Of a stretch of 58,367 nucleotides of DNA, positions 1 to 58,367 are shown piece by piece. The stretch spans positions 1 to 58,367 of the forward strand of contig CAZQHE010000005.1 of assembly GCA_964593155.1 (NCBI GenBank), in the 5' to 3' direction. The notes beneath the pieces are model-generated. The model did not search any database, was not told the DNA's origin, and was given only the letters and a program-made list of their open reading frames with translations. The position numbers were made by a program, and so were the translations under genes. Within the stretch, counting starts at the first letter, position 1. Each line of letters begins with the position of its first letter. The DNA is from an uncultured bacterium (lineage in GTDB: Bacteria > Krumholzibacteriota > Krumholzibacteriia > JAJRXK01).

Positions 1-417
1 CTACAGGATCGTGTCGCCGAAGATCGCAGCCGTGATCGTCGCGACGACCAGGACCCAGAAGGTGACGCCGTAGGTGTAGAGCCGTCGCTGCGAGCGGACC
101 GCGCGCTGCTCGTCGCGCGCCGTACGACGCTCGCCCACCGGCGGTTCGGACGGTGGAACGGCCAGGGACAGGATCACCAGTGCCACGAGCAGACTGACCA
201 CGGCCATCGGCACCCAGCTCACGCCCCAGAGAGTGGGCCCCTGCGGTCCGATCCACGCCGACGCGAGCCACGCGAACAGACCGATCAGCACGAAGCTGAA
301 GGCCAGCGACGCCAGGACGTCGTCGGAGCGGGGATGCCGCCACCCCAGTCCGGACACGAGGATCAGGCTCAGCACACTGGCGAGCACGAACACGAAGAAG
401 AATTCACCCAGATACAT
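1..417 (-). CDS. small integral membrane protein (about 4 TM helices), function unknown
   Basis: 138-aa ORF with strongly hydrophobic segments and a basic loop (RRTARDEQRAVRSQRR). Stop codon lies at the window edge (cta at 1-3). Confidence 0.5.
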   Translation of the reverse strand: MYLGEFFFVFVLASVLSLILVSGLGWRHPRSDDVLASLAFSFVLIGLFAWLASAWIGPQGPTLWGVSWVPMAVVSLLVALVILSLAVPPSEPPVGERRTARDEQRAVRSQRRLYTYGVTFWVLVVATITAAIFGDTIL

Positions 418-584
418 GCTTCGGCTCCTCGATCTGCAGTTGCGCCCTGGAATGTGCGGTGAGAAGGCGTCTGGTTCGACGCGGGAGCCCCCGACCCCTC
501 GTCTCGGGAACGACCCGACTCCGGACCCGAGCGGAACCTCCGAGTCTGACCGGTGATCCTTCCGCGTCCCGACAGGAGGCCGTC

Positions 585-998
585 ATGATCGATCGACTCC
601 TCGCCCCCTGGTCCGAAGCCATCTACGCCGCCCTGCGCATCGTGGCGGGGCTCATGTTCTCGCTGCACGGCATGCAGAAGCTCTTCGGCGTGCTGACCGA
701 GAGCCAGCCGCCGGTGGGCTCGCAGTTGTGGATCGGCGGTGTGGTCGAGCTCGTGTGCGGTCTCGGCATCGCCGTCGGTCTGTTCACGTCGCTGCTGGCC
801 TTCCTCGCCAGCGGGCAGATGGCCGTGGCCTACTTCCAGTTCCACTGGAAGTTCCGCTTCGACGACTCGTTCTTCCCCGTGGTCAACCAAGGGGAGCTGG
901 CCGCGCTGTACTGCTTCGTGTTCCTGTACGTGGCATCGCGCGGGGCCGGCGTGGCGAGCATCGACGCGGCGCGGGCGCCGTCGGGCGAGGGTGGCTGA
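585..998 (+). CDS. DoxX-family membrane protein
   Basis: Start chosen at MIDRLLAPW, with an AGGAGG Shine-Dalgarno about 5-10 nt upstream (575-580). Hydrophobic DoxX-like pattern (MFSLHGMQKLFG...). Only 35 nt upstream of the next gene. Confidence 0.6.
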   Translation: MIDRLLAPWSEAIYAALRIVAGLMFSLHGMQKLFGVLTESQPPVGSQLWIGGVVELVCGLGIAVGLFTSLLAFLASGQMAVAYFQFHWKFRFDDSFFPVVNQGELAALYCFVFLYVASRGAGVASIDAARAPSGEGG

Positions 999-1032
999 TC
1001 GGTGAGCGCTTCTCGACGGCGACGGGCCGATC

Positions 1033-4000
1033 GTGCACACTGGTCGGACCTGCGATCGCCTGTGCTCCCGGAAGGCACCCGCGTTCGTGCGACCCGAGAA
1101 ACTCCGTCCGAAGCGCTCCGCCGTCCGCCGCGTCGAGCGGATCCTGCGCGACGAACTCGGCTGGCTGCGCGGTTTTCCCACCGCCGACGGCCGCTGGTGC
1201 ACGGTGCCTCCGGCGGCACCCAGTGGGACGATCGACCTCGACGACGGAACGCTGCACGCGACCCGGGCCCGCGTGGTGTCGCTGCACAACGAGTTCCCGC
1301 GCGCGCTGCCGGAGGTCGTGGACGACGCCGACGCGTGGTGCACCGCGACCTTCGATCTGCTGACGGCGATCGACGGCATCCGCCGCGGTCGGCGGATCGA
1401 GCGGCCGGTCCCGCCGCTCGCCCCCGAACTGCCCGCCGACGACCCGCTGCGCGACGTCCACGACGCGCTGGTGTGGAGCCATGCCCTGCACCCGAGAACG
1501 GCGCGGGTGCACTGGAAGTGGATCCTGGACCACCGCACGCTGCTCGCTCGCAGCCGTGCGTGGGTGCCCGACGACGATCCGGTGTGGATCCTGCGCCTGG
1601 CGCAGTGGGCGCGGGAACTCGGCCGCAAGCACGCGACCACCGTGGCCGCTTTCCTGGCCGACCCCGGCCGCATGCCCTGGCGCACGGACGAAGCCCGTGA
1701 ATTCCTCGTCCCGGTCCTCCAGGCCGGGGCGCGACAGCTCGACCCGGACAAGGTCGCCTGTTCCCGGGGCCGGCGCACCGTGCCCGAGCTGCGCCGTGTG
1801 CTCGATCGCATGGCCGCGGTGCCGCGCCGGACTCGCAAGCAGCTGCTGCGACTGCTCGCGGTGCTCACCCCCGAGGACGGAACCGACGACGACACGATCG
1901 GCCCGTGGGCGGAGGCGTTGCACCTGCGAGAGGCGCGGACCCGGTGGTATCGCGCCCGCATGCGCCGCGAACCCGAGTCCCCCGGGGCGGAGGCCGAATT
2001 CGAGGCCCTCGACGCTCTGCGCGAGCGATCCGAGCATTTCCCCCATCGGGTGCTCACGAATCTCGAACAGGAGTTCGAGGCCCTGGGCACGAGCAGATAC
2101 GAGGCCCGGCTCGAACCCATGATCCGTACGCTGTCGGCCGTGCCGGCCACGTCGGGATTCCGGTGGACCCTGCTCGGCGCCTTCGTCGGCGCGTTCCGAT
2201 CGTCGTGGTCGCCCGACCCGGTGCGCCTCGAGGAGACCTGGATCCGGGCGCTCCCCGATCTGTGGCGACGGTGGACGGCCGCCAGCGGCGGACGGACACC
2301 CGGCTGGCAACCGTGGTGGGACGCGTACCTCGGAGACTCCGACGACGCTGGTCCCGAGGACTGGGTCTCGTACCTCGATGAGGTTTCCACACTCGAGTCC
2401 TGCCTCGAACTCCTTCGCGCCCAGGACCGGCTGCCCCCCGAAGAGGACTTCGGTCGGATCGAGTGCTACGCGCGGTTCGTGCCCCGGTCGATCCTCACGG
2501 AGGTCTACGCATCCGGCAGTTCTCGCGAGTGCGATTGGTTGGGCCGGAAGACCGGGGCCGTCGCCGCAGTCCTGCTCGGTGAGAACGCGCGTAGCTGGAG
2601 GGCGCTGCTGCGCGCGCCGTGTCCCGACGACGAGGCAGCAGCCGTCGCCCTGCTCCGCGCCCTGCACGGGACGGTCGACGGGTCGACCTTCCACGAACGT
2701 GCGATCCCCGCCCTCGCCGAGGCGACCGATCGCGAGGTCGAGCACGCCGCGGCACTGGCTCGCCTCGTCGGAACGGCGCACGCGCGGGTCGAAGTCCGCG
2801 ACGCCCCACCCGTCGATCTCGGCGTCGCCCTCCCGGCTCCGCTGCGGCGCGCGGTCGACACCCTGGCGGCGTGGGATCCGCAGGCGGGACGTACGGCGCG
2901 TCGGATCCTGCGCAAGGACCGGCCCGACCCCGCCGAACTCCGGCGCCGGATCGAGGCCCTGGAGGCCCGCGCCCCGTTGACCGAAGCGCAGCGCCGACGG
3001 GTCGACAGATGGCGTCACTACCTCGAACAGCCGCCCCCGATCTCCGAGGCGCGCGTGGGCAACCTCGTGGCCAGGTTCGAACGCGCGACGCACCGGGCCT
3101 TCCTGCGGCGCTGGATCGACGACCGACACGCTGCGGCGCGAGCACGTCTGGAGCGATGGTTGGGGCGCAGCGTCGATTGGTTCGACGACGTCGACGTCGT
3201 GCTCGGGATCGCGGAAACGCGGTCTCTCGAATCGTCGACGCGTGACGTGGCCTGGCGGATCCTGACCGTGCGTGCGGGCGAGCCGCCGTGGGACCTGCGC
3301 GGCCACGCGGCGAACCGGAGGTTCCTGCGCGAGGCGGCGGCGCACGGGGTTCGCGTGGACCCCTGGGTCGACCGCGCGCCGGTTCGTGTCGTCGACGTGG
3401 GCCACCGTGGGACCCTCCGCGCGACGATCGAACGCGACCCCCTGCAACTGCTCCACATGGGGCGGTGGTTCGACACGTGTCTCGCTCCGAGCGAACCCAA
3501 CTACTTCTCCGTCTTCGCGAACATCGCCGACGTCAACAAGCAGGTGGTCTACGCCCGCGACGGGCGTGGGCGTGTCGTCGGTCGCGTGCTGGTGGCTCTG
3601 ACGCGCAGCTTCGGTCTGCTCTCGTTCCATCCGTATGCACACGACGCCCGCGTCCGTTCCCTCCTGGAGGAGTACGTGATCGCGCTGGCCGAGACGCTGG
3701 ACGTGCCGGTGGTCGCTCGCGGCGAGGTCGAGTCGTTGGTCGCGCGGTCCTGGTACGACGACGGTCCGGAGTCCCCGTGCGAGCCCGACCCCGTGTTCGA
3801 CGACGACTCGGACTTTCGTCGGGCCCTGGCGGAGACCGACGACCCGCGCGACCTGATCGCACGGTTCCTCGGGCCGGAGCCGCGCCCGGAGGACCTGGCG
3901 CGGGTGCTGGAACTGCCCGAATCCGAGGAGCGCCCGGAGATCGCGGTGGCCGTCGCCGACTTTCCGCCCGACCGGATGTTCCTCGTCCCACTCGCCCTGC

Positions 4001-4338
4001 AACTGCTCGAGGTCGGACACGTGGAGCGGGCGGCACGCCTGCGCGATCCCCTGGTGTCTCTCCTTCGGGAGAGTGGTCGGACCGGATACGCGGACCAGTC
4101 ACGGGCCTGGACGGCGCTCGGCCGCATCGATCCGTACCGAGCGCTCCGTCTGCTCCGCGAGTTGGAGCGGGGCCGCCCGGATCCCGAGGACCACGAGACC
4201 CACTCCTCCGTGTGGATCCGGGTCCGCCTGCTGCGGCGGCTCGGCCGTCTCCGCAAGGCCGCGCGGGTGATCGACTGGGCCGTGGCAGCGGGTGTCTTCG
4301 ACGACGCCGACGCCGACCGGATCCGTCGCGTGCCCTAG
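1033..4338 (+). CDS. large hypothetical protein (1,101 aa), no domain recognised
   Basis: Long ORF with balanced, protein-like composition rich in Trp, Leu, Asp, Glu and Arg. The competing antisense ORFs (883..4020, 369..2390) are Arg/Gly/Pro/Ser junk. No Walker, nuclease or other catalytic motif recognised. Confidence 0.6.
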   Translation: MHTGRTCDRLCSRKAPAFVRPEKLRPKRSAVRRVERILRDELGWLRGFPTADGRWCTVPPAAPSGTIDLDDGTLHATRARVVSLHNEFPRALPEVVDDADAWCTATFDLLTAIDGIRRGRRIERPVPPLAPELPADDPLRDVHDALVWSHALHPRTARVHWKWILDHRTLLARSRAWVPDDDPVWILRLAQWARELGRKHATTVAAFLADPGRMPWRTDEAREFLVPVLQAGARQLDPDKVACSRGRRTVPELRRVLDRMAAVPRRTRKQLLRLLAVLTPEDGTDDDTIGPWAEALHLREARTRWYRARMRREPESPGAEAEFEALDALRERSEHFPHRVLTNLEQEFEALGTSRYEARLEPMIRTLSAVPATSGFRWTLLGAFVGAFRSSWSPDPVRLEETWIRALPDLWRRWTAASGGRTPGWQPWWDAYLGDSDDAGPEDWVSYLDEVSTLESCLELLRAQDRLPPEEDFGRIECYARFVPRSILTEVYASGSSRECDWLGRKTGAVAAVLLGENARSWRALLRAPCPDDEAAAVALLRALHGTVDGSTFHERAIPALAEATDREVEHAAALARLVGTAHARVEVRDAPPVDLGVALPAPLRRAVDTLAAWDPQAGRTARRILRKDRPDPAELRRRIEALEARAPLTEAQRRRVDRWRHYLEQPPPISEARVGNLVARFERATHRAFLRRWIDDRHAAARARLERWLGRSVDWFDDVDVVLGIAETRSLESSTRDVAWRILTVRAGEPPWDLRGHAANRRFLREAAAHGVRVDPWVDRAPVRVVDVGHRGTLRATIERDPLQLLHMGRWFDTCLAPSEPNYFSVFANIADVNKQVVYARDGRGRVVGRVLVALTRSFGLLSFHPYAHDARVRSLLEEYVIALAETLDVPVVARGEVESLVARSWYDDGPESPCEPDPVFDDDSDFRRALAETDDPRDLIARFLGPEPRPEDLARVLELPESEERPEIAVAVADFPPDRMFLVPLALQLLEVGHVERAARLRDPLVSLLRESGRTGYADQSRAWTALGRIDPYRALRLLRELERGRPDPEDHETHSSVWIRVRLLRRLGRLRKAARVIDWAVAAGVFDDADADRIRRVP

Positions 4339-4835
4339 CCCCGGATCCTCTTCGTCAACGCCGGCACACCGCCCATGAGCCGCGTGTACAGGGCGAGCTG
4401 GCCGCCGTGGTACATCTCCTGCGAGATGCCGTGGTGCAACCACGCCAGGCGGCTGCCCTGCTGGCCGTCGAAGCGCAGGATCCCGGCCAGGATGTGGTCC
4501 TCGCCCGTGCCGCGGAGCCTGTCGATGCCCGTCTCGAGCGTGTGCTCGAGGGCTTCGACCAGTTCGTCCTTCTCGCGCAGGTCCCGGACGTCGCCGGCGT
4601 GTTCCTCGAGCAGTTGCTCGAACGGCTTGCGCGTGAAGTCGCCGTCCTGACGACACAGCTCGCCGACCATCATCTCGCTCACCTCGAGGATGTGCGCGAG
4701 CAGTTCGCCCACGCTGCGCACCTGCTCGACGGGACGGAAGTCGTACTTCGTGGCGGGGATGTTGCGGGCTTCGCCGATCACCAGACCGCGGGCGTCACGC
4801 CAGGCGTCGAGGGCTTCTTCGAGATGGGACTGCAT
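4335..4835 (-). CDS. DinB_2 / YfiT-like metal-dependent hydrolase family protein
   Basis: Start at MQSHLEEALDAWRD (residue 40 of the ORF). DinB_2-like four-helix pattern with His-containing motifs (LLAHILEV...WLHHGISQEMYHGGQLALY). Confidence 0.65.
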   Translation of the reverse strand: MQSHLEEALDAWRDARGLVIGEARNIPATKYDFRPVEQVRSVGELLAHILEVSEMMVGELCRQDGDFTRKPFEQLLEEHAGDVRDLREKDELVEALEHTLETGIDRLRGTGEDHILAGILRFDGQQGSRLAWLHHGISQEMYHGGQLALYTRLMGGVPALTKRIRG

Positions 4836-4915
4836 GGCGACCTCCGGGTGGGAGAAGCGAACGGGCGGTGCCACGCTGGCACCGCCCGTCATCGAAGCGC
4901 CTCGGCGCGACGACG

Positions 4916-7900
4916 TCAACGTCCGTCGGGGACCCCCCGACCCGGGGTCCACGGCACGCCGGCGGCGTCGAGCTCACGCTCGAGGGCCGGCAGGTCGGTC
5001 CGGACGATCGTCTGCAGCTCCTCGCTCAGGGCCTCGAGGCGTTCCACGCCGATGCGCAGGGTCTCGCGGTGCATGGGCGTGGGGCCGTAGGTCGAGCGCG
5101 ACACGCCGGTCCGGGCCACGCCGATCCGGTCCTGGATCGAGATCGGACCTTCTTCGTTGTACCGTGCACGTCGGCGGTTGCCCCGCAGGCGCTCCTTCAT
5201 CTGTTCGACCTGCCGCTCGAGCGCGCGGGCGATCGCGCTCGGGCCGTCGGCCGGAACGGGAGCCCGCGCGAGGGCGGCCTTGATGGTGTCGATGCGCTCG
5301 GCGGTGTCGTCGAGCAGCGAACCCACCGCGCTCACGCGTCCCTGCACGTCCTCGAGCTCGCGGTGGAAGGCGGCCACGTCGTCGAGCGGTGCGCCGGGCA
5401 GGCCGCGCTCGCGCAGGGGAACCAGGTCGAAGCTCTCGCGGCCGGCGAGCACGGTGACCTCGCCGCGATGACGCTGCACGAGCTCCACACTGTAGGTTCC
5501 GGGGGCGGCCAGGAAGCCGTCGCCCTCGTCGACCTCGCCGTCGGTCTCGGCGCGGTGCGTCGGGTAGCGCAGGTCCCAGGCCACGCGGTGGATGCCGGCC
5601 GAGGTCGGACCCTCGACGTGACGGACCACGTTGCCGCCGGCGTCGCGCACGGTCAGCAGGATCGTGGGTTCGTCCTCGAGTTCCTCTTCGCGCAGGGCGT
5701 CCCAACCGGGATACGGCGTGTCGCCGCCCTCGGCCGCGATCTCCTTCTCCTGTTCCTGGCGTTCCTGCTCGCGCGTCTTCAGCGCGTCGCGCAGGTAGTA
5801 GGTGAAGACCGCGCCGAAGGGCGGGTTCGGCGCCACGTAGAAGGCGTCGCCCTGGCTGGCCTTCTGGCTGCCGCCGAGCACGCGGCGCTGCACGTACCAG
5901 TCGGCGTCCTCCACCTCGAACAGGTGCGCCGGCGACTCCAGCAGATCCTCGTCGATCTCGCGCAGGGGCTCGTAGTCGTCGAGCACGAAGAAGCCACGGC
6001 CGAAGGTGGCGCCGACCAGGTCGTTCTCGCGCCGCTGGATCACGAGGTCGCGGTAGGCGATGGTGGGCGAGCCACTGAGCTCGATCCAGCGTTCGCCGGC
6101 GTCGAGCGTGAAGAACACGCCGAACTCGGTGCCCAGGAAGAACAGCTCGGGGTCCTCGTGGTCCTGCACCATGCGCCACACCACGTGGCGGTCGGGCAGA
6201 TCGCCGGTCATCGATTCCCAGGAGCGGCCCCGGTCGGTGCTGCGCAGCACGTAGGGTGCGAAGTCGCCCATCTTGTGCGCGTCGAAGAGCGCGTACACGG
6301 TGTCGGAATCGTGCAGGTCGGCGCGGATGTCGTTGACGTAGGCGCGCTCGGGGACGTCGCCGAAGTCGTCGATCCGACGCCATGTCTCGCCGCCGTCCTC
6401 GGTCACCTGGATCAGGCCGTCGTCGGTTCCCACGTACATCAGGTTCTCGTCGAGCGGCGACTCGGCGATCGAGGTGATGGTGTTGAACATCGACATCGCG
6501 TAGAGGTCCCAGGGCGCGTCGATGCTCCACACGCGATCCATCATCTCCATGGTCAGACGGTCCTCGTCGCGCGTCAGGTCGCCGCTGAGCGCGCGCCAGC
6601 TGTCGCCGCGGTCGTCGCTGCGCCACAGGCGCTGACTGGCCACGTAGATCCGGGCGGGATCGTGCTGGCTGATCAGGATCGGGCTGTCCCAGTTCCAGCG
6701 GTCGTGGGGCTCGCCCTCGGCCGGCTGGGGCTGAATGTACAGGTACTCGCCGGTGACGCGGTCCACGCGCATGTGGTTCCCCTGCTGCCACTGCGAGTAG
6801 ATGATGTCGGGATCGCTGTAGTCGATCGCCGGCTCGTGGCCGTCGCCGAACATGGTGATCCGCCAGTCGCTGTTGCGGATCCCGTGCACGTTGTCGGTCG
6901 TGGTCGGGCCGTACTGCGTGTTGTTGTCCTGGGTGCCGCCGATCACGTGGTAGAAGGGCTCGTCGTAGTCCACGTCGAGCTTGTAGAACTGCGTGACGGG
7001 CAGGTTCGACACGAACTTCCACGACTGACCGCGATCCCAGCTCTCGTACACGCCGCCGTCGCAGCCGGCCAGCAGGTAGTCGGGGTCGTGCGGGGCGAAG
7101 GCCAGGGCGTGGTTGTCGACGTGCTTGTACTGCTCGTTCACGCCCTCGAAGGTCTCGCCGCCGTCGGTGGTGCGGTGCAGCCGCACGTCCATCTGGTACA
7201 CGGTGTGCCGGTGGTGGGGATCGGCGAAGATCTCCTGGTAGTAGTGTGGGCCGGTGCCACCGCTCAGGTAGTCGTTGCGCTTCTCCCAGCTCTCGCCGCC
7301 GTCGAGCGAGCGCCAGAAGCCGCCCTCGCGGTCGCCCAGTTCGATGGTGGCGTACACGATGTCGGGATCGTGGGGTGAGACGGTCAGGCCGATCTTGCCC
7401 ATGTCCTCCTGTGGCAGCCCGGTCGTCAGCTCGCGCCAGGTCCGGCCACCGTCGACGGACTTGTGGATCCCCGACTCGGGGCCGCCGTTCATGAGCGCGG
7501 CGACGGTGCGGAGACGCTGGTGGGTGGAGGCGTACATGACGTCGGGGTCGGTCGGATCGAGGTGGACCTCGTTCACGCCGGTCCACTCGCCGCCGCCGAG
7601 CACCTTGTTCCACGTCTCGCCGCCGTCCTCGCTCATGTACAGACCGCGCTGGCCGCCGCCCGACCACAGGGGGCCCTGCGCCGCGACGTACACCACGTTC
7701 GGCGCGCCCGGCCGGATCCGGATCATGCCGACGTGTTCGGACTCCTCGAGTCCCATGTGTTCCCAGGTGCGGCCGCCGTCTCGGCTGCGGTAGACGCCGT
7801 CGCCGTAGCCCACGTGCCGGCCGCTCACGTTCTCGCCCGTGCCGACCCACACGGTGTCGGGGTCGTTGGGGTCGAGCGTGATGCAGCCGATGGAATAGCT

Positions 7901-8183
7901 GCTCTGGTCGTCGAAGATCGGCGTCCACGTGGTGCCGGCGTTGGTGGTCTTCCACACGCCGCCGCTGCCGACGGCCACGTACCACGTGCCGGTGTCGTCG
8001 GGGTGGATGACGATGTCGGAGATCCGGCCGCTCATCAGGGCCGGGCCGATGCCGCGCAGCTCGAGGCCGGCGAAGGTGCCGGCGTTCATCCTGGTGTCGT
8101 CTTCGTCGTCGGCGTGTGCTGGCGTCGCGACGCTCACGACGAACGCGCACAGCAACACGGCGAACCACGGGATCCGGTGCATG
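4916..8183 (-). CDS. secreted BNR/Asp-box repeat (sortilin/VPS10-like, PSII-stability-factor-like) beta-propeller protein
   Basis: Start at MHRIPWFAVLLCAFVVSVATPAHA (signal peptide; cat at 8181-8183). Many S/TxDxGxTW Asp-box repeats (e.g. SRDGGRTWEHM, SVDGGRTWREL, TTDGGETF, STDRGRSWESM). Confidence 0.8.
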
Positions 8184-8386
8184 CGAAGGGCCTTTCGTGG
8201 GGCGATCCGCGCGATCGGTGCGCGAGGGCCGGAGGCGGGTCGCCGGGGTCTCGGTCGATGGACGGTCGATCCTAGTGCCCCGGCGGCGTCGATTCCAGCG
8301 CGGAAGCGGGAACCGACGCCGACAGCCGACCGCGCCGGATCGCACGATCTGGTATCCTCGCGGTGGAACCGTCGAAGGAGGACGTG

Positions 8387-9577
8387 ATGCGCTGGTGGCT
8401 GTTGCTCCTCGTCGTCGCGGGGTCGGCCGACGCCCTCGCGGCTCCCTACGCCGTGGGCGTGTCCGACATCGCGTTCGTCGATGCCGATCGTGACGGGCGT
8501 TCGGTCCCCACCGACCTCTACTACCCGGCGGCCACGGCCGGGACCGACGTTCCGGTGGCCGGAACGGACGGAGAACGCTTTCCCGTGGTCGTGCTCGGCC
8601 ACGGCTACCAGATCCCCGCCGATCGCTACGGCTGGATCGCCACCCGGCTGGCGTCGAGCGGGTTCGTGGTCGCCGCCCCGCGCACGGCCGGCGAACTCTT
8701 CCCGTCGCACGAGCAGTTCGGGCTCGATCTCGCCTTCGTGGTGCGCGCCCTGCGCGAGGCGGGCGACGATCCCCAGTCCCTCTTCGCCGATCGTATCGCC
8801 CCGACCGCGGCCGTGGCCGGTCACAGCATGGGAGGCGGCGCGTCGTTCCTGGCCGCGGCGAGTGACGCGTCGATCACTGCAGTCGTCAACTTCGCCGCCG
8901 CCGAGACGGATCCCTCGGCGATCGCGGCCTGCGGGCAGCTCGTCCGGCACGTGCTCATGTTCGCCGCCACCGACGACTGCGTGACCCCGCCGGCCGATCA
9001 CCAGATCCCCATGTTCCAGGCGCTGCTCGAGGGCGACCGCACGCTGGTGAGCATCGACGGCGCGAGTCACTGCCAGTTCGCCGAGTCGAGCTTCCTGTGC
9101 GAACTCGGTGAGTTCTGTTCGCCGTCGATCTCGCGGACCGAGCAGCACGACCTGACCTGGTTCCTGCTCGAGCCCTGGCTTCGGGGCATCCTGCGCGACG
9201 AGCACGATCAGCGGGCCCTGTTCCAGAACCGACTCGAAGAGCAGGCCGGGATCTCGTTCCTGCAGGCGGGCATCCCCGTCGACGCACCGGCCGCAGCGGA
9301 CCGTGCTCCGCGGCTGCGCGTGAGTCCGAATCCCTTCAACCCGGCCACCGAGATCCGGTTCGTGCTGCCGAATGCCACGACCGTTCAGCTCGACGTGTTC
9401 GCCGTCGACGGCCGCCACGTGCGGAGCCTGGTCTCGGACGACCGGGCCGCTGGTTCGCACACCGTGAGGTGGGACGGGCACGACGACGCGGGACGGAGCC
9501 TGGCCTCGGGCACCTACCGCGTCCTCCTACGAGCCGACGACCGGGTGCGGTCGCGCGCGGTGACCCTCCTGAAGTGA
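8387..9577 (+). CDS. secreted cutinase/PETase-like alpha/beta (dienelactone-type) hydrolase with C-terminal FlgD-Ig-like / T9SS-type sorting domain
   Basis: Signal peptide MRWWLLLLVVAGSADALA. Nucleophile elbow G-H-S-M-G-G (Ser about nt 8825). Candidate catalytic Asp in ATDDCVTP and His in DGASHCQF. The last about 85 aa (SPNPFNPATEIRF...GTYRVLL...VTLLK) match the Por_Secre_tail / FlgD Ig-like beta-sandwich. Confidence 0.75.
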   Translation: MRWWLLLLVVAGSADALAAPYAVGVSDIAFVDADRDGRSVPTDLYYPAATAGTDVPVAGTDGERFPVVVLGHGYQIPADRYGWIATRLASSGFVVAAPRTAGELFPSHEQFGLDLAFVVRALREAGDDPQSLFADRIAPTAAVAGHSMGGGASFLAAASDASITAVVNFAAAETDPSAIAACGQLVRHVLMFAATDDCVTPPADHQIPMFQALLEGDRTLVSIDGASHCQFAESSFLCELGEFCSPSISRTEQHDLTWFLLEPWLRGILRDEHDQRALFQNRLEEQAGISFLQAGIPVDAPAAADRAPRLRVSPNPFNPATEIRFVLPNATTVQLDVFAVDGRHVRSLVSDDRAAGSHTVRWDGHDDAGRSLASGTYRVLLRADDRVRSRAVTLLK

Positions 9578-9614
9578 TCCGGCCGGAGGCCACGAAGGCC
9601 CCCGGCCAGCGCTG

Positions 9615-10805
9615 TCAGCGTGATCCGTGGGGTTCCGGCTCCGTGAGGATCGGGAAGTACTTGATCACCAGCAGGTAGATCGTCCCCTGGATCGCGATCA
9701 GCCCGACCGTGGCGACCAGTTCCACCACGCTCGGGAAGTACACCGCACCGACGCCACCGTCGAAGGCGAGCCATCCGGCGTTCATGCGGTACATGGCGCC
9801 ACCCAACAGGATGAAGCACGCCATCCGGAACATGCACGACGGTCGCTCGCGCCGGGACTTGTCGACGATCATCGCCACACCTGGTACGAAGACGAAGGCC
9901 AGCTCCAGGATCACCAACCAGCTCTGCCAGCTGCCGTCGAACAGACGCATGAACTGGTCGCGCCAGATCAGGTCGCCCACCCGCAGTGCGCCGAAGAACA
10001 GGATGACGTAGGCCATGAAGTGTGCGAGGCGCGTGAGCGTGTGGTCGTAGTTCGGGCGCCCGTAGCGGCGGCTGAACAGGATGTAGGTGGCGATCACCAT
10101 GGCGTAGCCCAGGATCCAGCAGCTCACCAGGAAGAGCGCCGGGATCAGCGGCGTGTACCAAAGCGGGTGGACCTTGTGGCCGGCCAGCAGGTACAGCGAG
10201 CCGAGCGAGCTCTGGTGCATGGTCGGAAGCAGGATCCCCATGGCGATGATCCACGGCATGATCGCGTGCAGGACCTTCATTGCCTTCTCGGAGAATGCGG
10301 CCAGGCGCTTGCGGCCCGACTTGCGCCAGCGCTCGAGGAAGGCCGGCGACAGTTCGATCCACACCACGGCCACGTAGGCGGTGACGCACAGCGACACCTC
10401 GAGCAGCACGCTGTCGAGGTTCCACTCGCCCCAGTAGACGAAGACTCTCCAGATGTTCCATGGGCGGCCGATGTCGGCGGTCAGCGAGATGATGCCGATG
10501 GTGTAGCCCACCGCACTGGTCAGGAGCGCGTGGCGGACGATGGGATGGTAGCGATAGTGGTTCAGGACGTAGGTCACGAAGGCCAGGGCGTAGCCGCCCG
10601 AGCCGAGGGCCGTCAACACGATCACGTTGAAGACCTTCCACGTGCCCCACGGGAAGACGTCGGTCATGTTGGTCATGGGACCGAGGCCGACGACGAAACG
10701 GATCGCGACCAGGAGCGTCGCGATCAGACCGATGACGACGAGGGTTCGGTATCCGGCTGTCCACACGGGTCGGTGGACCGGCTCGACGGGTTGATGCGCG
10801 GACAT
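9615..10805 (-). CDS. NrfD/HybB-family integral membrane quinol-interacting subunit (hydrogenase-2 cytochrome b / polysulfide reductase NrfD-like)
   Basis: Start at MSAHQPVEP (cat at 10803-10805). Near-colinear similarity to E. coli HybB (FPWGTWKVFNVIVLTALGSGGYALAFVTYVLN...LLPTMHQSSLGSLYLLAGHKVHPLW). The upstream extension of the ORF is low-complexity junk. Confidence 0.75.
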   Translation of the reverse strand: MSAHQPVEPVHRPVWTAGYRTLVVIGLIATLLVAIRFVVGLGPMTNMTDVFPWGTWKVFNVIVLTALGSGGYALAFVTYVLNHYRYHPIVRHALLTSAVGYTIGIISLTADIGRPWNIWRVFVYWGEWNLDSVLLEVSLCVTAYVAVVWIELSPAFLERWRKSGRKRLAAFSEKAMKVLHAIMPWIIAMGILLPTMHQSSLGSLYLLAGHKVHPLWYTPLIPALFLVSCWILGYAMVIATYILFSRRYGRPNYDHTLTRLAHFMAYVILFFGALRVGDLIWRDQFMRLFDGSWQSWLVILELAFVFVPGVAMIVDKSRRERPSCMFRMACFILLGGAMYRMNAGWLAFDGGVGAVYFPSVVELVATVGLIAIQGTIYLLVIKYFPILTEPEPHGSR

Positions 10806-11193
10806 GATCGCCTCCCTGCTCGGCGGATGTCTCCGCGGCGAGGGCGCGGAGCGCTCGCATCGCATCTCGATCGGCTTCAGTATAGGAATTCCGACATGGT
10901 GCACTGCATTGTGGAATAGTGAGGTCGTCGTGGGCACGCACGGAAACGATGACCCTGCACCACTTCGGTGGGCCGGGGCTTGATGTATCGTCATCACGAC
11001 CGAGTTCCCGAGTTCGGGGAAGCCCCGATCGGAGCCTGGGGATCGAGCGGATGGTGTCCGCTCGACACATTCGTTCCACTGGACCGTTACCGTTCCGATT
11101 CCGCAGCCGATGCCGAAGGTTCCGGGTTGCCCCCATGGACGACGCACCGCTCTGTGGCATCGTGGACGGGACGCACACACCGCCCTTGGATCG

Positions 11194-12432
11194 ATGCCCA
11201 TGAAGCCACTGGCCCATTCCGAAGCCGTTCCCCACCGTGCCACGGTCGACGTCTTCGACAAGACCCGACGCTTCACCCGTGCGCGGGAAGCGATGGCTGC
11301 CGGCCTGTATCCCTACTTCCAGGCCATCTCCAGCTCGACCGCGAACACCGTACACATCGACGGCCACGAGCTGGTGATGGCCGGTTCGAACAACTACCTC
11401 GGCTACACGCACGACCCGCGCGTGATCGAAGCGGCCGAGTCGGCGGCCCGCACGTGGGGAACCGGCTGCACGGGAAGTCGATTCCTGAACGGCACGCTGT
11501 CGATGCACGAGGAGCTGGAGCGCGAACTGGCCGAGTTCTGTGGCAAGGCAGCAGCTCTGGTCTTCTCGACGGGTTTCCAGACCAATCTCGGGGTCATCAG
11601 TAGTCTCGCCGGCCGCGGCGACGTGATCTTCACCGACAAGCTCGACCACGCCAGCATCATCGATGGCTGCCGGCTGTCCTACGCCGACGTCCATCGCTTC
11701 GACCACAACGACGTCGAAGCGTTACGCCGCCTCCTGATGAAGGCGCCTCCGGAGGCGGGCAAGCTGGTCGTGGTCGACGGCGTCTTCTCGATGGAGGGCG
11801 ATCTGTCGCCCCTCGAGGAGATCGTTCCGCTGTGTCAGGAGTTCGGTGCGCGGATCGTGGTCGACGAGGCCCACGCGGTGGGAGTCCTCGGCGAGACCGG
11901 CGTGGGGGCGAGCGAAGAGCTCGGCGTGCTCGACGAGGTCGATCTGCTGATCGGGACGTTCTCCAAGGCCTTCTCCTCGATCGGCGGCTTCGTGGCCGGC
12001 GACGACGAAGTGCTCCACTACGTGAAACACCACGCTCGCAGCCTGATCTTCAGTGCGAGCATGCCGCCCTACGCGCTGGCCACGGTGCTCAAGTGCCTGG
12101 AGTTGATGCGCGAGGAGCCCGAGCGCAGGGTGCGCGTGCGCACCCACGCGAACTACGTGAACGCGCAGTTGCGGGCCATGGGCTTCGACACCGGCCGGTC
12201 GATCACGCCGGTGGTGCCCGTGGTGATCGGCGAGAGCGACCGCACCTTCATGTTCTGGAAGCGTCTGTTCGCCGAGGGCGTCTTCACCAACCCGGTGGTT
12301 CCGCCCGCCGTGCCCGAGGGCGGATGCCTGATCCGGACCTCCTACATGGCCACCCACACCGAGGAACACCTCGATCGCGTGCTGTCGGCCTTCCGCACCG
12401 TCGGCCGCGAGTTCGGAATGATCGACGGATAG
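11194..12432 (+). CDS. alpha-oxoamine synthase family PLP enzyme, serine palmitoyltransferase-like
   Basis: PLP-lysine motif GTFSKAFSSIGGF and the AOS-family fold (KBL/BioF/SPT). First gene of a four-gene co-directional cluster. Confidence 0.8.
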   Translation: MPMKPLAHSEAVPHRATVDVFDKTRRFTRAREAMAAGLYPYFQAISSSTANTVHIDGHELVMAGSNNYLGYTHDPRVIEAAESAARTWGTGCTGSRFLNGTLSMHEELERELAEFCGKAAALVFSTGFQTNLGVISSLAGRGDVIFTDKLDHASIIDGCRLSYADVHRFDHNDVEALRRLLMKAPPEAGKLVVVDGVFSMEGDLSPLEEIVPLCQEFGARIVVDEAHAVGVLGETGVGASEELGVLDEVDLLIGTFSKAFSSIGGFVAGDDEVLHYVKHHARSLIFSASMPPYALATVLKCLELMREEPERRVRVRTHANYVNAQLRAMGFDTGRSITPVVPVVIGESDRTFMFWKRLFAEGVFTNPVVPPAVPEGGCLIRTSYMATHTEEHLDRVLSAFRTVGREFGMIDG

Positions 12433-12465
12433 CCGGCCGGCCGGACCGAATGGGAAGGGGACGAG

Positions 12466-13599
12466 GTGGTGAACGTCGAGGTTCGTCCGGCCCGCGGGCG
12501 TGCCGAGCTCGAACGCTTCGCGCGCCTGCCGTGGACCATCTACGCCGACGATCCTGCGTGGGTCCCGCCGTTGATCCGCGACGTGGTCCGGACCTTCGAT
12601 CCCGCGCACAACCCCTTCTTCGAACACGGCGACATCGAGCCCCTGTTGGCACACCGCGACGGCCGGGTCGTCGGCCGCATCGCGGCGATCCGCAACCAGA
12701 ACCACGAGCGTACGTGGAACGACGGCTGCGGCTTCTTCGGCTTCTTCGAGTCGATCGACGACACGAACGTCGCGGCCGCCCTGGTCGAGGCGGCCCGCGT
12801 ACGATGCCGCGACCTGGGTCTGCGGACGATGCGCGGTCCGGTGAACCCGTCGACCAACGACGAGTGCGGCGTGCTGGTCGACGGCTTCGACAGTCCACCC
12901 GCCGTGCTCATGCCGCATTCCCGCCCTTACTACGATCGCCTCCTGGGCGAGGCCGGTCTGAGCAAGGCCAGGGATCTACTCGCCTACTGGCTCGACGCGC
13001 CACCCGAAGGTGCGCCGGATCGCTTGCGGCGAGCCGCGGACATCGCCCGCGCGCGCAACCCCGAGGTCAACTTCCGTGCCTTCCGCAAGAAGGACTTCGA
13101 CGCCGAGGTCGAGCGTTTCAAGTCGGTGTACAACGCGGCGTGGAAGGAGAACTGGGGCTTCGTGCCGATGACCGACGCCGAGATCGACCACATGGCCGCG
13201 TCGCTGCGGCAGGTCCTCGATCCCGGTCTGGTGCGCATCGCCGAGCACGGCGACCGCACGGTGGCCTTCGCCCTGGCCCTGCCCGACATGAACCAGGCCC
13301 TGCGCCACGCGAACGGGCGGCTCTTCCCCTTCGGACTGCTGAAGGTGCTGTGGCATTCCCGGCGCATCGACGCCGCCCGTGTGCTCGTGCTGGGTGTGGT
13401 CGACGAGTACCGCGGGCGCGGGCTCGACGCCGTGCTCTACGCGGATCTCTACGACCACGGAGCGAGCATCGGGTTGCGAGGGGCGGAATTGTCGTGGGTC
13501 CTCGAGGACAACCATGCGATCCGCAAACCGATCGAAGGGGCCATGGGAGCGCGCCCGTACAAGACGTACCGCATCTACGAGATGTCGATCGGAGGCTGA
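12466..13599 (+). CDS. two-lobed GNAT-fold N-acyltransferase, bacterial ceramide synthase (bCerS)-like
   Basis: 377 aa. GNAT-like C-terminal half (VLGVVDEYRGRGLDAVLYADLY). Sits between the SPT-like gene and the CerR-like reductase gene, as in described bacterial ceramide loci. Confidence 0.6.
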   Translation: MVNVEVRPARGRAELERFARLPWTIYADDPAWVPPLIRDVVRTFDPAHNPFFEHGDIEPLLAHRDGRVVGRIAAIRNQNHERTWNDGCGFFGFFESIDDTNVAAALVEAARVRCRDLGLRTMRGPVNPSTNDECGVLVDGFDSPPAVLMPHSRPYYDRLLGEAGLSKARDLLAYWLDAPPEGAPDRLRRAADIARARNPEVNFRAFRKKDFDAEVERFKSVYNAAWKENWGFVPMTDAEIDHMAASLRQVLDPGLVRIAEHGDRTVAFALALPDMNQALRHANGRLFPFGLLKVLWHSRRIDAARVLVLGVVDEYRGRGLDAVLYADLYDHGASIGLRGAELSWVLEDNHAIRKPIEGAMGARPYKTYRIYEMSIGG

Positions 13600-13602
13600 G
13601 AC

Positions 13603-14595
13603 GTGACCGCTCCGGTGCTGGTGACGGGCGCGAACGGCTTCGTGGGCTCGCACGTGGTCGACGAGTTGTTGCGCCGTGGCGTGCCGGTGCGGGCGGCGGT
13701 GCGGCCGAGCAGTCGGGTCGAGGATCTTCCTTGCGATCGCGTGGACCTGCGGCGCGTCGACTACTCCGAGCCCGGGTCCGTCGAGACGCTGGTCGACGGC
13801 ACACGGGGCGTGATCCACGTGGCCGGAGCAACCCGTGCCGGGAGCGAGGCCGCCTACGAGCAGGCGAACGTGCAGACCACCCGGACTCTGGTCGAGGCCT
13901 GCGTGCGTTCCCCGCAGATCTCCGACGGTTTCGTCCTGGTCAGCAGTCTGGCCGCGGCGGGGCCGAGCACGCGCGATCGCGCGCGCGACGAGGCCCAGCC
14001 GGAGCGGCCGATCTCGGCCTACGGGCGGAGCAAGCTGCGCGCGGAGACCGCGGTGCGGGAGCTGGCCGGCGACCGTCTCGCGTGGTCGATCCTGCGCCCG
14101 CCCGCCGTCTTCGGTCCCCGCGACCGCGACTTCCTGCGGCTGGCGCGCATGGTCGACCGGGGGTGGGCCCCTCGCCTGGGCTCGCTGCCGCAGAGGCTCT
14201 CGGTGATCCACGTCCACGATCTGGCCCGGGCGCTCGTCGACGTGCTCGGCGATCCGCGGGCCGTGGGCCGCACGTGGTTCGTGGCCGATCCGGCACCGAC
14301 CGACTGGGACGAGATCGTCGACGTCCTGGCCGCCGCGTTGCAGCGCCACCCGCACCGGATCCCGGTTGCGACCGGATTGCTCCCCGTGGTCGCGGGAGTG
14401 TCGTCGGTGATCGGCCGGCTCGCGCGTCGACCGGGTCCGCTGCCGGCCGACCGGGTCGCCGACCTTCGCGCCGAGGCCTGGACCTGCTCGCCGGTGCGCA
14501 TCGCGCACGAACTCGGATTCCGACCGACGGTGACCCTGCGCGAGGGTCTGCACGCGACGGTCCGCTGGTATCGCGACCACGGATGGCTGTCGTGA
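13603..14595 (+). CDS. NAD(P)-dependent epimerase/dehydratase-family SDR reductase, CerR-like
   Basis: GTG start 7 nt after a GGAGG. Rossmann motif TGANGFVGSHVV and catalytic YGRSK (YxxxK). Confidence 0.7.
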   Translation: MTAPVLVTGANGFVGSHVVDELLRRGVPVRAAVRPSSRVEDLPCDRVDLRRVDYSEPGSVETLVDGTRGVIHVAGATRAGSEAAYEQANVQTTRTLVEACVRSPQISDGFVLVSSLAAAGPSTRDRARDEAQPERPISAYGRSKLRAETAVRELAGDRLAWSILRPPAVFGPRDRDFLRLARMVDRGWAPRLGSLPQRLSVIHVHDLARALVDVLGDPRAVGRTWFVADPAPTDWDEIVDVLAAALQRHPHRIPVATGLLPVVAGVSSVIGRLARRPGPLPADRVADLRAEAWTCSPVRIAHELGFRPTVTLREGLHATVRWYRDHGWLS

Positions 14596-15530
14596 CCGGG
14601 GTGGATCGTTCGATCGGAGACTTCGGACCGGGGCCCCGGCCCGTCGAGTGGGTCCTCTGCGTGTACCTGGTCGTGACCGCGGTGCTGCTGGTGTTCGGCG
14701 AGCGCACGCTGCCGCATGCCTTCCTGCGTGCCGGCCTGCACGTGGCCGCCGTCGGTGCGATCGTCCTGATGGCGCGCGCCGAGTCGAGGGTGCCCCCCGT
14801 CGTGGCCCTGATCCGCCGCGTCTTCCCACTCGTCCTCGGGCCGCTCTTCTACCTCGAGATCGGTGTGCTCAACGACGTGATCTGGGGCGAGCGCTACTTC
14901 GATTCCTGCGTCGTGGCCGTCGAGAGGGCCCTCTTCGGTGTGGACACCTCGCAGGTCTTCGCTCGCGCGTGGCCGTGGGCCTGGTGGTCGGAACTCCTGC
15001 ACCTCGGGTACGGGTCGTACTACGCGTTGCCCGCGTCGTTGTTCGTGGTGCTGGCCGTGCGGAGGAAGTGGGCCGAGCTCGAGTGGTACCTGACCGTGCT
15101 CGCGTTGACCTTCACGTCGTGCCAGATCTGGTTCGTGCTCCTGCCGGTGACCGGTCCGTACCACTACTTCGGCCCGCTCGATCCGCCGGCTCCGGGGTCG
15201 TTCTTCCCGCCGCTGGTGAACTCGATCGTCAGCGGCGGGTCGTCGATCGGTACGGCGTTCCCATCGAGCCACGTGGCCGTGGCGTTCTGCGTGCTGGCGT
15301 GTGCGTGGAGAACCGACCGGACCACCGCCTGGGTGCTGGCCGTCCTCGTCACGCTGCTCACCGTGGGCACCGTGTACGGAGGCTTCCACTATCTCGTCGA
15401 CACGATCGCCGGCATCCTGTGGTGCGCGGTGACGTTCACGTTGGGGTCGTGGTTGCACCGGTGGCTGCGGGAGCGTCGTCTCACACCCCGACGCGCCGGT
15501 AGGCCCCGTAGTAGGCCTGCCGCTCGCTGA
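14583..15530 (+). CDS. PAP2-superfamily integral membrane protein (inositol-phosphoceramide / sphingomyelin-synthase-like head-group transferase or lipid phosphatase)
   Basis: Start MAVVTGV overlaps the previous stop by 13 nt. Multiple TM helices. PAP2 motifs C2 (PSSHVAV) and C3 (YGGFHYLVDTIAG). Only the last about 316 codons of the 1,232-aa tool ORF are credible. Confidence 0.65.
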   Translation: MAVVTGVDRSIGDFGPGPRPVEWVLCVYLVVTAVLLVFGERTLPHAFLRAGLHVAAVGAIVLMARAESRVPPVVALIRRVFPLVLGPLFYLEIGVLNDVIWGERYFDSCVVAVERALFGVDTSQVFARAWPWAWWSELLHLGYGSYYALPASLFVVLAVRRKWAELEWYLTVLALTFTSCQIWFVLLPVTGPYHYFGPLDPPAPGSFFPPLVNSIVSGGSSIGTAFPSSHVAVAFCVLACAWRTDRTTAWVLAVLVTLLTVGTVYGGFHYLVDTIAGILWCAVTFTLGSWLHRWLRERRLTPRRAGRPRSRPAAR

Positions 15531-16944
15531 TCTCCGAGGCCACGGCGAGGGCCCAGGCTCCCCACGCGGCGGCGAGCAGGGCCGTGGCTGGCCAGGCGAC
15601 CATGGCTCCCAGCGACGCGAGGACGAGGGTCAGCGTGGCCGCCACGGCGAGTCCCATACCCAGCGGAGTGGGGCCGAGCCGAGTGAGTTCGGCGTCGCGG
15701 CGACGCACGCGCACGCGATGTCCCAGCCCGAGTCGCAGTCCGATCCAGACGAACAGCAGGAGTGCGACCAGGCCCAGCGCCAGGGTCACCGCGGCCGAGG
15801 TCGGCAGCACGGTCGCCGGAGTCCGTGACCAGAGCAGCGCGTGCAGCGCGAGCCCGCCGGTCACGAGCGCGCTGGCCGTGAAGTTCACCGGGGTCAGGGC
15901 CGTGTTCCACACGGGAACGGTGCGCACGGTGTAGACCCTCGTCATGCCGAACAGATAGAGCGCCGCCGCGGGAAACGTGGACCAGGCGAAGACGGGCTCG
16001 CGGGTGGCGATCGCGGCCAGCGACGCGGCCAGGAATGTGACCGCCAGGAGGATCTCGCGGCTCAACCACGACTGACCGAGGTTGCGCAGCGCCCTCCATG
16101 CACGCACGGGCCGGCCGAGGTGGGCCGACGAGAGGGCCAGGGCGGCGAGCAGGAGCACGGCGGTGGCCGGCATGGCCACGCGGTCGACGGCGGCCGGATC
16201 GAAGGCCGGGCCTCGCGTCGACTCCTCGCTCAGGACCGCGCGCAGAAGGCCGGCTACGAGCGCGATGCCGGCGGCCATCTGCGACAGCAGCGTGAAGGCC
16301 ACCAGCGACCACTCGCGCAGGCCGCGCGCGGGTCGTGGCGTGAGGTCGGTGTCGGGCTCGTCGGAGCGGTCACTCGCCGCGTGCGGTGCCAGGTGCAGGG
16401 CGGGTTCGGTGAGGTTCACCGGAGGCAGCGGCGCGCTGCCGACCGCCATGTCGGGGGCGCCGTGCCGTGCGGTCAGGTCCTCGGGATCGCCGGCATCGAG
16501 CGCGCGTACGGGGCAGGCCTCCACGCAGGCGGGATCACGACCCTGCTCGAGGTCTTCGACGCAGAAGGTGCACTTGCTCATGGTGCCGAGCGTGTCGCTG
16601 TACTGCGGTGCGCTGTAGGGGCACACCCAGCCGCAGTAGCCACAGCCGAGACAATGCTCTGGATCGATCAGCACGATCCCGTCGTCACGCCGCACGATCG
16701 CCCGCGCGGGGCACCCTTCCAGGCAGATCGGCCTCTCGCAGTGGTTGCACGAGATCGACAGGTGGTAGGCGAACACGTCCTGCCGCCAGGCCGCGCCCTC
16801 GCGGATCCATCCGCCACCGGCCACCTCGGACACGCGACGCCACAGGCGGCCGACCTCGAGGTCGTTGCGATCCTTGCACGCCACCTGACAGGCCTTGCAG
16901 CCCGAGCAGGTGGAGGCGTCGAACCAGAAGGTCGTCCGGCGCAT
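15481..16944 (-). CDS. DmsB-like four-cluster [4Fe-4S] ferredoxin subunit fused to DmsC-like membrane anchor
   Basis: Start MRRTTFWFDASTCSGCKACQVACKD. Four Cys clusters (CSGCKAC, CNHCERPIC, CLGCGYCGWVC, CTFCVEDL...CVEACP) are followed by about 8 hydrophobic helices. Its ATG overlaps the stop of the upstream gene (ATGA at 16944). Confidence 0.8.
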   Translation of the reverse strand: MRRTTFWFDASTCSGCKACQVACKDRNDLEVGRLWRRVSEVAGGGWIREGAAWRQDVFAYHLSISCNHCERPICLEGCPARAIVRRDDGIVLIDPEHCLGCGYCGWVCPYSAPQYSDTLGTMSKCTFCVEDLEQGRDPACVEACPVRALDAGDPEDLTARHGAPDMAVGSAPLPPVNLTEPALHLAPHAASDRSDEPDTDLTPRPARGLREWSLVAFTLLSQMAAGIALVAGLLRAVLSEESTRGPAFDPAAVDRVAMPATAVLLLAALALSSAHLGRPVRAWRALRNLGQSWLSREILLAVTFLAASLAAIATREPVFAWSTFPAAALYLFGMTRVYTVRTVPVWNTALTPVNFTASALVTGGLALHALLWSRTPATVLPTSAAVTLALGLVALLLFVWIGLRLGLGHRVRVRRRDAELTRLGPTPLGMGLAVAATLTLVLASLGAMVAWPATALLAAAWGAWALAVASEISERQAYYGAYRRVGV

Positions 16945-19226
16945 CAGGATCGTTCCTCCACGCGGGCCACCTGCACCTGGGCCGTCTGCAGGGCGGCGCC
17001 GAAGGCGTAGGGCGTCCAGCGCTCGGACGTGAGCACGTTCACCGAGCCGCGCCGGTCGATCCCGTTCTCGTCGGGGGTCCACCAGCTTCCCTGCGGCAGG
17101 TTCACCACGCCCGGCAGGATGCGACGCGTGATCGCACACGGAATGCGGGTCTCGCCGCGGTGGTTGAACACGCGGACCTCGTCGCCGTCGAGCAGACCGC
17201 GCTCGGCGGCATCGATCGGATGGATCCACAGCCGCTGCGGATGGGCCTCGCGCAGCCAGTCGTTGTTGTCGTGCGTCGAGTGCACCCGCGCCAGCGTGTG
17301 GTTGGCGATGCACTGCAGCGGATGACGTTCGGCCTCGTCGCCGAAGGGGCTCTCCCATTCCTGGACGTACTTGGGAACCGCGGGCGCGACGTCGGGTCGG
17401 CCGAAGTGGTGCATGGCCAGCGAGAAGAGTTCGATCTTCCCCGAAGGCGTGGTCAGCGGATGCGCCTCGGGGTCACGGCGGAAGTCCTCGAGGGCGACGA
17501 TCGGCTCGGTGACCGGCGTCGACCACGCGCCGACGTTCTGCTCGACCATCTCCTCGAAGTCGGGCAGGTCGGGCAGCCAGCGTTCGCGGTAGCGATCGAA
17601 GATCCACTTCGTCCACGCGCGCTCGTCGCGGCCTTCGGTGTAGTCCTCGCCCACGCCCAGGCGCTCCGCCAGATCGGCGGCGATGCGGTAGTCGCTCCTC
17701 GACTCGCCCAGCGGCTCGACGACCTGCGGCATCAGGATGACTTCCTGGCCGTACTTCCAGCCGTCCTCCAGTCCCCAGGTCTCGAACTGCGTGCAGGCGG
17801 GCAGCACCAGATCGGCGAAGCGGGCACTGGGCGTGAGGAAGTTGTCCTGGACGACCAGGAACTCGACCTTCGAGGTGTCGCGCAGCAATTCGCCGGTGCG
17901 GTTGAGGTCGCCGTGCTGGTTGGCGAGGATGTTCGACGCGACCGACCAGATCAGCTTGACGTCGCTCTCGAGCGTGTCGACGCCACGAGCGTCGAGCCCG
18001 CGCACGCCGTGGTCGCGGCCCATGCGGCGGCCCTCGCGGATGGCCTCGGTCCACAGGAAACACGGGATGTCGAGGCCGTAGTCGTTGGTGCCGGTGGGGA
18101 AGGCGTTCCAGAAGGGTCCGGCGGTCGGGGCGACCGACAGGCCGCTCGTCCACGCGCCGTGCACGCCCACGTTGCCGGTGATCGCGGCCAGGGCCATGCC
18201 CGCGCGCACGACCTGTTCGCCGTAGGCGCGGCGCTGCATGGCGTAGCCCTGGTACAGCACGCCCGGTTTGATCGTGGCGTACTCGCGGGCCAGGCGCACG
18301 ATGGTGTCGACGGGAACGGCGGTGATTTCCGAGGCCCACTGTGGGGTCTTCGGCGTGCCGTCGCGCGTGCCGAGGACGTAGTCGGTGTACGACTCGGCCC
18401 CGGCGGCCTCGGCCGGCATCTGTGTGGCGTCGAATCCCGAGCAGCAGCGGTCGACGAAGTCGCGGTCGTGTAGTTCCTCGTCGAGGATCACGTGGGCCAT
18501 GGCGGTCATCAGCGCCGTGTCGGTGCCCGGGCGCAGCGGGATCCACTCGTCGGCCAGGCTCGCGGTGCTCGGCGTGTGGCGGGGGTCGATGCACACCACG
18601 CGCGCGCCGCGTTCGCGGGCCTTCATCACGAAGTAGTCGCTGTTCGTGCCGTCGCGGGCCTCGGCCGGGTTCCATCCCCACATGAGGATCAGCTTGGCGT
18701 TCAGCCAGTCCTGGCGCTCGTTGCCGCACTTCGTGGTGCCGACCGTGTCGGGAGTGGCGATGTTGGTCGCGCCCCAGCTGTAGCTGTTGTAGATGCCGAG
18801 CTGGCCACCGATGCAGTTGAACAGGCGGCGCGCCGTCTGCGAGCCCGTGGTCTGTCCGTAGCCGCCGGTGCCGTAGGGTACGAAGAGCGCACCGTTGCCG
18901 TACTCGGCGCGGATGCGGCCGATCTCGGATGCGAACTCGTCGAGGGCGTCGTCCCACGACACGGGTTCGAAGGATCCGCTGCCGCGCGGGCCGGTGCGGC
19001 GCAGGGGCTGCGTCAGGCGATCGGGATGGTTCTGCCGCCGCAGGTAGGCACGGCCGCGCGTGCAGGCACGAAGACGCGGATTCGCGATCGGATGCTCGGG
19101 CCGGTCGTCGGTCTCGATCCGCACGATCTGCCCGTCGCGCACGTGGGCGCGCAACAGACATCGCCCGCCACAGTTGTGGGCGGGGCAGCCGGTGCGGACG
19201 ACGGTGGTGCCGCCTTCGGCGGTCAT
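16944..19226 (-). CDS. DMSO-reductase-family molybdopterin oxidoreductase catalytic subunit (DmsA-like), no Tat signal peptide
   Basis: Start MTAEGGTTVVRTGCPAHNCGGRC (N-terminal FS0 Cys motif). Colinear similarity to E. coli DmsA (CTRGRAYLRRQNHPDRLTQP, IDPRHT, LTTPSGKIELFS). No twin-arginine leader appears before the Cys motif. Confidence 0.85.
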   Translation of the reverse strand: MTAEGGTTVVRTGCPAHNCGGRCLLRAHVRDGQIVRIETDDRPEHPIANPRLRACTRGRAYLRRQNHPDRLTQPLRRTGPRGSGSFEPVSWDDALDEFASEIGRIRAEYGNGALFVPYGTGGYGQTTGSQTARRLFNCIGGQLGIYNSYSWGATNIATPDTVGTTKCGNERQDWLNAKLILMWGWNPAEARDGTNSDYFVMKARERGARVVCIDPRHTPSTASLADEWIPLRPGTDTALMTAMAHVILDEELHDRDFVDRCCSGFDATQMPAEAAGAESYTDYVLGTRDGTPKTPQWASEITAVPVDTIVRLAREYATIKPGVLYQGYAMQRRAYGEQVVRAGMALAAITGNVGVHGAWTSGLSVAPTAGPFWNAFPTGTNDYGLDIPCFLWTEAIREGRRMGRDHGVRGLDARGVDTLESDVKLIWSVASNILANQHGDLNRTGELLRDTSKVEFLVVQDNFLTPSARFADLVLPACTQFETWGLEDGWKYGQEVILMPQVVEPLGESRSDYRIAADLAERLGVGEDYTEGRDERAWTKWIFDRYRERWLPDLPDFEEMVEQNVGAWSTPVTEPIVALEDFRRDPEAHPLTTPSGKIELFSLAMHHFGRPDVAPAVPKYVQEWESPFGDEAERHPLQCIANHTLARVHSTHDNNDWLREAHPQRLWIHPIDAAERGLLDGDEVRVFNHRGETRIPCAITRRILPGVVNLPQGSWWTPDENGIDRRGSVNVLTSERWTPYAFGAALQTAQVQVARVEERS

Positions 19227-19329
19227 GCGGGGCCTCGGGGCTCGGGCGGGTTCCGGGAACGGATCGAGTATCGGAGTCGATCGCGGCGGGCTCAACCGGG
19301 TGGCGGCCCAGGTCACGATTCTGGGGGCG

Positions 19330-20508
19330 TCACCGTCGGGTGCTCGGGGTCGGGAGTGCGACCACACCCCGCGGGGCGAGGCTGGCGGCCAGCATGACGG
19401 TGTCGATGTCCTCGTGCTCACGCCACGCACGGCTGTCCCGGGCTTCCGCGGACCGCCAGAACGACTCGATGGTCTCGCGCAGGGCAACGAAGTCCGCCAG
19501 GGCGGGGAAACGGTCCTGGACCGCCGCCAGACCGATGGACAGTCCGAACTCACGGAAGGCCAGTCGGGTCTCGGCCGGACCCGTCAGGCCCAGACGCCGC
19601 GGCCCGATCACGAGACCCGCGCGTGCCGACGAGAGCAGGTCGGCGTTGAGGGGATCGTCGGGATCGATCTGATCGAGGTGGACGAGGTCGAGGAGCAGAC
19701 CACCGATACCGAGCGGATCGGTCGTGGCCAGTCCGCGTACGTCGATCATGTCCCGCAGTTGTTCGGCGATCGCGGTGAGGGTCGGCGCTTCGGGATCGTC
19801 GCCGAGGGCGTGACGGGTGGCCTCGAGCTGGCGCGCCGTGACGTGGCCGTCGAGCGGATCGTGCTGGCCGGTCGACGGGACCAGCGGCCGCGACAGGTCG
19901 ATGCTCATCTTCCACGCCAGCGCCGGTCGGCCGAAGGGCGTGTCGCGGCGGCCGAACGCCTGCACGGCGGTCTCGCACAGTTCGCGCGACCAGCGGGCGT
20001 ATCGCAGCTCGCCCGTGGTGCGCGCGGCACGGTCCAGCGCCTGCATCCAGCGCGTGAGGTAGTGGAAGTACTGTCCGTCGCGATCCCACTCCTCCTGTGG
20101 GTCGAAGGCATCGTGCCGTCCGCGCTCGGGGCGCTCCTTGCCGATCCGCAGGCCACCGCGTGTGGGATGGAGTTCGCCCTCGGCATCGTCCAGGCCGCTC
20201 AGCCAGCCCTGACGACGGTCGTCGTCGCGATGCCGGCCCAGCACGCGGTGGACCTGGTCGATCAGGGTGAGGGCGCGCGAACGGAATCGCGTGTCGCCGG
20301 TGTGTTCGTACAGACCGAGGTCGGTCATCACCGCGAAGGCGTCGGTCCACAGGTACCGGCGCGGCGGGTCCGACGACGTCACACCCGTGCGGTCGGCGAA
20401 TCGATCGAGGAGGTCGACGGCTTCGAGCAATCGCGGGTCGGGCACGACGGGCTCCTTCGTGGAGGAACGCAGCGTGCCCAGCCTGTGGCTCGGGAGCGGG
20501 CGGCGCAT
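19330..20508 (-). CDS. hypothetical protein, first gene of the molybdoenzyme operon
   Basis: About 390 aa of good composition (YLWTDAFAV, GQYFHYLTRWMQALDRA). Same strand as dmsA and 104 nt upstream of it. No family recognised; a six-hairpin glycosidase-like fold is a guess. Confidence 0.55.
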   Translation of the reverse strand: MRRPLPSHRLGTLRSSTKEPVVPDPRLLEAVDLLDRFADRTGVTSSDPPRRYLWTDAFAVMTDLGLYEHTGDTRFRSRALTLIDQVHRVLGRHRDDDRRQGWLSGLDDAEGELHPTRGGLRIGKERPERGRHDAFDPQEEWDRDGQYFHYLTRWMQALDRAARTTGELRYARWSRELCETAVQAFGRRDTPFGRPALAWKMSIDLSRPLVPSTGQHDPLDGHVTARQLEATRHALGDDPEAPTLTAIAEQLRDMIDVRGLATTDPLGIGGLLLDLVHLDQIDPDDPLNADLLSSARAGLVIGPRRLGLTGPAETRLAFREFGLSIGLAAVQDRFPALADFVALRETIESFWRSAEARDSRAWREHEDIDTVMLAASLAPRGVVALPTPSTRR

Positions 20509-20569
20509 CGGGGGCATTCCGACCACAGCGGTGGTCCGCCCCCGAGGCGATGGCGTCGGGGCGGGTCGC

Positions 20570-21640
20570 TCAGCCCGCCGGCGACAGGTCGGTGGGCGGC
20601 AGCGGCATGTCGTCGATCACCGTCCGGAGCAGTTCCTGCTTCTCGTCCCACGGCAGGAAGGCGTGACGGAAGCCGTTCAGCGCGATCTCGCGGACGTGGG
20701 CCGCACCCACGCCGCACTCGCTGTGCGTCCGCCAGAGTTCCTCGGTCACGCTGGTGCGCGTGAACAGACGGTTGTCGGTGTTCACGGTGACGGGAACGCC
20801 CGCCTCGACGATCCGACGAATCGGATGCTCCTCGAGACTCGGCACGACCTTCGTCTGCACGTTGCTCGACGGGCAGATCTCCAGGGCGATCTGACGGTCG
20901 ACCACGTAGCGCATGAGCGCCGCGTCCTCGACCAGCGTGATCCCGTGGCCGATCCGGTGCGCGCCGTTGTACAGAAGCGCCTGCCGGATCGAGTCGGGGC
21001 CCCAGGCCTCGCCGGCGTGGATGGTCAGCCCGAGCAGGTGGTTGCGGGCGTGGTAGAAGGCCGACAGGTGGGCCTTGGCGGGGTTGCCGGCCTCACCGCC
21101 CGCGAGGTCGAAGGCCACGACGCCGCGGTCGGCGTAGGCCACGGCCAGCTCGGCCTGCTGCAGCGAGGCGCTCTCGAAACGGTCGCGCAGCCCGCAGATG
21201 ATCAGCCCCGTGCGGATTCCGAACTCCTTCTCGGCCGCGGCCAGCCCGTCGAGCACGGCCTCGTTCACCTCTTCGAGGCTCAGGCCCTCCTCTGTGTGCA
21301 GGATCGGGCCGTACCGGACCTCGAGATAGCGCACGTTCTCCCGCGCGTTGTCCTCGGCGAGTTCGTAGGCAGCGCGGCGCAGCGCGTCGGGCGACTGCAG
21401 CAGCGGAATCGTGTAGCCGAACCAGGCGAGGAAGGCCTCGAGCGATTCGCTGTCCTCGATCTGCATGAGCACGTCCTGCAGACCGTCGACACTGTCGGAC
21501 GGCAGCAGGTCGAGTTTGCCCTGCTCGCGGGCGAACTCGAGCATGGTCTCGAGCCGGAGCGAGCCGTCGAGGTGGCAGTGGAGTTCGGCCTTGGGCCAGG
21601 CCAGGAGTTCGTCGCGGGTGAGGACGGTGGCGGCCTTCAT
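20570..21640 (-). CDS. add: adenosine deaminase
   Basis: Start MKAATVLTRDELLAWPKAELHCHLDGS. Zn-binding HxHxDG signature and C-terminal ...TVNTDN... motif. Confidence 0.85.
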   Translation of the reverse strand: MKAATVLTRDELLAWPKAELHCHLDGSLRLETMLEFAREQGKLDLLPSDSVDGLQDVLMQIEDSESLEAFLAWFGYTIPLLQSPDALRRAAYELAEDNARENVRYLEVRYGPILHTEEGLSLEEVNEAVLDGLAAAEKEFGIRTGLIICGLRDRFESASLQQAELAVAYADRGVVAFDLAGGEAGNPAKAHLSAFYHARNHLLGLTIHAGEAWGPDSIRQALLYNGAHRIGHGITLVEDAALMRYVVDRQIALEICPSSNVQTKVVPSLEEHPIRRIVEAGVPVTVNTDNRLFTRTSVTEELWRTHSECGVGAAHVREIALNGFRHAFLPWDEKQELLRTVIDDMPLPPTDLSPAG

Positions 21641-21779
21641 GGGAGTCCTCGTAGTGTGAGAGCTGGTCGACGCCGGCCGGTGCTCGGCCGGAAGGTATTC
21701 CGCCCAACATAACAACGGATCGCGCTTCCCGCGCCCCCCGGATCCCTCTTCGCTCGACGACGACGTCGCCACGGTTCCG

Positions 21780-23747
21780 ATGATCGCACCACCGGACCAG
21801 GATCCCCGCTGGCTCGCCAAGGCCAGCGACAGCTCGCTGCGCCGGCTGTTGCCCGGCCTGAAGCGGACCTTCGAGGCCGAGGCCGACCCGGCGGAGTGGG
21901 ACCACTTCGAGGCGCGGCTGCGCGAGCACTTCATGCGCTTCTTCAGCCGGTTCCACGCGCTGTACGGGCACCAGTACGACTTCTTCTACCACCTCGGCGA
22001 AGTGGTGCACGCGGCCACGGCCATGTGGCACCAGCGCCCCGACGAGCTGAAGGCCCTCGACGCCCTGCGCGAGGTCGATCCCGGTTGGTACGCCTCGCGG
22101 CGCATGGTCGGGGCCATGTGCTACGTCGACCTCTTCGCCGGCGACCTGCAGGGTATCCGCGATCGGATTCCCTACCTGAAGGAACTCGGGATCACCTACC
22201 TGCACCTGATGCCCGTGTTCGACGTGCCGGAGGGAGACAACGACGGCGGCTACGCCGTGCGCAGCTTCCGCGAGATCCGGGCCGACCTCGGCACCATGGA
22301 CGACCTGGCCGAGCTGGCCACGGAACTGCGACACCACGGGATCTCGCTGGTCCTCGACTTCATCCTGAACCACACGTCCGACGAGCACGAGTGGGCACAG
22401 CGCGCGCTTCGTGGCGACGAGGAGTACCAGGACTACTACCGGATGTTCGACGACCGCAGGCTGCCCGACGCCTACGAGGGCAGCATGAGCGAGATCTTCC
22501 CCGACGACCATCCGGGGTCGTTCATCTACCGCAATCGCATCAAGAAGTGGATCTGGACGACCTTCAACAATTACCAGTGGGACCTGAACTACGAGAACCC
22601 CGAGGTCTTCGGCCGCATGGCGCAGGAGATGCTGTTCCTGGCCAACCAGGGGGTGGAGATCCTGCGCTTCGACGCGCTGGCCTTCGTTTGGAAGCGCCTG
22701 GGGACCACCTGCCAGAACCTGCCCGAGGCCCACTGGGTGATCCAGGCCTTCAACGCGTTGGTGCGGATCGTCGCGCCGGCCGTCGAGTTCAAGTCGGAGG
22801 CGATCGTCCATCCCGACGAGGTGCGCAAGTACGTCGACCGCGACGAGTGCCCGCTCTCGTACAACCCCGAACTCATGGCGCTGCTCTGGGAGGCACTGGC
22901 CACGCGTGACGTGCGTGTGCTGAACCACGCCGTGCAGCGCCGTTACGAAGTGCCCGAAGAGTGCGTCTGGGTCAACTTCCTGCGGTGTCACGACGACATC
23001 GGTTGGGCCTTCTCGAACGAGGACGTCGAGGCCGTCGGTTTCGATCCCGACGCACATCGACGTTTCCTGACCGACTTCTACACGGGACGCTTCCCGGGGA
23101 GCTTCGCCCGCGGGGCGCCCTTCATGGAGAATCCCCTGACCGGCGACGCCCGCGTGTCGGGCATGTTGGCGTCGCTGTGCGGACTCGAGAAGGCCCTCGA
23201 GGAAGGCGACGCCCACGAGGTCGAACTGTCGGTACGCCGGATCCTGCTGCTGCACGGCATCGTGATCACGCTCGGCGGCCTTCCGTTGATCTACCTCGGC
23301 GACGAGATCGGCATGCTCAACGACCACTCCTACCATCAGCACCCGCAGAAGATCGGGGACTCGCGCTGGCTGCACCGGCCTCGCTTCGACTGGGAGCGGG
23401 TCGAGCACCGGCGCGACGCCGACACTCCGGAGGGTGCGATCTACCAGGGTCTGCTGCGCCTGGTACAGCTCCGGCAGCAGAACCCCGCGTTCACCCGCAA
23501 CGGCGACACCGAGTTCCTCGACACCGGGAATCGACACGTGTTCGGATTCCTGCGCGACTACGAGGACCACGGGGTGCTCGTGCTGGGCAACTTCACCGAG
23601 CACGGCCAGGCGGTCGAGGCGCGGCGTCTGAGGCAGATGGGCATGCGCAAGACCATGGTCGACCTGTACGCCGGGCGCTCGATCACCGCGACCGAGAAGC
23701 TCGTGCTCGAGCCCTACGAGTTCATGGTGTTGTCGCGCGTGGGGTGA
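21780..23747 (+). CDS. amylosucrase (GH13 sucrose glucosyltransferase)
   Basis: Near end-to-end similarity to Neisseria amylosucrase (GGVCYVDLFAGDL, FILNHTSDEHEWAQ, WTTFNNYQWDLNYENP, ILRFDALAFVWK, YVRCHDDIGW). Confidence 0.85.
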   Translation: MIAPPDQDPRWLAKASDSSLRRLLPGLKRTFEAEADPAEWDHFEARLREHFMRFFSRFHALYGHQYDFFYHLGEVVHAATAMWHQRPDELKALDALREVDPGWYASRRMVGAMCYVDLFAGDLQGIRDRIPYLKELGITYLHLMPVFDVPEGDNDGGYAVRSFREIRADLGTMDDLAELATELRHHGISLVLDFILNHTSDEHEWAQRALRGDEEYQDYYRMFDDRRLPDAYEGSMSEIFPDDHPGSFIYRNRIKKWIWTTFNNYQWDLNYENPEVFGRMAQEMLFLANQGVEILRFDALAFVWKRLGTTCQNLPEAHWVIQAFNALVRIVAPAVEFKSEAIVHPDEVRKYVDRDECPLSYNPELMALLWEALATRDVRVLNHAVQRRYEVPEECVWVNFLRCHDDIGWAFSNEDVEAVGFDPDAHRRFLTDFYTGRFPGSFARGAPFMENPLTGDARVSGMLASLCGLEKALEEGDAHEVELSVRRILLLHGIVITLGGLPLIYLGDEIGMLNDHSYHQHPQKIGDSRWLHRPRFDWERVEHRRDADTPEGAIYQGLLRLVQLRQQNPAFTRNGDTEFLDTGNRHVFGFLRDYEDHGVLVLGNFTEHGQAVEARRLRQMGMRKTMVDLYAGRSITATEKLVLEPYEFMVLSRVG

Positions 23748-23750
23748 CGG

Positions 23751-24179
23751 TCAGTCCCGTCTCTCGCCGAGCAACCAGCGCAACGGACGCGGGATCCCGT
23801 CCTCCGGCCGCACGCTGCCCGGCCCGATGCGGATCCATTCGACGCCGGCGTCCACCTGTGGAAGGTCGATCGCAAGGTCGCGGACCTCGATCCCGGACCA
23901 CGACAACCGATGACCGGCGTCGTCGGTGCTCACGCCGCACGAGCGGATCACGAGCACGACGGGGCCGATCGACGGCGGGCCGGTGAGTTCGACGGACACG
24001 TCCTTGCCGTCGTCCGCCGAGTCGACGTGGAGTCGCTCGAGCGTCCACTCGTCACCGAGCCAGCGCTCCGAGATCAGATCCCGTGCGGCGTTCACCAGTC
24101 CTCCCAGGGCGCGGTCCCGCAGCTTCCTCATCCGGCTCGCTCCTCGGGCTCGCACGACGGTCACGGCGTGGTCGATCAT
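23751..24179 (-). CDS. hypothetical small protein (about 143 aa)
   Basis: Starts at MIDHAVTVV within a longer tool ORF. Composition is moderately protein-like. No family recognised. Confidence 0.35.
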   Translation of the reverse strand: MIDHAVTVVRARGASRMRKLRDRALGGLVNAARDLISERWLGDEWTLERLHVDSADDGKDVSVELTGPPSIGPVVLVIRSCGVSTDDAGHRLSWSGIEVRDLAIDLPQVDAGVEWIRIGPGSVRPEDGIPRPLRWLLGERRD

Positions 24180-24339
24180 GGCCAGTTCCGGAGCGGAACT
24201 CAAGCGCCGAGCGCGCCGACCGAGCGTTCCCCACCGCGCATTGGGGTGTCCCACCATGGTCGACGGAACCCTGCACGTGCGACCTGTACCGGCAACTTCG
24301 TGTTCCCGGTTCGCGAGCCGACTTCCGAGGAGGCCCTCC

Positions 24340-25785
24340 ATGCACGCCCCACGCCGCATCCACCCGTTCCTGAACGTGCTCCTGGTGAGCGTTCTGCTGC
24401 TTCCCGCCGTGGCCACGGCCCAGATCGACGACGAGGGCGTGGCCATCGCGCGTCAGCTGTCCGACGCGTTCGAGTCGGTGGCCGAGATGAACCGGCTGTC
24501 GGTGGTGAGTGTGGTGTCGACGGGAACCGTGCCCTCGCCGGATTCGCGCAGCCCGTTCGAGGGTTCGCCGTGGGAGGAGTTCTTCGGGCGTGACTTCTTC
24601 GAGCGCTTCGATCCGTCGAGCAACGACGGCCAGCGCATGCGCCTGGGGCAGGGCAGTGGCGTGATCGTCTCGAAGGACGGCTACGTCCTGACGAACAACC
24701 ACGTGGTGGCCAACGCCGACGAGGTCGAGATCGTGCTCGGCGACGAGCGGCGTTTCACGGCCCAGATCGTCGGCACCGACCCCAAGACGGATCTGGCCGT
24801 CCTGAAGATCGACGCGCCCGACCTCGTGCCCGCCCGCCTCGGTGACTCCGACGCCATGAGCGTGGGCGAGTGGGTGGTGGCCGCGGGCAACCCCTTCGGG
24901 CTGACCGCATCGGTCACCGCCGGCATCGTCAGCGCGCTCGGCCGGTCGAACATGGGGATCACCGACTACGAGGACTTCATCCAGACCGACGCAGCGATCA
25001 ACCCCGGCAACAGCGGCGGCCCGCTGCTGAATCTCGACGGCGAGGTCGTCGGCATCAACACCGCGATCATGACGCGCTCCGGCGGCTCGATGGGCGTGGG
25101 CTTCGCCATTCCGTCGAACATGGCGCGCGACATCATGAACAGCCTGATCGAGACCGGACGCGTGGTCCGCGGTTGGCTGGGAGTGGGGATCCAAAGGCTC
25201 ACGCCGGAACTCGCCACTTCCTTCGACTTCGAGGGCGACCAGGGCGTGCTCGTGGCCGAGGTCGACGAGGGCACGCCGGCGTACCGTGGTGGCCTGCGCG
25301 CGGGCGACATCGTCGTGGCCTACGACGGCCGGCCGCTCGAGTCGATGGAGGGATTCCGGACCGACGTCGCGTCGACGCCACCGGGCACCGAGGTGCCGAT
25401 CGAGGTGTTCCGCGACGGCGAGACGCGGGAGTTGCGCGTGGAGGTCGGCGAACTCGAGACCCGCGGTCAGGTGGCGAGCCGGCCCGACGAGGACGGGATC
25501 GAGCTCGGCATCGGCGTGCAGGAACTCACGCCCACGCTGGCCGAGCGCATGGGGATCGACGACGAGACCGACGGGGTGGTCGTCACGCAGGTGCGGTCGG
25601 GAAGCCGTGCCGCCGCAGCCGGAGTGCGCCGCGGCGATCTCATCGTGGCCGTGCAGGGTCGGGACGTCACGTCGATCCCGGAGTTGCGCGAGGCCCTGGA
25701 CGACACGCGGGGCCGGGGATCGATCCGTCTGGCGATCGTGCGCGGGGGAATGCGGATGTACGTGGTGGTGTCGGACGTGGGTTGA
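24340..25785 (+). CDS. periplasmic HtrA/DegP-family serine endoprotease with two PDZ domains
   Basis: Signal peptide MHAPRRIHPFLNVLLVSVLLLPAVATA. Catalytic triad context (TNNHVV, ...D..., GNSGGPL). Two PDZ regions follow. Confidence 0.85.
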   Translation: MHAPRRIHPFLNVLLVSVLLLPAVATAQIDDEGVAIARQLSDAFESVAEMNRLSVVSVVSTGTVPSPDSRSPFEGSPWEEFFGRDFFERFDPSSNDGQRMRLGQGSGVIVSKDGYVLTNNHVVANADEVEIVLGDERRFTAQIVGTDPKTDLAVLKIDAPDLVPARLGDSDAMSVGEWVVAAGNPFGLTASVTAGIVSALGRSNMGITDYEDFIQTDAAINPGNSGGPLLNLDGEVVGINTAIMTRSGGSMGVGFAIPSNMARDIMNSLIETGRVVRGWLGVGIQRLTPELATSFDFEGDQGVLVAEVDEGTPAYRGGLRAGDIVVAYDGRPLESMEGFRTDVASTPPGTEVPIEVFRDGETRELRVEVGELETRGQVASRPDEDGIELGIGVQELTPTLAERMGIDDETDGVVVTQVRSGSRAAAAGVRRGDLIVAVQGRDVTSIPELREALDDTRGRGSIRLAIVRGGMRMYVVVSDVG

Positions 25786-26020
25786 TCGCGCGGACATCGG
25801 GGCGAGTCGATGAGCGAATGAAGTCAGAATGCTGACCGTCCATTTGACGCATCTCTCGACTGTGTTAGGGTCTGCGCTCGTCTGCGCAGGCCACCTCTCG
25901 GCTGTTTTGCGGCCTGCCTCGCCCTGAGAACCCCCGAAAACCGCCGAATTCCCTGTGCCAGAGAGCAGTTGGGAGGCGCCAAGCCCTGCTGAGCAGCCGC
26001 CATCCGGGTGATCCAGTCGT

Positions 26021-27856
26021 TTGTGCGGGGCGCAACAGGAAGGACGGTACGTGACCCACGAAGTCCATCCCGAAGAAGCTGCGTCGAAACGCAAGCTCGC
26101 AGAGAAGTTGAAACGGGCCGAGAAGACGGCTCGCCAGAAGGCCATCAAGGAGCGCGAGAAGTTCCGCGGCCTGCAGATCCGACCCACCGCGTCGTTCTTC
26201 GACGATGCCGAGGCCAAGGAGCCCGGCGAGGACAACTGGGAAGGGTTCGGGTTCGACATCCACCCGCACGTGACGCTCACATCGTCTCTGGTGCTGGCGG
26301 TGTTCATCACCCTCACCCTCATGTTCCAGGACAAGGCGGCGGCGGTCGCCGACAGCGCGCTCGCCTGGATGTCGAGCGGCTTCGGCTGGTTCTTCATCCT
26401 CGCCGCGAACATCTTCATCGGAGCGGCGTTGTTCTTCGCCTTCAGCCGCTTCGGGAAGATCAGGATCGGTGGATCCGACGCCCAACCCGAGTTCTCCACA
26501 CCTGCCTGGTACGCCATGCTGCTCAGCGCGGGCATGGGGATCGGTCTGATGTTCTGGAGCGTTGGCGAGCCCATGTTCCACTACGCCACGCCCTCGCCCA
26601 TGTTCAACGGCATCGAGCCGCAATCGCCCGAAGCGGCGCAGGCGGCGATGGGGGTGACCTATTTCCACTGGGGCCTGCATCCGTGGGCCATCTACGCAGT
26701 GGTCGCGTTGGGTCTGGCCTTCTTCGCCTACAACCGCGGATTGCCGCTGACGATCCGTTCGATCTTCCATCCGCTCCTGGGCAACCGGATCCACGGTGGC
26801 TGGGGCAATCTGATCGACGTGCTGTCGGTGTTGGCGACGCTCACAGGTCTGGCGACGTCGCTCGGACTGGGCGTGAAACAGGTGAACGCCGGTCTGAACT
26901 ACCTGTTCGGTCTGAACATCAGTCCGGAGATGCAGGTCATCCTGATCGCCGTGATCACCGGATTCGCCGTGATGTCGGTGATGGCCGGCCTCGATGGCGG
27001 CGTGAAACGTCTGAGCGAGTGGAACATGGGCCTGGCGGGCATCCTGATGATCTTCCTGCTGATCGCGGGCCCGTCGATCTACATCCTCAGCGGCTTCACC
27101 CAGAACATGGGCTTCTACCTGACCCACCTTGCCGAACTGAGTCTGTGGACCGAGACCTTCCGCGAGTCGAACTGGCAGGGCAGCTGGACGGTGTTCTACT
27201 GGGCATGGTGGATCTCGTGGTCGCCCTTCGTGGGCATGTTCATCGCCCGTATCTCGAAGGGCCGTTCGGTCCGCGAGTTCGTACTGGGCGTGATGATCGT
27301 TCCCACGCTGCTGTCGTTCGTGTGGATGTCGGTGTTCGGCGGATCCGCCCTGTCGCTGCAGGCGAGCGGAACCGCGGACATTCTCTCGGCGGTGAACGAG
27401 GACGTCTCGACGGCGCTCTTCGCCATGTTCGAGCACTTCCCGATGACCCAGGTGCTGTCGGGCATCGGAATCATTCTGGTGACGGTGTTCTTCGTCACCT
27501 CCTCGGACTCGGGCTCGCTGGTCGTCGACCATCTCACCTCGGGTGGGAAGCTCGACTCGCCGGTTCCGCAGCGCGTGTTCTGGGCCGTCATGGAGGGTGT
27601 CGTGGCCGCGGTGCTGCTGCTCGGCGGCGGATTGAGTACGCTTCAGACGGCAGCGATCACCACGGGGCTGCCCTTCGTCGTCGTTCTGTTGCTGATCATC
27701 TACGCGCTCTACGTGGGTCTATCGCAGGAGCTCTACGTGGAGGAAGCGGTCGAGAAGAAGCTGCAGGACGTGGTGGAACAGCACCGTGTGACCGAGGCGG
27801 TGGCTTCGGCGCAGGAGGACCTGACCGACGCGAAGGACGGCAAGCCGGTGTCCTGA
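26021..27856 (+). CDS. BCCT-family betaine/carnitine/choline transporter
   Basis: 12-TM protein with the BCCT Trp-rich signature (WTVFYWAWWISWSPFVGMFIARIS). Charged N- and C-terminal extensions. Confidence 0.85.
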   Translation: MCGAQQEGRYVTHEVHPEEAASKRKLAEKLKRAEKTARQKAIKEREKFRGLQIRPTASFFDDAEAKEPGEDNWEGFGFDIHPHVTLTSSLVLAVFITLTLMFQDKAAAVADSALAWMSSGFGWFFILAANIFIGAALFFAFSRFGKIRIGGSDAQPEFSTPAWYAMLLSAGMGIGLMFWSVGEPMFHYATPSPMFNGIEPQSPEAAQAAMGVTYFHWGLHPWAIYAVVALGLAFFAYNRGLPLTIRSIFHPLLGNRIHGGWGNLIDVLSVLATLTGLATSLGLGVKQVNAGLNYLFGLNISPEMQVILIAVITGFAVMSVMAGLDGGVKRLSEWNMGLAGILMIFLLIAGPSIYILSGFTQNMGFYLTHLAELSLWTETFRESNWQGSWTVFYWAWWISWSPFVGMFIARISKGRSVREFVLGVMIVPTLLSFVWMSVFGGSALSLQASGTADILSAVNEDVSTALFAMFEHFPMTQVLSGIGIILVTVFFVTSSDSGSLVVDHLTSGGKLDSPVPQRVFWAVMEGVVAAVLLLGGGLSTLQTAAITTGLPFVVVLLLIIYALYVGLSQELYVEEAVEKKLQDVVEQHRVTEAVASAQEDLTDAKDGKPVS

Positions 27857-27874
27857 GCCCATTCGACCGGTGTC

Positions 27875-27912
27875 GGGGGTTTGCGATCACGTGATCCGCG
27901 ATCGCAACCCCC
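27875..27912. terminator. GC-rich nested-palindrome hairpin immediately after the BCCT stop (putative terminator or protein-binding site)
   Basis: GGGGGTTTGCGATC ...loop... GATCGCAACCCCC gives a 13-bp stem with one bulge. It contains a perfect GATCACGTGATC palindrome and a GCGATCGC octamer. There is no U-tract. Confidence 0.4.
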
Positions 27913-28303
27913 CAAGTCACCATAATCGACGTAGTCGAAGTGATTGCAGGGAGTTCGCGCGGCCGTGCGCCGGAATCACGGCCAGGGCGCCACGATCGTG
28001 CGGAACTTCTGCAAACTTCCCTTGAAACTCTCACGCGAGATGTCAGAGTCACTGGCGTCTGACGTCGTATCGGAGATTTCTGCGCCTCCATGCCGAACCC
28101 ATCGGGTTCGTTGCCCCCTCCGTGTGCCGGGCACGCGTAGGCGCGGGCTGGCCGTGTCACGAGCGCCGGCGTCCAATGCCGAAGCGCGCGTCGGAAATTC
28201 GTCTTCGAAGCGGCCGCGAGCGATCTCCCGCTGTTCGAGCGGGACCCGTCCGCATGACGGGACAGCCCGGCACGATCGCTCGCCGGCGACCCTCAACGAA
28301 TGG

Positions 28304-29533
28304 ATGTCCATGAAGAACTCCGTGAACGAACGACCGAATCGCATCCCTGGCCTGATCCTGCTCGCCGCCATCGTGGCGCTGGCCGGACCTCTGGCCGAGT
28401 TCGCCCGCGCGCAGGACGCGTCGATCAACTACGGCGGGGCTCTCCGCTACAACTACCGTGTGCAGTCGTGGGACTCGGCCGAGAGCAATCGTGACAAGGG
28501 TGGAGAGTTCCTGCTCGACACGATCCGCTTCGAGGCCGACGGCTCCTACAAGGACCTGACGATCTCCGCCGAGTACCGTTTCTACTCGGGCTACCACATG
28601 CTGCACCACGGCTACGTGAGCTGGGACTACGCCGATCACTCGGAAGTGATGCTCGGTGTGCACCAGGTGCCCTTCGGGATCACGCCCTACGCCTCGCACA
28701 ACTGGTTCTTCGACGTCGGCTACTACGTCGGTCTCGAGGACGACTACGACGCGGGCATCCAACACGTGACCACTGGTGACAACTGGGACCTGCGTCTGGC
28801 CTTCTACAAGGAGGACGAGGGGAACGGTACCGGGAACAGCCGGGACAGCGCGCGCTACTCCTACGACGTGATCCGAGGCGATCTGCCCAATCCTCTCGGC
28901 GGAACCGTCTCGCGCAACAACGAGGAGATCAACCAGTTCAACGGCCGGTACGCCTACACGGTCGAGCACGGCGAGAACGCGTCGACCGAGTTCGGCGTGT
29001 CGGGCCAGTGGGGTCAGGTGTACAACAACGACGTCGCGGAGACGGGCAGCCATTGGGCCTGGGCCGCGCACGCGAACGGCAACTACGGCAAGTGGAACGT
29101 CATGGCCTCGGCCATGGGCTACAGCTACGATCTGGAGTTGCCCGAGGACGATCCGCTGGGCGAGTTGGCCGACAAGGTCGTCGCCTTCGGTGCCTACGAC
29201 TTCCCGTACTGGATCGCGGCCGAGGGGCAGGTCTACTTGTTCAACGTCGCCTACAGCTCGGGCTGGGGCCTCGGGCCCTTCGAGAACCTGACCTTCTACA
29301 ACGACTACAGCACCATGCTGAAGTCCGAGGACGACTGGGAGACCACGCAGCAGAACGTGCTGGGCTTCTCGGGTGCGGCCGGTCCGCTGTACTGTTACTT
29401 CGACATCGCCATGGGCAAGAACCACCCGTGGCTCGGCGACTTCCCGTCGACCTGGACCTACGGTCTGGCGACCGGCGATCCCGACGCCGACTGGGAAGTC
29501 CGCTACAACATCAACTTCGGCTACTACTTCTAG
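28304..29533 (+). CDS. outer-membrane beta-barrel porin
   Basis: Start MSMKNSV with signal peptide (...ALAGPLAEFARAQ). Alternating aromatic/polar beta-strand pattern. C-terminal F (NINFGYYF). First gene upstream of proVWX. Confidence 0.65.
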   Translation: MSMKNSVNERPNRIPGLILLAAIVALAGPLAEFARAQDASINYGGALRYNYRVQSWDSAESNRDKGGEFLLDTIRFEADGSYKDLTISAEYRFYSGYHMLHHGYVSWDYADHSEVMLGVHQVPFGITPYASHNWFFDVGYYVGLEDDYDAGIQHVTTGDNWDLRLAFYKEDEGNGTGNSRDSARYSYDVIRGDLPNPLGGTVSRNNEEINQFNGRYAYTVEHGENASTEFGVSGQWGQVYNNDVAETGSHWAWAAHANGNYGKWNVMASAMGYSYDLELPEDDPLGELADKVVAFGAYDFPYWIAAEGQVYLFNVAYSSGWGLGPFENLTFYNDYSTMLKSEDDWETTQQNVLGFSGAAGPLYCYFDIAMGKNHPWLGDFPSTWTYGLATGDPDADWEVRYNINFGYYF

Positions 29534-29568
29534 GTCGTGACAGCTGCGCGTAGCCAGGAGGTGAACGC

Positions 29569-30843
29569 ATGACCGACGACGTCGTGATCGAGGCGAAGAA
29601 CCTCTTCAAGGTCTTCGGCCCGGATCCCGGCCAGGCCTTTCCCTTGATCGAAAAAGGTCTGAGCAAGGAAGAGATCCTGGAGAAGACTGGCTGCGTCGTG
29701 GCCATCAACGACGCGAACTTCCAGGTCCATCGCGGCGAGATGTTCGTCGTGATGGGCCTGTCCGGAAGTGGGAAGTCGACCGTGATCCGGTGCCTGAACC
29801 GGCTCATCGACCCGACGCGCGGACAGGTACTCGTGGGCGGCGACGACATCATGCAGCTCAGCGACGAGCAGCTGCGTGAGGTCCGTCGCAAGAAGATGTC
29901 CATGGTCTTCCAGCACTTCGGCCTGTTGCCACAGCGCACGGTGCTGAAGAACGTCGAGTTCGGGTTGGAGATCTCCAACATCGATCCCGAGGAACGGCGC
30001 AAGAAGGCCCAGGACGCCCTGGAGCTCGTGGGGCTGGCCGGCTACGAGTCGAGCCTGCCCAGCGAGCTCAGCGGCGGGATGCAGCAGCGCGTGGGCCTGG
30101 CCCGGGCGCTCGCCAACGATCCCGAGGTCCTGCTCATGGACGAGGCCTTCAGCGCGCTCGACCCTCTGATCCGCACCCAGATGCAGGACGAGCTGCTCGC
30201 CCTGCAGGACAAGATGCACAAGACGGTGGTCTTCATCACCCACGATCTCGACGAGGCGCTGAAGATCGGCGATCGCATCGTGATCATGGGGCCCGGTGGG
30301 AGCATTCGTCAGATCGGCACGCCGGAGGAGATCCTCACCGAGCCCGCCGACGACTACGTCGCCGAGTTCGTCGAGAACGTCGACCGGACCAAGGTGATCA
30401 CGGCCTCTTCGATCATGAAGAAGGCCGATCCGGTGGTCACTCCGAAGGACGGCCCCTCGGTGGCCGTGCGCCGCATGGAGAAGCTCGGCATCTCCACGGT
30501 GTTCGTGACCGATCACAACCGCGCACTGCGCGGGATCGTGAACATCGACGACGCGGTGAAGGCCCGGAAGGACAAGACCCTCGAGGGCATCCTTCGCGAG
30601 GACGAGGTCTACACGGTCTGGCCCGAGACCCCGCTCAGCGAGCTCATGGGGCAGGCCATGACCTGCCGCTATCCGATGGCCGTGGTCGATCATGACGGGC
30701 GTCTGTTGGGACTGCTCGACCGTGCGACCATCCTGGCCGAGGTCGAGGTCGAGTCCGACCAGGTGCAGACGCTGACCGAGCTGCAGCAGTCGCAGGACGA
30801 CGCGGGAGAATCCGGCGAGACCCCGACGCAGGAGCAGGAATGA
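29569..30843 (+). CDS. proV: glycine betaine/proline ABC transporter ATP-binding protein with tandem CBS domains
   Basis: Walker [10 protein letters not shown], signature [15 protein letters not shown] and Walker [13 protein letters not shown]-terminal CBS pair. Confidence 0.9.
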
Positions 30844-31709
30844 TGTTCGCTACCATCGGAATCGCACCCCTGGCCTTCCTCGACGCACTCGACGTCGGCA
30901 ACTTCTTCGAGAAGATCATCAGCTGGCTCGAGACCAACCTCGCGCCCTTCTTCGACGGCCTCGGGGCCTTCATCGAATGGGTGCTCGGTGGGATCGAGGC
31001 CGCGCTGATGTGGCCGCACTGGGCCGTGATCATCGCAATCCTGGTCTTACTGGCCTGGAAGTCCGCCGGCTGGCGTGTGGCCACGTTCTCGGTCATCGGC
31101 CTCCTGCTCGTGGTGCAGATGAACATGTGGGACGAGGCCATGGAGACCCTGGCTCTGATCGGCACCTCGGTCATCATTGCCCTGGTCGTCGCCGTCCCCC
31201 TCGGGATCTGGTCGTCCAAGAGTGACACCGTCGAAAGTGTCGTCCGGCCGATCCTGGACTTCATGCAAACGCTCCCCGCGTTCGTCTACCTCATTCCCGC
31301 CGTGCTGTTCTTCCAGCTCGGCAAGGTGCCCGGGGTGGTGGCGACCCTGATCTTCTCGTTGCCGCCGACGGTGCGTCTGACGAATCTGGGGATCCGTCAG
31401 GTGCCGAAGGAGATCAAGGAGGCGTCGCTCTCGTTCGGTGCGACGTCTCGACAGACCCTGTTGAAAGCCGAACTGCCCGTGGCCCTGCCGACCATTCTGG
31501 CCGGCGTGAACCAGACCATCATGCTGGCCCTGTCGATGGTCGTGATCGCCGGACTGATCGGCGCCGGCGGCCTGGGGAACCAGGTGGTCAAGGGCATCAC
31601 GCAGCTCAACATCGGGCTCGGATTCGAAAGTGGGATCGCCATCGTGATCCTCGCGATCTACCTCGATCGTGTCACCCAGGCGCTGGGCACCGCTACGCAG
31701 CGGGACTGA
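30840..31709 (+). CDS. proW: glycine betaine/proline ABC transporter permease
   Basis: ATGA overlap with proV. ProW/OpuAB-like TM pattern ([18 protein letters not shown]). Confidence 0.85.
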
Positions 31710-31735
31710 TGACCCAGCCGAAAGGAGAGTTCGTC

Positions 31736-32623
31736 ATGAACCTTCGTCGTTGGACCGGCCTCGTGGCCGTGTTCACCCTATTGACCTTCCTGCCCGCCTG
31801 TGGCGGCGGAGGTAATGGTGGTGGAGGCGAGCAGGCTGCTCAGACCGAAGACAAGACCGCCGACCTCGTCTACGTGAACTGGGAGGAGGGCGTGGCCTAC
31901 ACGCACCTGGCCAAGGTCATCCTCGAGGACAAGATGGGCTACGACGTCACCATCACCGCCGCCGACGTGGCTCCGGCCTACGCCGCCGTGGCGCAGGGTG
32001 ACCGGGACGCCTTCATGGAGACCTGGCTGCCCGTCCTCCACGCCGACTACGTCGAGCGCTTCGAGGGCCAGGTCGTCGATCTCGGCCACGTGTACGAGGG
32101 CACCCGGAGTGGTCTGGTGGTTCCCCAGTACGTGACCATCGACAAGATCAGCGAGCTGAACGCCCACGCCGACAAGTTCGACGGCGAGATCACCGGCATC
32201 GATGCCGGGGCCGGCGTGATGAAGACCACCGAGCAGGTGATCGAGGACTACAACCTCGATCTCGAGCTCATCGCGTCGAGTGGTCCGGCCATGACCGCCG
32301 CCCTGCAGAAGGCCTACAACGCGCAGGATTGGATCGTGGTGACCGGCTGGCGTCCGCACTCGATGTTCGGGCGCTTCGACCTGAAGTTCCTCGAGCAGGA
32401 CCCCGACAAGGAGGTCTGGGGCTCCGGGAACATCCACATCATGGGCCGCAGCGACCTGGAGCAGGACAAGCCTGAGCTGGCGCAATTCCTGAAGAACTAC
32501 TACTTCACGGACGCCCAGCTCAGCGGCCTGATGGTCGCCCTGAGTGGTCAGGACGACCTGGAAGCTGCCGCGCGCGAGTGGATGAACGCGAATCCGGATC
32601 TCGTCGAGAGCTGGATCCCTTAG
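31736..32623 (+). CDS. proX: glycine betaine-binding lipoprotein (OpuAC/ProX-like)
   Basis: Start MNLRRW. Lipobox LPACGGGG followed by a Gly/Asn linker. Confidence 0.8.
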   Translation: MNLRRWTGLVAVFTLLTFLPACGGGGNGGGGEQAAQTEDKTADLVYVNWEEGVAYTHLAKVILEDKMGYDVTITAADVAPAYAAVAQGDRDAFMETWLPVLHADYVERFEGQVVDLGHVYEGTRSGLVVPQYVTIDKISELNAHADKFDGEITGIDAGAGVMKTTEQVIEDYNLDLELIASSGPAMTAALQKAYNAQDWIVVTGWRPHSMFGRFDLKFLEQDPDKEVWGSGNIHIMGRSDLEQDKPELAQFLKNYYFTDAQLSGLMVALSGQDDLEAAAREWMNANPDLVESWIP

Positions 32624-32653
32624 TCCGTACCGGGACTCAATCCTGACGACACC

Positions 32654-32692
32654 GAGGCCGCCCTGGGGAACCGGGGCGGCCTCGTGTCTTCG
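32654..32692 (+). terminator. rho-independent terminator-like hairpin after proX
   Basis: GAGGCCGCCC-tggggaaccg-GGGCGGCCTC, a perfect 10-bp stem, followed by GTGTCTTCGG. Confidence 0.5.
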
Positions 32693-32806
32693 GAGCCGAG
32701 GATCGTCGCCGGATGGTGGCTCGCCAGCGGAGCCTCGGATGCGCTACGCTTCCGGTGGTCCCGCTTCGGGACCACGAGCCGCCCGTTCCCCCGCCGGACG
32801 GTCCCC

Positions 32807-34675
32807 ATGAAGCGAGTTCCGACGATGTCGCCCACCCGGATCACGGTGGTCTACGCCCTCGGCGCGACCATCTGGATCCTGGTGTCCGATCGACTCGTGG
32901 GTCGCTGGTTCCCCGACACCGACTCGTTCGTGTTGCTGCAGAACCTCAAGGGCCTGGCCTTCGTGGCGGCCTCGAGCGCGTTGCTCTACAGCGCCGTCGC
33001 CTTCGAACGTCGACGGGTCGAGCGCGTCGAACGGGCACGTCACAGCGACCGGGAACTGATCCGTCTGCTGACCGCTCTCGTGCGCGACGTCGTGTTCCGC
33101 TATCGCACGGTCGAGCCCCAGGGCTTCGACTACGTCAGTCCGGCGGTCATCGAACTCACCGGTCACTCCCCGCAAGAATACTACGACGATCCGGGTCTCG
33201 GCCGTCGCCATGTCCACGAAGAGGATGGGGCGGTGCTCGGCGAACGCATGGAGGAATCGCGTAAGCGACCCGTGGTCATGCGCTGGAAACACCGGGACGG
33301 GTCGACGATCTGGACCGAGATGAAGACCATCGCCGTGCACGACGACCACGGGAACGTCGTGGCGATCGAGGGGATCGCCCGGGACGTCACGGCCTTCCAG
33401 CGGGTGAACCGGCGTCTCGAGGTCGCTCTCCGCGAAGCCGAGCAGGCCCGTGGAGCGGCCCAGCAGTCGGAAGAGTACTCCAACCGCCTCCGTGAGGTGA
33501 TCACCGATCTGGTCGAGGCGTCGACCACGGACGAGGTCCTTGCACTGATTACCGAACGTGCGCACGACACGGCGCGTTCGCAGTCCTGTATCGTCGGCCT
33601 GGTCGACCCGACCGGCCGCTACCTCGAAATCGCCGACGCGATCCACGGTGGAAAACGGTCGCTGGACGATTACCAGCGCATTCCCCTCGAACAGGACACG
33701 ATCCCCACGCGCATCGCCCGGACGGGGGAAACCGTCTGGTTCCGGACACCGGACGAGGCGGAGCAATGGCTGCCCGGGGCGCGTGCGACGTTCGAGAGCT
33801 TCGGATCGACCAGCTACGCGGGCCTTCCGCTGGTCGTCGAGAGCCGCGTGATCGGCGTGCTCTCGTTCGCCTACGACGCCCCCCACGACTTCGACGACAG
33901 CGAGCGCGGATTCCTGCGGGCCATGGCCCACCAGTGCGCCGCGGCCTACGAACGTACGCGTCTGCGCGAGGCGACCGTGCAGTCCCAACGCCGTCTGCAC
34001 ACGCTCTCGCAGCAGATGATCGAGGCGCAGGAGAGCGAGCGCCGACACATCGCACGCGAATTGCACGACGAGCTGGGCCAGCTGCTCAGCGCCATGAACT
34101 TCAATCTGCACATCGCCATCGAGAAGCAGAAGGAGGTCGGCGGGGTGGTGTCGGCGGAACTCTACGACACCGTCGATCTCATCGAGGAGATGTTCGACCA
34201 GGTGCGAGCCCTGTCCCGAGAGCTCCGGCCCGCGATCCTCGACGATCTGGGGATCGGACCGGCCGTCGACTGGCTCGTGGAGCGCGTCGCCGAACGGTCC
34301 GGACTGGAGATACACCTCCACGATCGCATCGATCCGGACACCACGATCCCTTCGTCGATCGCCACCACTGCCTACCGTATCGTCCAGGAAAGCCTGATGA
34401 ACGTGACGCGCCACGCGCGGGCCCGGTACGTGGACGTGGACCTCGGCATCACCGAGAACGGCCTGCAGATCGAGATCCGCGACGACGGTCGCGGATTCGA
34501 CGTGGCCGAGGCCTTCCAGAGCGCCACCCGGGGTAGGAGCCTGGGCCTGCTCAGTCTGAGCGAGCGCGCCGAACTCGTGGGCGGGTGGACCGAGATCGTC
34601 TCCCGGATCGACGAGACACCGGGGACCACGGTCCGGGCCTGGCTCCCCCTGTCGCCGCGCGTCCTCGCACGGTGA
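32807..34675 (+). CDS. sensor histidine kinase (TM-PAS-GAF-HisKA_3-HATPase_c, NarL/LiaS type)
   Basis: Start MKRVPTMSPTRITVVYALGATIWILV. HisKA_3 H-box ERRHIARELHDELGQ. HATPase motifs (DDGRGFD, GLLSLSERAELVGG). No adjacent response regulator. Confidence 0.8.
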   Translation: MKRVPTMSPTRITVVYALGATIWILVSDRLVGRWFPDTDSFVLLQNLKGLAFVAASSALLYSAVAFERRRVERVERARHSDRELIRLLTALVRDVVFRYRTVEPQGFDYVSPAVIELTGHSPQEYYDDPGLGRRHVHEEDGAVLGERMEESRKRPVVMRWKHRDGSTIWTEMKTIAVHDDHGNVVAIEGIARDVTAFQRVNRRLEVALREAEQARGAAQQSEEYSNRLREVITDLVEASTTDEVLALITERAHDTARSQSCIVGLVDPTGRYLEIADAIHGGKRSLDDYQRIPLEQDTIPTRIARTGETVWFRTPDEAEQWLPGARATFESFGSTSYAGLPLVVESRVIGVLSFAYDAPHDFDDSERGFLRAMAHQCAAAYERTRLREATVQSQRRLHTLSQQMIEAQESERRHIARELHDELGQLLSAMNFNLHIAIEKQKEVGGVVSAELYDTVDLIEEMFDQVRALSRELRPAILDDLGIGPAVDWLVERVAERSGLEIHLHDRIDPDTTIPSSIATTAYRIVQESLMNVTRHARARYVDVDLGITENGLQIEIRDDGRGFDVAEAFQSATRGRSLGLLSLSERAELVGGWTEIVSRIDETPGTTVRAWLPLSPRVLAR

Positions 34676-34863
34676 GGTCGGTCACCGGGTCCGGGGTATC
34701 GCAACTCTGCCGACATATGGCAATCCGGGTCCCCGGTGTGCTCCTCGGCACAATTCCACACTTGAGGCCCTGAGCCTTTCCCCGACCCTTTCGGGAGGAC
34801 CTCGCGCCGCGAACGACGGAGACTCCCTGCCGTCGACGTCCGCATCCGCTCAGGAGGCTCGAC

Positions 34864-36264
34864 ATGCTCATCCCCCGCGCCGGCACGATGTCGGTGATCG
34901 TGACCCTCGCGCTGCTGGCGAGTCCTGCCCTCGCCGAAGACCACTCGGAATACGTCGAAGGCCCCTTCGAATCGGGGCCCGAGGTGACGGAGACCTGCCT
35001 CTTCTGCCACGACGACGCCGAGGAGGTCATGCAGAGCACGCACTGGACCTGGGCCCAGCCCCGGGACGGCGACGGCGACGACAGCGGCGATCTCCACGGT
35101 AAGATCAACGCGTTCAACAACTTCTGTATCGCGGTGAGCAGCAATTGGCCGCGCTGCACGAGCTGCCACGCGGGCTACGGGTGGGAGGACGCCTCCTTCG
35201 ACTTCGACGATCCCAACAACGTCGATTGCCTGGTGTGCCACGATCGCAGCGGGACCTACCGCAAGGATCCTGCCGGTGCCGGTGCCCCGGCCGACGACGT
35301 CGACCTCACCGTCGCTGCTCAGAGCGTCGGTGGCCCGCCCACGAAGGAGGCCTGCGGCAACTGCCACTTCTACGGGGGCGGCGGTGATCACGTGAAACAC
35401 GGCGACCTCGACAGCTCCCTGCTCGACGCCTCGTACGAGTTCGACGTGCACATGTCCGCCGACGCCATGGACTTCAGCTGCCAGGACTGCCACACGACCG
35501 AGGACCACCAGATCGCCGGCAACGCGCTCGCCGTGTCGCCCGACCACGGCAACGCGATCAGCTGTCTGGACTGCCACGGATCGGAACCGCACGAAGGCCG
35601 GCTGCTGAACCAGCACCAGCGGGTGGCCTGCCAGACCTGCCACATCCCTGCCTTCGCCAAGGGACGTCCGACCAAGGTCCACTGGGACTGGTCGGAGGCC
35701 GGGCAGGACCTCCCAGAGCAGACCGACGAGTACGGCTTGCCCACCTACTCGAAGAAGAAGGGCCGCTTCGTCTGGGACAAGAACGTCGAGCCGACCTACG
35801 CCTGGTACGACGGTACGGCCAGTGTCTACGGCCTGGGCGAGACCTTCGATCCGGCCGAGCCCCTGGTGCTGGCGGCACCGAACGGATCGGTGGACGATCC
35901 CGACGCGAAGATCCATCCGTTCAAGGTGCACACCGGCCGCCAGATCTACGATCGCGAGCGGAACGTCCTGATCGTTCCCAAACTGTACGGCGACGGCGGC
36001 TACTGGGAGGACTTCGACTGGGCGAAGGCGGCCGAGTTGGGCATGGAGAGCGTCGACCAGCCCTTCAGCGGCGACTACGGCTTCGCCGACACCAAGATGT
36101 ACTGGCGGCTGAACCACATGATCGTGCCCGGAGATCTGGCCCTGCAGTGCCGCGACTGCCACGCCCGCGGTGAGAGTCTCGACTGGCAGGCGCTGGGCTA
36201 CGAGGGCGATCCCATCCGGACCCGACGGTCGGAGAACATCGTCGATCCGGACGAGAGTCGTTGA
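34864..36264 (+). CDS. secreted octaheme c-type cytochrome (OTR-like)
   Basis: Signal peptide. Eight CXXCH motifs: CLFCH, CTSCH, CLVCH, CGNCH, CQDCH, CLDCH, CQTCH, CRDCH. Confidence 0.8.
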   Translation: MLIPRAGTMSVIVTLALLASPALAEDHSEYVEGPFESGPEVTETCLFCHDDAEEVMQSTHWTWAQPRDGDGDDSGDLHGKINAFNNFCIAVSSNWPRCTSCHAGYGWEDASFDFDDPNNVDCLVCHDRSGTYRKDPAGAGAPADDVDLTVAAQSVGGPPTKEACGNCHFYGGGGDHVKHGDLDSSLLDASYEFDVHMSADAMDFSCQDCHTTEDHQIAGNALAVSPDHGNAISCLDCHGSEPHEGRLLNQHQRVACQTCHIPAFAKGRPTKVHWDWSEAGQDLPEQTDEYGLPTYSKKKGRFVWDKNVEPTYAWYDGTASVYGLGETFDPAEPLVLAAPNGSVDDPDAKIHPFKVHTGRQIYDRERNVLIVPKLYGDGGYWEDFDWAKAAELGMESVDQPFSGDYGFADTKMYWRLNHMIVPGDLALQCRDCHARGESLDWQALGYEGDPIRTRRSENIVDPDESR

Positions 36265-36400
36265 CGCCGAGCGAACGCGATGGGGACTCGTCCCGACCGG
36301 CACCGGGGCGAGTCCCGACGAGAAGACGGAAGGCTTCCCCGGAGGACGAACCCACGGGTTTGCCCAGGTTGGAACCCAGACCACTCGAACGGAGGATCCG

Positions 36401-36772
36401 ATGAGCGACTACCACGAGCCGTGGGAAGCTCTTCCCGAGGACGCGCGCGACATCCATCGCGCGTTGGTCAGTCTGAAGGAGGAGATCGAAGCCGTGGACT
36501 GGTACCACCAGCGTGTGGTCCTGGCCACCGACCCCGGCCTGCGCGACATCCTCGCGCACAACCGCGACGAGGAGATGGAGCACGCCTGCATGACCCTCGA
36601 ATGGTTGCGGCGCAAGGTGCCCGCGTGGCACGAGTACCTGAAGACCTACCTCTTCACCGAGGCCCCGATCACCGAGATCGAGGACGAAAATCATCACGGC
36701 GGCGCCGGGGAGTCCTCCGGTGGCGACGACGGCACCGGGCTGGGCATCGGCAAGCCCGAAGGAGGTCGTTGA
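36401..36772 (+). CDS. encapsulated ferritin-like protein (EncFtn) cargo with C-terminal encapsulin targeting peptide
   Basis: Start MSDYHEPWE preceded by GGAGG. EncFtn core (AVDWYHQRV...AHNRDEEMEHACMTLEWLRRK). Gly-rich linker and C-terminal DGTGLGIGKPEGGR resembling the family-1 LGI(G/R)K targeting motif. Confidence 0.75.
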   Translation: MSDYHEPWEALPEDARDIHRALVSLKEEIEAVDWYHQRVVLATDPGLRDILAHNRDEEMEHACMTLEWLRRKVPAWHEYLKTYLFTEAPITEIEDENHHGGAGESSGGDDGTGLGIGKPEGGR

Positions 36773-36773
36773 C

Positions 36774-37571
36774 ATGAGTCTGCTCCGACGTCACGTGGCG
36801 CCGCTCGCGCCCGAAGCCTGGGAAGAGATCGAGGACGCCGTCCGCGACGTGCTCATGCCCTGCCTCATCGGTCGGCGCGTTGTCGACCTCGACGGTCCAC
36901 ACGGGCTGGACAAGGCCGCCGTCGGTCTGGGGCGCCTCGAGGTCCCGAAGAAGGGCAACGACGGCCCGGTGGGCTTCGGCGTACACCGCGTGCAGCCACT
37001 GGTCGAAGCGCGTGCAGTATTCGAACTGGGGCTGTGGGAGCTCGACAACCTGGCCCGCGGCGCGAAGGACGTCGACCTCGGCCCGGCCGAGCAGGCCGCT
37101 CGCGACCTCGCGTCGTTCGAGGACGGGGCGATCTTCAACGGGTTCGAGGCCGGCGGCATCACCGGGCTCACCCAGCTCGACGAGCACGACCCGATCAAGC
37201 TCGACCTGCAGATCGACGCCTTCGCCGGTGCCGTGGGCAGTGCCGTGCTCGCGCTCAGGGACCAGGCGATCGCCGGTCCGTACACGCTGGTGCTCGGCCC
37301 CGAGGCCTCGCGTTGGCTGGACTCCCAGTCCTGTGGCTATCCGCTGCGCCGGCAGATCGCGGGGATCTTCGAGGGGGACATCCTCTACAGCCCCGTGATC
37401 AAGGGCGGCCTGCTGGTCAGTCAGCGCGGCGGCGATTTCGAACTCACCCTGGGCCAGGACGTCGCGGTGGGCTACGAGGCCCACCCGAACGGCACGGCCC
37501 GGCTGTTCCTGACCGAGTCGTTCACCTTCCGGATCATCGAGCCCGCGGCGGTGGTGGTGTTGAAGCTCTAG
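36774..37571 (+). CDS. family 1 encapsulin shell protein (linocin-M18-like, HK97 fold)
   Basis: Start MSLLRRHVAPLAPEAWEEIEDAVRD, 1 nt after the EncFtn stop, with GGAGG upstream. Colinear with the T. maritima encapsulin (WELDNLARG, GPYTLVLGPE, RGGDFELTLGQDVAVGYE, FTFRIIEPAAVVVLK). Confidence 0.85.
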   Translation: MSLLRRHVAPLAPEAWEEIEDAVRDVLMPCLIGRRVVDLDGPHGLDKAAVGLGRLEVPKKGNDGPVGFGVHRVQPLVEARAVFELGLWELDNLARGAKDVDLGPAEQAARDLASFEDGAIFNGFEAGGITGLTQLDEHDPIKLDLQIDAFAGAVGSAVLALRDQAIAGPYTLVLGPEASRWLDSQSCGYPLRRQIAGIFEGDILYSPVIKGGLLVSQRGGDFELTLGQDVAVGYEAHPNGTARLFLTESFTFRIIEPAAVVVLKL

Positions 37572-37584
37572 GGACCCGGCCAGG

Positions 37585-37625
37585 AACGATGATCCGATCG
37601 GACGGGGGTGGGCCGGTGGCTCGCC
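37585..37625. terminator. GC-rich hairpin between convergent genes (possible bidirectional terminator)
   Basis: ACGGGGG...CCCCCGT stem of about 7 bp in the 70-nt gap between the encapsulin gene and the convergent PCMT-esterase gene. No U-tract. Confidence 0.3.
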
Positions 37626-37640
37626 CCCGTTCGTGTGCCG

Positions 37641-39653
37641 TCACAACCCGAAGGGGTAGGTCTCCGGGACTCCCTCCAGATCCCCCGTCTCCAGACCTCG
37701 CACCGCCGCCGTCTCGTCGAACCACACGTACTCGTCGAACTGCACGGGCAGCGAGGCCTGGAAGTAGTGGCTGAGCAGCTCCGACTCGGGCCGGTAGATC
37801 ACGCCGATCGCGCGCTGGAGGCGGGCGTGTCGCAGATGGTCCCGGAGTTCCGACCGCTTCGGATCGCGCAGGTGCAACAGGAAGGCCTCGACCGACGACT
37901 CGTGGCAGAGCCGCTCGTAGCTGTCCTCGTGCGAGGGGCGCACGTCCATGATTTCCATCGGTGCGTCCCAGTTCTGCGCCGCGGCGACCTGCCCGTGGTG
38001 GGTGCCGAATCCGATGGCGTACGCACGCTCGCCGAAATGCTCGCGGCAGAGCTGACCGATGTTCAGTTCGCCCCGGGCACTCATCTCCGTCGCGCGGGCA
38101 TCGCCGACGTGGGAGTTGTGCGCCCAGACCACGGCGCGGGTGTCGGGGCCGCGGTGGTCGAGTGCTGCGAGCAGCGTGTCGAACATGTGCTGGTCGCGCA
38201 GGTTCCACGACTCGCGGCTGCCGTAGTACATGGTCCGGTAGTAGCGCTCGGCGTCGCGGACCACGGTGGCGTTGCGCTCGGCGTCGAAGAACTCGTCTCC
38301 GTCCAGCTCGAGGTACTCGATGCGTTGCTGCAGGAGCTCGCGGAGGGTCTCGATCGCGTCGTTCTCGCAGGACTCCATCCGCCCGGAGATGGCGGCCCGG
38401 CCGTAGGTCGCGGGATCCATCTCCCACGGCGAGAAGCAGGAGTAGCGGACACGGGCGGCCTTGGCGGCCTCGGGGTCGACGCGCTCGAGGTACGCGAGGA
38501 CGGCGCCGATCGAGTTGTTCAGGCTGTAGAGATCGAGCCCGTGCAGCGAGACCTTCCGATCGTGCGGGCGTTCGCGATTGAAGTCGACGAGCCAGTCGAC
38601 GAAGTCACGTGTCTCGGAGTTGCGCCACATCCACGAGGGGAAACGGGAGAAGGGCGGCACGCGAAGACGATTGGGACTCCGCCCCCGTACGTAGCCGTCG
38701 AGGGCACGGGTATCGGGCCAATCGGCTTCGAGGGCCACCAGGTCGCACTTGCCGGCGCGGATCAGTTCCTGCGTGATCCGCGCGCGCATGCGGTAGAAAT
38801 CGCTTGTCCCGTGGCTCGCCTCGCCGATCAGCACGACCCGGGCGTCGCCCACGCGATCGACCAGAGCGTCCACGGCGGTGTCGTCGATGCTCGCGAGGGG
38901 TTCGGCCTCCTCGCCGATCAACGTCGCCAGAGCGCGGCGTTCGGGCGGGGCCACGATCGTCGGTTCGGGACGGTGGGGTGGGACCGCGGGCGTTCCGTCG
39001 GCGGCCCATCCCTCGGTTCCCACCAGGGGTACGAACTGCACCGCACCCAGGGACTCGTGCTCGTAGTCGTGCTCACCGGTGCGTGTCACCAGCAGCAGCT
39101 CCTGCGATCGGAGATCGCGGCCCACGGGGACGACCAGGCGGCCGCCCACGGCGAGCTGACGCCGCAGGCTCTCGGGGATGTCGGGGCCTCCGGCGGAAAC
39201 CAGGATCGCGTCGTAGGGTGCGTGTTCGGCCCAGCCCTGCGTTCCGTCGGCGCACCGGACGTGCACGTTCTCGTAGCCGAGTTCCCGTAATCGGTTCGCA
39301 GCGGAGTCGGCGAGACTCCGATGGACCTCCACCGCGTAGACCTCGGGTGTGATCCGGCTCAGGACGGCGGCCGCGTAGCCAGACCCGGCGCCGACCTCCA
39401 GGACCCGCTCGTTCCCCTGCAGGTCGAGGGCGTTGATCATGAGCGCCACGATGAAGGGCTGCGAGATCGTCTGCCCTTCCTCGATCGGCAGCGGGGCGTC
39501 CTCGAACGCGAATTCGGCCATCTCCTCGCCGACGAAGCATTCGCGCGGAACCGTGCGCATGGCCTGGATGATCCGGGGGTCGGTCACCCCTCGTGGCTCG
39601 ATCTGCTGAGCCACCATCCGGTGCCGCTGTTCGACGAAGGTGGAATCCTTCAT
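37641..39653 (-). CDS. fusion protein: protein-L-isoaspartate O-methyltransferase (PCMT) domain plus erythromycin-esterase-like (EreA/ChaN-type) domain
   Basis: Start MKDSTFVEQRHRM. PCMT motifs (RVLEVGAGSGYAAAVL, SQPFIVALM, APYDAILVSAG). The erythromycin-esterase-like half follows (RVVLIGEASHGTSDFY...VWAHNSHVGD). The N-terminal 129 codons of the tool ORF belong to a degraded upstream gene. Confidence 0.75.
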   Translation of the reverse strand: MKDSTFVEQRHRMVAQQIEPRGVTDPRIIQAMRTVPRECFVGEEMAEFAFEDAPLPIEEGQTISQPFIVALMINALDLQGNERVLEVGAGSGYAAAVLSRITPEVYAVEVHRSLADSAANRLRELGYENVHVRCADGTQGWAEHAPYDAILVSAGGPDIPESLRRQLAVGGRLVVPVGRDLRSQELLLVTRTGEHDYEHESLGAVQFVPLVGTEGWAADGTPAVPPHRPEPTIVAPPERRALATLIGEEAEPLASIDDTAVDALVDRVGDARVVLIGEASHGTSDFYRMRARITQELIRAGKCDLVALEADWPDTRALDGYVRGRSPNRLRVPPFSRFPSWMWRNSETRDFVDWLVDFNRERPHDRKVSLHGLDLYSLNNSIGAVLAYLERVDPEAAKAARVRYSCFSPWEMDPATYGRAAISGRMESCENDAIETLRELLQQRIEYLELDGDEFFDAERNATVVRDAERYYRTMYYGSRESWNLRDQHMFDTLLAALDHRGPDTRAVVWAHNSHVGDARATEMSARGELNIGQLCREHFGERAYAIGFGTHHGQVAAAQNWDAPMEIMDVRPSHEDSYERLCHESSVEAFLLHLRDPKRSELRDHLRHARLQRAIGVIYRPESELLSHYFQASLPVQFDEYVWFDETAAVRGLETGDLEGVPETYPFGL

Positions 39654-39904
39654 GGCGTTCTCTCCTCGCGTGTGCACGGAGGGAGGGTCGCTTCCGGCCG
39701 GATCGGATCCCATCGGTCCCGCGAACGACGCCGGCCTGCGACGACGCACTGGATCCCGATGGGGGATCGCCCCACCCGGACGATCACCGGCCCCAAACGA
39801 CCAGAGAAATGGCCAGGGCGGCCAGCCCTCCCCCAACAGCAGGCGGTGGTTGCGGTACCAGGCCACGCCGCGGAGCCGCTCGGTCTCCTCGCGCCACAGC
39901 CGCG

Positions 39905-40224
39905 CCTGCTGCAGGTAGAGCGGCAGCAGGAACCACACGAAGAAGATCAGGATCAGCGCCGGAAGCCACTCGTAGTGGAACACGGCGATGCCGTCGTGGT
40001 ACCCGCTGCCCGGCAGCCCGACGAAGGTGCTGCCGCTCATGTTGGAGACGTAGAACGACAGACCGATGATCGGCCAGCGCAGGTTGCGTCCGGCGAGGAA
40101 GTATTCCTCGGAGCCACCCGCGGGGGGTCTCTCGTGCGAAGTACCAGCCGAAGAGGACGCGTGTCCCGATCACGTGGACCAGCAGGACCACGAGATCGAC
40201 CGTACGCACTTCGAGTGCCGGCAT
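39905..40224 (-). pseudogene. remnant of a sodium:solute symporter (SSF) gene: N-terminal about 105 codons, frameshifted and truncated
   Basis: Frame A reads MPALEVRTVDLVVLLVHVIGTRVLFGWYFARETP. Frame B reads GSEEYFLAGRNLRWPIIGLSFYVSNMSGSTFVGLPGSGYHDGIAVFHYEWLPALILIFFVWFLLPLYL. Together they form a canonical SSF N-terminus. The switch falls in a C6/G6 homopolymer around 40115-40130. Similarity stops after about 105 residues. Confidence 0.6.
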
Positions 40225-40333
40225 CGCACCCCCCGTCGGTGTCGGCGACGACCGGCCTGCCGCCGCTCCGCCCGCACCTTGTCGTGGGGAGAGCGGCGGC
40301 GCCCATGGGGAGATCCCGAAGATCGAGTCTGGG

Positions 40334-41380
40334 CTACTCGGTGGGCTTCAGGTAGCGGCCGAGGAACTCGTAGACTTCGCGCCGGGATTCGCGTGCGCGA
40401 ACGCTGTCGACGCGGTTCATGGAATGACCGCCCGGGAAGTCCTCGTAGATCTCGTACTCGAAGTCCTTGTCGTGGGCCTTCAGGGCATTGATCAGATGTT
40501 CGACCTCGAGCACGTGCACGTCACGATCGTTGGTCGTGGTGTGGATCAGCAGCGGTGTCTGCAGCTTGTGCGCATTCCATGCCGGCGAGCGCTCGCGATA
40601 CTCCTCGACGTTCTCGTAGGCGGTTTCGCCGATGTGGTAGTCGACGGAGTAGAGATCGCGGTAGCCCTGGGTCTGATAGCCCATGCGTGCGACGAGATCG
40701 CTCACGGGGACACCGGCGTAGGCCACGTCGAATTTCTCGGGGTGGTCGAACACGCTCATCAGCGCGATCAGACCACCATGACTCCACCCCAGGATGCCCA
40801 CGTGTTCGGGGTCGACCCCGTCGACGGCTTCCACGGCCCAGTCGCGAGCGGCGACCACGTCCTCGATCTCGAGTCCGCCGTAGTCGATCGCCTCGTAGGT
40901 CGACCGTCCGTAGCCGGTCGATCCACGGTACTCCGGTGCGATCACCACGTAACCCTCGGCCATCAGCTCGCGCACGATGTGCGTGTAGTAGGTGTTGAAG
41001 TCGCCGTGAACGCCGCCGTGAGGGAAGACCATCAGGGGGAGGTCGCCGGTCCGGTCACGGGGCGTGAAGACGTAGCACCAGATCTTGATCGGGTGCCGTT
41101 CGTTCTCGATCCCGTAGGTCTTCTCGTCACGGGGATTCGGCACGGTGGGAATGTAGACCTTGTCGATCTCGGCCACGTCGCCGACGCGCTCGAACCACAG
41201 GACGTCGTCGACCTTCTTCTGCAGGCGATCGATCGCGAAGTCCTGGTTCTCGAGGTGCTTCTCGAGGGCGTCGAGCTTCTCGAGCAGCTCGGCCCGGCTG
41301 GGGCCGTCGCCCTGTGCGAGAACGATCGAAGGGCAGACGATCGGCAGGAGTACCAGGAGCGCGAGGATGCGGTACGGCAT
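40334..41380 (-). CDS. secreted S9-family (prolyl oligopeptidase/dienelactone hydrolase-like) alpha/beta hydrolase
   Basis: Start MPYRILALLVLLPIVCPSIVLAQG (signal). Nucleophile elbow GWSHGG. Candidate triad Asp/His near the C-terminus (TNDRDVHV..., GGHS). Confidence 0.75.
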   Translation of the reverse strand: MPYRILALLVLLPIVCPSIVLAQGDGPSRAELLEKLDALEKHLENQDFAIDRLQKKVDDVLWFERVGDVAEIDKVYIPTVPNPRDEKTYGIENERHPIKIWCYVFTPRDRTGDLPLMVFPHGGVHGDFNTYYTHIVRELMAEGYVVIAPEYRGSTGYGRSTYEAIDYGGLEIEDVVAARDWAVEAVDGVDPEHVGILGWSHGGLIALMSVFDHPEKFDVAYAGVPVSDLVARMGYQTQGYRDLYSVDYHIGETAYENVEEYRERSPAWNAHKLQTPLLIHTTTNDRDVHVLEVEHLINALKAHDKDFEYEIYEDFPGGHSMNRVDSVRARESRREVYEFLGRYLKPTE

Positions 41381-41581
41381 GGAGGGTCCTCCGGAAACGG
41401 ACGAAAGGATCGGTGTTCCTCGACCATAGATCCGGGCCAGCGGCGCGTCCACCGGTCGGCCCCGGCCTCGGTGCCCCGCGCTGACTCCGGTCATGGGTTT
41501 GCGACCGCGCCGTGGATCCTGCACTCTGGAGTACAAACGACGGAATCGTTGTCGGCCCGTCGCACCCGGAGGGGAGAGTCG

Positions 41582-42850
41582 ATGGCTTCGGACGCCCTAC
41601 AGCCTCTCGCGCTCTCGCTCGGACTCGGTCTGCTCGTCGGCCTGCAGCGGGAATGGGTGGGTGGCCACAGCATCGGGATCCGGACCTTCCCGATGATCGC
41701 CGTACTCGGCTGTCTGTGTGGGCTGCTCGCCGAAGTGTGGGGTGGCCTGATCATCGCCGCCGGACTGCTCGTGCTGGGTGCCCTGCTCGCGATCAGCCAT
41801 CTGGTACGCGAGCACCACGGTCTCGGCGGAGCCGCGCACGACGGCACGGTCGGCGAGCCGCCCGGACTGACCACCGAGATCGCGGCCGCGCTGATCTTCG
41901 CGGTGGGAGCAGTGCTCGCAGCCGGACGCACCGAACTTGGACTGGCCGCTGGCGGGGCCGTGGCCGTGCTCCTGCACTGGAAGCGTCCCCTGCACCATTT
42001 CGTCGAGCGTGTGGGACGCACCGACCTCACGGCGATCATCCGTTGGGTCTTGATCGCCCTGGTGATCCTGCCCGTGCTGCCCGACCGCACCTACGGCCCC
42101 TTCGACACCATCAATCCCTTCGAGATCTGGATGATGGTCGTTCTCATCGTGGGGATCAGTGTGGTGAGCTACCTCGCTTCGAAGTTCATCGGTCCGCGCA
42201 AGGGGTCGGTGCTGGGAGGTCTGCTGGGGGGATTGATCTCGAGCACGGCCACGAGCGTCAGCTACGCCCGCCGGGCGCGCGAGTCCACGTCGTCGGCACC
42301 GATCGGGGCCTTCGTCGTGCTCGTCGCATCGACGGTGGTGTTCGTCCGCGTTTCGATCGAGGTCGCCGTGGTCGCCCCGGACGTCCTGCCGCGCGTGCTT
42401 CCACAGTTCGCGGTCATGACGGCGATCATGGCAGCCATCGCCGGCGTGGCCTGGCTCCACGCCCGGTTCAGCGAGCCCGAGACCCCCGAGCCGAAGGATC
42501 CTTCGGAGCTGCGGTCGGCCATGATCTTCGGGGGCCTGTACGCGGTGGTGCTCATTGCCGTAGCGGCCACCGAGAGTCGCTTCGGCGACCGCGGACTCTA
42601 CGTGGTGGCGGCCCTGTCCGGACTCACCGACATGGACGCGATCACGCTGTCGACCGCGAAGATGATCACCGAGGAACGCATCGGGATCGACACCGGCTGG
42701 CGCATGATGGTGATCGGGGCGCTCGCGAACAACGTGTTCAAGGGCGTGGTCGTCGCGGCACTCGGTGGTCTGCCGATCGGACGCCGGGTGAGTGTCGGCT
42801 TCGCGGCGTCCCTGGTCGGCGGAGCTCTGCTGCTGTGGTTGTGGCCCTGA
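41582..42850 (+). CDS. MgtC/SapB-family membrane protein with DUF4010 domain
   Basis: Start MASDALQPLALSLGLGLLVGLQREW (MgtC N-terminal signature). Polytopic membrane protein. Only the last 422 codons of the 808-aa tool ORF are credible. Confidence 0.7.
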   Translation: MASDALQPLALSLGLGLLVGLQREWVGGHSIGIRTFPMIAVLGCLCGLLAEVWGGLIIAAGLLVLGALLAISHLVREHHGLGGAAHDGTVGEPPGLTTEIAAALIFAVGAVLAAGRTELGLAAGGAVAVLLHWKRPLHHFVERVGRTDLTAIIRWVLIALVILPVLPDRTYGPFDTINPFEIWMMVVLIVGISVVSYLASKFIGPRKGSVLGGLLGGLISSTATSVSYARRARESTSSAPIGAFVVLVASTVVFVRVSIEVAVVAPDVLPRVLPQFAVMTAIMAAIAGVAWLHARFSEPETPEPKDPSELRSAMIFGGLYAVVLIAVAATESRFGDRGLYVVAALSGLTDMDAITLSTAKMITEERIGIDTGWRMMVIGALANNVFKGVVVAALGGLPIGRRVSVGFAASLVGGALLLWLWP

Positions 42851-42857
42851 ACTCGGC

Positions 42858-43799
42858 TCACACGCCGGCCGGACGTCGGACGTAGTAGGTGTTCCCTTCG
42901 TGGTCCACGCGGACCAGTCGCCCTTCTTCGATCAGTGCCTCGACCACGTGCCACGGAGCCCCCCGTCGCTCCAGGGTGCTGCGAACCGCGCGTTCCCGCA
43001 TGGGGTGCACGCCGGCGATGGCGAGGATCGCCTCGGCGGGATCGCCGGTCGTCGCGAAGTCGTCGCCCTCGTATCCGATCAGCAGCTCCACGTCACGGAC
43101 TCGCTCCCGGACGATCCGCTCGAAGATCGTCAGGGTCTCCGCATCGGGTCCGTGGATCGCGGATTCGGCTGGCGGGCGCGTGGGGACCGACAGGTACGCG
43201 CGCCGGGGGGCGATGCGCCCCAGGTAGGCGGCCAGTCGACGGGCGTGGTCGGCCGAGTCGTTCACGCCGGCCACGAGCATGGTCTCGGTCACGAGGGTGC
43301 CGCGGAACTCCGTGGCGAAGCGCTGGAGGCCCTCGAGGACGGACTCGAGATCGAGGAGACCATGGGGCCGATTGATCCGGCGCCACGTGACCTCGTCGAC
43401 GGCGTCGACCTTCACCGAGACCCAGTTGGCTCCGGACAGGTCGGCGCGTACGCTCCGACGATCGATCAACGAGCCGTTGGTCATGACCGCGATCGGGATC
43501 CCCGTTCGATGGACGCCCTCGATGGCGGCACCGAGGCCGGCATCGAGGGTCGGCTCACCCTCGGGGAGGAAGGTCAGGGTGTCGACGAGGGCGTGCTGCT
43601 GCTTCAGCTCGACCAGCCGGTCCTCGACCGTGGCGACGATCGCATCGGGTGGGTGGAACTCGCGCCGGTCGGCCACGAGATGCCGCGTACGCCCGACCTG
43701 GCAGTAGATACACGAGTAGCTGCAGGTGCCCGGCGGAATGTGATCGATTCCCAGACTCCGCCCCAGACGACGGGAGGGGACCGGTCCGTAGATCTGCAT
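42858..43799 (-). CDS. radical SAM protein (family not resolved)
   Basis: N-terminal YGPVPSRRLGRSLGI...CSYSCIYCQ (CxxxCxxC). No SPASM-like C-terminal Cys cluster seen. Confidence 0.75.
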   Translation of the reverse strand: MQIYGPVPSRRLGRSLGIDHIPPGTCSYSCIYCQVGRTRHLVADRREFHPPDAIVATVEDRLVELKQQHALVDTLTFLPEGEPTLDAGLGAAIEGVHRTGIPIAVMTNGSLIDRRSVRADLSGANWVSVKVDAVDEVTWRRINRPHGLLDLESVLEGLQRFATEFRGTLVTETMLVAGVNDSADHARRLAAYLGRIAPRRAYLSVPTRPPAESAIHGPDAETLTIFERIVRERVRDVELLIGYEGDDFATTGDPAEAILAIAGVHPMRERAVRSTLERRGAPWHVVEALIEEGRLVRVDHEGNTYYVRRPAGV

Positions 43800-43832
43800 G
43801 GGAACACCTCCCGGTCGGAGTGCGCGTTCGGA

Positions 43833-44150
43833 TCAATCGGTCCAGATCACCAGGATCTCCGCCCCGCGCTCCGAGCGGAAGGGTCCGTGGTCGGAATGGG
43901 CCGGGATCCACTGGTACGAGCCGCGCGCGAGTCGTTCGCCCCCGGTTTCGACCTCGCCGTCGAGCACGTAGTGGTGCTCGGTCATCACGTGCGAGTGACG
44001 ATCCATGTCGAAGCCAGCGGGAAGTCTCAGGATCACCGTGCGGGGTTGTCCGTCGGCACCGCGATGCAGCACCTTCCGTTCGGTACCTCGGGGGTAGGTG
44101 TCGGCACGCTCCCAGGCAACCCGGGTCGTGTCGACGGCCGTGGTCGTCAT
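43833..44150 (-). CDS. cupin-domain protein (about 105 aa)
   Basis: Start MTTTAVDTT. Cupin motifs with His/Glu (RHSHVMTEHHYVLDGE...WIPAHSDHGP). Only the C-terminal third of the tool ORF is credible. Confidence 0.55.
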   Translation of the reverse strand: MTTTAVDTTRVAWERADTYPRGTERKVLHRGADGQPRTVILRLPAGFDMDRHSHVMTEHHYVLDGEVETGGERLARGSYQWIPAHSDHGPFRSERGAEILVIWTD

Positions 44151-44330
44151 CGGTCTCACCCTTTCTCGGCGCGGGTGGGTTCGCCGTCCACGAGAACGTC
44201 CCGGAGACCGACCGCGATTCTCCGACCCGGCCCCCTTGCGACTTCGCTCCGCGCCCTCCAGCCTGGAATCGAGGGCCGGTCGAGCCCGGCCCGTTCGACT
44301 CCATGTTCGTCGAAAACGGAGGAGACGACG

Positions 44331-44681
44331 ATGGCCCAGGTGAACTATCCCGCGAGCTACGAGAAGGTCCAGAAGGACATGGGTGCCTATGGGAAGGTGC
44401 ACCCCGAACTGATGAAGGGCTTCGAGAACCTGCACAAGGCGGCCGCCAGCGACGGGGCGCTCGACGCGCGGACCAAGGAACTGATCGCACTGTCCATTGC
44501 GATCACCGTGCGCTGCGACGGTTGCATCGCCTTCCACGTGCACGACGCCCTCGAAGCAGGGGCCAGCAAGGAAGAGATCGTCGAGGCGATCGGGGTGGCG
44601 ATCATGATGGGAGGCGGTCCATCGGTGGTGTACGGATCGGCTGCGCTCGAGGCCGTCGAGCAGTTCCAGGGACAGGATTGA
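44331..44681 (+). CDS. carboxymuconolactone decarboxylase (CMD/AhpD-like) family protein
   Basis: 116-aa ORF ending the long tool ORF. Contains the AhpD-like CxxC-H motif (RCDGCIAFHVHDA). Confidence 0.75.
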   Translation: MAQVNYPASYEKVQKDMGAYGKVHPELMKGFENLHKAAASDGALDARTKELIALSIAITVRCDGCIAFHVHDALEAGASKEEIVEAIGVAIMMGGGPSVVYGSAALEAVEQFQGQD

Positions 44682-44722
44682 GCGTGGATCGTACCGACGG
44701 AGGCCGGCGGTTCCTCGACCAG

Positions 44723-45502
44723 ATGGGACGGACGGTGGTCGTTCCCGAACGGGTACCGCGTATCGTGTCCCTGGTGCCCTCGCAGACCGAACTCCTCTAC
44801 GACCTCGGCCTGGACGCCGCGGTCGTGGGTCGCACGAGTTTCTGCATCCATCCGCGGGAGAAGGTCGACGGCGCCCGGGTCGTGGGAGGAACCAAACGCT
44901 TTCGCTTCGACGTGATCGACGAACTCGCCCCCGATCTGATCATCGGGAACAAGGAGGAGAACTACGTCGAGGGGATCGAGCGTCTCGCCGCCTCGTATCC
45001 CGTGTGGATGAGCGACATCGAGACGCTCGACGAAGCCCTCGACATGATCCGCGCGGTGGGGCATCTGGTTCATCGCCAGCAGCGCGCGGACACCCTGGTC
45101 ACCGAGATCGACGAGCGATTCCGGGCGCTCGCTCCGGCGCGCCACCGCCGTCGCGTGGCCTATCTGATCTGGAGACGGCCGTACATGGCCGTGGGCGCGC
45201 ACACCTTCATCCACGATCTGCTCGGTCGCTGCGGATTCGACAACGTCTTCGCGACGCCGGAGCGGGCCCGCTATCCGGAGGTGTCGCTCGACGAGATCCG
45301 GGCCGTGTCGGCCGATCTCGTCCTCCTCTCCTCCGAGCCCTTTCCCTTCGACGAACGGCACCGCGAGGAGCTGGCCGACCTTCTTCCCGACGCCGACATC
45401 CGTCTGGTCGACGGAGAGATGTTCTCGTGGTACGGAAGCCGGTTGTTGCTCGCGGGCGAGTACCTGAGGAAGTTCGTCGTGTCCCTCGGCGAGGTCCGCT
45501 GA
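44723..45502 (+). CDS. TroA/BtuF-like class III periplasmic-binding-protein fold protein (helical-backbone metal/cobalamin receptor) without signal peptide
   Basis: Start MGRTVVVPERVPRIVSLVPSQTELLYDLGL; an alternative GTG start lies 39 nt upstream. The fold signature IVSL.PS.TE and DLIIGN is present. No hydrophobic leader. Confidence 0.6.
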   Translation: MGRTVVVPERVPRIVSLVPSQTELLYDLGLDAAVVGRTSFCIHPREKVDGARVVGGTKRFRFDVIDELAPDLIIGNKEENYVEGIERLAASYPVWMSDIETLDEALDMIRAVGHLVHRQQRADTLVTEIDERFRALAPARHRRRVAYLIWRRPYMAVGAHTFIHDLLGRCGFDNVFATPERARYPEVSLDEIRAVSADLVLLSSEPFPFDERHREELADLLPDADIRLVDGEMFSWYGSRLLLAGEYLRKFVVSLGEVR

Positions 45503-45582
45503 ACGATCCGTTCCGGGTGTTGGCGGGCCTGTGGCATACTCGGAGGTGACGGGAGACATGCCCCCTCGCCGAAGAGAGACCG

Positions 45583-46434
45583 ATGCGCGTCCTGCTGGCG
45601 TCCCTTCTGCTCATCGCCCTCGCCGTCGCCGATGCCCCGGCGCGCGACGAGAGTCCGATCGTGATCGTGGAACTCGCCGACGGATCCACGCTTCGTGGTC
45701 GGGTGGTGGCCGAGGACGACACCGCGATCGTACTCCTGTCGTCGTCGGCCGGACGCGTCGAGATCCTGCGCACCGAGATCCGCTCGCTGCGCGAGATCGA
45801 CGCCACCGACGAGCAACGACCGGGGCGCGATCCCGACGTCAACACGGTCTTCTTCACGCCGACACCGGAGACGATCGGCGAGGGCAATCGATACTTCCGG
45901 AACTTCCTGCTGTTCTTCCTGAACGCCGGCTTCGGCGTGACCGACGACCTCGACATCAGTGTCGGGACGTTGTTCCCCATCTCGACCGAGCTGCTCAGCC
46001 TGAGCGGCGGGGCGAAGTGGCGTCTGCTCTCGCGCACCGAGGCACCGGTCGGCTTCGCGCTCACCGCGAACGCGACCGTGATCGAGGACTACGCCTTCGG
46101 CTTCGCCGGCGGCGTGGTCGGAGCGGGGGACGACGAACGCAGCCTGAACGTCGCGGTGGGACGCAGCTTCACCGAGGACGGCGACGACGACGGCCTGGTG
46201 TTCCTGGTGGGGGCGGACGTCCGACTCGGCGACAGCACCAAGTTCCTGATCGAGTGGGGCAACAGCAGCGACGCGATCGAGGAGAACGGCGACGCGTTCA
46301 CCGGCTTGATCAACCTCGGAATCCGATGGCACGGCGAGCGGATCAGTGCTTCGCTCACCGGACTCCGCCCGCTGGTCGACGCGGGCGACGCACTGCTCTT
46401 CCTGCCCATGACCATGGTTTCGGTGCATTTCTGA
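45583..46434 (+). CDS. secreted hypothetical protein, beta-rich (possible outer-membrane protein)
   Basis: Signal peptide MRVLLASLLLIALAVADAPA. Alternating beta-strand pattern. C-terminal VSVHF. Confidence 0.55.
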   Translation: MRVLLASLLLIALAVADAPARDESPIVIVELADGSTLRGRVVAEDDTAIVLLSSSAGRVEILRTEIRSLREIDATDEQRPGRDPDVNTVFFTPTPETIGEGNRYFRNFLLFFLNAGFGVTDDLDISVGTLFPISTELLSLSGGAKWRLLSRTEAPVGFALTANATVIEDYAFGFAGGVVGAGDDERSLNVAVGRSFTEDGDDDGLVFLVGADVRLGDSTKFLIEWGNSSDAIEENGDAFTGLINLGIRWHGERISASLTGLRPLVDAGDALLFLPMTMVSVHF

Positions 46435-46477
46435 GGGCGGGGCTCTCCGGGTGCACCGGCACGAGAGGAGAGCTGCG

Positions 46478-47389
46478 ATGACGAACACGAGCCATAGCCC
46501 CCTGCTGGGTTCCAAGATCGGGATCTTCGGCAAGGGGGGAGCGGGCAAGAGTACGGTGACGGTATTGCTCGCCCGCGCCCTGCACCGACAGGGCCACGAG
46601 GTCGTGGTGGTCGACGCCGATTCCACCAACGTCGGCCTGGCCGAGGCCCTGGGCTTCGAGCGGACGCCGACGCCCCTGGTCGACCACTTCGGAGGCATGG
46701 TCTTCGGCGGCGGTGCCGTGACCTGTCCCGTGGACGATCCCACTCCGCTGCCGGGAGCAGACCTCGATCTCGACAGCGTCGACACGACCTATGTCGGGCG
46801 CACCGAGGGAATCCGTCTGCTCGTCCTCGGCAAGATGGGAGGTCTGGGAGCGGGATCCGGCTGCGACGGACCGATCTCGAAGATCGCCCGTGATCTGCGT
46901 CCGCACGAGGGCGACCGCGACGCAGTCACCCTGCTCGACTTCAAGGCCGGCTTCGAGGACTCCGCGCGTGGAGTGCTGATCGGGATCGATGCCGCGGTGG
47001 CCGTGGTCGACGCGACACCAGCGGCGGTGCACATGGCGGCCGACCTGACCCACGCCGTCGACGCGGTCCGCCAGGGAGCGCTCCCGGCCACGGCCCACCT
47101 CGGAGATGCCGCGCAGGTCGAACTCGCCCGCCAACTGTACCGGGGAGCGCGCGTGCGGGGGGTGGTTCCCGTGCTCAACCGAATCGGTGACGCGGAGACG
47201 GAGCACTTCGTGCGCGGTCGCCTGCGAGAGCTCGGCGTCGAGCCGGCGGCGACGATACCCGAGACGCCGCAGATCACCCGTGCCTGGATGCAGGGCGAGA
47301 CGCTCGGCGCCGACGAGTTCCGGCAGCCGATGGATCGGGTGATCGAGTCACTCGAGGAAGTACTCATGGTGGGTGGGGAAAGCCCCTAG
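46478..47389 (+). CDS. CooC/MinD-family P-loop ATPase with degenerate metal-binding motif
   Basis: Deviant Walker A GKGGAGKST. CooC-like DADS and RLLVLG. The expected CxC motif reads AGSGCDGP, with a single Cys. Confidence 0.65.
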   Translation: MTNTSHSPLLGSKIGIFGKGGAGKSTVTVLLARALHRQGHEVVVVDADSTNVGLAEALGFERTPTPLVDHFGGMVFGGGAVTCPVDDPTPLPGADLDLDSVDTTYVGRTEGIRLLVLGKMGGLGAGSGCDGPISKIARDLRPHEGDRDAVTLLDFKAGFEDSARGVLIGIDAAVAVVDATPAAVHMAADLTHAVDAVRQGALPATAHLGDAAQVELARQLYRGARVRGVVPVLNRIGDAETEHFVRGRLRELGVEPAATIPETPQITRAWMQGETLGADEFRQPMDRVIESLEEVLMVGGESP

Positions 47390-47486
47390 AGGGCCGAGGA
47401 AACATTCCCGATGCAAGCAGGGCACGGGCTGACCCAACGTTCGAACGAAGGGAGTTCTCGGAGAACCCCGGAACAGGAGGACAGTC

Positions 47487-48686
47487 ATGGGAAGTGAGGG
47501 TCTTCGCAAGCAGGTGCAGAGTCTTCTCGACCGGGCCGGGGTCGAACTCGACGGATCCCGTCCGTGGGATCCGTCGATCCACGACGAACGCTTCTTCGCC
47601 CGCGTGCTGTCGCAGGGCTCCCTCGGTTTCGGCGAGTCCTACATGGACGGCTGGTGGGACTGCGAACGCATCGACCAGCTCGTCGAACGCCTGAAGCGCG
47701 CCCGGCTCGACCGCGCCGTCCGCGCGCGCCCGCCCCTGTGGAGCCTGCTGAAGGCGAAGGTCCTCAACCTGCAGTCGCGCGCCCGGGCGTTCGAGGTCGG
47801 CGAACGCCACTACGACCTGGGCAACGACCTCTACGAGTCCATGCTCGATCGGCAGATGATCTACACCGGTGCGGTGTGGGACGGTGCCACCGACCTCGAC
47901 ACGGCCCAGGAGCGCAAGCTCGAGCGCGTGGCCCGCAAGCTGAAGCTGCGTCCCGGTCATCGAGTTCTCGACATCGGTTGCGGTTGGGGAGGCACCGCGA
48001 AGTACCTGGCCGAGAACCACGGCGCGCGCGTCGTGGGCGTGACCGTGTCCCGCGAGCAGCAGCGTCACGGCCAGGAGCTGTGCCGTGGCCTGCCGGTCGA
48101 GATCCGCCTGTGCGACTACCGCGACGTGCACGAGACCTTCGACCGCGTGGTCTCGCTGGGCATGATCGAGCACGTCGGCCAGCGCAACTACCGTACCTAC
48201 TTCGACGTGGTGCGTCGATGCCTGCGCGACGAGGGTCTGTTCGTGCTGCAGACGATCGGGGCGTCCGAGGCCGAGCCCGAGCCCGACCCCTGGATCGAGC
48301 GCTACATCTTCCCGAACTCGATCCTGCCCTCGGTCAAGCGTCTGGGCGACGCCTTCGGCGATCGCATGGTGCTCGAGCACTGGGAGAACTTCGGGCCGCA
48401 CTACGATCGCACGCTGATGGCGTGGCACGAGAACTTCGAACGAGCGTGGTCCTCGCTGCGCGAGCGCTACGACGAGCGCTTCCGCCGCATGTGGCGGTTC
48501 TACTTGCTGTCGTGCGCCGGCGCCTTCCGGTCGCGGGCGATCCAGCTGTGGCAGATGGTGTTGTCGCCCGAGGGAGTCGTCGGCGGGTACCGCTTCGATC
48601 CGCCCCGCTCAGAACGCCTCGAGGAAGGCCAGGTAGAATCCGGTGCCTCCCTGGTCCGAGAAGCCCAGGTCGGCGCGGACGTGTAG
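47487..48686 (+). CDS. cfa: cyclopropane-fatty-acyl-phospholipid synthase
   Basis: SAM-binding VLDIGCGWGG. CFA synthase motifs (MIEHVG, ERYIFPNS, WENFGPHYDRTLMAW). Confidence 0.85.
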   Translation: MGSEGLRKQVQSLLDRAGVELDGSRPWDPSIHDERFFARVLSQGSLGFGESYMDGWWDCERIDQLVERLKRARLDRAVRARPPLWSLLKAKVLNLQSRARAFEVGERHYDLGNDLYESMLDRQMIYTGAVWDGATDLDTAQERKLERVARKLKLRPGHRVLDIGCGWGGTAKYLAENHGARVVGVTVSREQQRHGQELCRGLPVEIRLCDYRDVHETFDRVVSLGMIEHVGQRNYRTYFDVVRRCLRDEGLFVLQTIGASEAEPEPDPWIERYIFPNSILPSVKRLGDAFGDRMVLEHWENFGPHYDRTLMAWHENFERAWSSLRERYDERFRRMWRFYLLSCAGAFRSRAIQLWQMVLSPEGVVGGYRFDPPRSERLEEGQVESGASLVREAQVGADV

Positions 48687-49718
48687 GTTCTCCTCGGTGC
48701 TCAGTTGCAGGCGTGCGCCCACGCCGTACACGGCGTGCAGGTCGCCGAGCGACAAGGCGTCGAGGCCGTTCACGACACGTCCGACCCCGGTGAACACCAC
48801 CGCCCCGAGCCGCTTCCAGTGACCGGCGCGTACCTCCGCCTGCAGGGTGTACAGCGTGCGGTCGCGAAATCGGCCGCCGAAGTATCCGCGCAGCAGGTTC
48901 GCGCCACCCAACGAGGGCAGGCGGTCGAAGGGCACGTCGCCCGCCGTGTGGCGGAAGGTGAAGCGCGTGGCCAGGATCGGGGCGCCCGGCCAGCCCTCGC
49001 CGATCGCCCGAAACGATCGCAGGTCGATCTGGTGGGCCGTGTGGTCGGTATCGCTGCCCAGGGCGGACGTGCTGACGTCGGTGGCGGCCTGTAGCCACCA
49101 TCCCGAGCGCGGATAGAACACGTGGTCGCGGCCGTCGTGGATCAGCGACCAGCCGACCTGCACGATGCCGGTGCCGTCCCAGCCGGTCGGCCGCAGGCTC
49201 TCCAGGCGACCGCCGTCGACCCTCCGGACCATCTCCTGGGTCCGGGCGTAGACTCGCGGTCCGGTCCGCCACCGTCCGCCGAACTCGTACTCCAGCAGGG
49301 CACTCGCTTCGAATCCACGTGGCGTGTAGACCTCCGACCCGCCCTCCCGAGTGTCGTTGCCGAAGCCGAAGAAGTCGGCCGGGAATTCCTGGAATCCGAC
49401 CAGGGCCTCGAGGTGCCAGCGTTCGCGGTCGAAGTAGCGCTCGAACTCCGCGGCGATCGAGTACTGGTCGCGCGCGGTGTAGATGAACAGCAGCCCCGAG
49501 TTCTCGCTGCGCGCGCCCTCGACCTGCCGCCGGGTGATGAAGCTCAGGGAGGCTCCGCCACCGAGTTCCGTCTCGTCCTGGTAGAACAGGAAGGGGAAGG
49601 GGACGATCGTGAGCGAGCGGCCGGGATCTGCGCCGTCCTCCGCGGGTGCCGGCGCCGCGACGGTGAGGACGACGAGACAGACGAGGGTGTGGAGACAGCG
49701 GATCGCGGTCGGACTCAT
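48609..49718 (-). CDS. outer-membrane beta-barrel protein (Omp85/surface-antigen-like)
   Basis: Signal peptide. Amphipathic beta strands. C-terminal YLAFLEAF with terminal Phe. Overlaps the cfa 3' end by 78 nt (convergent). Confidence 0.6.
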   Translation of the reverse strand: MSPTAIRCLHTLVCLVVLTVAAPAPAEDGADPGRSLTIVPFPFLFYQDETELGGGASLSFITRRQVEGARSENSGLLFIYTARDQYSIAAEFERYFDRERWHLEALVGFQEFPADFFGFGNDTREGGSEVYTPRGFEASALLEYEFGGRWRTGPRVYARTQEMVRRVDGGRLESLRPTGWDGTGIVQVGWSLIHDGRDHVFYPRSGWWLQAATDVSTSALGSDTDHTAHQIDLRSFRAIGEGWPGAPILATRFTFRHTAGDVPFDRLPSLGGANLLRGYFGGRFRDRTLYTLQAEVRAGHWKRLGAVVFTGVGRVVNGLDALSLGDLHAVYGVGARLQLSTEENLHVRADLGFSDQGGTGFYLAFLEAF

Positions 49719-49884
49719 CGGGCGTCTCGGGACTCGGGGCTGGGGTGGAGGGAGTGGCCTTGCTCTCGCCCGGCATTGTAGCCTGATCCGCGTCCCGTTG
49801 CAGGCCCGGGTGCGCCGTCGCGCCGGCGCTGGCCCGGAGGTGAGCCTCGCGCCGGCGCGGGGCGGTCGCGGCGCATTATCCGGA

Positions 49885-50157
49885 TCAGCCCTCGTCGACG
49901 ATGTAAACCTCGTCGTGCTCCCGCACGTGATCGCCCACCTTCACTCCGACGCTCTCGCCGGGATGGGCCTCGTTCACCGGATGATGATCGATCTGCATCG
50001 AGCGGATCGGCTGCATCAGGTCGGTGGTGTGGCCGATGATGTGGACCCGGTCGCCCACGCGCAGATCGCCGTCGGTGAGGTCGATCGCGGCGACTCCCAG
50101 GTGGGAGTACCAGTGCGAGACGGTTCCGATCCTGTGTTCACTGATCTCGTTCATGGC
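49885..50157 (-). CDS. small EF-Tu-domain-2-like beta-barrel protein
   Basis: Start MNEISEHRIG. Pattern GDLRVGDRVHIIGHT...GESVGVKV is typical of elongation-factor domain 2-like barrels. Confidence 0.5.
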   Translation of the reverse strand, partial: AMNEISEHRIGTVSHWYSHLGVAAIDLTDGDLRVGDRVHIIGHTTDLMQPIRSMQIDHHPVNEAHPGESVGVKVGDHVREHDEVYIVDEG

Positions 50158-50311
50158 TTCGCCTCCAGCGTGAAGAGACTCTGCCGGGACTCGTTCCATT
50201 GAAGCACACCGAGGTCGCGGGCCGCTTGATGCCATTCGATCATTTCCCCGGTGGCCCGGGATCTGGTCTCCTCCGGGGTGTCACGGCACGCCCGGAACGG
50301 GAGGAGTCGTC

Positions 50312-50719
50312 ATGACCATGGCCATGCTCGCGGTACCGGTAGGACGTCGCAGGACCACGCGGCTCGACGTCGGCGTGCCGGCGCCCGTGCTGCACGTCGA
50401 CGTCACGGCCGGGCCCACCGAGATCACGTGGCAACTCGACGCCGGCAGCACCTTCGGCCCCCACGACCGACTGGTGGTGGTGGCCAAGGATGATCCTCTG
50501 GATCCACCTCCGAAGGACTATCCACCGGTGTCCTGGCCCTTCCTGCGTGGAGGGGCCGACCACGAACTGCGCGGAGACGAGGGCATCGATCTGCTGGCGA
50601 GCGGTCCGCTCCGCCCCGATCTCGACCGGAGCGTGTGGGCCTACGAGATCCAGATCCGCGATCGACACGACGAGGTGGTGGCGACGAGCGATCCGTGGAT
50701 CGTGGTCGAGAAGCCCTGA
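50312..50719 (+). CDS. hypothetical protein (135 aa)
   Basis: Protein-like composition (TEITWQLDAGSTFGPHDRLVVVAKDDPLDPPPKDYPPVSWPF). No family recognised. Confidence 0.45.
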   Translation: MTMAMLAVPVGRRRTTRLDVGVPAPVLHVDVTAGPTEITWQLDAGSTFGPHDRLVVVAKDDPLDPPPKDYPPVSWPFLRGGADHELRGDEGIDLLASGPLRPDLDRSVWAYEIQIRDRHDEVVATSDPWIVVEKP

Positions 50720-50791
50720 GTCAGCCGTCGCGCGACGCGGCCTCGGTCTTGGCCGAGCGCACGTGTGGCGTTCGCCTGCAGCGCGCCGCAC

Positions 50792-52657
50792 TCAGTTCTG
50801 GTGGTGCAGTGCACGCAGGAACCGTTCGCCGTAGCGGTCGAGCTTCTTCGCGCCCACGCCGTGCAGCGAGCCCAGCCCGTCCAGGTCGACCGGTCGGTGC
50901 CGCGCCATCTCGGCCAGGGTCCGGTCGTGGAAGATGACGTACGCCGGGACGTTCTGCTCCTGGGCGATGTGCTGGCGCAGCGCGCGCAGACGTTCGAAGA
51001 GCTCTTGTTCGGCCCCTTCCAGGGCAACAGCCGCCGCCGGGGACGCCGTCCGAGCTGCCGCACGGCCCGGCTTGCGCGCGGGTTCCGGAGTGGGTCGTTC
51101 GACCTTCAGCTCGACGCTTCGTTCACCACGCAGCACTTCCCAACTCGCTTCGGTGAGACGCAGGACGCCCTTGCCGTCGACGTCCACGCGCAACAGGCCG
51201 GCCGCCACGAGCTGCCGGGCGATCGAGCGCCAACCGTGGGCGTCGTGCTCGGGACCGATTCCGAAGGTGCTCAGCCGGTCGTGTCCGAAGCGCGTGACCT
51301 TCTCGGTGGTTCGTCCGAGGAGAACGTCGATCACGTGGACAACGCCGAAGCGCTCACCCGCGCGACGCACGCAGCTCATCAGTTTCTGCGCGGCCTCGGT
51401 CGCGTCACGGGTCTCCGGAGGCGACTGGCAGTTGTCGCAGCAACGCTCCCGGATCGTGCCGTCGACCGACGTGTCGTCGAAGTAGCGCAGCAGACCGGTG
51501 CGGCGGCAATCCGGGCTCTCGGCCCAGCCGACCAGTTGCTCGAGCTTGCGGCGTTCGGTCAGGCGGTGTCGGACCGGAGTGCCGTCGTCGTCGTTCACCG
51601 CTCCGATCATCTGCGATGTCCGCACGACGTCCTGCCATCCGAACAACATCCAGCAGTCGGCGGGCGCACCGTCGCGGCCGGCACGGCCGGTCTCCTGGTA
51701 GTAGGCCTCGAGCGAGCGGGGCACGTCGAGGTGGACGACGAAGCGTACGTCGGGCTTGTCGATCCCCATGCCGAAGGCGATGGTCGCGACGACGACGACG
51801 CCGTCCTCGCGCAGGAAGCGACGCTGCACCGAGGCGCGGTCGGCCGACTCCATGCCGGCGTGGTAGGCATGCGCGTCGACGTCCTCCTGGCGCAACCAAT
51901 CGGCCACCTGCTCGCACTTCCGTCGCGTGCCGCAGTACACGATCCCTGCCTCGGCCCGGTGTCGGGTGACGATCCACCGGACGAGTTGACGGCGGGCGTC
52001 GATCTTCGGGGTGACCGCGTACTCCAGGTTGGGCCGGTCGAAACCGGTGACGAAGACGTCGTCCGGCGACAGGTCCAGTTGGGCCGCCACGTCGCGTCGG
52101 GTCGGGGCGTCGGCCGTGGCGGTCACGGCCAGACACGGGACCTGCGGCCAGCGCTCGCGGAGTCGCGACAGCTCGCGGTACTCGGGCCGGAACTCGTGAC
52201 CCCACTGGCTGATGCAGTGCGCCTCGTCGATGGCCAACAGCGACCACTCCGTGGTGTCGGCCACCGACAGGAACCGCTCGGTGACCGCCCGCTCCGGCGC
52301 CACGTACAGCAGTTCCAGGGCTCCGGCCCGCAGGCGTGCGAGCACGTCGTTCTGTTCCGCCCACGACTGCGAGGAATTGAGGAAGGCCGCCGGCACGCCC
52401 AGCTGTTCGAGCGCATCGACCTGGTCCTGCATGAGCGCGATCAGGGGCGAGATCACCAGTCCCGTGCCGGGGCGGGTGATCGCCGGGATCTGGTAGCACA
52501 GGGACTTGCCACCGCCGGTGGGCATGACGAGCAGCCCGCTGCGCCCCTTTTCGACGTGGGCGATGATCTCGGCCTGCGAGGGGCGGAAGTCGGTGTAGCC
52601 GAAGAGATCGGTGAGGACGGTCCGGGCGTCGGCGGAGACGTCGCGTTCGGTGGTCAT
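50792..52657 (-). CDS. recQ: ATP-dependent DNA helicase RecQ (with RQC and HRDC domains)
   Basis: Start MTTERD. Helicase motifs GGGKSLCYQIP, DEAHCISQWGHEFRP, VTATA. Zn-binding Cys cluster. C-terminal HRDC (QNVPAYVIFHDRTLAEMA). Confidence 0.9.
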   Translation of the reverse strand: MTTERDVSADARTVLTDLFGYTDFRPSQAEIIAHVEKGRSGLLVMPTGGGKSLCYQIPAITRPGTGLVISPLIALMQDQVDALEQLGVPAAFLNSSQSWAEQNDVLARLRAGALELLYVAPERAVTERFLSVADTTEWSLLAIDEAHCISQWGHEFRPEYRELSRLRERWPQVPCLAVTATADAPTRRDVAAQLDLSPDDVFVTGFDRPNLEYAVTPKIDARRQLVRWIVTRHRAEAGIVYCGTRRKCEQVADWLRQEDVDAHAYHAGMESADRASVQRRFLREDGVVVVATIAFGMGIDKPDVRFVVHLDVPRSLEAYYQETGRAGRDGAPADCWMLFGWQDVVRTSQMIGAVNDDDGTPVRHRLTERRKLEQLVGWAESPDCRRTGLLRYFDDTSVDGTIRERCCDNCQSPPETRDATEAAQKLMSCVRRAGERFGVVHVIDVLLGRTTEKVTRFGHDRLSTFGIGPEHDAHGWRSIARQLVAAGLLRVDVDGKGVLRLTEASWEVLRGERSVELKVERPTPEPARKPGRAAARTASPAAAVALEGAEQELFERLRALRQHIAQEQNVPAYVIFHDRTLAEMARHRPVDLDGLGSLHGVGAKKLDRYGERFLRALHHQN

Positions 52658-52847
52658 GGATCCTGGCGAGGAAGCGTCGGTGAGCGGAAGGCGCCGCCGC
52701 AGCATCGCGGCTGGCGGGCCACGGCGTCAAGGCCACGGTCCCGGGATCTCCCGATGGAGCCCGTCACACCTTCACCCTTCCTCCCCGGCCGCGCCCGGGA
52801 GGACTCTTCATGACGTGGAATGCATCTCGAACCGGGAAGGGGAAGGC

Positions 52848-54011
52848 ATGGCCTCCGGTGGAACCACGCGTTGGCTGCGGCGTCTCGGGATCCTGGTCGT
52901 GATCGTCCTGGCGATCGTGGCGCTCCGCGTCACCGTGTTCCGCGAGGATCCGATCGAGGTCGAGGTCTTCGAGGCGGAGACGGGACGGGTGGAGTCGACG
53001 GTCGTGAACTCCCGGGCCGGCACGGTCGAGAGCCGTCTGAGGGCGGGCATGAGTCCCGGGATCTCGGGCCTGGTCGCCGAGATCCCGGTGGAGAAGGGTG
53101 ACCGCGTCGAGGCACGCGAGCCCCTGCTGCGGATCGACGACGCCGAGCACCGGGCCAACGTGCTGTTGGCCGAACGCTCACTCGAGGCCGCGCGCGCGAC
53201 GGCCGAGGAGGCCTGCCTGTCGGCCGAACAGACCGCGCGCGACCTGCGGCGCACGCAGAACCTCTTCGAGCGCGCCCTGTCGTCGGACCAGGAACTCGAG
53301 GACGCCCAGACGCGAGCGAGCGTCACCGCCATCGAGTGCGAAGCCGCCCGTGCCCGCGCGCGCCGCGAAGAGGCCTCGCTCGAGTCGGCGCAGGCCACGC
53401 TGGCCAAGACGGTCATGCGCGCCCCCTTCGACGGCGTCGTCCTCGACGTGACCACCGAGGTCGGCGAGTGGATCAGCCCGTCGCCGCCGGGCGTCATGAT
53501 CCCGGCCGTGATCGACGTCATCGCGCCCGACTCGCTGTACGTCAGCGCGCCCATCGACGAGGCCGACGTGGCCGAGGTGCGCGTGGGACAACCCTGCCGC
53601 ATCACGCTCGACGCCTACCGCGATCGCTCCTTCCCCGGCCGCATCACCTACGTCGCCAGCTCGGTGGTCAGCGAACGCGAGGAGAGCCGGACCCTGCTCG
53701 TCGAGGCCGTCTTCCTCGAGCAGGACCTGCCCACGAATCTGCTCCCGGGTCTTTCGGCCGACCTCGAGATCATCCTGACCGCCCACGAGGACGTCCTGCG
53801 GATCCCGACCTATGCGCTGGTCGAGGGAGACCGCGCACTCGTGGTCGAGGACGGAAGTCTGGTGTCACACGAACTCGAGATCGGCCTGCGGAACTGGGAG
53901 TACGTCGAGATCGTCGACGGGCTCCGGGAGGGTGACCGCGTGGTGACGTCGCTCGACCGTCCCGAAGTGGTGGCCGGCGCCCGCGTGACCGTCCGGCAGA
54001 CTGCGCCATGA
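52848..54011 (+). CDS. efflux transporter periplasmic adaptor subunit (HlyD/MacA family)
   Basis: Start MASGGTTRW with a TM anchor. Coiled-coil region followed by beta-barrel motifs. Confidence 0.8.
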   Translation: MASGGTTRWLRRLGILVVIVLAIVALRVTVFREDPIEVEVFEAETGRVESTVVNSRAGTVESRLRAGMSPGISGLVAEIPVEKGDRVEAREPLLRIDDAEHRANVLLAERSLEAARATAEEACLSAEQTARDLRRTQNLFERALSSDQELEDAQTRASVTAIECEAARARARREEASLESAQATLAKTVMRAPFDGVVLDVTTEVGEWISPSPPGVMIPAVIDVIAPDSLYVSAPIDEADVAEVRVGQPCRITLDAYRDRSFPGRITYVASSVVSEREESRTLLVEAVFLEQDLPTNLLPGLSADLEIILTAHEDVLRIPTYALVEGDRALVVEDGSLVSHELEIGLRNWEYVEIVDGLREGDRVVTSLDRPEVVAGARVTVRQTAP

Positions 54012-54691
54012 TCGAGCTCGAGGGCATCGAGCGGGTGTTCGTGGTGGGCGACCAGGAGGTCCACGCGCTCGACGGCATCGACCTCCACATCGAGTCCGGA
54101 GAGTACGTGTCGATCATGGGGCCTTCGGGTTCCGGCAAGAGTACGCTGTTGAACGTGATCGGCTGCCTCGATCGTCCCACGTCTGGCGAGTACCGGCTCG
54201 ACGGTCGGCGCGTGGCCGATCTCGACGAGACCGAACTCGCACGACTGCGACGCGAGACCATCGGTTTCGTGTTCCAGACCTTCCACCTGGTTCCGCGTCT
54301 CGACGGTCGGGCCAACGTCGAGCTGCCGTTGCTGTTCGCCGGTGTCGAGCCGAAGGAGCGGCGTCGCCGGGCCGACGAGGCCCTGGCCTCGGTGGACCTC
54401 CAGGACCGTGCCCACCATCGCCCCGCGCAGCTCTCGGGCGGACAGCGCCAGCGTGTGGCCATCGCGCGGGCGTTGGTCACGAGGCCGCACGTGATCCTGG
54501 CCGACGAGCCCACCGGAAATCTCGACACGCACTCGGGCGAGGAAATCGTACGCCTCCTCGAGTCGCTGAACGGCGAGGGAATGACCCTGGTCGTGGTGTC
54601 GCACGATCCCGAGATCGCCGAGCGCGCCTCGCGGCGCGTGCGGATCGTCGACGGAAGGATCCAGGACGACGATCGGGAGGAGCGGCCGTGA
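54008..54691 (+). CDS. ABC transporter ATP-binding protein (MacB/LolD family)
   Basis: Walker A GPSGSGKST, signature LSGGQRQRVAIARAL and Walker B ILADEPTGNLD. Confidence 0.9.
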   Translation: MIELEGIERVFVVGDQEVHALDGIDLHIESGEYVSIMGPSGSGKSTLLNVIGCLDRPTSGEYRLDGRRVADLDETELARLRRETIGFVFQTFHLVPRLDGRANVELPLLFAGVEPKERRRRADEALASVDLQDRAHHRPAQLSGGQRQRVAIARALVTRPHVILADEPTGNLDTHSGEEIVRLLESLNGEGMTLVVVSHDPEIAERASRRVRIVDGRIQDDDREERP

Positions 54692-55890
54692 AGCTTCGCG
54701 ATCTCGCCGGGTACGCCGGGGGCGGGCTCCGCGGGCACCGTCTGCGGACCGCGCTCACGTTGCTGGGCGTGACCATCGGTGTGGCCGCCGTCGTGGTGCT
54801 GACCAGTCTGGGCGAGGGAGCGCGCCGTTACGTGGTGGGCGAGTTCGCTTCGCTCGGGTCGAACCTGGTGATCCTCGTTCCCGGCAAGACCGAGACCGAA
54901 GGTCTCGGGCCGTTGGTCGGCACCGCCGAACACGACCTCACCCTGGACGACATGGAGGCCGTGGAACGCCGCGTGCCGGGTGTCCGGAGCGTGGCTCCGG
55001 TCGTCGTCGGAACCGCGCGCGCCGAGTTCCGCGAGCGCGGCCGCGACATCACCGTGCTGGGGACGACCCGTCCGATGCTCGACGTGCGCAAGCTCGAAGT
55101 GCGCGTGGGCCGTTACCTGCCGAGCGAGACCACCCGGGGGCCGATCTGCGTGCTCGGCGCCACCGTTGCGCGCGAACTCTTCGTGAACCGCAACCCGCTG
55201 GGCGAGACGGTCCGTGTGGGCGGCATGCGTCTGCGCGTCGTCGGCCTGATGGCCCCACGCGGACAGTCGCTGGGCATGGATCTGGACGAGGTCGTGCACG
55301 TTCCCGTCGAGACGGCCATGCATCTCTTCGATCAGTCGAGTCTGTTCCGGGTGGTGATCGAGGCCCGCAGTGCCGAGGGTCTCGATCGCCTGCAAGAAGA
55401 GGCGCTGGCCCTGCTCGCCGAACGCCACGGCACCGAGGACGTCACGGCGATCACCCAGGACGCCGTGCTGTCGACCTTCGACCGTGTCCTGGGGTCCTTG
55501 ACCATCGCGCTGGGCGCGATCGCGGCGATCTCGCTCACGGTGGCCGGCATCGGGATCATGAACGTGATGCTGGTTGCGGTGAGCGAACGCACTCGCGAGA
55601 TCGGCCTGCTCAAGGCACTGGGGGCCACCCGGCGCCAGGTGCTGACGGTGTTCCTGCTCGAGGCCTCGGTGATCTCGGGGGCCGGAGGCCTGCTCGGTCT
55701 GGCCCTCGGACTGGCGGCCAGTGCCACGCTTCGGTTCAGCGTGGAGGGATTTCCCGTCCAGCCTCCGCTGTGGGCCGTCGTCGCCGCGCTGATCGTGTCG
55801 GCCACGGTGGGCGTGGCCTTCGGACTCGTTCCCGCGCGTCGGGCCATGCGGCTGGATCCCGTCGACGCGCTCACGGGGCACCGCGGATGA
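54688..55890 (+). CDS. ABC transporter permease, FtsX/MacB-type with periplasmic domain
   Basis: One TM helix, then a periplasmic domain, then three TM helices. FtsX signature (GLLKALGATRRQV). Confidence 0.85.
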   Translation: MKLRDLAGYAGGGLRGHRLRTALTLLGVTIGVAAVVVLTSLGEGARRYVVGEFASLGSNLVILVPGKTETEGLGPLVGTAEHDLTLDDMEAVERRVPGVRSVAPVVVGTARAEFRERGRDITVLGTTRPMLDVRKLEVRVGRYLPSETTRGPICVLGATVARELFVNRNPLGETVRVGGMRLRVVGLMAPRGQSLGMDLDEVVHVPVETAMHLFDQSSLFRVVIEARSAEGLDRLQEEALALLAERHGTEDVTAITQDAVLSTFDRVLGSLTIALGAIAAISLTVAGIGIMNVMLVAVSERTREIGLLKALGATRRQVLTVFLLEASVISGAGGLLGLALGLAASATLRFSVEGFPVQPPLWAVVAALIVSATVGVAFGLVPARRAMRLDPVDALTGHRG

Positions 55891-57083
55891 TCCTCGAAGA
55901 CGGATTCCTCCACGCCGCGCGCGCGGTCCGCATGCACCGGCAACGGTCGTTGCTCACGATGCTCGGGATCACCATCGGCATCGGCTCGGTGATCCTTCTC
56001 ACCAGTGTCGGCGAGGGGCTGCGAACCTTCCTGGTGAAGGAATTCACCCAGTTCGGCACGAACCTCGTGGCGATCAATCCGGGCAGCGTGGAGACCTCGG
56101 GCCTGGCCGGTGCCGTGGGCGTGACGGTGCATCCGTTGACAGTCGACGACGCCGAGGCCCTGCAGCGCATTCGCGGTGTGGCCGAAGTGGTGCCGGTGGC
56201 CATGGGGACCGCTGCCGTCGAACGCGGCCGCCTGTCGCGCAGCGTGTTCGTGTACGGCGTGAACCACGCCATGCCAGAGGTGTGGAAGATGGACGTGCGC
56301 GTGGGGCGCTTCCTCCCCGACACCGGCATGCAGCGGGCACCGCCGGTGTGCGTACTCGGCCCGACGCTCAAACGTGAACTCTTCGGCGCCGAGAACGCAC
56401 TCGGTGAGTTCGTGCGCGTGGCCGGCCGTCGCTTCCGGGTGATCGGCATCCTCGAGAGCAAGGGCGAGTTCGTGGGCATCGACATCGACGACGCCGTGTA
56501 CGTCCACGTGTCCCGCGCCCAGTCGATGTTCCGCGGCGACGAGTTGCAGGAGATCGACCTGATGCTGCACAGCATCGACCTCGAGGAGCGAGTCGAGGCC
56601 GAGGTGACCCGGATCCTCACCGAGCGCCACGGGGGTGAGAAGGACTTCACCGTGACGTCGCAGACCAGCATGCTCGAGAGCCTGGACCGGATCATGGACA
56701 TCGTCGGTCTGGCGGTGGGGGCGATCGCCGGGATCAGTCTGCTGGTCGGTTCGATCGGCATCCTCACCATGATGTGGATCTCGGTGAATGAGCGGACCAC
56801 CGAGATCGGCTTGTCGAAGGCACTCGGCGCCACCCCTCGGCAGATCCTGGGACTGTTCCTGGCCGAGGCGGCCATTCTGTCGACCGGCGGCGGGATCCTG
56901 GGACTCGCCTTCGGCCTGGGCATCGCCGCCCTGCTGGACACGGCCGGCCTTCCCATGCACACGCCCGTGCTGTTCGTGGTGCTCGCCCTGGTCGTCTCGT
57001 TGTCGGTGGGGCTGCTCAGCGGGATCCTTCCGGCCCGGCGGGCCGCCCGTCTCGATCCGGTCGAGGCGCTGGGGGCGGAGTGA
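55887..57083 (+). CDS. second ABC transporter permease, FtsX/MacB-type
   Basis: Start MILEDGF overlaps the previous stop (ATGA). Paralogous architecture (GLSKALGATPRQI). Confidence 0.85.
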   Translation: MILEDGFLHAARAVRMHRQRSLLTMLGITIGIGSVILLTSVGEGLRTFLVKEFTQFGTNLVAINPGSVETSGLAGAVGVTVHPLTVDDAEALQRIRGVAEVVPVAMGTAAVERGRLSRSVFVYGVNHAMPEVWKMDVRVGRFLPDTGMQRAPPVCVLGPTLKRELFGAENALGEFVRVAGRRFRVIGILESKGEFVGIDIDDAVYVHVSRAQSMFRGDELQEIDLMLHSIDLEERVEAEVTRILTERHGGEKDFTVTSQTSMLESLDRIMDIVGLAVGAIAGISLLVGSIGILTMMWISVNERTTEIGLSKALGATPRQILGLFLAEAAILSTGGGILGLAFGLGIAALLDTAGLPMHTPVLFVVLALVVSLSVGLLSGILPARRAARLDPVEALGAE

Positions 57084-57152
57084 GACGCAGTCGACGTCCC
57101 GGCCGGACCACGCTACCGTAGCACCACCTCGATCCGTTTCCCCGGGGAGCCG

Positions 57153-58238
57153 ATGACCCTTCTCGTCGTCTACGTCACGCTCGCGCTCGCGGTGTCGTTC
57201 ATTTGTTCGATCCTCGAGGCGGTACTGCTCAGTCTCACGCCGTCGTACATCTCGCTGCTGCGAAGGCGGCGGCCACGGGTGGGGCGGATGCTCGAGTCGT
57301 TCAAGAATGACATCGACCGGCCGTTGTCGGCGATCCTGTCGCTGAACACGATCGCCCACACCGTTGGTGCGACCGGTGCCGGGGCCCAGGCCGTGCGGGT
57401 GTTCGGCGAGGCATGGGTCGGTGTGATCTCGGCCGTGCTCACGCTGCTGATCCTGGTGCTGTCGGAGATCGTGCCGAAGACGCTGGGGGCTACCTACTGG
57501 CGTGCCCTGGCGCCCTCGGTGGCCTACACCCTGCGGGGACTCGTGGTGTCGATGGCGCCTCTGGTCTGGCTGTCGCAGGGGATCACCCGGCTGCTCTCGC
57601 GGGACCGGTCGGTGACCACCGTGAGCCGCGAGGAACTGGCCGCACTGGCCGAGAGCGGATGGCGCGAGGGCGTGTTCGAGGCCAGCGAGTCGCACATCCT
57701 CCAGAGCCTGATGCGTGCCGCCCCCCTGCGTGCCCGCGACGTCATGACCCCGCGCGTGGTCGTGGGGACCCTGCCGGAGTCGCGAACGATCGGTGAGATC
57801 GCCGTCGACGCACCGCAGCTGCGCTTCTCGCGGATTCCCGTGCACGGCGAACACCGCGAGGACCTCACCGGCTACGTCCGCAAGGACGAGCTGCTGATCG
57901 CCAAGTTCCACGGCGAGAACGAGCGGGCCCTGACCTCACTGCGTCGTCCACTCCTGGTGGTCCCCGAGTCCCTCCCCCTGGTCGATCTCTTCGAGCAGTT
58001 GCTGGCCGAGGGGGACGTGGTCGCCCAGGTGATCGACGAGCACGGTGGACTGGCCGGGCTGGTCACCATGGAGGACGTGGTCGAGACCTTCCTCGGTCTG
58101 GAGATCGTCGACGAACTCGACTCGGTCGAGGACATGCGCGCCTTCGCGCAGCTGCGGTGGAGGCGGCGGGCGCGGGAGCTGGGGTTGATCGAGGAGGAGG
58201 AGGACGGAGGCGTGGACTCGACTCCGCAGGACCGATGA
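57153..58238 (+). CDS. CNNM/CorC/TlyC-family transporter (DUF21 membrane domain plus CBS pair plus CorC_HlyC)
   Basis: N-terminal DUF21 TM helices. CBS pair region. C-terminal transporter-associated domain (GLAGLVTMEDVVETFLGLEIVDELD). Confidence 0.8.
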   Translation: MTLLVVYVTLALAVSFICSILEAVLLSLTPSYISLLRRRRPRVGRMLESFKNDIDRPLSAILSLNTIAHTVGATGAGAQAVRVFGEAWVGVISAVLTLLILVLSEIVPKTLGATYWRALAPSVAYTLRGLVVSMAPLVWLSQGITRLLSRDRSVTTVSREELAALAESGWREGVFEASESHILQSLMRAAPLRARDVMTPRVVVGTLPESRTIGEIAVDAPQLRFSRIPVHGEHREDLTGYVRKDELLIAKFHGENERALTSLRRPLLVVPESLPLVDLFEQLLAEGDVVAQVIDEHGGLAGLVTMEDVVETFLGLEIVDELDSVEDMRAFAQLRWRRRARELGLIEEEEDGGVDSTPQDR

Positions 58239-58367
58239 CTGCCGTCAATGGGGGCGCCGAGCCGATCGGCGCCAGCGGGTGTCACCGCATCTGTGCCTTC
58301 AGGCCACTCCAGCTCGTCGTCTCGTTCGGCACGGGACAGCTCACCAGGATCTGCCCGTCGTCCCACG

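Follow-up and report, generated by a model that had tools for sequence, protein, structure and literature searches.

The ceramide pathway of Caulobacter crescentus consists of Spt (CC_1162), bCerS (CC_1154) and CerR (CC_1164) (Olea-Ozuna 2021; Stankeviciute 2022), and its head-group chemistry belongs to a ceramide kinase and the Cpg enzymes, with no Aur1-like transferase (PMC11324152). In Bacteroides thetaiotaomicron, BT_1522, a homologue of Aur1, is the proven PI-dihydroceramide synthase (PMC9246714). A broader view comes from metagenome-assembled genomes, in which 38 phyla were reported to have Spt-like genes, in many cases co-localised with bCerS and CerR (Ding et al., ISME J 2024, PMC11334938); the accessible parts of that paper describe searches for Spt, bCerS and CerR only and mention no PAP2 or Aur1-like head-group gene, and the accessible parts of its text and supplement do not name Krumholzibacteriota, Eisenbacteria or Gemmatimonadota.

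In this paper, we consider a locus of an uncultured, Krumholzibacteria-like bacterium in which all three Caulobacter enzyme families are present and are joined by a fourth gene, the whole set forming one four-gene operon, unlike the Caulobacter system. Homology, fold, motifs and conserved synteny characterize all four genes, and we think it likely that the cluster is a single operon for the de novo synthesis of a phosphosphingolipid, with presumptive substrates, product and head group. The initial annotation had said that the lineage probably makes such a lipid, and this reading gains support from a first protein that groups with serine palmitoyltransferases (SPT), a second that aligns with bCerS and a fourth that resembles Aur1, with production itself still a prediction. 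Its further remark, that this would be notable outside Bacteroidota, Sphingomonadales and Myxococcota, was overstated and is now dated, because published surveys already predict Spt, bCerS and CerR in about 40 phyla (PMC11334938 reports Spt-like genes in 38).

The window (the whole stretch of 58,367 nucleotides that was analysed) carries the cluster at 11194-15530, as four tightly packed, co-directional open reading frames lying just where they had originally been placed (Table 1). Every motif quoted at that time, namely GTFSKAFSSIGGF, TGANGFVGSHV, YGRSK, PSSHV and YGGFHYLVD, is found in the translations; the third gene does have its own GGAGG, and the coordinates bear out the 13-nt overlap of genes 3 and 4. 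Only 3 nt separate the stop of gene 2 from the start of gene 3. Other starts could be chosen for gene 1 (ATG at 11110 and 11200) and for gene 4, where GTG at 14592 would give a 4-nt GTGA overlap with gene 3, which is the overlap found at two homologous loci, L093 and L095. The Pfam families, in gene order, are Aminotran_1_2 (4e-56), Acetyltransf_6/1 (weak), Epimerase/3Beta_HSD (4e-30) and PAP2_3 (5e-17). Since the flanking genes lie on the opposite strand and are unrelated (upstream lies NrfD, and downstream come a DmsB/DmsC fusion and a molybdopterin oxidoreductase), the cluster is a self-contained unit of four genes.

Table 1. Features of the putative sphingolipid operon, in window coordinates
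Feature	Position	Strand	Assignment	Length and start	Basis
Gene 1	11194-12432	+	Spt-like alpha-oxoamine synthase, predicted CFB/acyl-CoA type	412 aa	Pfam, NCBIfam, PDB alignment, tree
Gene 2	12466-13599	+	bCerS-like tandem-GNAT N-acyltransferase (bCerS/YghO/CC_1154 family)	377 aa, GTG start	Homology
GGAGG	13591-13595	+	Predicted ribosome-binding site of gene 3, within the 3' end of gene 2		Read from sequence
Gene 3	13603-14595	+	CerR-like extended SDR, proposed reductase of a 3-oxo group (long-chain base or oxo-ceramide)	330 aa, GTG start	
Gene 4	14583-15530	+	Aur1-like PAP2_3 polytopic membrane protein, proposed ceramide phospho-head-group transferase	315 aa	

Gene 1 encodes an alpha-oxoamine synthase (AOS) of the serine palmitoyltransferase type, predicted to condense serine with a long-chain acyl thioester. 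In phmmer comparisons with the PDB, it scores 406 bits against the Sphingobacterium multivorum SPT (3a2b/8guh; gapless over 378 residues, 48.7% identity), about 297 against the Sphingomonas SPTs, about 250 against Kbl, 224 and 213 against cysteate acyltransferases (CFAT), about 212 against BioF and 201 against ALAS. Aligned to the Sphingobacterium and Sphingomonas enzymes, it keeps the SPT catalytic residues: the PLP lysine (GTFSK), the DHAS histidine, the aspartate and histidine of VDEAH and the LIR arginine. SPT-CFB is the best NCBIfam model (504.5 bits, with bioF at 401 and Kbl at 373), and because the score lies below the equivalog cutoff of 640 bits (NF047600), as is expected for a distant phylum, we annotate the protein as SPT-like and not as an equivalog. 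In a neighbor-joining tree, which took in no CFAT (compared with gene 1 by score only), gene 1 falls inside a clade of GNAT-adjacent AOS proteins and the Sphingobacterium/Parabacteroides SPTs (86% bootstrap), and all Spt split from BioF/Kbl at 81%; the placement first suggested for the enzyme, with SPT and apart from BioF and Kbl, thus holds by score and by tree. When whole Escherichia coli chromosomes are searched, gene 1 finds its best match in the spt of the yghO cluster and not in bioF or kbl (H65, H66; 755796-756953 and 2921220-2922377).

Might the enzyme nevertheless use cysteate, alanine, glycine or lysine, so that the product would be a capnine-type sulfonolipid, a 1-deoxyceramide or some other N-acyl amino lipid? 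An orphan AOS on a Priestia plasmid, with no GNAT or SDR neighbors, is as similar to gene 1 (49.5% identity) as true SPTs are, so that clade membership alone is no proof of serine specificity; specificity is in any case unreadable from the sequence of an AOS, Spt variants using other amino acids have been proposed in the Black Sea study (PMC11334938), and the sub-cutoff equivalog score points the same way. We consider a non-serine substrate decidedly improbable all the same, given CFAT scores far below that of SPT, the conserved catalytic residues in a gapless alignment, the bCerS and CerR homologues that partner the enzyme, and the C1 hydroxyl that an Aur1-type transferase would require and that only serine would supply.

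Gene 2 would supply the next activity. Its product, which folds as two tandem GNAT lobes and has an acyl-CoA site, is a member of the bCerS family, and N-acylation of a long-chain base is its predicted role. The comparison with bCerS called for by the original assignment comes out in its favor: the protein aligns along its full length with E. coli YghO (blastp 33% identity, E 5e-76; hhalign 100% probability, E 8.8e-77, 365 columns) and, end to end, with the acyltransferase of the Sphingomonas parapaucimobilis cluster (33%, E 5.5e-69), both of which are encoded in canonical spt-acpR-cerR-aasR-lptF2/G2 clusters. The link to CC_1154 runs through a published list in which yghO (ECD_02850) is given as its orthologue (PMC9386255).

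The extended-SDR motifs TGANGFVG and YGRSK mark gene 3, which blastp relates to the epi/CerR homologue of E. coli (29%, 7e-38) and to the CerR-like protein of Sphingomonas (32%, 1e-29). When two complete chromosomes of E. coli are searched, nothing but epi, the gene that lies between spt and yghO, reaches E<=1e-15; the best NCBIfam match is HpnA, at 115 bits. One observation counts against our main reading. For Caulobacter, a periplasmic CerR associated with the inner membrane has been reported, its export route being left unexplained there (PMC11087976), whereas gene 3 has its Rossmann motif starting from residue 8, with no visible signal peptide in its sequence.

Does this arrangement recur? 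We collected 80 loci with a gene 2 homologue from GTDB species representatives, and found an AOS on the same strand in 63 (within 400 nt in 58), an SDR in 56, all three genes in 53, a PAP2 gene in 19 and all four in 16. Recurrence on this scale (63 AOS, 56 SDR, 53 trios, 19 PAP2) argues that the gene arrangement is not due to chance. The AOS-GNAT(-SDR) loci span many phyla. Where a PAP2 gene is present, it is in every case encoded on the same strand, and it joins the trio in Eisenbacteria, Gemmatimonadota and Acidobacteriota as well as in an actinomycete; Nonomuraea gerenzanensis has all four genes together. Homologues of gene 4 at 40-49% identity occupy the same operon slot in independent loci, and the adjacency of SDR and PAP2 is kept in Acidobacteriota despite a changed order, SDR-PAP2-GNAT-SPT. 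In the gut bacterium Bacteroides finegoldii, a PAP2 gene of the gene 4 type adjoins a CerR-like SDR, and the rest of the cluster is absent.

One might also suppose that the AOS-GNAT-SDR module makes a specialized amino-alcohol lipid, akin to a secondary metabolite, and that its link to membrane sphingolipids is coincidental, for the module turns up in varied contexts, monoderms included: a Streptomyces plasmid has the trio followed by a condensation-domain protein, and in Rubrobacter the trio is followed by a protein of the LTA-synthase family. We find this hard to believe of the present locus, where the fourth gene encodes a membrane enzyme resembling Aur1; many diderm phyla keep the module, as an operon of housekeeping appearance, and its orthologues, according to the literature, make ceramide in Caulobacter and in E. 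coli B. Membrane sphingolipid synthesis is still the reading we prefer, and within it gene 4 has to be accounted for.

The product of gene 4 belongs to the PAP2_3 family (62.8 bits against a gathering cutoff of 27), as do yeast Aur1 and BT_1522, and we propose that it is an Aur1-like enzyme that would take a phospho-head group from a glycerophospholipid and pass it to ceramide. Because its sequence similarity to Aur1 is marginal (18-19% identity; the family profile aligns with Aur1 over positions 16-289, about 275 in all, at E 1.6e-3), this call rests on predicted structure. An AF2 model (pLDDT 93.1) retrieves yeast Aur1 first when Foldseek is run against the PDB (9vj4_A, E 2.4e-5, TM 0.61/0.68; 9ivc_A, E 4.2e-5), with SMSr next, and gives TM values of 0.23-0.37 to the phosphatases PgpB, LpxE and PhoN. 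The motifs point in the same direction: PSxH, HYxxD and FPxxxPxY are common to gene 4 and Aur1, PSSH and FHYxxD aligning with the PSLH and HHYFVD of Aur1. Invariant residues are H140, H230 (of PSSH) and H269 and D273 (of FHYxxD), with H230, H269 and D273 invariant in 33 homologues, and the positive-inside rule predicts that the catalytic motifs lie on the periplasmic side. The head-group role first suggested for this PAP2 protein is therefore the one that its predicted fold and motifs recommend. It has no Kei1 partner, and against the NCBIfam model for PI-dihydroceramide synthase (NF052609) it scores 23.6 bits, over the C2-C3 region only, with a cutoff of 480; we do not file it as an IPC synthase.

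A more prosaic possibility is that genes 1-3 make dihydroceramide and that gene 4 is an ordinary PAP2 lipid phosphatase, acting on ceramide-1-phosphate, PGP, undecaprenyl-PP or the lipid A 1-phosphate, so that a head group is not added or is even removed. NCBI labels close relatives "phosphatase PAP2 family protein," and by sequence only, the family profile finds LpxE as its best PDB match (E 5.7e-5), with PgpB-type phosphatases after it; these matches, however, span only C2-C3 (some 60-75 residues) compared with the length aligned to Aur1, and the predicted fold is likewise nearer to Aur1 than to the phosphatases (TM about 0.35). There is also the matter of binding phosphate. Among the 33 homologues, no lysine or arginine is invariant, so the family has neither the C1 KxxxxxxRP motif nor the C3 arginine of the phosphatases. 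Sphingomyelin synthase and Aur1 transferases also lack the phosphate-binding Lys/Arg motifs of PAP2 hydrolases. A phosphatase therefore strikes us as unlikely, and we continue with a transferase.

How would the four proteins work together? The Spt, a PLP-dependent enzyme of the Sphingobacterium-like acyl-CoA type, would join L-serine to a long-chain acyl thioester, giving 3-ketosphinganine; the two-lobed GNAT would acylate the amino group from acyl-CoA, and the NAD(P)H-dependent extended SDR would reduce the 3-keto group to yield dihydroceramide; these two steps might come in either order, as they might in Caulobacter. Last, in a step modelled on the mechanism of Aur1 and sphingomyelin synthase, gene 4, with its His-His-Asp motifs facing the periplasm, would take a phospho-head group from a donor glycerophospholipid, attach it to the C1 hydroxyl of ceramide and release diacylglycerol. 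For a bacterium, phosphoethanolamine or phosphoglycerol would be the most plausible head group, with phosphoinositol possible; the window contains no inositol-synthesis genes.

Let us go one tentative step further, to an idea that we would not bet on. The gene 4 family may be an uncharacterized bacterial ceramide phosphotransferase (a ceramide-phosphoethanolamine or -phosphoglycerol synthase, for example), distinct from the PI-dihydroceramide synthase BT_1522 and functionally linked with the CerR-like reductase on the periplasmic side of the inner membrane, a coupling suggested by the adjacency of SDR and PAP2 in three settings (this operon, Acidobacteriota and Bacteroides finegoldii). If true, this would supply the head-group enzyme that is missing for the PE-dihydroceramide of Bacteroides, an enzyme that we found discussed nowhere in the literature searched, and one would expect phosphosphingolipid membranes in Krumholzibacteriota, Eisenbacteria and Gemmatimonadota. 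Whatever the head group, the operon looks like a compact, ACP-independent cassette of four genes that should be all a heterologous host needs to make a complex sphingolipid. With it, the predicted range of phosphosphingolipid synthesis comes to include Krumholzibacteria-like, Eisenbacteria and Gemmatimonadota lineages, which have few or no cultured members, and its Aur1-like gene would mark a bacterial PAP2_3 subfamily tied to ceramide synthesis.

Where does this leave the locus among its relatives? The genes of the E. coli and Sphingomonas clusters match it over their full length (37-40% identity for gene 1, 33% for gene 2 and 29-32% for gene 3), but AcpR (a specialized ACP), AasR (an acyl-ACP synthetase) and LptF2/G2, which accompany the E. 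coli yghO and Sphingomonas clusters, are not found near this operon. Its Spt is of the Sphingobacterium/Bacteroides type and not of the rhodobacterial type: it shares 48-49% identity and the same catalytic residues with the S. multivorum enzyme (3a2b, 8guh), and it lacks Arg378 of the Sphingomonas SPT, as that enzyme does. In Bacteroidales, by contrast, sphingolipid genes are dispersed (the Parabacteroides SPT, for example, adjoins a gene of the DAG-kinase family). Because the logic of the pathway is already known, the value of the cluster lies in annotation and enzyme discovery and not in a new principle; it is a sound annotation of a known type of pathway, not a new kind of system. In the Black Sea study, the "Spt-like clade B" loci show the same co-localized trio in uncultured bacteria of many phyla (PMC11334938), and the 80 loci that we found repeat that pattern.

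The initial annotation read four genes of the window as a ceramide or phosphosphingolipid cluster ending in a PAP2 head-group enzyme. All four co-directional reading frames (g1 to g4) are present where it placed them, as are the motifs it quoted, the GGAGG ahead of g3 and the overlap of g3 with g4. An alternative g4 start, the GTG at 14592, would give a 4-nt GTGA overlap with g3 that recurs between the corresponding genes of homologous loci. Opposite-strand respiratory genes lie on both flanks (NrfD upstream, a DmsB-DmsC fusion and a molybdopterin oxidoreductase downstream), and we therefore treat g1 to g4 as a self-contained unit. Scans of the window gave no RNA element (Rfam), no promoter consensus (sigma-70) and terminator-like sites at chance level only, none convincing. 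In NCBI, proteins sharing more than 90% identity with g2 and 80% with g4 carry the name Candidatus Krumholzibacteria; among GTDB species representatives, the nearest has the label Candidatus Eisenbacteria.

Coordinates of the four-gene operon and of other genes in the window
Feature	Position	Strand	Content
Long ORF	1006-4338	+	1110 aa; coding-like GC3
Hydrolase	8363-9577		PETase-like/chlorophyllase-like alpha/beta hydrolase with C-terminal FlgD-Ig domain
NrfD-family protein	9615-10790	-	Separate membrane protein
g1	11194-12432	+	ORF; Pfam Aminotran_1_2
g2	12466-13599	+	ORF; Pfam GNAT (weak)
g3	13603-14595	+	ORF; Pfam NAD-dependent epimerase/3beta-HSD
g4	14583-15530	+	ORF; Pfam PAP2_3
DmsB-DmsC fusion	15481-19553	-	DmsB-type 4Fe-4S protein fused to DmsC-like membrane anchor, adjoining molybdopterin oxidoreductase
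Long ORF	19330-20526	-	398 aa; coding-like GC3
Long ORF	27944-29533	+	529 aa; coding-like GC3
Cytochrome and encapsulin	34774-37571		Multihaem cytochrome c (Cytochrome_cB, MtrC-like domains); encapsulin shell protein (Linocin_M18, 2.4e-75)
Stop-to-stop frame	37641-40169	-	PCMT (protein isoaspartate methyltransferase) and erythromycin esterase domains; short sodium:solute symporter match at its start
CMAS	47433-48686	+	Cyclopropane-fatty-acyl-phospholipid synthase (9e-83)
Omp85-family protein	48609-49940	-	

Elsewhere in the window, the multihaem cytochrome lies about 380 nt upstream of the encapsulin gene on the same strand, and the FlgD-Ig domain of the hydrolase is of the kind that serves as a secretion or sorting tag. 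The frame at 37641-40169 could represent a single fused gene or a run of two or three neighbouring genes that share the frame. The Omp85-family protein supports a diderm envelope. For the three long ORFs, Pfam gave nothing at 1e-4 to 1e-5.

The critical test of a ceramide pathway is the likeness of g2 to the bacterial ceramide synthase, bCerS. The family of g2 is very large (more than 7,800 matches, with uninformative names), and a single-query search of PDB sequences with g2 gave nothing useful. The comparison was made, in place of Caulobacter sequences, through E. coli YghO and a Sphingomonas cluster from the plasmid collection. In tblastn of plasmid records, g2 found yghO and an ‘N-acetyltransferase’ of Sphingomonas parapaucimobilis, both inside the canonical proteobacterial sphingolipid cluster. 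Besides Spt, this cluster encodes an acyl carrier protein, the NAD-dependent epimerase CerR/epi and a second LptF/LptG pair; its E. coli version also has an acyl-AMP ligase. E. coli K-12 does not carry the yghO cluster intact. Caulobacter CC_1152-CC_1168 has been described with a matching layout (PMC11324152), and CC_1154, yghO (ECD_02850) and Swit_3908 are listed as orthologous N-acyltransferases needed for dihydroceramide (PMC9386255). Aligned over its whole length, g2 is 33% identical to YghO (blastp 5e-76; family alignment by hhalign, 100% probability, E 8.8e-77, 365 columns) and 33% identical to the Sphingomonas protein (5.5e-69), which bears out the proposed kinship with bCerS. Its AlphaFold model (pLDDT 90.8) is a tandem GNAT, nearest among solved folds to MAB_4324, MshD and N-myristoyltransferase. 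Several homologues of this bCerS/YghO family on Roseomonas plasmids, about 41% identical to g2, are annotated ‘dATP pyrophosphohydrolase’, probably a propagated misannotation.

What of the enzyme that would make the substrate for g2? Among NCBIfam models, g1, an alpha-oxoamine synthase (AOS), scores best with the Cytophaga-Flavobacterium-Bacteroides (CFB) type of serine palmitoyltransferase (SPT; 504.5 bits, under the equivalog cutoff of 640), ahead of beta-proteobacterial SPT (423), BioF (401) and Kbl (373). Its best match among all PDB sequences is the SPT of Sphingobacterium multivorum (406 bits; 378 residues aligned without gaps, 48.7% identity), followed by Sphingomonas SPTs (about 297), Kbl (about 250), cysteate acyltransferase (CFAT; 224 and 213), BioF (about 212) and ALAS (201), and g1 keeps the SPT catalytic set of PLP lysine, His, Asp, His and Arg. 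A neighbour-joining tree was built from g1, 18 GNAT-adjacent AOS from MAGs, Rubrobacter and Streptomyces AOS, SPTs of Parabacteroides, Sphingobacterium, E. coli B and Sphingomonas, and, as non-SPT references, E. coli BioF and Kbl with two Bacillales BioF. All SPT-type sequences stand apart from BioF/Kbl (81% bootstrap) and g1 falls inside the CFB-type clade (86%), so that the initial reading of g1 as SPT-like agrees with both tree and scores. In two complete E. coli chromosomes (records filed among plasmids), the best place for g1 is likewise the spt gene that belongs to the yghO cluster rather than bioF or kbl. A sulfonolipid, or a product of another amino acid in place of a serine-derived sphingolipid, is disfavoured by CFAT scores well under the SPT score of 406 and by the requirement for a C1 hydroxyl; we rejected the CFAT reading of g1 on those scores. 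A caution comes from Priestia megaterium plasmids, which carry an orphan AOS that is 49.5% identical to g1 and thereby as near to it as genuine SPTs. This AOS has no GNAT or SDR neighbours (at L088:5004-6218, one such locus, genes for an acyltransferase and a methyltransferase adjoin it) and shows that enzymes of unassigned role also fall in the SPT-like clade.

The third gene, g3, carries the extended-SDR motifs TGxxGxxG and YxxxK and aligns at full length with the cluster epimerases of E. coli (29% identity, 7e-38) and Sphingomonas (32%, 1e-29). E. coli has many extended SDRs; at E<=1e-15, g3 finds one place only in the two whole chromosomes, the gene between spt and yghO.

It is g4 for which a rival reading matters most, namely that it is a plain phosphatase of the PAP2 superfamily to which it belongs. 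The motif pattern and fold speak against this. Across 33 homologues the invariant residues are H140, PSSH (H230) and FHYxxD (H269, D273), with no invariant Lys or Arg; the family thus lacks the C1 KxxxxxxRP and C3 Arg of PAP2 phosphatases. A single-query search of PDB sequences with g4 gave nothing useful. The AlphaFold model (pLDDT 93.1) is nearest in fold to yeast Aur1, the inositol-phosphorylceramide synthase (9vj4_A, E 2.4e-5, TM 0.61/0.68; also 9ivc_A), then to human SMSr, whereas PgpB, LpxE and PhoN give TM of about 0.35 or lower. The family profile aligns with Aur1 over positions 16-289, pairing FPVxGPY with FPAAPPWY, PSSH with PSLH and FHYxxD with HHYFVD; phosphatases align in the C2-C3 stretch only. 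In the model, the loops of the proposed cytoplasmic side hold 16 Lys and Arg and those opposite hold 4, which places the catalytic motifs on the periplasmic face. The NCBIfam model for Bacteroides phosphatidylinositol (PI)-dihydroceramide synthase does not match g4 (23.6 bits, cutoff 480).

The best-supported reading, then, is a four-step route to a phosphosphingolipid. Spt (g1) would convert serine and acyl-CoA to 3-ketosphinganine, bCerS (g2) would N-acylate it and CerR (g3) would reduce the 3-keto group; finally, on the periplasmic side of the inner membrane, the Aur1-like g4 would move the phospho-head group of a glycerophospholipid onto ceramide, releasing diacylglycerol. The comparisons establish homology, fold, motifs and conserved gene order; the substrates, the order of the second and third steps and the head group are our inference. 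Neither AcpR nor AasR lies near the operon, which fits the CFB type of g1, and those of the window's other likely genes that we scanned included no ACP, acyl-ACP synthetase, Lpt paralogue, inositol-phosphate synthase or ceramide kinase.

How widely does the arrangement recur? Among 80 loci of GTDB species representatives encoding a g2 homologue, an AOS lies on the same strand in 63 (within 400 nt in 58); an SDR is present in 56, the AOS-GNAT-SDR trio in 53, a PAP2 gene in 19 and all four genes in 16. The loci come, among others, from Eisenbacteria, Gemmatimonadota, Ignavibacteria, Zixibacteria, Binatia, Acidobacteriota, Planctomycetota, Spirochaetia, Calditrichia, Anaerolineae, Verrucomicrobia and Bdellovibrionota. 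PAP2 genes accompany the cluster in Eisenbacteria, Gemmatimonadota and Acidobacteriota (there in the order SDR-PAP2-GNAT-SPT); homologues 49%, 40% and 40% identical to g4 occupy the same operon slot, and a 34% one stands alone. Our literature search on Gemmatimonadota and SPT found nothing relevant.

Cultured carriers of the trio include Rubrobacter radiotolerans, a Streptomyces plasmid and Aureispira anguillae. An LTA-synthase family protein follows it on Rubrobacter plasmid 1 (L090:4908-10500) and a condensation-domain protein on the plasmid of Streptomyces sp. NBC_01001 (L085:4769-9295), which suggests different downstream chemistry in Actinomycetota. In Nonomuraea gerenzanensis, a cultured monoderm actinomycete (NZ_LT559118.1, a whole-chromosome record classed as a plasmid and left unannotated in PLSDB), homologues of all four lie within 5 kb (L098:3756-8466); its AOS, recovered as two HSPs, may carry a frameshift. 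Three related loci have MFS transporters beside the four-gene operon (L002:13064-14497; L093:6881-8101; L094:994-2196 and 8217-9560), and the last also has an MlaEFD-like set (L094:9826-12375) about 3 kb downstream of the operon. These may be lipid export partners; the flanks of the window's own operon hold neither.

A further lead comes from Bacteroides finegoldii (NZ_OY725910.1, 82453-84416; L097:4964-6927), where the genes for a CerR-like SDR and a PAP2 protein share a 10-nt overlap. By hhalign (99.7%, E 9e-26) the PAP2 protein (WP_237923849.1) belongs to the g4 family over its full length, and the NCBIfam PI-dihydroceramide synthase model does not recognise it. Deletion of BT_1522, the B. 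thetaiotaomicron PI-dihydroceramide synthase, leaves PE-dihydroceramide intact (PMC9246714), and the g4 family is therefore a candidate for PE-ceramide synthase, with the B. finegoldii protein a candidate PE-dihydroceramide synthase of Bacteroides. The pairing is not universal in Bacteroidales, an idea we rejected on finding the SDR of Parabacteroides distasonis without a PAP2 neighbour.

In the literature searched, we found no discussion of the B. finegoldii pair and nothing relevant on PAP2 together with bacterial sphingolipid genes or on BT_0971 or BT_0973. The trio g1 to g3 is the known bacterial ceramide pathway, already published for many uncultured phyla (1,271 MAGs, 38 phyla; PMC11334938), and in Bacteroides dihydroceramide is a known substrate of an Aur1 homologue (PMC9246714). 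What is new is the joining of all four genes in one operon in this lineage, and a PAP2_3 subfamily, that of g4, distinct from BT_1522.

Follow-up and report, generated by a model that had tools for sequence, protein, structure and literature searches.

Three co-directional open reading frames lie on the minus strand of the window analyzed here (a stretch of 58,367 nucleotides), at the places given for them by an earlier sequence-only reading (Table 1). They raise the question of where an enzyme of the dimethyl sulfoxide reductase family would operate if its catalytic subunit lacks a twin-arginine (Tat) leader and its ferredoxin subunit is fused to the membrane anchor, and of whether the third gene belongs with it. 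The earlier reading called the arrangement little studied, and we likewise found no paper on the Tat-less, fused arrangement; a 2025 paper reported that about 4% of DmsA sequences have no Tat signal and called their role an open question. We consider it probable that dmsA and dmsBC encode a two-polypeptide, membrane-bound, cytoplasm-facing quinol:S-/N-oxide oxidoreductase of the DmsABC type.

Table 1. Positions of the genes, modules and residues discussed in the text
Feature	Position	Strand	Remarks
dmsA, Mo-bisMGD catalytic subunit	16944..19226	-	760 aa, without Tat leader; stop codon 16944-16946
FS0 [4Fe-4S] cysteine motif of DmsA, C14/C19/C23/C55	19062..19187	-	invariant in 30/30 fused-clade and 17/17 sister-clade sequences
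Ser150 codon, predicted Mo ligand	18777..18779	-	invariant in 63/63 aligned DmsA sequences
dmsBC, ferredoxin subunit and membrane anchor in one polypeptide	15481..16944	-	487 aa
DmsB module, residues 1-162	16459..16944	-	Cys groups C13/16/19/23, C66/69/74/78, C98/101/104/108, C125/128/140/144; no signal peptide
Hydrophilic linker, residues 163-211 (49 residues)	16312..16458	-	motif PLP..LTEPAL..PH....R; Arg-rich end PRPARGLRE directly ahead of TM1
DmsC/NrfD-type anchor module, residues 212-487	15484..16311	-	8 transmembrane helices; PF04976
His275 codon, end of TM2	16120..16122	-	motif S..HLG.P..A.RAL; invariant in alignments A1 and A3
g1, conserved uncharacterized (alpha/alpha)6-barrel protein	19330..20508	-	adjacent gene, outside the unit; 392 aa, or 371 aa if start is GTG 20445
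g1-dmsA spacer	19227..19329	-	103 nt; promoter-like TTGAGC (19295-19290), 17-nt gap, GATACT (19272-19267); GAGG ahead of dmsA ATG

The catalytic subunit and the fused electron-transfer subunit

In a profile search, DmsA scored 813.9 bits against TIGR02166 (dmsA_ynfE; cut-off, 777.7), and it carries the Pfam domains Molybdop_Fe4S4, Molybdopterin and Molydop_binding; NCBI holds the exact 760-aa protein. The match spans profile positions 44 to 794 only, leaving the leader part of the profile unmatched. As originally described, the protein has no Tat motif at its N terminus, which begins with MTAEGGTTVVRTGCPAHNCGGRC, just 13 residues ahead of the FS0 cysteine motif. In R. sphaeroides DMSO reductase (1eu1), the residue that aligns with Ser150 is the DYS-motif serine, known as the Mo ligand Ser147. 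The ORF extends further upstream, and here the earlier reading was right that the extension is not a Tat leader but mistaken in finding no RR dipeptide, since it contains VWRRSRTV. We rejected this motif as a Tat leader because it is followed by no hydrophobic h-region, lies ca. 100 residues ahead of the Cys motif and falls within the overlap onto the 3′ end of g1, and because the RR-bearing extension is missing from L001, a relative with a 95%-identical DmsA, where an in-frame stop codon stands 35 codons upstream in its place.

The two genes meet at TGATG, not at the ATGA previously placed at position 16944; the dmsBC ATG, preceded by a GGAGGA Shine-Dalgarno sequence, and the dmsA stop have one base in common (a 1-nt overlap). 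Within dmsBC, TIGR02951 (DmsB) covers residues 5 to 162 (222.5 bits; cut-off, 214.1) and PF04976 (DmsC) residues 208 to 393 (74 bits). The AlphaFold model (pTM 0.86) places a PsrB-like module ahead of eight transmembrane helices (212-238, 250-276, 293-314, 317-338, 350-374, 384-415, 427-448 and 453-480), with no extra helix in the linker, and so bears out the description of a DmsB that runs on into a DmsC of about eight helices. A frameshift hiding a stop codon at this junction had been named as a possible artefact; however, the reading frame holds four complete Cys groups with no stop and no frame change, and the 487-aa fusion recurs in L001 (84% identical) and across more than 100 protein clusters. 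DmsBC, like DmsA, has its exact sequence at NCBI (P0121), and a near-identical cluster mate bears the name [quoted passage not shown]

The DmsB module opens directly at its first Cys group, and all 16 of its cysteines are invariant in alignment A1; in A3, 15 are invariant and C125 is conserved in at least 90% of sequences. The linker, which appears in both alignments, occurs only in the fused class, and separate DmsC proteins start at the equivalent of dmsBC residue 209, without the linker segment. His275 would occupy the place of the quinol-site residue His65 of E. coli DmsC (PMC8076601), an assignment based on motif and position and not on an alignment with the E. coli protein. Of this three-module architecture, just one structure has been solved, that of Thermus thermophilus PsrABC (PDB 2VPW). 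Its PsrB (2vpw_B) resembles the DmsB-module model with a TM score of 0.74, and the eight-helix anchor model resembles both PsrC (2vpw_C; TM 0.54) and ActC. Because the PsrC N terminus lies on PsrB's side, a B-C fusion is geometrically simple. Unlike the window enzyme, PsrABC is periplasmic and Tat exported, consists of separate subunits and acts on another substrate.

Coupling of Tat loss and fusion among related loci

Among 80 loci from other genomes, a Tat-bearing DmsA lay beside separate dmsB and dmsC genes in 32/32 cases and a fused dmsBC beside a Tat-less dmsA in 30/30; the separate DmsB proteins of Tat-bearing loci measure 177 to 209 aa and the fused DmsBC proteins 395 to 508 aa. Judged from these loci, absence of the Tat leader from the catalytic subunit is evolutionarily coupled to fusion of the ferredoxin with the anchor. 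On a neighbor-joining tree without bootstrap support, the Tat-less/fused DmsA sequences, that of the window included, form one clade, and the correlation should thus be read as the outcome of one evolutionary event, kept ever since, and not as many independent replicates. This clade spans at least six phyla (Chloroflexota, Planctomycetota, Gemmatimonadota, Acidobacteriota, Bacillota [Syntrophothermus] and the window's own lineage, probably Krumholzibacteria), and its sister is a Tat-bearing Aminicenantes/Acidobacteria clade. The two clades have the same FS0 cysteines, Ser150, Y118, Y149 and W151, and only 8 of ca. 750 columns discriminate between them; these clade-specific substitutions include R to L at 62 and Y to T at 644, where all Tat-bearing sequences have Y.

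None of the 30 DmsA N termini in the fused clade shows an RR motif with an h-region. At related fused loci, an in-frame stop occurs as few as 4 to 20 codons upstream of the conserved Cys-motif region (for example, 4 in L069, 5 in L007, 6 in L066, 9 in L074 and 14 in L018). Tat calls for L022 and L075 were regular-expression false positives: neither has an h-region, and in both, fewer than 30 residues separate the RR from the Cys motif. TorD/DmsD-family genes (PF02613) were present at 14 of 43 separate-type loci and absent from all 39 fused loci and from the entire window. The only neighbor enriched at fused loci was a HAMP histidine kinase (12/39), and no conserved extra gene accompanied these 39 loci. 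As a side observation, L049 is frameshifted, and P0255, a cluster member of 1247 aa, reads through a frameshift.

Orientation and proposed mechanism

DmsA would hold Mo-bisMGD and FS0, with the four-cluster DmsB module serving as the electron-transfer chain. Since neither has an export signal, both would be loaded with cofactor in the cytoplasm and remain there. The DmsB module, tethered by the hydrophilic linker to TM1 of the anchor, would therefore cause TM1 to enter the membrane from the cytoplasmic side. In E. coli DmsC and T. thermophilus PsrC, the N termini and Fe-S subunits lie in the periplasm, and the window's anchor would therefore be inverted relative to both. The quinol site (the His275 region) would lie near the cytoplasmic face because it adjoins the DmsB module. 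Electrons would presumably pass from quinol through FS4 to FS1, then to FS0, Mo and an intracellular sulfoxide or N-oxide. As protons would be released and taken up on the same side, no proton gradient is expected from the enzyme itself. If this is true, its role may be that of an electron sink, or of a reductase, driven by quinol, that repairs or detoxifies S-/N-oxides in the cytoplasm; candidate substrates are DMSO, TMAO, methionine sulfoxide and N-oxides, both substrate and catalytic direction being predicted purely from family membership. A possible physiological counterpart is BisC, a cytoplasmic reductase of S-oxides (biotin sulfoxide and free methionine sulfoxide). However, BisC/TorZ-type S-oxide reductases consist of one soluble subunit and have neither FS0 nor DmsB nor a quinol anchor, and the bisC_fam model scores the window DmsA at 444 (cut-off, 1017).

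With the E. coli-type DmsABC/YnfEFGH systems (TIGR02166, TIGR02951 and PF04976), the window enzyme has in common the catalytic subfamily (its DmsA lying above the cut-off), the FS0 cysteines, the Ser Mo ligand, the four-[4Fe-4S] DmsB module, the eight-helix DmsC anchor and a His motif at the end of TM2, where His65 lies. It differs in having no Tat leader, in joining DmsB and DmsC into one polypeptide through a clade-specific linker, in having no DmsD/TorD gene near dmsA and in its predicted orientation, toward the N-side rather than the P-side. NarGHI respiratory nitrate reductase, another member of the DMSO reductase superfamily, is likewise membrane bound, faces the cytoplasm and has no functional Tat export. 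However, it is anchored by NarI, a dihaem cytochrome b, instead of an NrfD/DmsC-type protein, and, as would not be expected of the window enzyme, it forms an electrogenic redox loop; the NarG and NarH models score the window proteins at only 83.9 (cut-off, 1084) and 54.5 (cut-off, 524).

The only described precedent for a cytoplasm-facing inverted anchor is SoeABC, the sulfite:quinone oxidoreductase of Allochromatium vinosum and Aquifex aeolicus, an NrfD-type complex expected to be inverted, with its quinone site at the N-side, since SoeA and SoeB have no export signals (PMC8076601). It too combines Mo-bisMGD, a four-cluster Fe-S subunit and an NrfD-type anchor, but its catalytic subunit is of a family other than dmsA_ynfE, SoeB and SoeC are separate and it oxidizes sulfite, whereas the window enzyme is inferred to be a reductase. 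That this sole described inverted complex is a dehydrogenase, together with the eight clade-specific substitutions, leaves some room for a cytoplasm-facing enzyme that uses another substrate or runs oxidatively, passing electrons from a reduced S or N compound to the quinone pool. We think this unlikely, given that DmsA exceeds the dmsA_ynfE cut-off while falling far under those of other Mo-enzyme models, and that the Ser ligand, Y118, Y149 and W151 are those of the Tat-bearing sister clade.

The distribution of positive charge bears on which face the DmsB side occupies. The window protein has 16 K+R on the DmsB side versus 5 on the opposite side; the corresponding values are 13.4 versus 1.8 for the fused class (n = 32), 9.0 versus 6.4 for Tat-associated separate DmsC (n = 26) and 10.9 versus 4.8, in the same direction as the fused class, for the nearest Tat-bearing sister clade (n = 16), the Mann-Whitney P values being inflated by shared ancestry. 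Because the sister clade is biased likewise, though its DmsB side must be periplasmic, many of the DmsB-side K/R residues are probably functional rather than topogenic. The bias agrees with a cytoplasmic DmsB side but is not decisive, the sole distinguishing point being the stronger depletion on the opposite side (1.8 versus 4.8).

Sequence alone thus does not force inversion, and the active site is unchanged relative to the exported sister enzymes, as would be expected if DmsA and the DmsB module were exported after all, through a noncanonical or unrecognized signal or by hitchhiking on another Tat substrate, with the anchor in its canonical orientation. This we regard as distinctly improbable: the fused-clade N termini lack RR motifs with h-regions and many have in-frame stops few codons upstream, the DmsB module starts directly at a Cys group, TorD/DmsD is missing from the fused loci and no conserved extra gene apart from the enriched kinase accompanies them. 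To our knowledge, moreover, Tat is the only export route for Mo and Fe-S proteins with cofactor loaded. With the Tat-less DmsA and the fusion coupled throughout, a cytoplasm-facing active site, as the sequence-only reading proposed, is the most likely outcome.

The neighboring gene and the extent of the unit

The g1 product matches nothing in Pfam, NCBIfam or PDB sequences, in keeping with the claim that it has no recognizable family, although some 8000 homologues at roughly 50% identity occur across phyla. Its predicted structure (pLDDT 94) is an (alpha/alpha)6 barrel like those of GH76 mannanases and sugar epimerases/isomerases. The start codon may be not ATG 20508 but GTG 20445, ahead of which stands a GAAGGAG Shine-Dalgarno sequence; the form deposited at NCBI has 392 aa.

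It had been suggested that this gene leads the operon and encodes an accessory factor or substrate-processing enzyme, and g1 is indeed adjacent and co-directional, an arrangement kept in the close relative L001. However, synteny with L001 extends across the whole region (amylase, adenosine deaminase and PAP2), so the adjacency there reflects recent common ancestry. Conservation of the three-gene arrangement fails elsewhere: no g1 homologue lies within 7 kb of dmsA at any of the 80 related loci, all fused-clade members included, and g1 homologues in five other genomes have unrelated neighbors. The fold is of a glycosidase/epimerase type, and the spacer ahead of dmsA, ca. 95% identical to that of L001, is more strongly conserved than the adjoining end of the g1 coding sequence. 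The spacer may act as a promoter, its TTGAGC-17-GATACT matching 8/12 consensus positions, which is under the scan threshold. A functional three-gene operon is accordingly very improbable, and on these comparisons g1 is an unrelated neighbor and the unit the two-gene dmsA-dmsBC pair.

Finally, there is next to no chance that an assembly or annotation error accounts for the fusion or the missing leader. The window probably derives from a metagenome assembly, its proteins being deposited at NCBI with neither name nor accession and their cluster mates coming from MAGs, and frameshifted relatives exist (L049 and P0255, above). As far as sequence data allow, however, the artefact reading is refuted: the same architecture recurs across several phyla, in 30 independent genomes, as well as in the protein clusters noted above, and the linker has a conserved motif of its own.

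A leaderless DmsA and a fused DmsBC

The region consists of three minus-strand genes that run in the same direction on a contig with a G+C content of ca. 70%: g1, the first gene, encoding a protein of about 390 aa; dmsA, encoding a DMSO reductase-type catalytic subunit; and dmsBC, encoding a ferredoxin module and a membrane anchor in one polypeptide. The dmsA stop codon and the dmsBC start codon overlap by one base in the sequence TGATG (the sequence-only reading gave ATGA), with GGAGGA upstream. A convergent PAP2-family gene is the 3′ neighbor of the dms genes, and the upstream neighbors are a gene for adenosine deaminase and a divergent gene of the alpha-amylase family. The annotation of a cluster mate nearly identical to DmsBC names a Candidatus Krumholzibacteria bacterium, which makes this the probable lineage of the window.

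Positions of the dms genes, g1, and other features of the window
Feature	Position	Strand	Remarks
g1	19330-20508	minus	392-aa form deposited at NCBI; alternative start GTG 20445, with strong Shine-Dalgarno sequence GAAGGAG
g1-dmsA spacer	19227-19329		103 nt
dmsA	16944-19226	minus	760 aa
dmsBC	15481-16944	minus	487 aa, single ORF
BCCT-family transporter gene	26021-27856	plus	5.5 kb from dmsA
Generic kinase gene	32684-34675		12 kb away
Orphan NrfD-family (PF03916) gene	9615-10805	minus	ca. 396 aa, start MSAHQPVEP; 4.7 kb downstream of the dms genes
BNR/sortilin-repeat protein gene	4916-9481		1521 aa
ORF without Pfam match	1033-4338	plus	1101 aa, GC3 0.86

DmsA is a member of the dmsA_ynfE subfamily, with a score of 813.9 bits against TIGR02166 (cutoff, 777.7). 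We found no sign that it belongs to the SoeA lineage; dmsA_ynfE was the best model, above its cutoff, and no Soe model appears among the best 25 of 27 NCBIfam matches. The protein carries the cysteines of the N-terminal [4Fe-4S] cluster FS0 (C14, C19, C23, and C55), and its Ser150, which is invariant in 63 sequences, aligns with the DYS-motif serine of the Rhodobacter DMSO reductase DorA (1eu1), the molybdenum ligand of that enzyme. The match to TIGR02166 spans only profile positions 44-794, so that the leader-covering portion of the profile is left unmatched. An RR motif followed by an h-region is absent from the N termini of DmsA in the window, in its close syntenic relative L001, and in 29 other loci of the clade with fused DmsBC. 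The leader had been reported missing in the sequence-only reading, and this absence is real; the accompanying statement that the upstream extension of the ORF has no RR motif was inaccurate, as an RR dipeptide (VWRRSRTV) occurs in the extension ahead of the ATG. That dipeptide is nevertheless unsuitable as a Tat leader: no hydrophobic stretch follows it, and it precedes the Cys motif by ca. 100 residues and overlaps the end of g1. In L001, which has a DmsA 95% identical to that of the window, the RR extension is replaced by an in-frame stop 35 codons upstream.

The DmsB module of DmsBC (residues 5-162; TIGR02951, 222.5 bits against a cutoff of 214.1) has four complete Cys groups, and its 16 cysteines are all invariant in one alignment (A1), while in another (A3) 15 are invariant and C125 is conserved in at least 90% of the sequences. 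The linker that follows (residues 163-211) is hydrophilic, ends in the Arg-rich stretch PRPARGLRE, and has a conserved motif, PLP..LTEPAL..PH....R; the DmsC module matches PF04976 at residues 208-393 (74.1 bits). In an AlphaFold model built with 53 homologues (pTM 0.86), eight transmembrane helices follow the linker, and there is no additional helix inside it. When the model was compared by Foldseek, one half matched PsrB (TM 0.74) and the other half PsrC and ActC; the PDB sequence matches included no DmsABC structure.

That DmsB and DmsC are truly fused, as had been claimed from the sequence, is borne out by the same 487-aa protein in L001, by the linker with its own conserved motif, and by a protein search that returned more than 100 clusters of 400 to 540 aa with both ferredoxin and DmsC Pfam domains. 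When the linker and anchor were used to query 1.84 billion representative proteins, separate DmsC proteins were found to start at the equivalent of fusion residue 209, without the linker, and fused proteins made up about one-tenth of the 150 best matches. The fused architecture is already in the databases, though it is not recognized as such: public annotation calls the protein a “complex B subunit” or a “DmsC/YnfH family anchor.” In the literature, we found no description of the fusion or of a Tat-less Dms enzyme. One JGI contig encodes an apparent DmsA-DmsB-DmsC triple fusion of 1247 aa (P0255); we rejected it, as its junction (GAGRAGGGPILMRRTTFWF) is an out-of-frame read-through of the dmsA 3′ end. 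This protein shares a 90% cluster with the window DmsA, and the frameshift read-through has merged DmsA and DmsBC proteins into that one cluster.

Comparison of 80 dms loci

We compared 80 loci taken from a scan of one genome per species (GTDB), with an alignment of fusions as the query, and then extracted their ORFs; one of them, L049, is a frameshifted assembly. In half of the loci, dmsB and dmsC are separate genes, head to tail. All 32 loci with a canonical DmsA leader (SRRSFLKW with an h-region after it) encode a separate DmsB (177 to 209 aa) and then a separate DmsC (ca. 290 aa), and all 30 loci with a fused DmsBC (395 to 508 aa) have a leaderless DmsA, often with an in-frame stop only 4 to 20 codons upstream. 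Two loci, L022 and L075, seemed to be exceptions because a regular expression flagged them as Tat bearing, but they have no h-region, fewer than 30 residues separate the RR from the Cys motif, and they fall inside the fused clade.

In a neighbor-joining tree of 63 DmsA sequences, the Tat-less enzymes with fused DmsBC all fall in one clade, which holds Chloroflexota (mostly Anaerolineales), Planctomycetota, Gemmatimonadota, Acidobacteriota, a Syntrophothermus, and the window. The sister clade consists of Tat-bearing, separate-subunit enzymes from Aminicenantes and Acidobacteria, which share ca. 64% identity with the window DmsA. Between the two clades, there is no difference in the FS0 cysteines, Ser150, Y118, Y149, or W151, and only eight alignment columns tell the clades apart. 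The two types of locus also differ in their accessory genes. TorD/DmsD-family genes (PF02613) were found at 14 of 43 separate-type loci versus 0 of 39 fused-type loci, and MobA-like genes at 19 of 43 versus 0 of 39; neither kind is present anywhere in the window.

A gene for a HAMP-domain sensor histidine kinase lies near dmsA-dmsBC at 12 of the 39 fused-type loci (L008, L014, L025, L028, L037, L038, L040, L043, L047, L050, L056, and L068) versus 3 of the 43 separate-type loci, and this kinase may serve some members of the fused clade as a dedicated regulator. The only kinase match in the window is a generic one. Two other loci, L067 (a Bacillota MAG) and L080 (Desulfitobacterium sp.), encode members of a distant Mo-enzyme family with ca. 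32% identity to DmsA and the N terminus NVCPRNCYGTCG. Both are Tat-less, yet they have separate genes for a DmsB-like protein (180 aa) and a DmsC-like protein (267 to 290 aa), whose anchors show no clear charge bias (4 to 6 versus 5 to 7). These may represent a second, independent Tat-less arrangement.

Orientation and proposed working of the enzyme

Mo-bisMGD and Fe-S proteins are loaded with their cofactors in the cytoplasm and can leave it only via Tat. Neither DmsA nor the DmsB module carries any export signal, and since the latter is tethered to TM1 through the hydrophilic, Arg-rich linker, TM1 must begin on the cytoplasmic side. In the PsrABC structure, the N terminus of PsrC and the Fe-S subunit are periplasmic. 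The N terminus and Fe-S subunit are likewise periplasmic in the case of E. coli DmsC (PMC8076601), and relative to both of these the anchor of DmsBC would therefore be inverted. On this reasoning, we consider it likely that DmsA-DmsBC faces the cytoplasm.

Charge bias provided a further test of orientation. We applied the positive-inside rule by counting Lys and Arg residues in loops delimited with the help of the alignment and the AlphaFold model. In the window protein, there are 16 on the DmsB side versus 5 on the opposite side, the fused class averages 13.4 versus 1.8 (n = 32), and Tat-associated separate DmsC proteins average 9.0 versus 6.4 (n = 26); in Actinomycetota, Bacillota, and some Chloroflexota, the canonical opposite bias is seen. 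A clean charge flip between the fused and separate classes nevertheless did not survive tighter loop boundaries and comparison with the sister clade alone, as the Tat-bearing sisters are similarly biased (10.9 versus 4.8; n = 16), in the same direction as the fused class though their DmsB side must be outside. Many basic residues on the DmsB face (for example, those of the invariant HLG.P..A.RAL..L..SWLSRE loop) are thus functional rather than topogenic. The depletion on the far side is significantly stronger in the fused class (1.8, versus 4.8 in the sisters), with P values inflated by shared ancestry. Taken together, the charge bias is consistent with inversion but falls short of proof. In six loci of the sister clade (L016, L017, L024, L027, L031, and L063), the separate DmsC, which pairs with a Tat-bearing DmsA, has 12 to 16 Lys and Arg residues on the DmsB (periplasmic) face and 2 to 4 on the cytoplasmic face, a distribution contrary to the positive-inside rule. 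Topological “frustration” of the anchor in this lineage may have preceded the inversion.

In its parts, the enzyme shares much with DmsABC: the dmsA_ynfE subfamily, the FS0 cluster and Mo serine, the four [4Fe-4S] Cys groups of DmsB, and the eight-helix DmsC anchor. However, the window DmsA lacks the Tat leader, and B and C are one polypeptide, both here and at 30 related loci. To our knowledge, the catalytic subunit is periplasmic in all characterized DmsABC-type enzymes, and this feature of DmsABC, with DmsAB on the periplasmic side, is probably not shared by the window enzyme either. SoeABC likewise combines an NrfD-type anchor with A and B subunits that lack export signals, a likeness of architecture only; unlike the window enzyme, it has an A subunit of a different lineage and separate SoeB and SoeC proteins, and it is a dehydrogenase. 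In its working, the enzyme would be closest to SoeABC; by sequence, it is a DmsABC-family enzyme. A 2021 review (PMC8076601) names SoeABC as the sole NrfD-anchored complex expected to be inverted, given that export signals are missing from its A and B subunits, and a 2025 paper found that ca. 4% of DmsA-like sequences have no Tat signal and called their role an open question. The locus described here belongs to a coherent clade, spread over several phyla, of DmsA-DmsBC enzymes that probably face inward, and a clade so coherent and widespread gives that question of nonperiplasmic DmsA-like enzymes a concrete form.

How might such an enzyme work? We propose that (mena)quinol would be oxidized at a predicted site beside His275, now near the cytoplasmic face. 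This residue is invariant and lies in a conserved motif at the end of TM2; by motif and position, rather than by alignment to E. coli DmsC, it is assigned as the counterpart of His65, a quinol-site residue of that protein (PMC8076601). Electrons would then travel via the four DmsB-module clusters to FS0 and on to Mo, and a sulfoxide or N-oxide would be reduced in the cytoplasm. Because protons would be released and taken up on one side, the enzyme itself would form no gradient, and its role may be that of an electron sink or of a quinol-driven reductase of intracellular S- or N-oxides. Methionine sulfoxide, pyrimidine N-oxide, and nicotinamide N-oxide are efficient substrates of E. coli DmsABC (PMC12096835), which makes such substrates plausible here; quinol-driven reduction of cytoplasmic methionine sulfoxide, N-oxides, or imported TMAO or DMSO is a possible function.

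The fusion itself may fix the new orientation, in that a large, folded, cytoplasmic N-terminal domain would force TM1 into an N-in position. On balance, we lean toward a single inside-out event, in which loss of the Tat leader was locked with fusion of the Fe-S subunit to the anchor, TM1 became N-in, and the eight-helix anchor and its quinol site were flipped, followed by horizontal spread to at least six phyla of what would be a quinol-driven enzyme that reduces sulfoxides and N-oxides inside the cell. If so, the enzyme would join SoeABC as a second inverted NrfD-type complex, and it would be the first one whose exported sister clade is near enough (ca. 64% identity and the same active site) for direct comparison. 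It would also provide a natural experiment on the reorientation of a polytopic membrane protein, with the fused large cytoplasmic domain as the topology determinant. From a practical viewpoint, a fused DmsBC could serve as an annotation rule that predicts a Tat-less, inward-facing enzyme, and dmsA matches in metagenomes from Chloroflexota, Planctomycetota, Gemmatimonadota, Acidobacteriota, and Krumholzibacteria need not mean periplasmic respiration of DMSO or TMAO.

g1 and other neighbors

The sequence-only reading had placed g1 in a three-gene operon as a possible accessory or substrate-processing factor. The two-gene core of that interpretation was right, but the inclusion of g1 was not. No g1 homologue lies within 7 kb of dmsA at any of the 80 loci, and in five other genomes the homologues are found among unrelated genes. 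Only L001 shares the adjacency of g1 and dmsA, and L001 is syntenic with the window over the entire neighborhood. The spacer between the two genes is ca. 95% identical to that of L001, which makes it more conserved than the adjoining 3′ coding sequence of g1. Given its absence elsewhere, the synteny of L001, and the conserved spacer, we conclude that g1 is a neighbor that lies outside the dmsA-dmsBC unit. The spacer, a possible promoter or operator of dmsA, holds TTGAGC and GATACT separated by a 17-nt gap (found by eye, with 8 of 12 positions matched), while a scan of positions 15200-20800 for promoter and terminator consensus sequences found nothing. Short repeated CGAT/TCGA elements also are present in it.

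As for the protein itself, g1 was said to have no recognizable family, and we likewise obtained no Pfam, NCBIfam, or PDB sequence match, nor, in these same collections, any match to a defined glycoside hydrolase or epimerase sequence family. It does have relatives: a family of ca. 8000 scored matches, all hypothetical proteins, with ca. 50% identity across Gammaproteobacteria, Acidobacteriota, Myxococcota, and others. For a protein without annotation, it is remarkably conserved: among 42 sequences of this family, 75 columns are invariant, with many invariant Asp, Glu, His, Trp, and Arg residues. The predicted structure (pLDDT 94.1) is an (alpha/alpha)6 barrel, for which the nearest solved folds in Foldseek were GH76 alpha-mannanases (4v1s: E value, 1.7e-5; TM 0.59), cellobiose 2-epimerases, and mannose isomerase, at E values of ca. 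1e-5, TM 0.55 to 0.6, and 9 to 15% identity. On the basis of this model, g1 appears to have the fold of the six-hairpin glycosidase/AGE-epimerase superfamily. A TorD/DmsD/NarJ chaperone, which the sequence-only reading had already discounted, is a poor fit: there is no Pfam match (and so none to PF02613), and a barrel of 371 to 392 aa is set against an all-helical protein of ca. 200 aa. A TorD HMM built from the loci also found no match in the window. The g1 family is worth characterizing in its own right.

Three other features of the window deserve mention. The 1101-aa ORF is coding-like in its GC3, and it has no Pfam match at E ≤ 1e-5. An orphan NrfD-family membrane protein, whose gene lies next to that of a large BNR/sortilin-repeat protein, has no Fe-S or catalytic partner adjoining it. 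Finally, a transporter of the BCCT (betaine/choline/carnitine-type) family is encoded both here and in the syntenic L001; as pure speculation, such a transporter, if it imported an N-oxide or sulfonium osmolyte, could feed a cytoplasmic reductase.
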